A DNA stretch of 32,133 nucleotides from Chiloscyllium plagiosum (Eukaryota), in the NCBI RefSeq assembly GCF_004010195.1, contig NW_025213339.1, positions 1-32,133 on the forward strand, given 5' to 3'. The translations under genes were made by a program, and so were the position numbers. Shown here one piece after another: positions 1 through 32,133 of this stretch. The notes beneath the pieces were generated by a model, which was not told the origin of the DNA, did no database searches, and saw nothing but the letters and a program-made list of their open reading frames with translations. Within the stretch, counting starts at the first letter, position 1. Every line of letters begins with the position of its first letter.

Positions 1-720
1 AGAAAATAAAAAACCTCTATGAATATTTGAAAGGGGAAAATAAAAGCAAGGTGAAATGTAGAATAGTGAATGTGCCGCCAGAATAATTTGTTGGAGAGAA
101 CAGAAAAAAGATAGGAAACTGAACAGTTACTTTATGTCTGTCTTCATGGAGGAAGATCCAAAAAGTCTCCCAGATATACCAAGTGACCACGGACTTGTAT
201 AACTAAAAACTAAAATCATTCATTTCGACGATGAGCTACTATTTAAGGATTGAGCATTGATCCGTCTGTCGGATCAGATTACGTCATACCTAAATTTCAG
301 AGAAAGCAGCAATAAGCAGTTCATTGCATTGGAAATCACTGTGATTTTCCATATTCAATTTGGAAGTTTACAAATGCATTCCAATAATTTAAGAAGGGAA
401 GAAGAGGGAGAGTGGAGAGCTAGAGACCAGTTAACTTGTCGCTCACAGTAAGGAATCTGCTGGAATTTAAGGTAAAGAATGTGATTTCGGACACTTAGAA
501 AGTTACAGCAAACATGAAGAGAATGATTCTAAGTATCTGAAAAAGAAGTCAACATTTACAAACTTCTTGCATGAAGTTATCCCTTATAGATATAAACGAC
601 GGAGAACCAGTGGATGTGGTATAGTTGGATATTCAGAAGGATTTTAGAGGATTCATACGGCACGTTAGCCGAAAGTAAAACCAACGGGTAATGGGAGGAA
701 CATATGCAAATGAGAGAAAG
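1..720 (+). mobile_element. Decayed CR1-clade LINE ORF2 fragment (pre-RT and RT N-terminal part)
   Basis: Manual translation gives LNSYFMSVFMEED (~120-158) and GEPVDVV*LDIQKDF (~601-645). These are collinear with LNGYFRSVFTWED and GNTVDVVYLDFQKTF in the intact CR1 ORF at 28192..29283. Stops and frameshifts are present. Boundaries are approximate. Confidence 0.8.
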
Positions 721-744
721 TAAAGGTGAGGTTTCCCTGCGTTA

Positions 745-862
745 AAGGGAATCACTATAGACGAATCAGAGCTCCATGTTCTCACTCCACGTTTGCTCTC
801 TGACTCACTGTGATCTCCAGCATGTGTTGGTTTCAGTACTGATTCTGGAGTAATTTGCTCTG
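745..862 (+). mobile_element. Highly decayed Penelope-like element terminal fragment
   Basis: ctcactccac...tgatctccagcatgtgttggtttcagtactgattc...taatttgctc resembles the reverse complement of the gctggaaaagctcagcagg...tgtggagag termini at 7041-7310, 25030-25178 and 26740-26862. Confidence 0.45.
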
Positions 863-879
863 ACTAAAAGCAAAGACGT

Positions 880-1110
880 TCTGCACCAGTCACACAGAGT
901 TTTGGTGAGTCTGTATCTGGAGTATTGTGTACAGTTTTGATGTCCTGATCGAAGTAAAACATACTGAATGGACATTCGTCAGATTAATCCCTCAGATGAC
1001 AAGATTGTCTGCTGAGGAAACTCAGCCTGTGTTCTCTAAAGGTCCAGAGAGTAAAGGCGATCTCAGTGAAGCTTAAACATATTGAAACAGAGGGGATTGA
1101 AGAAAATAGG
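880..1110 (+). mobile_element. Decayed CR1 LINE ORF2 C-terminal fragment
   Basis: ttggtgagtctgtatctggagtattgtgtacagttttga translates LVSLYLEYCVQF*, a variant of the CR1 motif LVRPHLEYCVQFW. Confidence 0.7.
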
Positions 1111-1129
1111 GTCACTGTCAAGTGCGACC

Positions 1130-2830
1130 AAATTTAGCGAGAATTTCAAGATATTTCACAAGGACATCAAGCAGAACATAATAACAATAAGGATCCATTA
1201 GAAACCAGGGGGGCAATCTGTGTGTGAAGCTGGAGAACATTGATAAATTGTGATTTGAGAACTTCACATGTGTTTTACTTGGGAGAAGGAGGAGGCACAT
1301 ACAGAATATGAGAAAATGGACTGAGTAACTCTTGAGCAGATTGATATAAAATGTGAGCAGGAATTGATGGTTTTGGCTGGTATAAAATTAAACAAGTCCC
1401 CAGGTCTGGATGAGTTATATTACAGACTGCTGTTGGAGAGAAGAGAGGAATGGCCCTGACCCAAATGTTTCAGTAGATTCTGGTCAAAGGAGAGGTGCCA
1501 GAGGACTGGAGCGCACTCTTTACAGGAAGGCTGGTGGAGATAGACCAGGGAACTGTAGATCAGTGAGTATTAGATCAGTGTCAGGGAAACTATTGGAGAA
1601 AATAGGATAGGAGAAAACTGATCTTCATGTACAGCGGCAATATTTGACCAGGGATAGTCAGCATGAAGTCATCAGAGGCAAGCCATACCGAACGAATTTT
1701 ATTGACTTTTTCTCCAAAGAGGTTATTTATATGGTTTTTCAGCCAGGCCTTTAACAAAGCCCCATGGTCGAAACTGATAAAGAAAGTACAATCTCATGTT
1801 ATCAAGGGTAACTAGGTAACTGGCATTCAAATTGTCTTAGTGGCAGGAGACAGAGGGTGGTGGCAGAAAGGTATTTGTGTGACTGGAGACAAGTGTTCCC
1901 TGATGCACCACAAGAATCACTGCTGTGTCCCATATTATTTGTGGTATTTATATATGACGTAGATATAAATGGGGTGGGGTGAGTATGATAAGTAAGTTTG
2001 TGTTTGATTCAAAGATTGTCCGGGTTTTTGGCAATAAGGAGGAAGGCCTGATGTTTCAGGAAGATACGGATAAAATGGTCAGATGATCAGATCAATGGCA
2101 GATGAAATGCTACCCTGATAAATATGAGGTGATGCACTTTGGACGAAGGAACCAGACAGGGGAGTACTCAATGAATGGCAGCACACTAGGAAGCTCAGGA
2201 AGTGCTTCTCCACACATCCCTGAATGTCACGAGGCAGGGTAATAGGTCAGTTAAGAAGGCACTGGAGATAGTAAGCATAGTGTTTACTCGTCGAAATATA
2301 GATTATTAAAGTGAATACAAGACTTTGGTGAGGCCAAGATGGAATAATGCATGCAATTCTGGGAGCCACATTACAGGAAGGACGTGATAGTTCTGGAGGG
2401 AGTGCAAAGAGATTCACCGGGATGTTCCTTGGGATGGAGCATATCTGCAATGGAGAGAGGCTGTTTTATCTCGGGTTGTTTACTTTGGAGCAGAGAGGCT
2501 GAGTGGGATGTGATTTAGAAGGATAAGATTATGAGGAGCATGGACAGGGTGGATAGACAACAGCTTTTCCTTTAGTCAGAGGGCGAAGAACAAGGAAGCA
2601 CACCTTTAAAATGAAGGGTTTGAGGTTGATAGAGGAGTTGAGGATTGCTTTTCACCCAGATGGTGTTGGGGTTAGGAGTAAACATCCTGAGAGGGTAGTT
2701 GTGACGAGTAACGTCACAACCATTAAAAAGTAGTTAGGCCAGCACTTGAAGTATCATAGCATTTATGGCTTCGGAATTCATGTCAGAAAGTGTAACAAAT
2801 GTAAATCGTGCTGCTTTTATGATCGTATAG
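1130..2830 (+). mobile_element. Decayed CR1 LINE, RT domain through 3' end
   Basis: Motifs in order: NKSPGLDE (~1391), PGNCRSVSIRSVSGKLLEKI (ORF 1410..1610), ISKFVFDSKI (degenerate ISKFADDTK, ~1988) and WQMKCYPDKYEVMHFG (~2096), followed by CR1-like 3' sequence. Many disruptions. Confidence 0.85.
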
Positions 2831-2869
2831 AGTCGATGCTTCTGTGGTTGCGTGATTTTGGACGCTGAA

Positions 2870-3215
2870 TGCAGTTAGGAAGATAGATAGTGTGTTGACC
2901 TTCATTTCAAGGGGATTTGAGTCCACGAGTAAGGGTCACTTATTGCAGCTGTACAGGGCCTTAATGAGACCCCATCTCGAACATCGTGCAATATTGTGTG
3001 CAGTTTTGGTCTCCTTACCTCATAAAGGACAAACCTGACATTGAGAAAGTGCAGCGAAGGATGACCAGGCTGATCTCTGAGTTGACAGGCTTGTGTTGGA
3101 GCAGAGTTGTTTGACTGGGCCTGTACCCCACGGGGTTTAGGAAAATGGGTGGAGATCTCAGTGAAATATATAAAACTCTGAGAAAGTGAGACAGATTGGA
3201 AGCATGGATGATAAT
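2870..3215 (+). mobile_element. Decayed CR1 LINE ORF2 C-terminal fragment, cut by gap
   Basis: Translates LLQLYRALMRPHLE...YCVQFWSPYL...IEKVQRRMTRLI, the CR1 ORF2 C-terminal signature. Confidence 0.85.
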
Positions 3216-3650
3216 NNNNNNNNNNNNNNNNNNNNNNNNNNNNNNNNNNNNNNNNNNNNNNNNNNNNNNNNNNNNNNNNNNNNNNNNNNNNNNNNNNNNN
3301 NNNNNNNNNNNNNNNNNNNNNNNNNNNNNNNNNNNNNNNNNNNNNNNNNNNNNNNNNNNNNNNNNNNNNNNNNNNNNNNNNNNNNNNNNNNNNNNNNNNN
3401 NNNNNNNNNNNNNNNNNNNNNNNNNNNNNNNNNNNNNNNNNNNNNNNNNNNNNNNNNNNNNNNNNNNNNNNNNNNNNNNNNNNNNNNNNNNNNNNNNNNN
3501 NNNNNNNNNNNNNNNNNNNNNNNNNNNNNNNNNNNNNNNNNNNNNNNNNNNNNNNNNNNNNNNNNNNNNNNNNNNNNNNNNNNNNNNNNNNNNNNNNNNN
3601 NNNNNNNNNNNNNNNNNNNNNNNNNNNNNNNNNNNNNNNNNNNNNNNNNN
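3216..3650. other. Assembly gap (N run)
   Basis: Run of n. Confidence 1.
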
Positions 3651-4519
3651 CGAAGCCCCAATAATATCAGGAAAAATCAAAACAAAAATAGGTCAGCCTA
3701 ACACAAACAATAGCACAGTGTACGTAAATCTTCAAATGATGTATTTTAATGTAATAGTGCAGTAAATGTAACACTTTCACACAACAACTGACTACAGCCC
3801 TGACCTTTCACCAAACTCTTCACCAGAAAGTGCGCTAGCTGACTGACCACATGATGCCAACGCGGAATTCCAGTTCACATCAAGATTCTCCTCCAGCTTA
3901 AAATAAAATTCCTTCTCAATGGTGACTGCAATTCCCAGTTTAAGGCTCGGGTTCAAGGTCTGCAAAGGGGATTACATTCCTGTTTTAGCTGAACGCACTG
4001 AGGATGCATTTTACAGTCAGAACATCCTGAGGCTGGGATTTGCTGTTCAGCTGGTGCCTGGGAAGGAATCGTGTCCCAGTGATCGTGAGCTCAATTTATC
4101 AGGAAAGTTGACAATTCACGAATCGTGTTCAATGAAGTCATGGTTAATAAACACGCGTTATCGGAGAACTGCCTTATCTTGAATGGAGGAGCAAAATTGA
4201 TGGACCAAAGGATTACAGCAGTTTTTTTTTAAATTAAATGTCCCTATGTTTAAACATCCTAAGGGATATGAACACTGTATATGGAAAACTGCATTGAGGA
4301 GATTTTCTCCATTAACTAGAATGGGAAAAGCTTAATGTGTTGAATGACCTACTCCTTTCCGGATGTTTCTGTGCAGTCTGTGGGAAAGCTTTGTAGATTC
4401 TGTCGCAAGCTCTCAGATGTTACGAAGGAGGCCTCTGCAGGGTCAGCAGGACTATGTTTTCTATTCCCTTTTCCTCTACCGAGGGCTGGTGTTCTGTCAG
4501 GTTTTATCCATTAAGACCT

Positions 4520-4830
4520 TGGAGCAGGTTGATACAATTGGGTGTCTTGCTTGGCCGATTCAGAGAGGATTGAAGAGTTTATCACATGTCTGCGCGTCTG
4601 AAGTCACTTTTAGGCCAGACCAGGAAAGCACAGGAGATTCACTTCCTGAAAATACATTGGGGAAGGCAATTGGTGTTTACAATCGACATTGGCTTCAGGG
4701 TCACTGTTACTGACACTAGATTTTAGACACCGATGTTTTATTAAGTGTTTTTAACTTCCACCAGCTGCCAGATCTTTAGCCTGGTCTGGATTAGTAATCC
4801 AATGACATTTCCACAGCAGCAGCATCTCCA
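4520..4830 (-). mobile_element. tRNA-derived SINE, same family as the split SINE at 24683-25295
   Basis: gtcacttttaggccagaccaggaaagc...acaatcgacattggcttcagggtc...ttccaccagctgcca is the diverged reverse complement of tggcagatggtggaa...accatgaaaccattgtcaattg at 24759-24810 and of the 25180-25260 tail. Confidence 0.6.
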
Positions 4831-6434
4831 CATGGGGACCTGTCTGAAACCACACTAAGCAATTTATTTCTGTGCTGCTTGATAGCTCTGTCAAAAAGAA
4901 CTCCCACCAATTTCACTATAGCGACGGGACTGAGCGCATGGTAAATGGTCAGATTGTAATTATTCCTCTCTTAGGGGATGGAACATTGCTGAGTAATTTT
5001 CCATATTACCAGGGAGATGTCAGAGTTGGAGCTGGAATGAAACAGCTTCCCCAGGGACACGGCTTGTTGTGCAACAAAAGTCTGCAGGAATGGTGTCAGG
5101 GCTCAATGCCTTGGCCATGTCTGTTGTGTTCAGCTGTTTCTTCATGTCACTTGCAATCAATCGAATTGGGTGAAGACGGGCATCTGTGATTCCGTGGGCA
5201 CCATAAAGAGGGTGAGGTGGATCATCGAATCAACATTTCTGGTTGAGGATGGTGCAGATACTACATCATTATCTTTTGCACTGGTGTACAGTGCTTTTCC
5301 ATTATTTAGGATTGGGATATTTGTGGAGTAATCTCCTCCAGTGAGTTGTTTAATAGTACATTGACCTTTATAATTGGATGTGGCAGGACGGCAGAACTTC
5401 TATCTCAATCTGTTGATCTTGGATAATTTCAACCTCTCTATCAGGTGTTAGTTCTGCTCTTTGGAATGCAAGCACTCCAGTGCGGTAGATTTAATGGGTT
5501 GTCATCAGGTTTAGGTACACATGGTTCTGACTCTGGCATGTTAACCCAGACTTGTCACTGATGGCTTCAGGGTCACTGTTACTGACACCAGATTTTAGAC
5601 ACCGATGTTTTATTAATTGTTTTTAACTTCCACCAGCTGCCAGATCTTTAGCCTGGTCAGGATTAGTAATCCAATGACATTTCCACAGCAGCACCATCTC
5701 CACATGGGGTCCTATCAGAAACAACACTAAGCAATTTATTTCTGTGCTGCTTGATAGCTCTGTCAAAAAGAACTCCCACCAATTTCACGATAGCGACCGG
5801 ACTGAGCGCATGGTAAATGGTCAGATTGTAATTATTCCTCTCTTAGGGGATGGAACATTGCTGAGTAATTTTCCATATTACCAGGGAGATGTCAGAGTTG
5901 GAGCTGGAATGAAACAGCTTCCCCAGGGACACGGCTTGTTGTGCAACAAAAGTCTACAGGAATGGTGTCAGGGCTCAATGCCTTGGCCATGTCTATTGTG
6001 TTCAGCTGTTTCTTCATGTCACTTGCAATCAATCGAATTGGGTGAAGACGGGCATCTGTGATTCCGTGGGCACCATAAAGAGGGTGAGGTGGATCATCGA
6101 ATCAACATTTCTGGTTGAGGATGGTGCAGATACTACATCATTATCTTTTGCACTGGTGTACAGTGCTTTTCCATTATTTAGGATTGGGATATTTGTGGAG
6201 TAATCTCCTCCAGTGAGTTGTTTAATAGTACATTGACCTTTATAATTGGATGTGGCAGGACGGCAGAACTTCTATCTCAATCTGTTGATCTTGGGATAAT
6301 TTCAACCTCTCTATCAGGTGTTAGTTCTGCTCTTTGGAATGCAAGCACTCCAATGCGGTAGCTTTAATGGGTTGTCATCAGGTTTAGGTACACATGGTTC
6401 TGACTCTGGCATGTTAACCCAGACTTGTCACTGA
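4690..6434. repeat. Direct tandem duplication of ~872 bp (copy 1 4690-5561, copy 2 5562-6434)
   Basis: tggcttcagggtcactgttactgacac starts at 4690 and at 5562. Twin ORFs lie at 4872 and 5744 (offset 872). I count about 15 differences by eye, including one 1-bp indel. Confidence 0.97.
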
Positions 6435-6580
6435 ACCATAGATAGGCTTGATGGTAATGATAGGCTGAGGGATTATCCCAGTGATAAAGGTAAAGATGGT
6501 GATTGAACACAATTCTGCTTCTGCTACTGGTGCTTTGATCCACATCATCACATGAATGCCCAGTTTGAGCTGATATATCT
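4960..6580 (-). mobile_element. Old LINE ORF2 fragment (CR1/L2 group), present twice because of the duplication
   Basis: The reverse complement of ~5025-5105 (gagccctgacaccattcctgcagac...gaagctgtttcattccagctc) matches the GPD.IP...L..LFQ.S motif that precedes LINE RT domains. It is frameshifted, and the clade is uncertain. Confidence 0.55.
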
Positions 6581-6609
6581 GCATTTCAATTCTACTGACT
6601 GATTCCTAA

Positions 6610-6740
6610 TTCACTTCAAGGCCCATTCACCAATCAGCCCTGTACTCAGTGACCTAACCTGGTTTCTGAAGCCGCAATACTTCTATTTCCATATTCACAA
6701 TCTGTTAGGTCTCTCTGTGGTGTCTCGCCTCCAATTTGTT
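6610..6740 (+). mobile_element. L2-type LINE 3' fragment (or L2-derived SINE tail)
   Basis: tcaccaatcagccctgtactcagtgacctaacctggttt translates SPISPVLSDLTWF, resembling the L2 C-terminal motif HITPVLxxLHWL. Confidence 0.55.
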
Positions 6741-6742
6741 AC

Positions 6743-6814
6743 ATTACTCAAACTCTTTAACATATTCATCTGCATCTTATTACTCAAACTCTTTAACATA
6801 TTCATCTGCATCTT
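6743..6814. repeat. Perfect 36-bp tandem duplication (2 copies)
   Basis: attactcaaactctttaacatattcatctgcatctt at 6743-6778 and 6779-6814. Confidence 0.95.
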
Positions 6815-7040
6815 TCCCATTCCCGAAATGTCATCATCTTTGTTTTATGTGAATGTGTTTCCCTCTGTTTCTCTCCCTGACCATAATTAAGAGCTCTGTA
6901 GCGTCAGTGACGACAGCCTTTTGTAGTTCCAGAACCAATGAATGGGTCCACCTCGTGTTATCATTCACTTTCTGGTATATGTCTCTCCGTGTTGGACAGG
7001 GCGTTTGAGCAGCTTTGACACACGTCCGTGGAACTTGTTC

Positions 7041-7469
7041 AAAAACAGAAATTGCTGAAGAAACTAAGCAGCACCGTGTGGAGTGAAAGCAGAGTTAATC
7101 TTTCAGGTCCGGTGACCCTTCTACAAAGCTCCCAGTTTCTCCAGAAATATTTGTGTTTTTACTTACAGTATCCATAATTATTTGTTTAATGAAAATTTGT
7201 TCTGTGCCTATTCATTTCTGTTGAAACTCAGCAGGTGTGGCAGCATCTGCAGAGACATAGAAACAGAGTTAGCGTTTCAAGTCAAGTGTGACACTTCTTC
7301 AGAACTGAAAAGGATTGGAAAATTGGCGTTTTAATTCCATGCCAGAGGTGGGGGATGGGTGATGGCGAAAAGAGAGCGTGGCAAAAGATAAATGGGCTTT
7401 TACGAGAAGATGATGCAAAACGGATTTAAATTATTATGTGAATGGGGAAACGGATTCTCTCGATTGAGT
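7041..7469 (-). mobile_element. Penelope-like element termini: two tandem pseudo-LTR copies plus a short inverted piece
   Basis: Two related units at 7041-7130 and 7215-7310. 7134-7160 (agtttctccagaaatatttgtgttttt) is an imperfect inverted copy of 7041-7065. Each unit carries hammerhead-like sequence on the minus strand. Confidence 0.7.
7267..7306 (-). ncRNA. Degenerate minimal type I hammerhead ribozyme motif (Penelope-type)
   Basis: The minus strand reads AGUU-CUGAAGA-A-GUGUCA-CACU-UGACUU-GAAA-CGCU-AACU: stem I AGUU/AACU, both core boxes and an imperfect stem II. The ACGU palindrome is changed to ACGC, so it is probably inactive. Confidence 0.6.
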
Positions 7470-8121
7470 NNNNNNNNNNNNNNNNNNNNNNNNNNNNNNN
7501 NNNNNNNNNNNNNNNNNNNNNNNNNNNNNNNNNNNNNNNNNNNNNNNNNNNNNNNNNNNNNNNNNNNNNNNNNNNNNNNNNNNNNNNNNNNNNNNNNNNN
7601 NNNNNNNNNNNNNNNNNNNNNNNNNNNNNNNNNNNNNNNNNNNNNNNNNNNNNNNNNNNNNNNNNNNNNNNNNNNNNNNNNNNNNNNNNNNNNNNNNNNN
7701 NNNNNNNNNNNNNNNNNNNNNNNNNNNNNNNNNNNNNNNNNNNNNNNNNNNNNNNNNNNNNNNNNNNNNNNNNNNNNNNNNNNNNNNNNNNNNNNNNNNN
7801 NNNNNNNNNNNNNNNNNNNNNNNNNNNNNNNNNNNNNNNNNNNNNNNNNNNNNNNNNNNNNNNNNNNNNNNNNNNNNNNNNNNNNNNNNNNNNNNNNNNN
7901 NNNNNNNNNNNNNNNNNNNNNNNNNNNNNNNNNNNNNNNNNNNNNNNNNNNNNNNNNNNNNNNNNNNNNNNNNNNNNNNNNNNNNNNNNNNNNNNNNNNN
8001 NNNNNNNNNNNNNNNNNNNNNNNNNNNNNNNNNNNNNNNNNNNNNNNNNNNNNNNNNNNNNNNNNNNNNNNNNNNNNNNNNNNNNNNNNNNNNNNNNNNN
8101 NNNNNNNNNNNNNNNNNNNNN
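7470..8121. other. Assembly gap (N run)
   Basis: Run of n. Confidence 1.
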
Positions 8122-8939
8122 AATGTTGTCAAAAGCTGTCAAGGATACTACTCAATCACAATTTGATGAGTGTTAGCGTAGGGTCAGATTTAGGATGTTT
8201 ATTTCAGGGACCAGGAGCAGATGCTGGGCATGACTTTCAGCTGTGCTTCCTGAATTCCCCCCAGAATTCCCTGCCATTGCTGCTCCATCCTCTTCCCTGC
8301 TCGTCTCCCCTTCTTGCTTTCAGGTTCTCCCCCTCCAATTACAGAGCATATTCTCTTACATTATGCTCCCTCCCCACTTCACCTGAAGCTCTTTGATCGA
8401 GTCTACCTTCCCTGCACTAGCATCAAGTTGCGTTTTGTGCTGCTATGTTGCCTCTGGTCCCAGTCTAGCTCCGCCTCTCCATTCTTTTTGTTTTACATCT
8501 CCCATTCACATCTCATTCCGGAATGTTTCCTTCTTGGTGAAAACTTTCTTGGAAACGTTATAGAAAGTACCTTTTCCCCTTTGCCCTAAATGCACACTTT
8601 GCTGCAAATTTCCAAAAGTGTACTGCGCCTTCATCTCACTCTGCTCAAGGCAACTGCACGCTGACCGTGTGGCATTGGAATTCCCTTTCTTGCACGGATC
8701 TGGCCAGAGATACGTTTTCACTGTAGAGATCACCAGCCCCTTTTGACAAAGGAATTCAGGTGTTTGTCTTCTTACTGGCACTAGTAAAGGTTGCATGCTG
8801 CCTTGGTGTTGAAATATGGAGACAAAAAAAATTACAGTATGAAGTTTGGGCTGAGTGTTCTTTACATGTGATTTTGAATACTTTTTCAACTTTGCAGTGC
8901 TTATCTTAAAATGTTTGTTCTTGAAGCTAGTGTCAGATG

Positions 8940-9320
8940 GAGTGTCGGAGTTTGAGGGGTGACATTATAGAAGCGTATTAAATCATGAGAGGAGTGGATA
9001 AGGGTAAATAACCACCGGATAGGAGAGTTAAAACATAGAGGACATCGCTTTAAGATGGAATGGAGGAAATTCAAAAGCGACGAAGGAGCAATGTTTTCAC
9101 ACAGAGGATGATGTACGTATGGAATGAGCTGCAGAGGAAGATTGACAGATGCAAGTGCAGCTACTACATTTCAAAGACATTAGGACAAACATATGAATGG
9201 CAAACCTTTATAGGCATATGGGGCAAATGCAAGCAGATGGGATTGGTTTCGTTTGTAAAACCTGACCAGTGTGGACAGGTTGGAGCAAAGGGTCTGTACA
9301 TACAGACTACATGATATAAC
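8940..9320 (+). mobile_element. CR1 LINE 3' end fragment
   Basis: ttgaggggtgacattatagaagcgtattaaatcatgagagga translates LRGDIIEAY*IMRG. ORF 9060..9314 contains SNVFTQRMMYVWNEL (CR1 consensus FFTQRVVxxWNxL). Confidence 0.85.
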
Positions 9321-9329
9321 TGCATGAAT

Positions 9330-9600
9330 TCAAAAAGTGAGGAAGAAGGAAGAAAAGATATGATGCAAACCAAATTGGCAGGAAATACAAAAACAAGCAT
9401 CACACACTTTTCCGTGTTTATAAAAAAAAAAGTTCAAGATGAGTGTGTGACCTTAGGTAGAAATGAAGTCAGGAATGTATATGGAGGACATTTGGAGGGT
9501 GTGACTGGGGAACTGGCTACAGGAAACAGGCAGATAATTTATACACGTGTTTTACGTCATTCCTCACAGGTGAAAGCACTGTAGGTATTTCAATGATATA
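9330..9600 (+). mobile_element. Decayed CR1 ORF2 internal fragment
   Basis: KLAGNTKTSITHFSVFIKKK (ORF 9324..9584) aligns with KLAKNIKEDSKSFFRYVQSKK of the intact CR1 ORF. Confidence 0.55.
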
Positions 9601-9959
9601 AACAAAATGGTAATAGGAGGGAAGTTCTTGAACCGTCTCTAACAAAAGGAACAACGTTTCTAACAAACAGATAAGGGAACGAGTAAGCAGGTCAGCAGCA
9701 ATTCTGAGTTGGTTTTAAAAGAAGTGGTCACTGTCTTGGGATCATTGCGCCCTCTCTATCAGATGTTAGTTCCGTTGTTTGATGATGTAAGCAGTAAGTG
9801 CAGTAACTTTAATGAGTTGTTATCAGATTTAAGTACATGTGGTTCTGACCCTGGCTTGTCACCCAGACTTGTCAATGAACCATCGATTGGCTTCGTGGTA
9901 ATGGGAGACTGAGGGATTATCCCGGGGGAAAAGTTACAGATTGTTGTTGAATATAATTC

Positions 9960-10146
9960 AAGGGGAATTTAGCATGGCCAGTTCACCTAACCTGCATATG
10001 TTTGAACTGTGACCATTCAGAGGAAGTCCACACAGATATGGATTGAATGTGCAAACTACACGCAGGCAGTCACCCGAGGCTGTAATCAAACCACTGCCCT
10101 GGTGCTATGAGGCAGTAGTGCTAACCACTGAGCCACCGCACCACCC
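9960..10146 (-). mobile_element. tRNA-derived V-SINE (HE1-like, elasmobranch), 5' part
   Basis: The minus strand reads gggtggtgcggTGGCTCAGTGGttagcactactgcctcatagcaccagggcagtGGTTTGATTACagcctcgggtgactgcctgcgtgtagtttgcacattc. This gives a Pol III A box, a degenerate B box and the V-domain start (gagtttgcacattc-like). Confidence 0.85.
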
Positions 10147-10164
10147 AGGACCACAACCATTTAT

Positions 10165-11370
10165 CCCACAAGACTTCAGGAGCAGACATTAGGCCATTCA
10201 GCCCATCAAGTCTGCTCCAACATTCGATCATGACTGATCGATTTTCAACCTAATTTCCCTGCTATCTCTCAGTAACCTTTGATCCCCTTGGCAATCAAGA
10301 ACTTATCTGTCTCTGTTTCAAATATACTAAAATGATCTGGTTTCCACAGCTTTCTGAAGTAAAGAAGTCCACAGTTTCACCACAGTCTGGTTAAAGAAGT
10401 TTCATCTTATCTCTGTTTGAAAGGATCTTCCCTTTGCTCTAAGCCTGTGCCCTCAGCTCCTTGTGGCTCCTGCCAGTGCAAACGTCCTCCCACTGTCCTA
10501 TGTGTCCAGGCTATTCAGTATTCTGTGAGTTTCAATCAGATCCCCCTCATCCTTCTAATCTCCATCCAGTATAAATACAGAGTCCTCAAACGTTCCTCAT
10601 GTGTTAAGCTTTTCTGGGATCATTCTCGTGAACTTCCTGTAGACACACAACAAGGCCAATGTATCCTTCCTGAGGAATTAGGCACAAAATACTGGAAGTT
10701 TGGTCTGACCAGAGCCTTAGAAAGCCTCCGAATCCCCACCTCTATATTCTAGTCCTCTCGGGATGAATGACAACTTCGTATTAGCCCTCTTATCTACTAA
10801 CTCAACCTGCAAGTTTATCTTCGGCGAATCCTGGACTTGGAATCCCAAATCCCATTGCACTTCAGATTTCTGAGTTTTCTTCCCATTTAGCAAATAGGCC
10901 ATGCCTGTATTCTTCACACCAAAGTGCATGACCTCACGCTCGCCCACATTATATTTCATCTACCACTCATTTTCCTACTCTCCTAACCCGTCGAAATCTT
11001 CCTGCAGGCTCCCTGCCTCCTCAATACTAAAAGCCCCTCCACCTATCTTTGCATCATCTGCAGAATGCCCTCTGTTCCCCCACCCAGATCATTAGCCTAT
11101 AAAGTGAAACGTTGTGGTCCCATCACTGATCCTTGTGGAAAAATACTAGTCACCCGCTGCCATCCTGAGAAGGACCATTTTAACCCACTCTCTGCTTTCT
11201 GCCAAACAGCCAACCTTCATCCATGTTAGTACCTGGCCCCTAACACAATGGGCCCTTATCTTACTCTGCAGACTCCTGTGCAGTACCTTATCAGAGGCCT
11301 TCTGGAAGTCCACATAGGTAACTCCCATTGGCTCTCCTTGATCTAACCTGCTTGTTTCCTTCTTCAAATA
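10165..11370 (-). mobile_element. Decayed CR1 LINE (RT through 3' end)
   Basis: Minus ORFs contain LDQGEPMGVTYVDFQKASDKVLHRSLQSKIRAHCVRGQVLTW and MKYNVGEREVMHFGVKN...VQWDLGFQVQDS. The 3' end is similar to 27815-28060. Confidence 0.9.
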
Positions 11371-11379
11371 ATTCTCATT

Positions 11380-12045
11380 AGCTTGAGAGCAACGCAGTTT
11401 ATTGAAATGGGGAGTAATCAAAAGAACAGGGTCATTCCTACAGACAGAGTGGAGATGTTCGTCAAAGCAGTTTCTGTTTGGCTCACTAATGTAAAGGAGA
11501 CTGCATTGTGAGCAGCAATGACAGGGGACTGGATTGAATGTGTGCAAGTGAAATGCTGCTTCACCTGGAAGGTGTGATTGGGGCCTTGGACTGTGAGGAA
11601 GAAAGAGGTGAATGGGCAAGCGTTGCAGCTTCTGTAATTTCATGGGAAGGTGCCATGGGGGGAGGGAAAGTGTTGGAAGTGTTTGAGGGGATCACAGAGG
11701 GAATGGTCCCTGTGAAATGCTGATAATAGATGGGCGGGGAAGATGTGTTTGATGGTGCTGTCCTGCTGGATGTAGGGGAAATGGCAGAGGTGATTATGTG
11801 AATGTGGATTCGTGTGCAGTAGGAAGTGAGGACAAGGCGAGATCCATCATAGTTCTGGAAAGGAGGGGACGGAGTGAGGGCAGATGTGAGGGAGATGAGG
11901 CAGTCACAGTTGAAGGTCCACCAGAGTGAGGGGATTTCTCGTGAGAGAATAAAGGATGTCATGTAGGAAGCTTCCCACTAGCATGTGGCTTCATCAGACA
12001 GAAATGATGGAACTAGAGAAACTGGGAGAGTGGAGTCACTCTCAG
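11380..12045 (-). mobile_element. Penelope-like element ORF fragment including the GIY-YIG endonuclease region
   Basis: The minus ORF contains CHCCSQCSLLYISEPNRNCFDEHLHSVCRNDPVLLITPHFN, matching the PLE pattern CxxCxLLYIGET..RFxEHL....PVAxHFN. The upstream RLVLTSY resembles the PLVLTY motif. Frameshifted. Confidence 0.85.
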
Positions 12046-12533
12046 CTGATCCTGTGTTCAGCCACATACGGAGGTTCCCCCTGAATGATTGAAAAGAGCC
12101 AAGCATTTCAATTGCAGATTTATGTCTTATATCTTGTCTGAAACGGAATGTGAAAATAGACCCAGGTGAAAGTCAGTAGATGTGTGGGGGAGACATTTAA
12201 GCAGATACTTCATAATGCTCAGCAATGATTGACTGTACTCAAAAAGAAGGTGAAATGAAGATGTGAAGATGAACCGCCCAGAAATGCACAAAGGCTGTGA
12301 AGGATGCTAATCTATCACAAACTAAAGAATTTAAACTGGTGAGTTGTAGTGTTGGTATTGGGACGCTTATTTTGGGAATCAGAAAAGATTGTATAAAGCA
12401 AAATACCAAGAAAAATATCCCAAAACTGACACGAAACATGAAAAAATAACCGCAAGAGTTTTCCCATATCGAATACAAAACGTTCATGATGTGTGTGTGA
12501 ACCTTGCAAGAAAGGCAGGAAAGAATATTTAGG

Positions 12534-15500
12534 TTCTATCTGGGTACCTCATAGGAGGCATTCTGTCTGTGTACATCATAGGAGGCATTCTATCTGGGTA
12601 CACCATAGAAGGCATTCTATCTGGGTACCTCATAGGAGGCATTCTGTCTGTGTACATCATAGGAGGCATTCTATCTGGGTACACCATAGAAGGCATTCTA
12701 TCTGGGTACCTCATAGGAGGCATTCTGTCTGTGTACATCATAGGAGGCATTCTATCTGGGTACACCATAGAAGGCATTCTATCTGGGTACCTCATAGGAG
12801 GCATTCTGTCTGTGTACATCATAGGAGGCATTCTATCTGGGTACACCATAGAAGGCATTCTATCTGGGTACCTCATAGGAGGCATTCTGTCTGTGTACAT
12901 CATAGGAGGCATTCTATCTGGGTACACCATAGAAGGCATTCTATCTGGGTACCTCATAGGAGGCATTCTGTCTGTGTACATCATAGGAGGCATTCTATCT
13001 GGGTACACCATAGAAGGCATTCTATCTGGGTACCTCATAGGAGGCATTCTGTCTGTGTACATCATAGGAGGCATTCTATCTGGGTACACCATAGAAGGCA
13101 TTCTATCTGGGTACCTCATAGGAGGCATTCTGTCTGTGTACATCATAGGAGGCATTCTATCTGGGTACACCATAGAAGGCATTCTATCTGGGTACCTCAT
13201 AGGAGGCATTCTGTCTGTGTACATCATAGGAGGCATTCTATCTGGGTACACCATAGAAGGCATTCTATCTGGGTACCTCATAGGAGGCATTCTGTCTGTG
13301 TACATCATAGGAGGCATTCTATCTGGGTACACCATAGAAGGCATTCTATCTGGGTACCTCATAGGAGGCATTCTGTCTGTGTACATCATAGGAGGCATTC
13401 TATCTGGGTACACCATAGAAGGCATTCTATCTGGGTACCTCATAGGAGGCATTCTGTCTGTGTACATCATAGGAGGCATTCTATCTGGGTACACCATAGA
13501 AGGCATTCTATCTGGGTACCTCATAGGAGGCATTCTGTCTGTGTACATCATAGGAGGCATTCTATCTGGGTACACCATAGAAGGCATTCTATCTGGGTAC
13601 CTCATAGGAGGCATTCTGTCTGTGTACATCATAGGAGGCATTCTATCTGGGTACACCATAGAAGGCATTCTATCTGGGTACCTCATAGGAGGCATTCTGT
13701 CTGTGTACATCATAGGAGGCATTCTATCTGGGTACACCATAGAAGGCATTCTATCTGGGTACCTCATAGGAGGCATTCTGTCTGTGTACATCATAGGAGG
13801 CATTCTATCTGGGTACACCATAGAAGGCATTCTATCTGGGTACCTCATAGGAGGCATTCTGTCTGTGTACATCATAGGAGGCATTCTATCTGGGTACACC
13901 ATAGAAGGCATTCTATCTGGGTACCTCATAGGAGGCATTCTGTCTGTGTACATCATAGGAGGCATTCTATCTGGGTACACCATAGAAGGCATTCTATCTG
14001 GGTACCTCATAGGAGGCATTCTGTCTGTGTACATCATAGGAGGCATTCTATCTGGGTACACCATAGAAGGCATTCTATCTGGGTACCTCATAGGAGGCAT
14101 TCTGTCTGTGTACATCATAGGAGGCATTCTATCTGGGTACACCATAGAAGGCATTCTATCTGGGTACCTCATAGGAGGCATTCTGTCTGTGTACATCATA
14201 GGAGGCATTCTATCTGGGTACACCATAGAAGGCATTCTATCTGGGTACCTCATAGGAGGCATTCTGTCTGTGTACATCATAGGAGGCATTCTATCTGGGT
14301 ACACCATAGAAGGCATTCTATCTGGGTACCTCATAGGAGGCATTCTGTCTGTGTACATCATAGGAGGCATTCTATCTGGGTACACCATAGAAGGCATTCT
14401 ATCTGGGTACCTCATAGGAGGCATTCTGTCTGTGTACATCATAGGAGGCATTCTATCTGGGTACACCATAGAAGGCATTCTATCTGGGTACCTCATAGGA
14501 GGCATTCTGTCTGTGTACATCATAGGAGGCATTCTATCTGGGTACACCATAGAAGGCATTCTATCTGGGTACCTCATAGGAGGCATTCTGTCTGTGTACA
14601 TCATAGGAGGCATTCTATCTGGGTACACCATAGAAGGCATTCTATCTGGGTACCTCATAGGAGGCATTCTGTCTGTGTACATCATAGGAGGCATTCTATC
14701 TGGGTACACCATAGAAGGCATTCTATCTGGGTACCTCATAGGAGGCATTCTGTCTGTGTACATCATAGGAGGCATTCTATCTGGGTACACCATAGAAGGC
14801 ATTCTATCTGGGTACCTCATAGGAGGCATTCTGTCTGTGTACATCATAGGAGGCATTCTATCTGGGTACACCATAGAAGGCATTCTATCTGGGTACCTCA
14901 TAGGAGGCATTCTGTCTGTGTACATCATAGGAGGCATTCTATCTGGGTACACCATAGAAGGCATTCTATCTGGGTACCTCATAGGAGGCATTCTGTCTGT
15001 GTACATCATAGGAGGCATTCTATCTGGGTACACCATAGAAGGCATTCTATCTGGGTACCTCATAGGAGGCATTCTGTCTGTGTACATCATAGGAGGCATT
15101 CTATCTGGGTACACCATAGAAGGCATTCTATCTGGGTACCTCATAGGAGGCATTCTGTCTGTGTACATCATAGGAGGCATTCTATCTGGGTACACCATAG
15201 AAGGCATTCTATCTGGGTACCTCATAGGAGGCATTCTGTCTGTGTACATCATAGGAGGCATTCTATCTGGGTACACCATAGAAGGCATTCTATCTGGGTA
15301 CCTCATAGGAGGCATTCTGTCTGTGTACATCATAGGAGGCATTCTATCTGGGTACACCATAGAAGGCATTCTATCTGGGTACCTCATAGGAGGCATTCTG
15401 TCTGTGTACATCATAGGAGGCATTCTATCTGGGTACACCATAGAAGGCATTCTATCTGGGTACCTCATAGGAGGCATTCTGTCTGTGTACATCATAGGAG

Positions 15501-18500
15501 GCATTCTATCTGGGTACACCATAGAAGGCATTCTATCTGGGTACCTCATAGGAGGCATTCTGTCTGTGTACATCATAGGAGGCATTCTATCTGGGTACAC
15601 CATAGAAGGCATTCTATCTGGGTACCTCATAGGAGGCATTCTGTCTGTGTACATCATAGGAGGCATTCTATCTGGGTACACCATAGAAGGCATTCTATCT
15701 GGGTACCTCATAGGAGGCATTCTGTCTGTGTACATCATAGGAGGCATTCTATCTGGGTACACCATAGAAGGCATTCTATCTGGGTACCTCATAGGAGGCA
15801 TTCTGTCTGTGTACATCATAGGAGGCATTCTATCTGGGTACACCATAGAAGGCATTCTATCTGGGTACCTCATAGGAGGCATTCTGTCTGTGTACATCAT
15901 AGGAGGCATTCTATCTGGGTACACCATAGAAGGCATTCTATCTGGGTACCTCATAGGAGGCATTCTGTCTGTGTACATCATAGGAGGCATTCTATCTGGG
16001 TACACCATAGAAGGCATTCTATCTGGGTACCTCATAGGAGGCATTCTGTCTGTGTACATCATAGGAGGCATTCTATCTGGGTACACCATAGAAGGCATTC
16101 TATCTGGGTACCTCATAGGAGGCATTCTGTCTGTGTACATCATAGGAGGCATTCTATCTGGGTACACCATAGAAGGCATTCTATCTGGGTACCTCATAGG
16201 AGGCATTCTGTCTGTGTACATCATAGGAGGCATTCTATCTGGGTACACCATAGAAGGCATTCTATCTGGGTACCTCATAGGAGGCATTCTGTCTGTGTAC
16301 ATCATAGGAGGCATTCTATCTGGGTACACCATAGAAGGCATTCTATCTGGGTACCTCATAGGAGGCATTCTGTCTGTGTACATCATAGGAGGCATTCTAT
16401 CTGGGTACACCATAGAAGGCATTCTATCTGGGTACCTCATAGGAGGCATTCTGTCTGTGTACATCATAGGAGGCATTCTATCTGGGTACACCATAGAAGG
16501 CATTCTATCTGGGTACCTCATAGGAGGCATTCTGTCTGTGTACATCATAGGAGGCATTCTATCTGGGTACACCATAGAAGGCATTCTATCTGGGTACCTC
16601 ATAGGAGGCATTCTGTCTGTGTACATCATAGGAGGCATTCTATCTGGGTACACCATAGAAGGCATTCTATCTGGGTACCTCATAGGAGGCATTCTGTCTG
16701 TGTACATCATAGGAGGCATTCTATCTGGGTACACCATAGAAGGCATTCTATCTGGGTACCTCATAGGAGGCATTCTGTCTGTGTACATCATAGGAGGCAT
16801 TCTATCTGGGTACACCATAGAAGGCATTCTATCTGGGTACCTCATAGGAGGCATTCTGTCTGTGTACATCATAGGAGGCATTCTATCTGGGTACACCATA
16901 GAAGGCATTCTATCTGGGTACCTCATAGGAGGCATTCTGTCTGTGTACATCATAGGAGGCATTCTATCTGGGTACACCATAGAAGGCATTCTATCTGGGT
17001 ACCTCATAGGAGGCATTCTGTCTGTGTACATCATAGGAGGCATTCTATCTGGGTACACCATAGAAGGCATTCTATCTGGGTACCTCATAGGAGGCATTCT
17101 GTCTGTGTACATCATAGGAGGCATTCTATCTGGGTACACCATAGAAGGCATTCTATCTGGGTACCTCATAGGAGGCATTCTGTCTGTGTACATCATAGGA
17201 GGCATTCTATCTGGGTACACCATAGAAGGCATTCTATCTGGGTACCTCATAGGAGGCATTCTGTCTGTGTACATCATAGGAGGCATTCTATCTGGGTACA
17301 CCATAGAAGGCATTCTATCTGGGTACCTCATAGGAGGCATTCTGTCTGTGTACATCATAGGAGGCATTCTATCTGGGTACACCATAGAAGGCATTCTATC
17401 TGGGTACCTCATAGGAGGCATTCTGTCTGTGTACATCATAGGAGGCATTCTATCTGGGTACACCATAGAAGGCATTCTATCTGGGTACCTCATAGGAGGC
17501 ATTCTGTCTGTGTACATCATAGGAGGCATTCTATCTGGGTACACCATAGAAGGCATTCTATCTGGGTACCTCATAGGAGGCATTCTGTCTGTGTACATCA
17601 TAGGAGGCATTCTATCTGGGTACACCATAGAAGGCATTCTATCTGGGTACCTCATAGGAGGCATTCTGTCTGTGTACATCATAGGAGGCATTCTATCTGG
17701 GTACACCATAGAAGGCATTCTATCTGGGTACCTCATAGGAGGCATTCTGTCTGTGTACATCATAGGAGGCATTCTATCTGGGTACACCATAGAAGGCATT
17801 CTATCTGGGTACCTCATAGGAGGCATTCTGTCTGTGTACATCATAGGAGGCATTCTATCTGGGTACACCATAGAAGGCATTCTATCTGGGTACCTCATAG
17901 GAGGCATTCTGTCTGTGTACATCATAGGAGGCATTCTATCTGGGTACACCATAGAAGGCATTCTATCTGGGTACCTCATAGGAGGCATTCTGTCTGTGTA
18001 CATCATAGGAGGCATTCTATCTGGGTACACCATAGAAGGCATTCTATCTGGGTACCTCATAGGAGGCATTCTGTCTGTGTACATCATAGGAGGCATTCTA
18101 TCTGGGTACACCATAGAAGGCATTCTATCTGGGTACCTCATAGGAGGCATTCTGTCTGTGTACATCATAGGAGGCATTCTATCTGGGTACACCATAGAAG
18201 GCATTCTATCTGGGTACCTCATAGGAGGCATTCTGTCTGTGTACATCATAGGAGGCATTCTATCTGGGTACACCATAGAAGGCATTCTATCTGGGTACCT
18301 CATAGGAGGCATTCTGTCTGTGTACATCATAGGAGGCATTCTATCTGGGTACACCATAGAAGGCATTCTATCTGGGTACCTCATAGGAGGCATTCTGTCT
18401 GTGTACATCATAGGAGGCATTCTATCTGGGTACACCATAGAAGGCATTCTATCTGGGTACCTCATAGGAGGCATTCTGTCTGTGTACATCATAGGAGGCA

Positions 18501-21500
18501 TTCTATCTGGGTACACCATAGAAGGCATTCTATCTGGGTACCTCATAGGAGGCATTCTGTCTGTGTACATCATAGGAGGCATTCTATCTGGGTACACCAT
18601 AGAAGGCATTCTATCTGGGTACCTCATAGGAGGCATTCTGTCTGTGTACATCATAGGAGGCATTCTATCTGGGTACACCATAGAAGGCATTCTATCTGGG
18701 TACCTCATAGGAGGCATTCTGTCTGTGTACATCATAGGAGGCATTCTATCTGGGTACACCATAGAAGGCATTCTATCTGGGTACCTCATAGGAGGCATTC
18801 TGTCTGTGTACATCATAGGAGGCATTCTATCTGGGTACACCATAGAAGGCATTCTATCTGGGTACCTCATAGGAGGCATTCTGTCTGTGTACATCATAGG
18901 AGGCATTCTATCTGGGTACACCATAGAAGGCATTCTATCTGGGTACCTCATAGGAGGCATTCTGTCTGTGTACATCATAGGAGGCATTCTATCTGGGTAC
19001 ACCATAGAAGGCATTCTATCTGGGTACCTCATAGGAGGCATTCTGTCTGTGTACATCATAGGAGGCATTCTATCTGGGTACACCATAGAAGGCATTCTAT
19101 CTGGGTACCTCATAGGAGGCATTCTGTCTGTGTACATCATAGGAGGCATTCTATCTGGGTACACCATAGAAGGCATTCTATCTGGGTACCTCATAGGAGG
19201 CATTCTGTCTGTGTACATCATAGGAGGCATTCTATCTGGGTACACCATAGAAGGCATTCTATCTGGGTACCTCATAGGAGGCATTCTGTCTGTGTACATC
19301 ATAGGAGGCATTCTATCTGGGTACACCATAGAAGGCATTCTATCTGGGTACCTCATAGGAGGCATTCTGTCTGTGTACATCATAGGAGGCATTCTATCTG
19401 GGTACACCATAGAAGGCATTCTATCTGGGTACCTCATAGGAGGCATTCTGTCTGTGTACATCATAGGAGGCATTCTATCTGGGTACACCATAGAAGGCAT
19501 TCTATCTGGGTACCTCATAGGAGGCATTCTGTCTGTGTACATCATAGGAGGCATTCTATCTGGGTACACCATAGAAGGCATTCTATCTGGGTACCTCATA
19601 GGAGGCATTCTGTCTGTGTACATCATAGGAGGCATTCTATCTGGGTACACCATAGAAGGCATTCTATCTGGGTACCTCATAGGAGGCATTCTGTCTGTGT
19701 ACATCATAGGAGGCATTCTATCTGGGTACACCATAGAAGGCATTCTATCTGGGTACCTCATAGGAGGCATTCTGTCTGTGTACATCATAGGAGGCATTCT
19801 ATCTGGGTACACCATAGAAGGCATTCTATCTGGGTACCTCATAGGAGGCATTCTGTCTGTGTACATCATAGGAGGCATTCTATCTGGGTACACCATAGAA
19901 GGCATTCTATCTGGGTACCTCATAGGAGGCATTCTGTCTGTGTACATCATAGGAGGCATTCTATCTGGGTACACCATAGAAGGCATTCTATCTGGGTACC
20001 TCATAGGAGGCATTCTGTCTGTGTACATCATAGGAGGCATTCTATCTGGGTACACCATAGAAGGCATTCTATCTGGGTACCTCATAGGAGGCATTCTGTC
20101 TGTGTACATCATAGGAGGCATTCTATCTGGGTACACCATAGAAGGCATTCTATCTGGGTACCTCATAGGAGGCATTCTGTCTGTGTACATCATAGGAGGC
20201 ATTCTATCTGGGTACACCATAGAAGGCATTCTATCTGGGTACCTCATAGGAGGCATTCTGTCTGTGTACATCATAGGAGGCATTCTATCTGGGTACACCA
20301 TAGAAGGCATTCTATCTGGGTACCTCATAGGAGGCATTCTGTCTGTGTACATCATAGGAGGCATTCTATCTGGGTACACCATAGAAGGCATTCTATCTGG
20401 GTACCTCATAGGAGGCATTCTGTCTGTGTACATCATAGGAGGCATTCTATCTGGGTACACCATAGAAGGCATTCTATCTGGGTACCTCATAGGAGGCATT
20501 CTGTCTGTGTACATCATAGGAGGCATTCTATCTGGGTACACCATAGAAGGCATTCTATCTGGGTACCTCATAGGAGGCATTCTGTCTGTGTACATCATAG
20601 GAGGCATTCTATCTGGGTACACCATAGAAGGCATTCTATCTGGGTACCTCATAGGAGGCATTCTGTCTGTGTACATCATAGGAGGCATTCTATCTGGGTA
20701 CACCATAGAAGGCATTCTATCTGGGTACCTCATAGGAGGCATTCTGTCTGTGTACATCATAGGAGGCATTCTATCTGGGTACACCATAGAAGGCATTCTA
20801 TCTGGGTACCTCATAGGAGGCATTCTGTCTGTGTACATCATAGGAGGCATTCTATCTGGGTACACCATAGAAGGCATTCTATCTGGGTACCTCATAGGAG
20901 GCATTCTGTCTGTGTACATCATAGGAGGCATTCTATCTGGGTACACCATAGAAGGCATTCTATCTGGGTACCTCATAGGAGGCATTCTGTCTGTGTACAT
21001 CATAGGAGGCATTCTATCTGGGTACACCATAGAAGGCATTCTATCTGGGTACCTCATAGGAGGCATTCTGTCTGTGTACATCATAGGAGGCATTCTATCT
21101 GGGTACACCATAGAAGGCATTCTATCTGGGTACCTCATAGGAGGCATTCTGTCTGTGTACATCATAGGAGGCATTCTATCTGGGTACACCATAGAAGGCA
21201 TTCTATCTGGGTACCTCATAGGAGGCATTCTGTCTGTGTACATCATAGGAGGCATTCTATCTGGGTACACCATAGAAGGCATTCTATCTGGGTACCTCAT
21301 AGGAGGCATTCTGTCTGTGTACATCATAGGAGGCATTCTATCTGGGTACACCATAGAAGGCATTCTATCTGGGTACCTCATAGGAGGCATTCTGTCTGTG
21401 TACATCATAGGAGGCATTCTATCTGGGTACACCATAGAAGGCATTCTATCTGGGTACCTCATAGGAGGCATTCTGTCTGTGTACATCATAGGAGGCATTC

Positions 21501-23430
21501 TATCTGGGTACACCATAGAAGGCATTCTATCTGGGTACCTCATAGGAGGCATTCTGTCTGTGTACATCATAGGAGGCATTCTATCTGGGTACACCATAGA
21601 AGGCATTCTATCTGGGTACCTCATAGGAGGCATTCTGTCTGTGTACATCATAGGAGGCATTCTATCTGGGTACACCATAGAAGGCATTCTATCTGGGTAC
21701 CTCATAGGAGGCATTCTGTCTGTGTACATCATAGGAGGCATTCTATCTGGGTACACCATAGAAGGCATTCTATCTGGGTACCTCATAGGAGGCATTCTGT
21801 CTGTGTACATCATAGGAGGCATTCTATCTGGGTACACCATAGAAGGCATTCTATCTGGGTACCTCATAGGAGGCATTCTGTCTGTGTACATCATAGGAGG
21901 CATTCTATCTGGGTACACCATAGAAGGCATTCTATCTGGGTACCTCATAGGAGGCATTCTGTCTGTGTACATCATAGGAGGCATTCTATCTGGGTACACC
22001 ATAGAAGGCATTCTATCTGGGTACCTCATAGGAGGCATTCTGTCTGTGTACATCATAGGAGGCATTCTATCTGGGTACACCATAGAAGGCATTCTATCTG
22101 GGTACCTCATAGGAGGCATTCTGTCTGTGTACATCATAGGAGGCATTCTATCTGGGTACACCATAGAAGGCATTCTATCTGGGTACCTCATAGGAGGCAT
22201 TCTGTCTGTGTACATCATAGGAGGCATTCTATCTGGGTACACCATAGAAGGCATTCTATCTGGGTACCTCATAGGAGGCATTCTGTCTGTGTACATCATA
22301 GGAGGCATTCTATCTGGGTACACCATAGAAGGCATTCTATCTGGGTACCTCATAGGAGGCATTCTGTCTGTGTACATCATAGGAGGCATTCTATCTGGGT
22401 ACACCATAGAAGGCATTCTATCTGGGTACCTCATAGGAGGCATTCTGTCTGTGTACATCATAGGAGGCATTCTATCTGGGTACACCATAGAAGGCATTCT
22501 ATCTGGGTACCTCATAGGAGGCATTCTGTCTGTGTACATCATAGGAGGCATTCTATCTGGGTACACCATAGAAGGCATTCTATCTGGGTACCTCATAGGA
22601 GGCATTCTGTCTGTGTACATCATAGGAGGCATTCTATCTGGGTACACCATAGAAGGCATTCTATCTGGGTACATCATAGAAGGCATTCTATTTGTGTTCA
22701 CCATAGAAGGCATTCTATCTGGGTACATCATAGAAGGCATTCTATTTGTGTTCACCATAGAAGGCATTCTATCTGGGTACATCATAGAAGGCATTCTATT
22801 TGTGTACATCATAGAAGGCATTCTATCTGGGTACATCATAGAAGGCATTCTATCTGGGTACCTCATAGGAGGCATTCTGTCTGTGTACATCATAGGAGGC
22901 ATTCTATCTGGGTACACCATAGAAGGCATTCTATCTGGGTACATCATAGAAGGCATTCTATTTGTGTTCACCATAGAAGGCATTCTATCTGGGTACATCA
23001 TAGGAGGAATTCTATCTGGGTACCCCATAGGAGACATTCTATCTGAGTACATCATAGAAGGCATTTTATCTGGGTGCATCAAAGGAGACATTCTATCTGG
23101 GTACATCAAAGGAGTTCCTCTATCTGGGTACATCATAGTAGGCATTCTATCTCGGTACCTCATAGAAGGCATTCTAATTGTTATATCCTGGAATGCATTC
23201 TATCTGGGTACATCATAGTAGGAATTCTATCTCAGTACCTCATAGAAGGCATTCTAATTGTTACATCCTAGAAGGCATTCTATTTGGGTACATCATAGGA
23301 GACATTCTCTCTGGGTACATCATAAAAGGCATTCTATCTGGGTAGATCGCAGAAGGCATTCTTTCTGAGTACATCATCGGAGGTATTCTACCTGGGTACA
23401 TCATAGACGGCATTCTATCAGGGTAGATCA
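12534..23430. repeat. Tandem satellite: 27-bp monomer, ~400 monomers, 81-bp higher-order repeat, derived from Rex1/Babar LINE ORF2
   Basis: A=ttctatctgggtacctcataggaggca, B=ttctgtctgtgtacatcataggaggca, C=ttctatctgggtacaccatagaaggca. (ABC)n spans 12534-22658 = 10125 bp = 125 x 81, and the 60-nt lines recur every 1620 bp. Diverged monomers continue to ~23430. Confidence 0.99.
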
Positions 23431-24036
23431 TAGCTTTGTAGAGCAACTGCTCTGCCCAGGACAGTAAAAACCTACAGAAAGATATGTGCACAGCCCAGTC
23501 CATCATGCAAGCCAATCTTCCAACTATTGACTCCATCTACACTTCTCATTGCCACAGAAAGGCAACCAATATCATCAAAGACTCCTTCTACCCTATTTAT
23601 AATCTCTTCTAATATCTTCCATCAGGCAGAAGATACAGAGGCTTAAACACAAGTATCAACAGGTTCAAGAACAGCTTCTTCCCCACTGTTAGTAGACTGC
23701 TGAACGGACCTCCCCAACTTCAAATCTCACATTGATCTTGCTTTTGTACACCTTCTGAGCTGCCTCACAGTGAGGCAGAAAAAAATTGGCCATACGGTCA
23801 TGAGTCATGAATCAGAGCACATGACTTTGGAGAGACCAAGTTTTAAACTATAGAAATGTTGCAGCAAAAACAGAGTTTGAAATCTTCAGTCTGAATCTTT
23901 TTTCTGCCTCACTGTTCAAGGACCCTATGATCTGTATGTCCTTGTATGTTATGATCTGCCTGTACTGCTTGCAATTCAAACTTTCCACTGTACTTAGATA
24001 CATGTGACAACGATAAATCAAATCAGATCAAATAAA
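23400..24036 (+). mobile_element. Rex1/Babar-type LINE 3' portion (ORF2 C-terminus, 3' UTR, (AAATC)n-like tail), contiguous with the satellite
   Basis: Translates IIDGILSG*IIAL*SNCSAQDSKNLQKDMCTAQSIMQANLPTIDSIYTSHCHRKATNIIKDS...LPSGRRYRGLNTSINRFKNSFFPTVSRLLN, the Rex1/Babar C-terminus (DUF1891-region motif IESILxxCITxWYG). Tail taaatcaaatcagatcaaataaa. Confidence 0.92.
23767..23915. repeat. Insertion with 18-bp perfect terminal inverted repeats, containing an inverted copy of 26406-26517
   Basis: acagtgaggcagaaaaaa (23767-23784) pairs with ttttttctgcctcactgt (23898-23915). The interior 23783-23894 is the reverse complement of 26406-26517 with few mismatches. Confidence 0.9.
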
Positions 24037-24858
24037 GTAAATGGCCTTGCCATTACCTGTACATGGGACCTCACTGAATACAATATGGCTGGAATATTTC
24101 CTAAACTACAACATGTATCTATTTAGTGAGAGCGAATCTCTTTACTGCAATCTAAATGACAATTTTGGACTTGGAGATTCAATCTATTTAAAAATTTGAA
24201 CATTTTAGAAAGACCTCTGGGTATGATAAATCATCAGATGAGTGTGAGTTCTTCCTTTAAGGTCATCAACCCAATAATGGACTTAATTAAAAAATCATAT
24301 GAATTCAATGTAAAAATTAACTGCACACACATAATGGATTTTTAGAACTAGTTCCATGTGTTTTAAAATTAATCACCTAATTAAATAAAATGGCAGTGGA
24401 ATCTAGCTGTGTGCTACAGAAATCTACAATTCCAGAGGTGCACTACACTTTGATATTTAAATGCAGCAACGTGTTAATATTCTTTCTCCAACAGTGACAA
24501 GAAAAGCTCAATGGGTCCCATTGAGTCATGTGCTCTGTTTATTTAGCAAACTCAGATACAAAGTATCTTACATAAACAATAGCGTTGGGATCCTTCATTG
24601 AAATAGGAGAGTTGTCTCAGCAGTGCTCCTTTTCATGGACAATATGATCATAGGGAAGTCCAAAACAAAGCAAGTCGATGGAGATGATTGCCTAGTGGTA
24701 TTATTGTTCAACTATTAACCTAGGTAATGTTCTGAGGATCAGAGTTCAAATCCTGCAATGGCAGATGGTGGAACTTGAATTCAAGGAAACCATGAAACCA
24801 TTGTCAATTGCTGGAAATACCAATCTAGTTCACAAAGGCACTTAAATGAAGGAAACTA

Positions 24859-25020
24859 ATGTCCAACAATCTCTCCATCAATGTCAGCAAAGCGAAGGAG
24901 CTGGTTATTGACTTCAGGAAGCAGAGTGGAGGGCATGCCCTGTTCTACATCAATGGTGTTGAGGTGGAGATGGTCAAGCGCATCAACAACAATGTGTCCT
25001 GGTCTACCCATGTCGAACAC
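24859..25020 (+). mobile_element. Rex1/Babar LINE internal fragment
   Basis: NNLSINVSKAKELVIDFRKQSGGHALFYINGVEVEMV...NNVSWSTH is the post-FADD motif NLxLNVxKTKELIxDFR. Homologous to 26636-26735. Confidence 0.85.
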
Positions 25021-25029
25021 AATACCTCT

Positions 25030-25178
25030 ACTGCAAAAAAAACTGCAAGAAATGCAGGTGCTATGAATCAGAATCAGAAACAGAAACAGAAATTGCTGGA
25101 AAAGCTCAGCAGATCTGACAGCATTTGTGAGGAGAAATCAGAGTTAACGTTTTGGATCTAGTGACTCTTCCTCTGAAC
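25030..25178 (-). mobile_element. Penelope-like terminal fragment with degenerate hammerhead motif
   Basis: aattgctggaaaagctcagcagatctgacagcatttgtgaggagaaatcagagttaacgttt. The minus strand reads GGUU-CAGAGGA-A-GAGUC-ACUA-GAUCC-AAAA-CGUU-AACU. Confidence 0.7.
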
Positions 25179-26494
25179 CTAGATGCAATTTCCGATCCGC
25201 AGCAATGTGGTTGACTTTTAACTGTGGTCTGGACAATTAGGATGGACAATAAGTGCTGGTCTAGTCAATGACAGCCACATACTGAATAAATAAAAGCAAA
25301 AGAACAATAGTTTGATCTGTGCTCCCTATTGAGTGTATAGGTTACACTTCTCATCAGGGTGACAATAAATTAATTTTTCATAAATTATACCAGCTCATCC
25401 AGAAAGTGATAGGACAGAGTGTTGCATTGAATCCTGGTTGATGAAACCTGAATATAAAAACTAATACCTTGCTGATTCTATTTCTTCTTTAGTTGTGTTG
25501 GCATCACAATCTGAGATTGATATTCTGTCAACATTTATATAAGGTAATGCTAAATAAAACACACATGACCCGCTGAGATAGTCGTCCAGAGAATGAAATT
25601 TATATGGAAATAGTCTGGAGATGAGTCTTGATGATTTCAAATGATGGGACTGTCACTATTTCCTTTTGCAACTTGTTGGATTGTGGGATTGCCCTTGGGA
25701 AGAAAGATTGTTAACAATTGGTTTCTGTCACTTGTGTGGATGGCTTGGTGACATTGTGTTATAACCAGATGGTATCGTGTACTTGTTTTTGTCAATTATC
25801 TGCAATCCATTCTATATTTTATCAAATAGGCTCACTTAAGTTGTTTCTTCCTTTGCTGTAGTGATTTTAATTCTAAATCTTTGATTAAGTATTTAACATT
25901 ATTATATTTCCCATTGTGTTTCATACCGTCTATCTGTGGACTGCTTCATATCAGTCAAACTATGAGGATCCTATTCACAACTAGCAATGCCAAAGAGTAC
26001 TGTGCAGAACTCTGTTTGCTGAAGGTATTATTTGTTGAATGTGAAATCATTATTGAAAATTAATTTATTCACAGAATGCAAAATTACAATTGCCTTCTAT
26101 GAAACGTTCCAGTAACTAGCAGTTTCTCCTTATAAGTACTCTCAGTACTTAATTGAACAAGGCACTTTACCTTAATGATGCAATTAACATATCATAAATA
26201 GAAGGACATCATTTAGTTCCATTGTCTACAGGAGCTATCCATTTTAATCCCAGAATGTTGCTCTTTACCAAATCCTGCAAATTATTTCCTCTTGAATCTG
26301 TTTCCTCAACAACTTCAGGTGATGTGTCCTAGATCACAACAAATTGCTGTCAAAAGAAATTCTCCTCCCCTCTTCTCTAATTTGCTGCTGACATTGGATT
26401 GTTTATGAGACTCAAGATTTCAAGTTCTGTTTTTGCTGCAACATTTCTAAAGTTTAAAACTTGATCTCTCCAATGTCATGTGCTCTGATTCATG

Positions 26495-27509
26495 ACTCAT
26501 GACTGTCTGGCCAATTTCCACCCTAACTCCATTTATAAGTTTGCTGATGACACCATCATTGATGGGCGAATCTCAATCAACGATGAGACAAAGTAAAGCA
26601 AAGAGATCGAGTCCTCAGCGGCACAGCATAAAGACAACAATCTCTCCATCAACATCAGCAAAATGAAGGAGCTAATCATTGACTTCAGGAAGTGGAGTGG
26701 GTGGAGCACTCAGTCTGCATCAATGGTGCTGAGATGGATAAGAACCAAAAGAACTGTGACTGCTAGAAATCAGAAACAAAAACAGAAGACGCTGGAAAAG
26801 CTCAGCAGGTCTGGCAGTATCTGTGGAGAGAAATCAGAGTTAATGTTTCGATTCCAGTGATACCCATTGGTGCTGAGGTGAAGTTCCTGGGAGTGACTAT
26901 CGCCAACAATCTGCCATGACTCAAGTTGACACGGCAATCAAGAAAGTACAATGCATCTACTTCCTCAGGACGCTAAGGAAGTTGGGCATGTCCACAAGGA
27001 CTCTTACCAATTTTACAGATGCACTGTAGGAAGCATCCAATCTGGATGGTACGGTAACTGCTCTTCCCTGGACTGCGTGAAACTACAGCGAGTTGTGAAC
27101 ACACCCCAGTCCATCACGTAAACCAGCCTTCCATCCATTGACTCCATCTACACTTTCCATTGCCTCTGGACAGCAAGCAACATCATCAAAGACCCCTCCC
27201 ATCCCGATTATACTTTCTTCTACCTTCTTCTGTCAGGCACCAGATATAAAAAGTTTGAATACATATAAGAACAGATTCAAGAGCAGCTTCTTCCCCACTG
27301 TTATCAGACTTTTGAATGGACCTCTCAAATGTTAATTCTGCTCTCGCGCTCTCTATCTCTCTCTGACGCTTTTTTACGGCTGTAACACTGCATTCTGCAC
27401 TCTGTTCTGCTCCGTTGGCGCACTTTGTATGGTACGATCTGCCTGTGTCGCACACAAAACAGCACTTTTCACTGTATCTTGGTACATGCAACAACAATAA
27501 ATCAGTCAG
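26495..27509 (+). mobile_element. 5'-truncated Rex1/Babar LINE with candidate 8-bp target-site duplication
   Basis: THDCLANFHPNSIYKFADDT (RT catalytic FADD), NNLSINISKMKELIIDFRK, KFLGVTI, YFLRTLRKLGMS and NRFKSSFFPTVIRLLNGP, then a 3' UTR like 23920-24030. TCATGACT occurs at 26490-26497 and 27510-27517. Confidence 0.92.
26740..26862 (-). mobile_element. Penelope-like terminal fragment nested in the Rex copy
   Basis: gctggaaaagctcagcaggtctggcagtatctgtggagagaaatcagagttaatgtttcg is closely similar to 25095-25153. It is flanked by the imperfect direct repeats caatggtgctgagatgga (26721) and cattggtgctgaggtgaa (26865). Confidence 0.75.
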
Positions 27510-27785
27510 TCATGACTATTTCTAAATTTTGGGGAAACAGAACTGTTTAGTTATTTTTCCCATCATAATTCCACTCTGGAACGTGCCATGACTAGTAATG
27601 CTCATATTACATGATTGGCTCCGAATTGGATCCAGCACTTACAAGTGGGATGGACAAATGAACATTTGTTGAAATTCTTAGATCCATCACTATTGCAATG
27701 GAATGCTCACAATTCAGTTTGTTCATTGCCTTACGCATCATATTTCAGTGTGCACAAGAAAGATAAGGAAGATGGTGACTTGTGT

Positions 27786-29367
27786 TAGACAATAGACAAT
27801 AGACAATAGACAATAGGTGCAGGAGTAGGCCATTCAGCCCTTTGAGCCTGCACCGCCATTCAATATGATCATGGCTGATCATTCCTAATCAGTATCCTGT
27901 TCCTGCCTTATCTCCATAACCCTTGATTCCACTATCTTTGAGAGCTCTATCCAACTCCTTCTTAAATGAATCCAGAGACTGGGCCTCCACTGCCCTCTGG
28001 GACAGAGCATTCCACACAGCCACCACTCTTTGGGTGAAGAAGTTTCTCCTGAGCTCTGTCCTAAAAGAGGCTACCCCGTATTTTTAAGCTGTGTCCTCTA
28101 GTTCGGCACTCACCCATCAGTGGAAACATGTTTCCTGCTGCCAGAGTGGCCAATTCTTTCATAATCTTATACATTGCAATCAGATCCCCTCTCAGTCTTC
28201 TAAACTCAAGGGTATACAAGCCCAGTCGCTCCAATCTTTCAACATAAGATANNNNNNNNNNNNNNNNNNNNNNNNNNNNNNNNNNNNNNNNNNNNNNNNN
28301 NNNNNNNNNNNNNNNNNNNNNNNNNNNNNNNNNNNNNNNATGTTATTGCTGTTACCATCTTCTATATCATTAACATATATTGTAAAAAGCTGTGGTCCCA
28401 GCACGGATCCCTGCGGTACCCCACTGGTCACTGCATGCCTTTCCGAAATGGAGCCGTTTATCACTACCTTTTGTTTCCTATTAGCCAACCAATTTTCAGT
28501 CCAATCTAGTACTTTGCCCCCAATACCATGCACCCTAATTTTACTCACTAACCTCCTGTGTGGGACTTTATCAAAAGTTTTCTGAAAGTCCAGGTACACT
28601 ACATCTACTGTATTTCCCTCGTCCAACTTCATAGTTACATCCTCAAAAGGTTCAAGAAGATTAGTCAAGCATGATTTCCCCTTCATAAATCCATGCTGAC
28701 TCTGTCCTATCCTGTTACTACTATCCAGATGTGCCGTAATTTTATCCTTTATAATAGATTCCAGCATTTTTCCCACCATTGAGGTCAGACTAACTGGTCT
28801 ATAATTTCCTGCTTTCTCTCGCCTACCTTTCTTAAAAAGTGGTATAACATTAGCCACCCTCCCATCCTCAGGAACCGACCCCGAATCTATTGAACTCTGG
28901 AAAATAATCACCAACGCATCCACGATTTCCCGAGCTACCTCCTTCAGTACCCTGGGATGCAGGCCATCAGGCCCCGGAGACTTATCAACCTTCAGACCTA
29001 ACAGTCTCTCCAACACCAAATCCTGGCAAATATAAATTCCTTTAAGTTCAGATCCTTCAGCCACTGTTACCTCAGGGAGATTGCTTGTGTCTTCCCAAGT
29101 GAACACAGATCTGAAGTACCCATTTAACTCCTCTGCCATTTCTTTGTTCCTAGTAATATATTCCCCTGTTTCTGTCTTCAAGGGCCCAATTTTTGTCCTA
29201 ACCATTTTTTTGCTTTGTACATACCTAAAAAAGCTTTTACTATCCTCCTTAATATTCTTGGCCAGTTTACCTTCGTACCTCATTTTTCCTCTGCGTATTT
29301 CCTTCTTAGTAATCCTCTGTTGCTCTTTAAAAGCTTCCCAGTCCTCAGTTTTCCCACTTATCTTAGC
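27786..29367 (-). mobile_element. Young 5'-truncated CR1 LINE with stop-free ORF2/RT segment and (TTGTCTA)n 3' tail
   Basis: ORF 28192..29283 contains DKSPGPDGLHPRVLKE, NYRPVSLTS, SQHGFMKGKSCLTNL, VDVVYLDFQKTFDKVPH and SGVPQGSVLGPQLFTIYVND. The tail is (TAGACAA)x4 at 27786-27813 on the plus strand. Confidence 0.97.
28252..28339. other. Assembly gap (88 N) inside the CR1
   Basis: Run of n. Confidence 1.
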
Positions 29368-29461
29368 TGATCTGCTGTTTGAGTAAAGAAATCAGAATCT
29401 ATGACTCCTAATGAGTTGTACTTCTACTACTGGGGATCGAGTAGTGACGTGAGTTACCTGC

Positions 29462-29670
29462 AATAAGATCATAGGAACAGGAGTAGGCAGTTCAGCCTCT
29501 TAACTCTGGTCCACAGTCAATGGAATCATGACTAGTTTGATAACCCTCAATTCCACTTTCCCGCCTTTTTTCTATATCCTTTGATTCCCTCTCAACCTTG
29601 AATATATGGAATGATACAGCCTCACCAGCCACCTGTAGTAAGGTATTCCAGATCCACTACCCACTGAGAG
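29462..29670 (-). mobile_element. Older CR1 3' end fragment
   Basis: ataggaacaggagtaggcagttcagcc...atcatgact...ttgattcc is collinear with the CR1 3' end at 27813-27930. Confidence 0.75.
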
Positions 29671-29709
29671 ACAACTGTTACTTTGAAGGAAATCCGATCA
29701 CTAATACAT

Positions 29710-29935
29710 GAAGTGCAAAGTCCCACAAACAGTGCGTAAGTAATGACTAGAACTCTCAATGATAGATGTGTGTTGAGTAATAATAGTTAATAACTGCAAT
29801 TATTTATTCTTTTTTTTTGAAGAAGTGCTATTTGGTTTTTTGCATCCACTTGGGTTCACCAACGGACATTGTCTAATGACTGCTCTGATGGACAGCATCT
29901 CTGACAGGGAAGGTCTCCCTCTGTAATGCACTGGC
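29710..29935 (-). mobile_element. Decayed DeuSINE-like (SacSINE1/AmnSINE1-type) fragment
   Basis: tcccacaaacag...taatgac and gacagcatctctgacagggaaggtctccctctgtaatgcactgg resemble the reverse complement of the Deu domain as I recall it. Not verified by search. Confidence 0.5.
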
Positions 29936-30684
29936 CGCGTGAGGAGGCTACACATGTCAATCAATCAGTCCCATAAGAGCTGTGGGTAGGCACTGAAGGA
30001 AGGGTGAATGTGCTGTGCACCAGAGGAAAATGCTGATATATGACGGTACCACTTTGAATGTTAAGATTCGTTTTCTGATGACTTTTTGGGATGTGTACTT
30101 CTCATGAGCATTCCCTTAGCTCTACATTTGCTCAAAATATTTATGGGCACTGTATTTATAGACAGACAATTCAAAATTTTTATTAGATACTGATTCCAGA
30201 TGGATGAAGAACATTCATTGCATTTGGAATATAAATGAATCCACTTCTCCCAATGTTGTTACAATAGTGGTAAATATAAATGCTCAAATTATAATATTTA
30301 CATTTGATTGTTGTACCTGAGACCTTTTGAGAACTGAAACCATTTTCAAACAAAGTCAAATTATGACCCCAAATGGCTATCATGACCACCTGACAACAGA
30401 TTGAAGCAAGCTGAGGACTGATATAGAATAAACAAACCATTAAGATTGAAATTTAATCTCATGATATGGAAACCAGAAATCTGAATTAATGTCAAGAAAT
30501 AGGCAACTTCAAGTTTAATTCACACATTAATTATAATTTCACATATTGGGAGATGAAATGCCTTCCTGTCAATCAGAAAGACAATAAAGCAGGACTTGAG
30601 AAATAATCACTGAACTATCTTCCAAGCAGCTCCTTGGCAGTACAACAGAAAGGTAGAAAAAATGATGAGTCATAGAGTTGAAAA

Positions 30685-31145
30685 CCTCTCTCTCCCTCTC
30701 CCTTTTTCTCTTTCTTTCCCCCACCCTTTCTCCCTCCCTCCTCGATTCCCACTCCCTCTCCTTCCGTTCTCCCTCCCCTCCATCCTCCATCTCCCTCTGC
30801 CTCTATCCCACTCCCTCCCTCCCTCTCCCACCCCNNNNNNNNNNNNNNNNNNNNNNNNNNNNNNNNNNNNNNNNNNNNNNNNNNNNNNNNNNNNNNNNNN
30901 NNNNNNNNNNNNNNNNNNNNNNNNNNNNNNNNNNNNNNNNNNNNNNNNNNNNNNNNNNNNNNNNNNNNNNNNNNNNNNNNNNNNNNNNNNNNNNNNNNNN
31001 NNNNNNNNNNNNNNNNNNNCCTTATCTCCCCCACCCATTCCCTCCCTCTCTCCCACCCCAACTCTCTCCCTCCCTGTCTCCCTCCCCCACTTTATCCCTC
31101 CTTCTCTTCCTCTATTTCTCCCTGTCTCCGTCTCTCTCCCTGTTT
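30685..31145. repeat. Pyrimidine-rich (CT/CCT) low-complexity tract containing a gap (30835-31019)
   Basis: Almost purely C/T on the plus strand. Confidence 0.95.
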
Positions 31146-32004
31146 CCTCCATCATCATCGTGAAAACAATGTCTAGCGAAGTAGCAAATTGGGGAAACAG
31201 CCATTCACTGAGAACTGAAAGTTACTTACAACTCCACTGCCTCTGGGGATAAAAATCAACAATGAAACAGCCAAGGTCTCATGTTTTCCAGGGAAAGCAA
31301 ACAGAAATTGGGGGAAAGAGAGTAGAAAGCAGTTCAGTCATCTTTGTTCACAAGAATTGTTGCGTGAGTTCCTGTTGATCAGAAAACTTTCCTTGTCTGA
31401 ATATGGTTTGTAAGAAATACAGAGTGGTTGATTCACCGATAAAATATGTTGACGTTTCAGTTAAAAGTCATCGCTTGCAACAACTGTTGAAGGAAAGACA
31501 AATTGATATTCTTCAGGGTCAAAATAGGTTTTGGCTGCAGAAAATGTTCTCGAGCTGTGGAGCCGGTGGGGATCTGATCACTTCTCTCTGTATCGTGTTT
31601 GTAGCCCCAGCCTGTTCAGTTACCTGAGAACTAATCTCATGGTATTATGACAGGAAATGGGTCTCATCACCAATAAATGATCATTAGTCTATTGACCAAT
31701 CAACTTGTTTTGCCAGAGAAAATCTATCTGAATATGGAACGTCTCAGCTCCAGTACATCTGAAACTAAAGTGTCCATCACGGCTTGGTCAAACGATGCTG
31801 CCAGGGGGGTCAGGGCTTTTGCTTATCAAAACATGCAGCATTTTAAAAAAAAATTTTTTTGAACAGTTCTTTCTCATCTCACCCCACAATTGGAAAAGAA
31901 ATACAGTAAACAAAAAGATATAATCCACTCTTAAGACATAAAATATCATTTCAAAAATGTATTTTATCACAAAACTTATGACACAAACAGCAACTCACAA
32001 GATT

Positions 32005-32133
32005 GTGAGAGAGTTTGTGTGAGAGAGTTTGTGTGTGTGTATGGGTGTGTGTGTGCATGTGTGTGCACGTGCGCGTGTGTGCGTGTTTGTGTGTGCACAT
32101 GCATGTGTGTGTGCACGTCTGTGTGTGTGTTTG
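32005..32133. repeat. Imperfect (GT)n/(GC) microsatellite running off the window end
   Basis: Alternating purine-pyrimidine sequence gtgtgtgt...gcacgtgcgcgtgtgt. Confidence 0.95.

What the first reader, a model, noticed from the sequence alone, without database searches (positions are those of the whole stretch)
12534..24036. A ~10.9-kb satellite born from nine codons of a Rex1/Babar retrotransposon, still attached to its parent element
Seen: the last monomer (atcatagacggcattctatcagggtagatcatagct, ~23400) runs without a break, in the same reading frame, into Rex1/Babar ORF2 (..SNCSAQDSKNLQK..LPSGRRY..RFKNSFFP). The array frame reads YTIEGILSG. Seen: the independent Rex copy in this window has the unamplified unit at the collinear position (27018-27044, gatgcactgtaggaagcatccaatctg). 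It matches rotated monomer C at 19/27 ungapped positions, and GATG recurs exactly 27 bp apart there. Established: this stretch corresponds to the Rex1/Babar motif FYRCTIESILSGCITxWYG, and satellites arising from TE fragments are a known phenomenon. Inference: slippage or unequal exchange seeded at that 27-bp-spaced microhomology amplified an internal piece of LINE coding sequence into a locus-specific satellite. I do not recognise this satellite family.
Basis: partly seen in the sequence, partly recalled or inferred. Interest (0 to 1): 0.8.

Follow-up and report, generated by a model that had tools for sequence, protein, structure and literature searches.

The report
LINE-born minisatellite, likely assembly-inflated
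A 27-base repeat copied from nine codons of an old jumping gene is real and still joined to that gene's remains, but the 10-kb run of 125 identical turns that made it look like a large satellite is likely an assembly error over a shorter, variable repeat of a well-known kind.

Summary
The origin holds; the size probably does not. The 27-bp monomer matches the unamplified LINE unit seen in a related species at 24 of 27 bases. The last six monomers lie in the frame of a decayed RT + PF09004 LINE C-terminus, with stops at the joint. Contigs of two animals carry these monomers, and one bridges into the LINE tail.

Of the 10.9 kb, 10,125 bp are 125 letter-identical 81-mers. None of five sequenced animals supports that block. 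Three raw-read runs give about 0.5-3 reads where 19-52 are expected. The best-matching run lacks the trimer's diagnostic bases, though it holds more monomer signal than the others. The left junction is untested and no LINE 5' part lies there.

Best reading: a length-variable minisatellite, likely seeded by slippage at a 27-bp-spaced microhomology, whose interior an assembler likely filled with a loop. TE-derived minisatellites are well known (PMC3389668, PMC6947457). Unchecked notes of this scan judged two other letter-perfect arrays in this genome to be assembly loops.

The parts
12534..22669 (+). Partial monomer plus 125 letter-identical 81-bp trimers (monomers A, B, C); likely an assembly loop in place of the true array interior
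   Evidence: first departure from 81-bp periodicity at 22592, so perfect to 22672; read depth and diagnostic bases
22670..23433 (+). Variant zone: 28 full monomers and a final partial one, more diverged towards the 3' end, with two 1-nt deletions (monomers at 23156 and 23236)
   Evidence: X1 contigs match 23156-23272, 23243-23329 and 23308-23444 with 0, 0 and 1 differences at depth 21-32
23424..23720 (+). Decayed C-terminal coding end of a non-LTR retrotransposon ORF (RT + PF09004 type, Rex1/Babar-like), three in-frame stops
   Evidence: E 3e-26 to P0001, 61% identity; tblastn of RT protein P0043 residues 866-966 to 23403-23705, E 1e-24
23721..24037 (+). 3' UTR ending in short AAATC-like repeats, interrupted by an insert at about 23767-23915
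   Evidence: blastn to the second copy's 3' end
26489..27504 (+). Independent decayed copy of the same LINE family with the single, unamplified unit at 27020-27046; 75% identical to the array's tail
   Evidence: weak PF09004 match at 26922-27014 (E 0.014, below Pfam's cut-off)
12491..12545 (.). Left junction: flank meets a perfect unit abruptly, mid-monomer; no LINE 5' part and no target-site duplication
   Evidence: no bridging record among the rows shown

Best explanation
This is a 27-bp minisatellite derived from nine codons of a decayed Rex1/Babar-like LINE and joined to its 3' end; it was likely seeded by a slip between two short near-repeats 27 bp apart, likely varies in length between animals, and its 10.1-kb block of 125 identical trimers is likely an assembly loop rather than true sequence. 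Steps: (1) shown: the monomer is homologous to the LINE unit and collinear with the tail; (2) shown: the parent has near-repeats TGCACCA and TGCATCA 27 bp apart; (3) inferred: slippage or unequal exchange between them made the first duplication, giving the hybrid start (downstream ATC joined to upstream ATA GAA) seen in 20 of 28 variant monomers; (4) inferred: later in-register exchanges or conversions grew the array from one side, leaving the oldest monomers next to the LINE tail; (5) inferred: short reads could not resolve the interior, and a gap-filling step walked one 81-bp graph cycle 125 times. No function is proposed; it is likely neutral repeat DNA.
For: Origin: loose ends of paralogous contigs before 23427 give the single parent unit, 24 of 27 identical to monomer C in organism B (11 contigs; compared by eye), followed directly by TGC and the tail. 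104 of 120 long relatives of the tail (nearly all RT proteins) carry the motif and 0 of 120 carry it duplicated. Attachment: X3 record 17 spans 23196-23557, about eight monomers plus 134 bp of tail, at 89% identity; X1 contigs tile the variant zone and run 21 bases past the last full monomer. Inflation: no difference in 10,125 bp beside a variant zone of 21-27 of 27 identity to monomer B. Four N gaps of 88-652 bases, an exact 36-bp doublet and a 98% 872-bp tandem pair suggest a short-read, gap-filled assembly (inference). Raw runs X19-X21 give 773-1004 bases in the bin holding one trimer: at most 9-12 reads each, and about 0.5-3.3 once a dispersed repeat at about 12500 is subtracted, against 19-52 expected for a homozygous block in a 7 to 2.5 Gb genome. 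For X1, a 125-copy model predicts 4394 and 7779-8061 where 1628 and 2168-2401 are seen, and the trimer's best placements in all three registers need changes (23302, plus 23320, 23292 or 23326) that are absent at 10% or more. GapCloser turned a 2.9-copy repeat into 7.9 copies in PMC10265787 (passages).
Against: None of the five runs is known to be the assembled animal: X1 differs from the window at 7 listed places in 9025-9046, shared with X21 reads, so a private long allele is not excluded. X1 carries 4 times the monomer signal of X3 and 13-33 times that of organisms C and B (6.59, 1.69, 0.50, 0.20 after scaling to the LINE tail), so multi-kb arrays probably exist. Only 84% of X1's contigs were read, and the tool warns that summed contig depth is no copy number. 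A heterozygous block in a 7-Gb genome (9 reads expected) is not excluded by the unsubtracted raw-read bound. The assembly method is unknown, and the published overestimate (2.9 to 7.9 copies) is far smaller than 125. The ATC start could also be one C-to-T change in a founder monomer.
Confidence: 0.65

Rival explanations
1. The perfect 10.1-kb block is true: the assembled animal carries a very recent expansion allele of a hypermutable minisatellite, grown by in-register duplication of one trimer.
For: X1 has several times more monomer signal than X3, X19, X20 or X21, so large allele differences exist. The variant zone shows higher-order units (DE pairs, one A-B-C at 22859), so trimer expansion is natural here. 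Zero differences in 10 kb is expected if divergence is near 1e-4 per base (P 0.36).
Against: 0 of 5 runs laid show the trimer at such depth; X1's abundant monomers are of other types; short N gaps 4.4 kb and 4.8 kb from the array remain open, which long spanning reads would tend to close (inference); the block meets the left flank with no variant unit.
Confidence: 0.22
2. The first repeats were made during retrotransposition: the reverse transcriptase slipped at the microhomology, copied the unit several times and stopped, so the array marks the 5' truncation point. Later DNA-level expansion did the rest.
For: No LINE sequence lies 5' of the array and it starts mid-monomer; Rex1 copies are often left incomplete by reverse transcription (PMC6274825, passages).
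Against: No target-site duplication was found. The left junction is unverified and may be a misjoin. X1 holds monomer variants that the window lacks, at depth 25 and 50, which may be the missing left end.
Confidence: 0.1
3. The array is unrelated DNA that happens to abut a LINE fragment, or the join is an assembly artefact.
For: The 19 of 27 match to the second copy is within the chance range for this window; X1's contig passes the joint by only 21 bases, under the tool's 31-base rule.
Against: 24 of 27 identity to the parent unit at exactly the collinear place; tblastn alignments of RT proteins begin inside the last monomer; X3 record 17 bridges the joint.
Confidence: 0.03

Closest known systems
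TE-derived minisatellites seeded by short flanking repeats (Haber and Louis model; Alu-, B1- and MaLR-derived minisatellites), PMC3389668 (passages and section 3.4 read) and PMC6947457 (passages read)
   Same: Unit of 10-100 bp copied from inside a retroposon, near-repeats one unit apart, incomplete terminal unit, variation concentrated at one end, array still embedded in the parent.
   Different: The unit comes from protein-coding sequence of a fish-type LINE in a cartilaginous fish and is a whole number of codons; no such case turned up (listings only).
LINE-derived satellite DNAs (CR1-derived chicken HinfI and centromeric satellites, LINE-1-derived PROsat), as tabulated in PMC6947457 (passage)
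   Same: A tandem array built from part of a non-LTR retrotransposon.
   Different: Those are described as satellite DNAs; here the unit is 27 bp, the real array may be 1 to a few kb, and nothing shows it at many loci or in heterochromatin.
Tandem-repeat copy-number errors of gap-closing and graph loops (PMC10265787 passages; 'loop tangle' in 10.1101/2022.06.24.497523 passage)
   Same: Near-identical tandem repeats form graph cycles; de Bruijn gap closers get copy number wrong, including overestimates.
   Different: The published overestimate was 2.9 to 7.9 copies, far below 125; the method used for this assembly is not known.

Membership tests
TE-derived minisatellite | Head-to-tail unit of 10-100 bp | tested here: met
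   27-bp monomer, 81-bp trimer
TE-derived minisatellite | Unit homologous to, and overlapping, a transposable element | tested here: met
   24 of 27 to the parent unit, collinear with the tail
TE-derived minisatellite | Short (5-10 bp) near-repeats one unit apart in the parent, and an incomplete terminal unit | tested here: met
   TGCACCA / TGCATCA (6 of 7) from loose ends; GATG pair in the second copy; final partial unit 23424-23433
VNTR | Length or unit order differs between individuals | tested here: inconclusive
   X1 has 4 times X3's scaled monomer signal, and X3's bridging contig differs in monomer order; summed contig depth is no copy number and other loci may contribute
Satellite DNA (long array) | Verified long array, unit over 100 bp in the PMC3389668 definition | tested here: not met
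   Unit 27 bp; 10.1 of 10.9 kb unsupported in 5 of 5 runs laid
Rex1/Babar LINE | Non-LTR element whose ORF has RT and, upstream, an AP endonuclease | tested here: met
   Through relatives only: of the 120 long relatives listed for P0001 135-340 nearly all carry PF00078 and PF09004, some also PF03372 or PF14529; the window copy itself has lost these domains
Rex1/Babar LINE | 3' UTR followed by an oligonucleotide tail | tested here: met
   3' UTR shared with the second copy and AAATC-like repeats at about 24015-24035; feature from PMC6274825
Rex1/Babar LINE | RT groups with named Rex1/Babar sequences rather than CR1 or L2 | not testable with these tools
   No Dfam or Repbase consensus on hand; none of the relatives' names says Rex1 or Babar. 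The family label is recalled.

The most novel reading that the evidence does not exclude
A hypervariable minisatellite born from LINE coding sequence that keeps its whole history in view: parent unit, microhomology, hybrid first junction, one-sided ageing gradient and alleles from under 1 kb to many kb. Contigs with at least 2.4 tandem monomers in organisms B and C (records 25 and 9) suggest that it predates the species split or that this LINE motif seeds arrays repeatedly, which would make it a natural series for testing minisatellite birth in slow-mutating shark genomes.
Probability: 0.3. Interest if true: 0.45.

Novelty: new member of a known kind. Interest (0 to 1): 0.25.

Why it matters
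As biology it is a tidy example of a known process: in the human genome at least 23% of minisatellites and satellites were traced to transposable elements (PMC3389668). Its value lies in the unusually clear parent unit and as a possible polymorphic marker. As a warning it matters more: letter-perfect multi-kb arrays in this assembly should not be read as newborn satellites without read support.

Tried and rejected
No whole genome is held, so other loci with this monomer could not be counted. A protein product was rejected: the block is open in three of six frames, but 12534-23215 holds a single ATG on the + strand. Searching with the array translation gave 0 hits among 4287 candidates, and 34 phmmer hits of which 0 carry the motif or LINE tail motifs; the nine read are unrelated repetitive proteins. 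A two-monomer pattern found 0 matches in metagenome contigs. Pfam gave no match above cut-off for any of the six window translations scanned. No target-site duplication of 7 exact bases, or 10 with one mismatch. The left junction was not resolved: one search's tables were filled by a high-copy repeat and no bridging record is among the rows shown, which proves nothing either way. X1's summed contig depth first looked like a copy number, but its ratio to raw-read depth varies from about 110 to 3000 between bins (worked out by hand), so it was used only as an upper bound. Whether X10 record 10 (94% to 23433-23553) is the orthologous tail could not be shown. Paper searches for DUF1891 with retrotransposon and shark + minisatellite + retrotransposon + VNTR found 0 papers; two searches listed nothing useful. 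Look-ups for similar stretches in this scan found none.

Full report
Anatomy. Tandem Repeats Finder reports one array at 12534-23433, period 81, 134.6 copies. Cut into 27-bp monomers, it is a partial unit, then 125 consecutive A-B-C trimers at 12545-22669 with no difference at all, then 764 bp of variant monomers. The variant zone has 28 full monomers and a final partial one. Identity to monomer B falls from 24-27 of 27 near the block to 21-25 of 27 near the 3' end, and two monomers (23156, 23236) are one base short. The window has four N gaps of 88 to 652 bases.

Origin of the monomer. From 23397 the frame reads YIIDGILSG, stop, IIAL, stop, SNCSAQDSK and on to RFKNSFFP. This matches shark and ray predicted proteins that have picked up the same element (3 hits among 13 candidates, best E 3e-26); P0001 reads FSRC-TIESILSG-CITAWYGNCS there. 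Residues 135-340 of P0001 found 198 long relatives, and nearly all of the 120 listed carry reverse transcriptase (PF00078) and PF09004, some also an endonuclease family. In 104 of the 120 the nine-residue motif is present and in 0 of 120 is it duplicated. RT protein P0043 aligns to 23403-23705, starting inside the last monomer (E 1e-24). The best nucleotide evidence comes: contigs of other LINE copies that fit from 23427 onward have loose 5' ends whose consensus is one copy of the unit, 24 of 27 identical to monomer C in organism B (11 contigs, agreement 0.77; compared by eye), with a similar end in organism C (9 contigs). The name Rex1/Babar is recalled. The architecture fits the features listed in PMC6274825 (passages), but no named consensus could be aligned.

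Frame claim. Only the last six monomers (23262-23423) are in the tail's frame, with stops at 23343, 23424 and 23439; the bulk is two frameshifts away. The open frames of the block follow from the unit being nine codons, and there is one ATG on the + strand in 10.7 kb. Protein searches with the array found nothing related.

Attachment. In run X1, contigs at depth 21-32 match 23156-23272, 23243-23329, 23308-23444 and 23446-23521 with 0, 0, 1 and 0 differences. The third passes the last full monomer by 21 bases, short of the tool's 31-base rule. In X3, another animal, one 378-bp contig spans 23196-23557 at 89% identity (39 differences, 1 gap, depth 4.2). Where it is almost the only cover (23366-23421) it shows two listed differences and keeps the window's private variants, while ten differences and an insertion cluster at 23233-23263. 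That suggests an allele of the same locus with another monomer order, though a close duplicate is possible and low-depth differences may be errors. So the variant zone and its join to the LINE are real DNA.

The perfect block. Raw reads of three further animals with the same species label (1934 Mb each) were laid on the left flank plus one trimer. The last bin holds 1004, 785 and 773 bases. If all lay on the unit, that is at most 12, 9 and 9 reads; a dispersed repeat at about 12500 (14-25 reads deep) accounts for most, leaving about 2.7, 0.5 and 3.3. A homozygous block predicts 19-52 reads per run for genomes of 7 to 2.5 Gb, a heterozygous one 9-26; genome size is assumed, not measured. For X1, an error-free graph model at 30-fold depth with 125 trimers predicts 4394 in that bin (seen 1628) and 7779-8061 at 23268-23295 (seen 2168-2401); about 40 trimers would fit the first figure as an upper bound. 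The trimer's best placements on the variant zone, in all three registers, need a change at 23302 plus one at 23320, 23292 or 23326, and none is among X1's 19 differences at 10% or more; trimer segments that fit the observed differences reach only 25 bases. X1's abundant monomers are instead of types that occur 5 times and once in the window, and it holds variants that the window lacks (joints at depth 25 and 50).

Results against this reading. X1's total monomer signal, scaled to the LINE tail, is 6.59 against 1.69 (X3), 0.20 (organism B) and 0.50 (organism C); on that total the model would allow about 90 trimers' worth, so an array of one to several kb, or several arrays, is probable in that animal. 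X1 may not be the assembled animal, since it differs from the window at 7 listed places in 9025-9046. Only 84% of its contigs were read, so trimer contigs could have been missed, and the tool warns that summed depth is no copy number. A very young true expansion could also be perfect. I therefore put the artefact reading at about two in three.

Context for an artefact. The gaps, an exact 36-bp doublet (6743-6814) and a 98% 872-bp tandem pair (4690-6434) suggest a short-read, gap-filled assembly (inference). PMC10265787 (passages) reports that tandem repeats make up 75-100% of wrongly closed gaps and that GapCloser wrote 7.9 copies for 2.9. The Verkko preprint (passage) describes loop tangles from near-identical tandem repeats. 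Two unchecked notes of this scan reach the same view for other perfect arrays in this genome; my reading was recorded before I saw them, and they are not independent support.

Mechanism. The parent has TGCACCA and TGCATCA 27 bp apart. A slip or unequal exchange between them would give a unit that starts with the downstream ATC and continues with the upstream ATA GAA; 20 of the 28 full variant monomers start that way, 4 with ACC, 3 with CTC and 1 with CCC (after removing the final partial unit from 21 of 29). This is the Haber and Louis model as summarised in PMC6947457 (passages) and PMC3389668 (section 3.4), which also notes one-sided growth (passage). The step is inferred; one C-to-T change in a founder would look the same. 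No LINE sequence lies left of the array and no target-site duplication was found, so either the element was 5'-truncated here or the true left end is missing; the left junction is untested. Contigs with 64 bp of tandem monomer in organisms B and C (records 25 and 9) hint that the array is older than these species or that the motif amplifies more than once.

Verdict. A real LINE-derived minisatellite, a new member of a well-known kind; listings showed no report of this one, but most subscription papers are not searched. The striking 10.9-kb size is likely not real as written. Interest 0.25.

Noticed in passing
window 23767-23915 and 26408-26517: The 3' UTR of the array's LINE holds a 110-bp inverted copy (93%) of the 5' edge of the second LINE copy and its flank, 2.6 kb away, between 18-bp inverted arms. 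It may be an old templated insertion or a small MITE-like element.
   Followed up: partly
window 4690-6434: Two head-to-tail copies of 872 bp at 98.3% identity; could be two haplotypes placed in tandem or a true duplication.
   Followed up: no
window 6743-6814: Exact 36-bp doublet, possibly a gap-closing overlap.
   Followed up: no
window 24864-25164 and 26635-26860: Two fragments of the same LINE RT region, each followed by a similar short repeat-like segment (80% and 84% identical): an old duplication or a composite element.
   Followed up: no
window 9025-9046: Seven listed differences from both X1 contigs and X21 reads within 22 bases: a distinct haplotype or a local assembly error.
   Followed up: no
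window 28342-29352, minus strand: A more distant RT-coding fragment (24-27% to the Rex-like RT proteins), probably a CR1-type LINE (recalled label).
   Followed up: no
P0001, P0003: Database proteins of a catshark (an Ig V-set protein and a serine carboxypeptidase isoform) end in this LINE's C-terminus: gene-model read-through or exonised LINE sequence.
   Followed up: no
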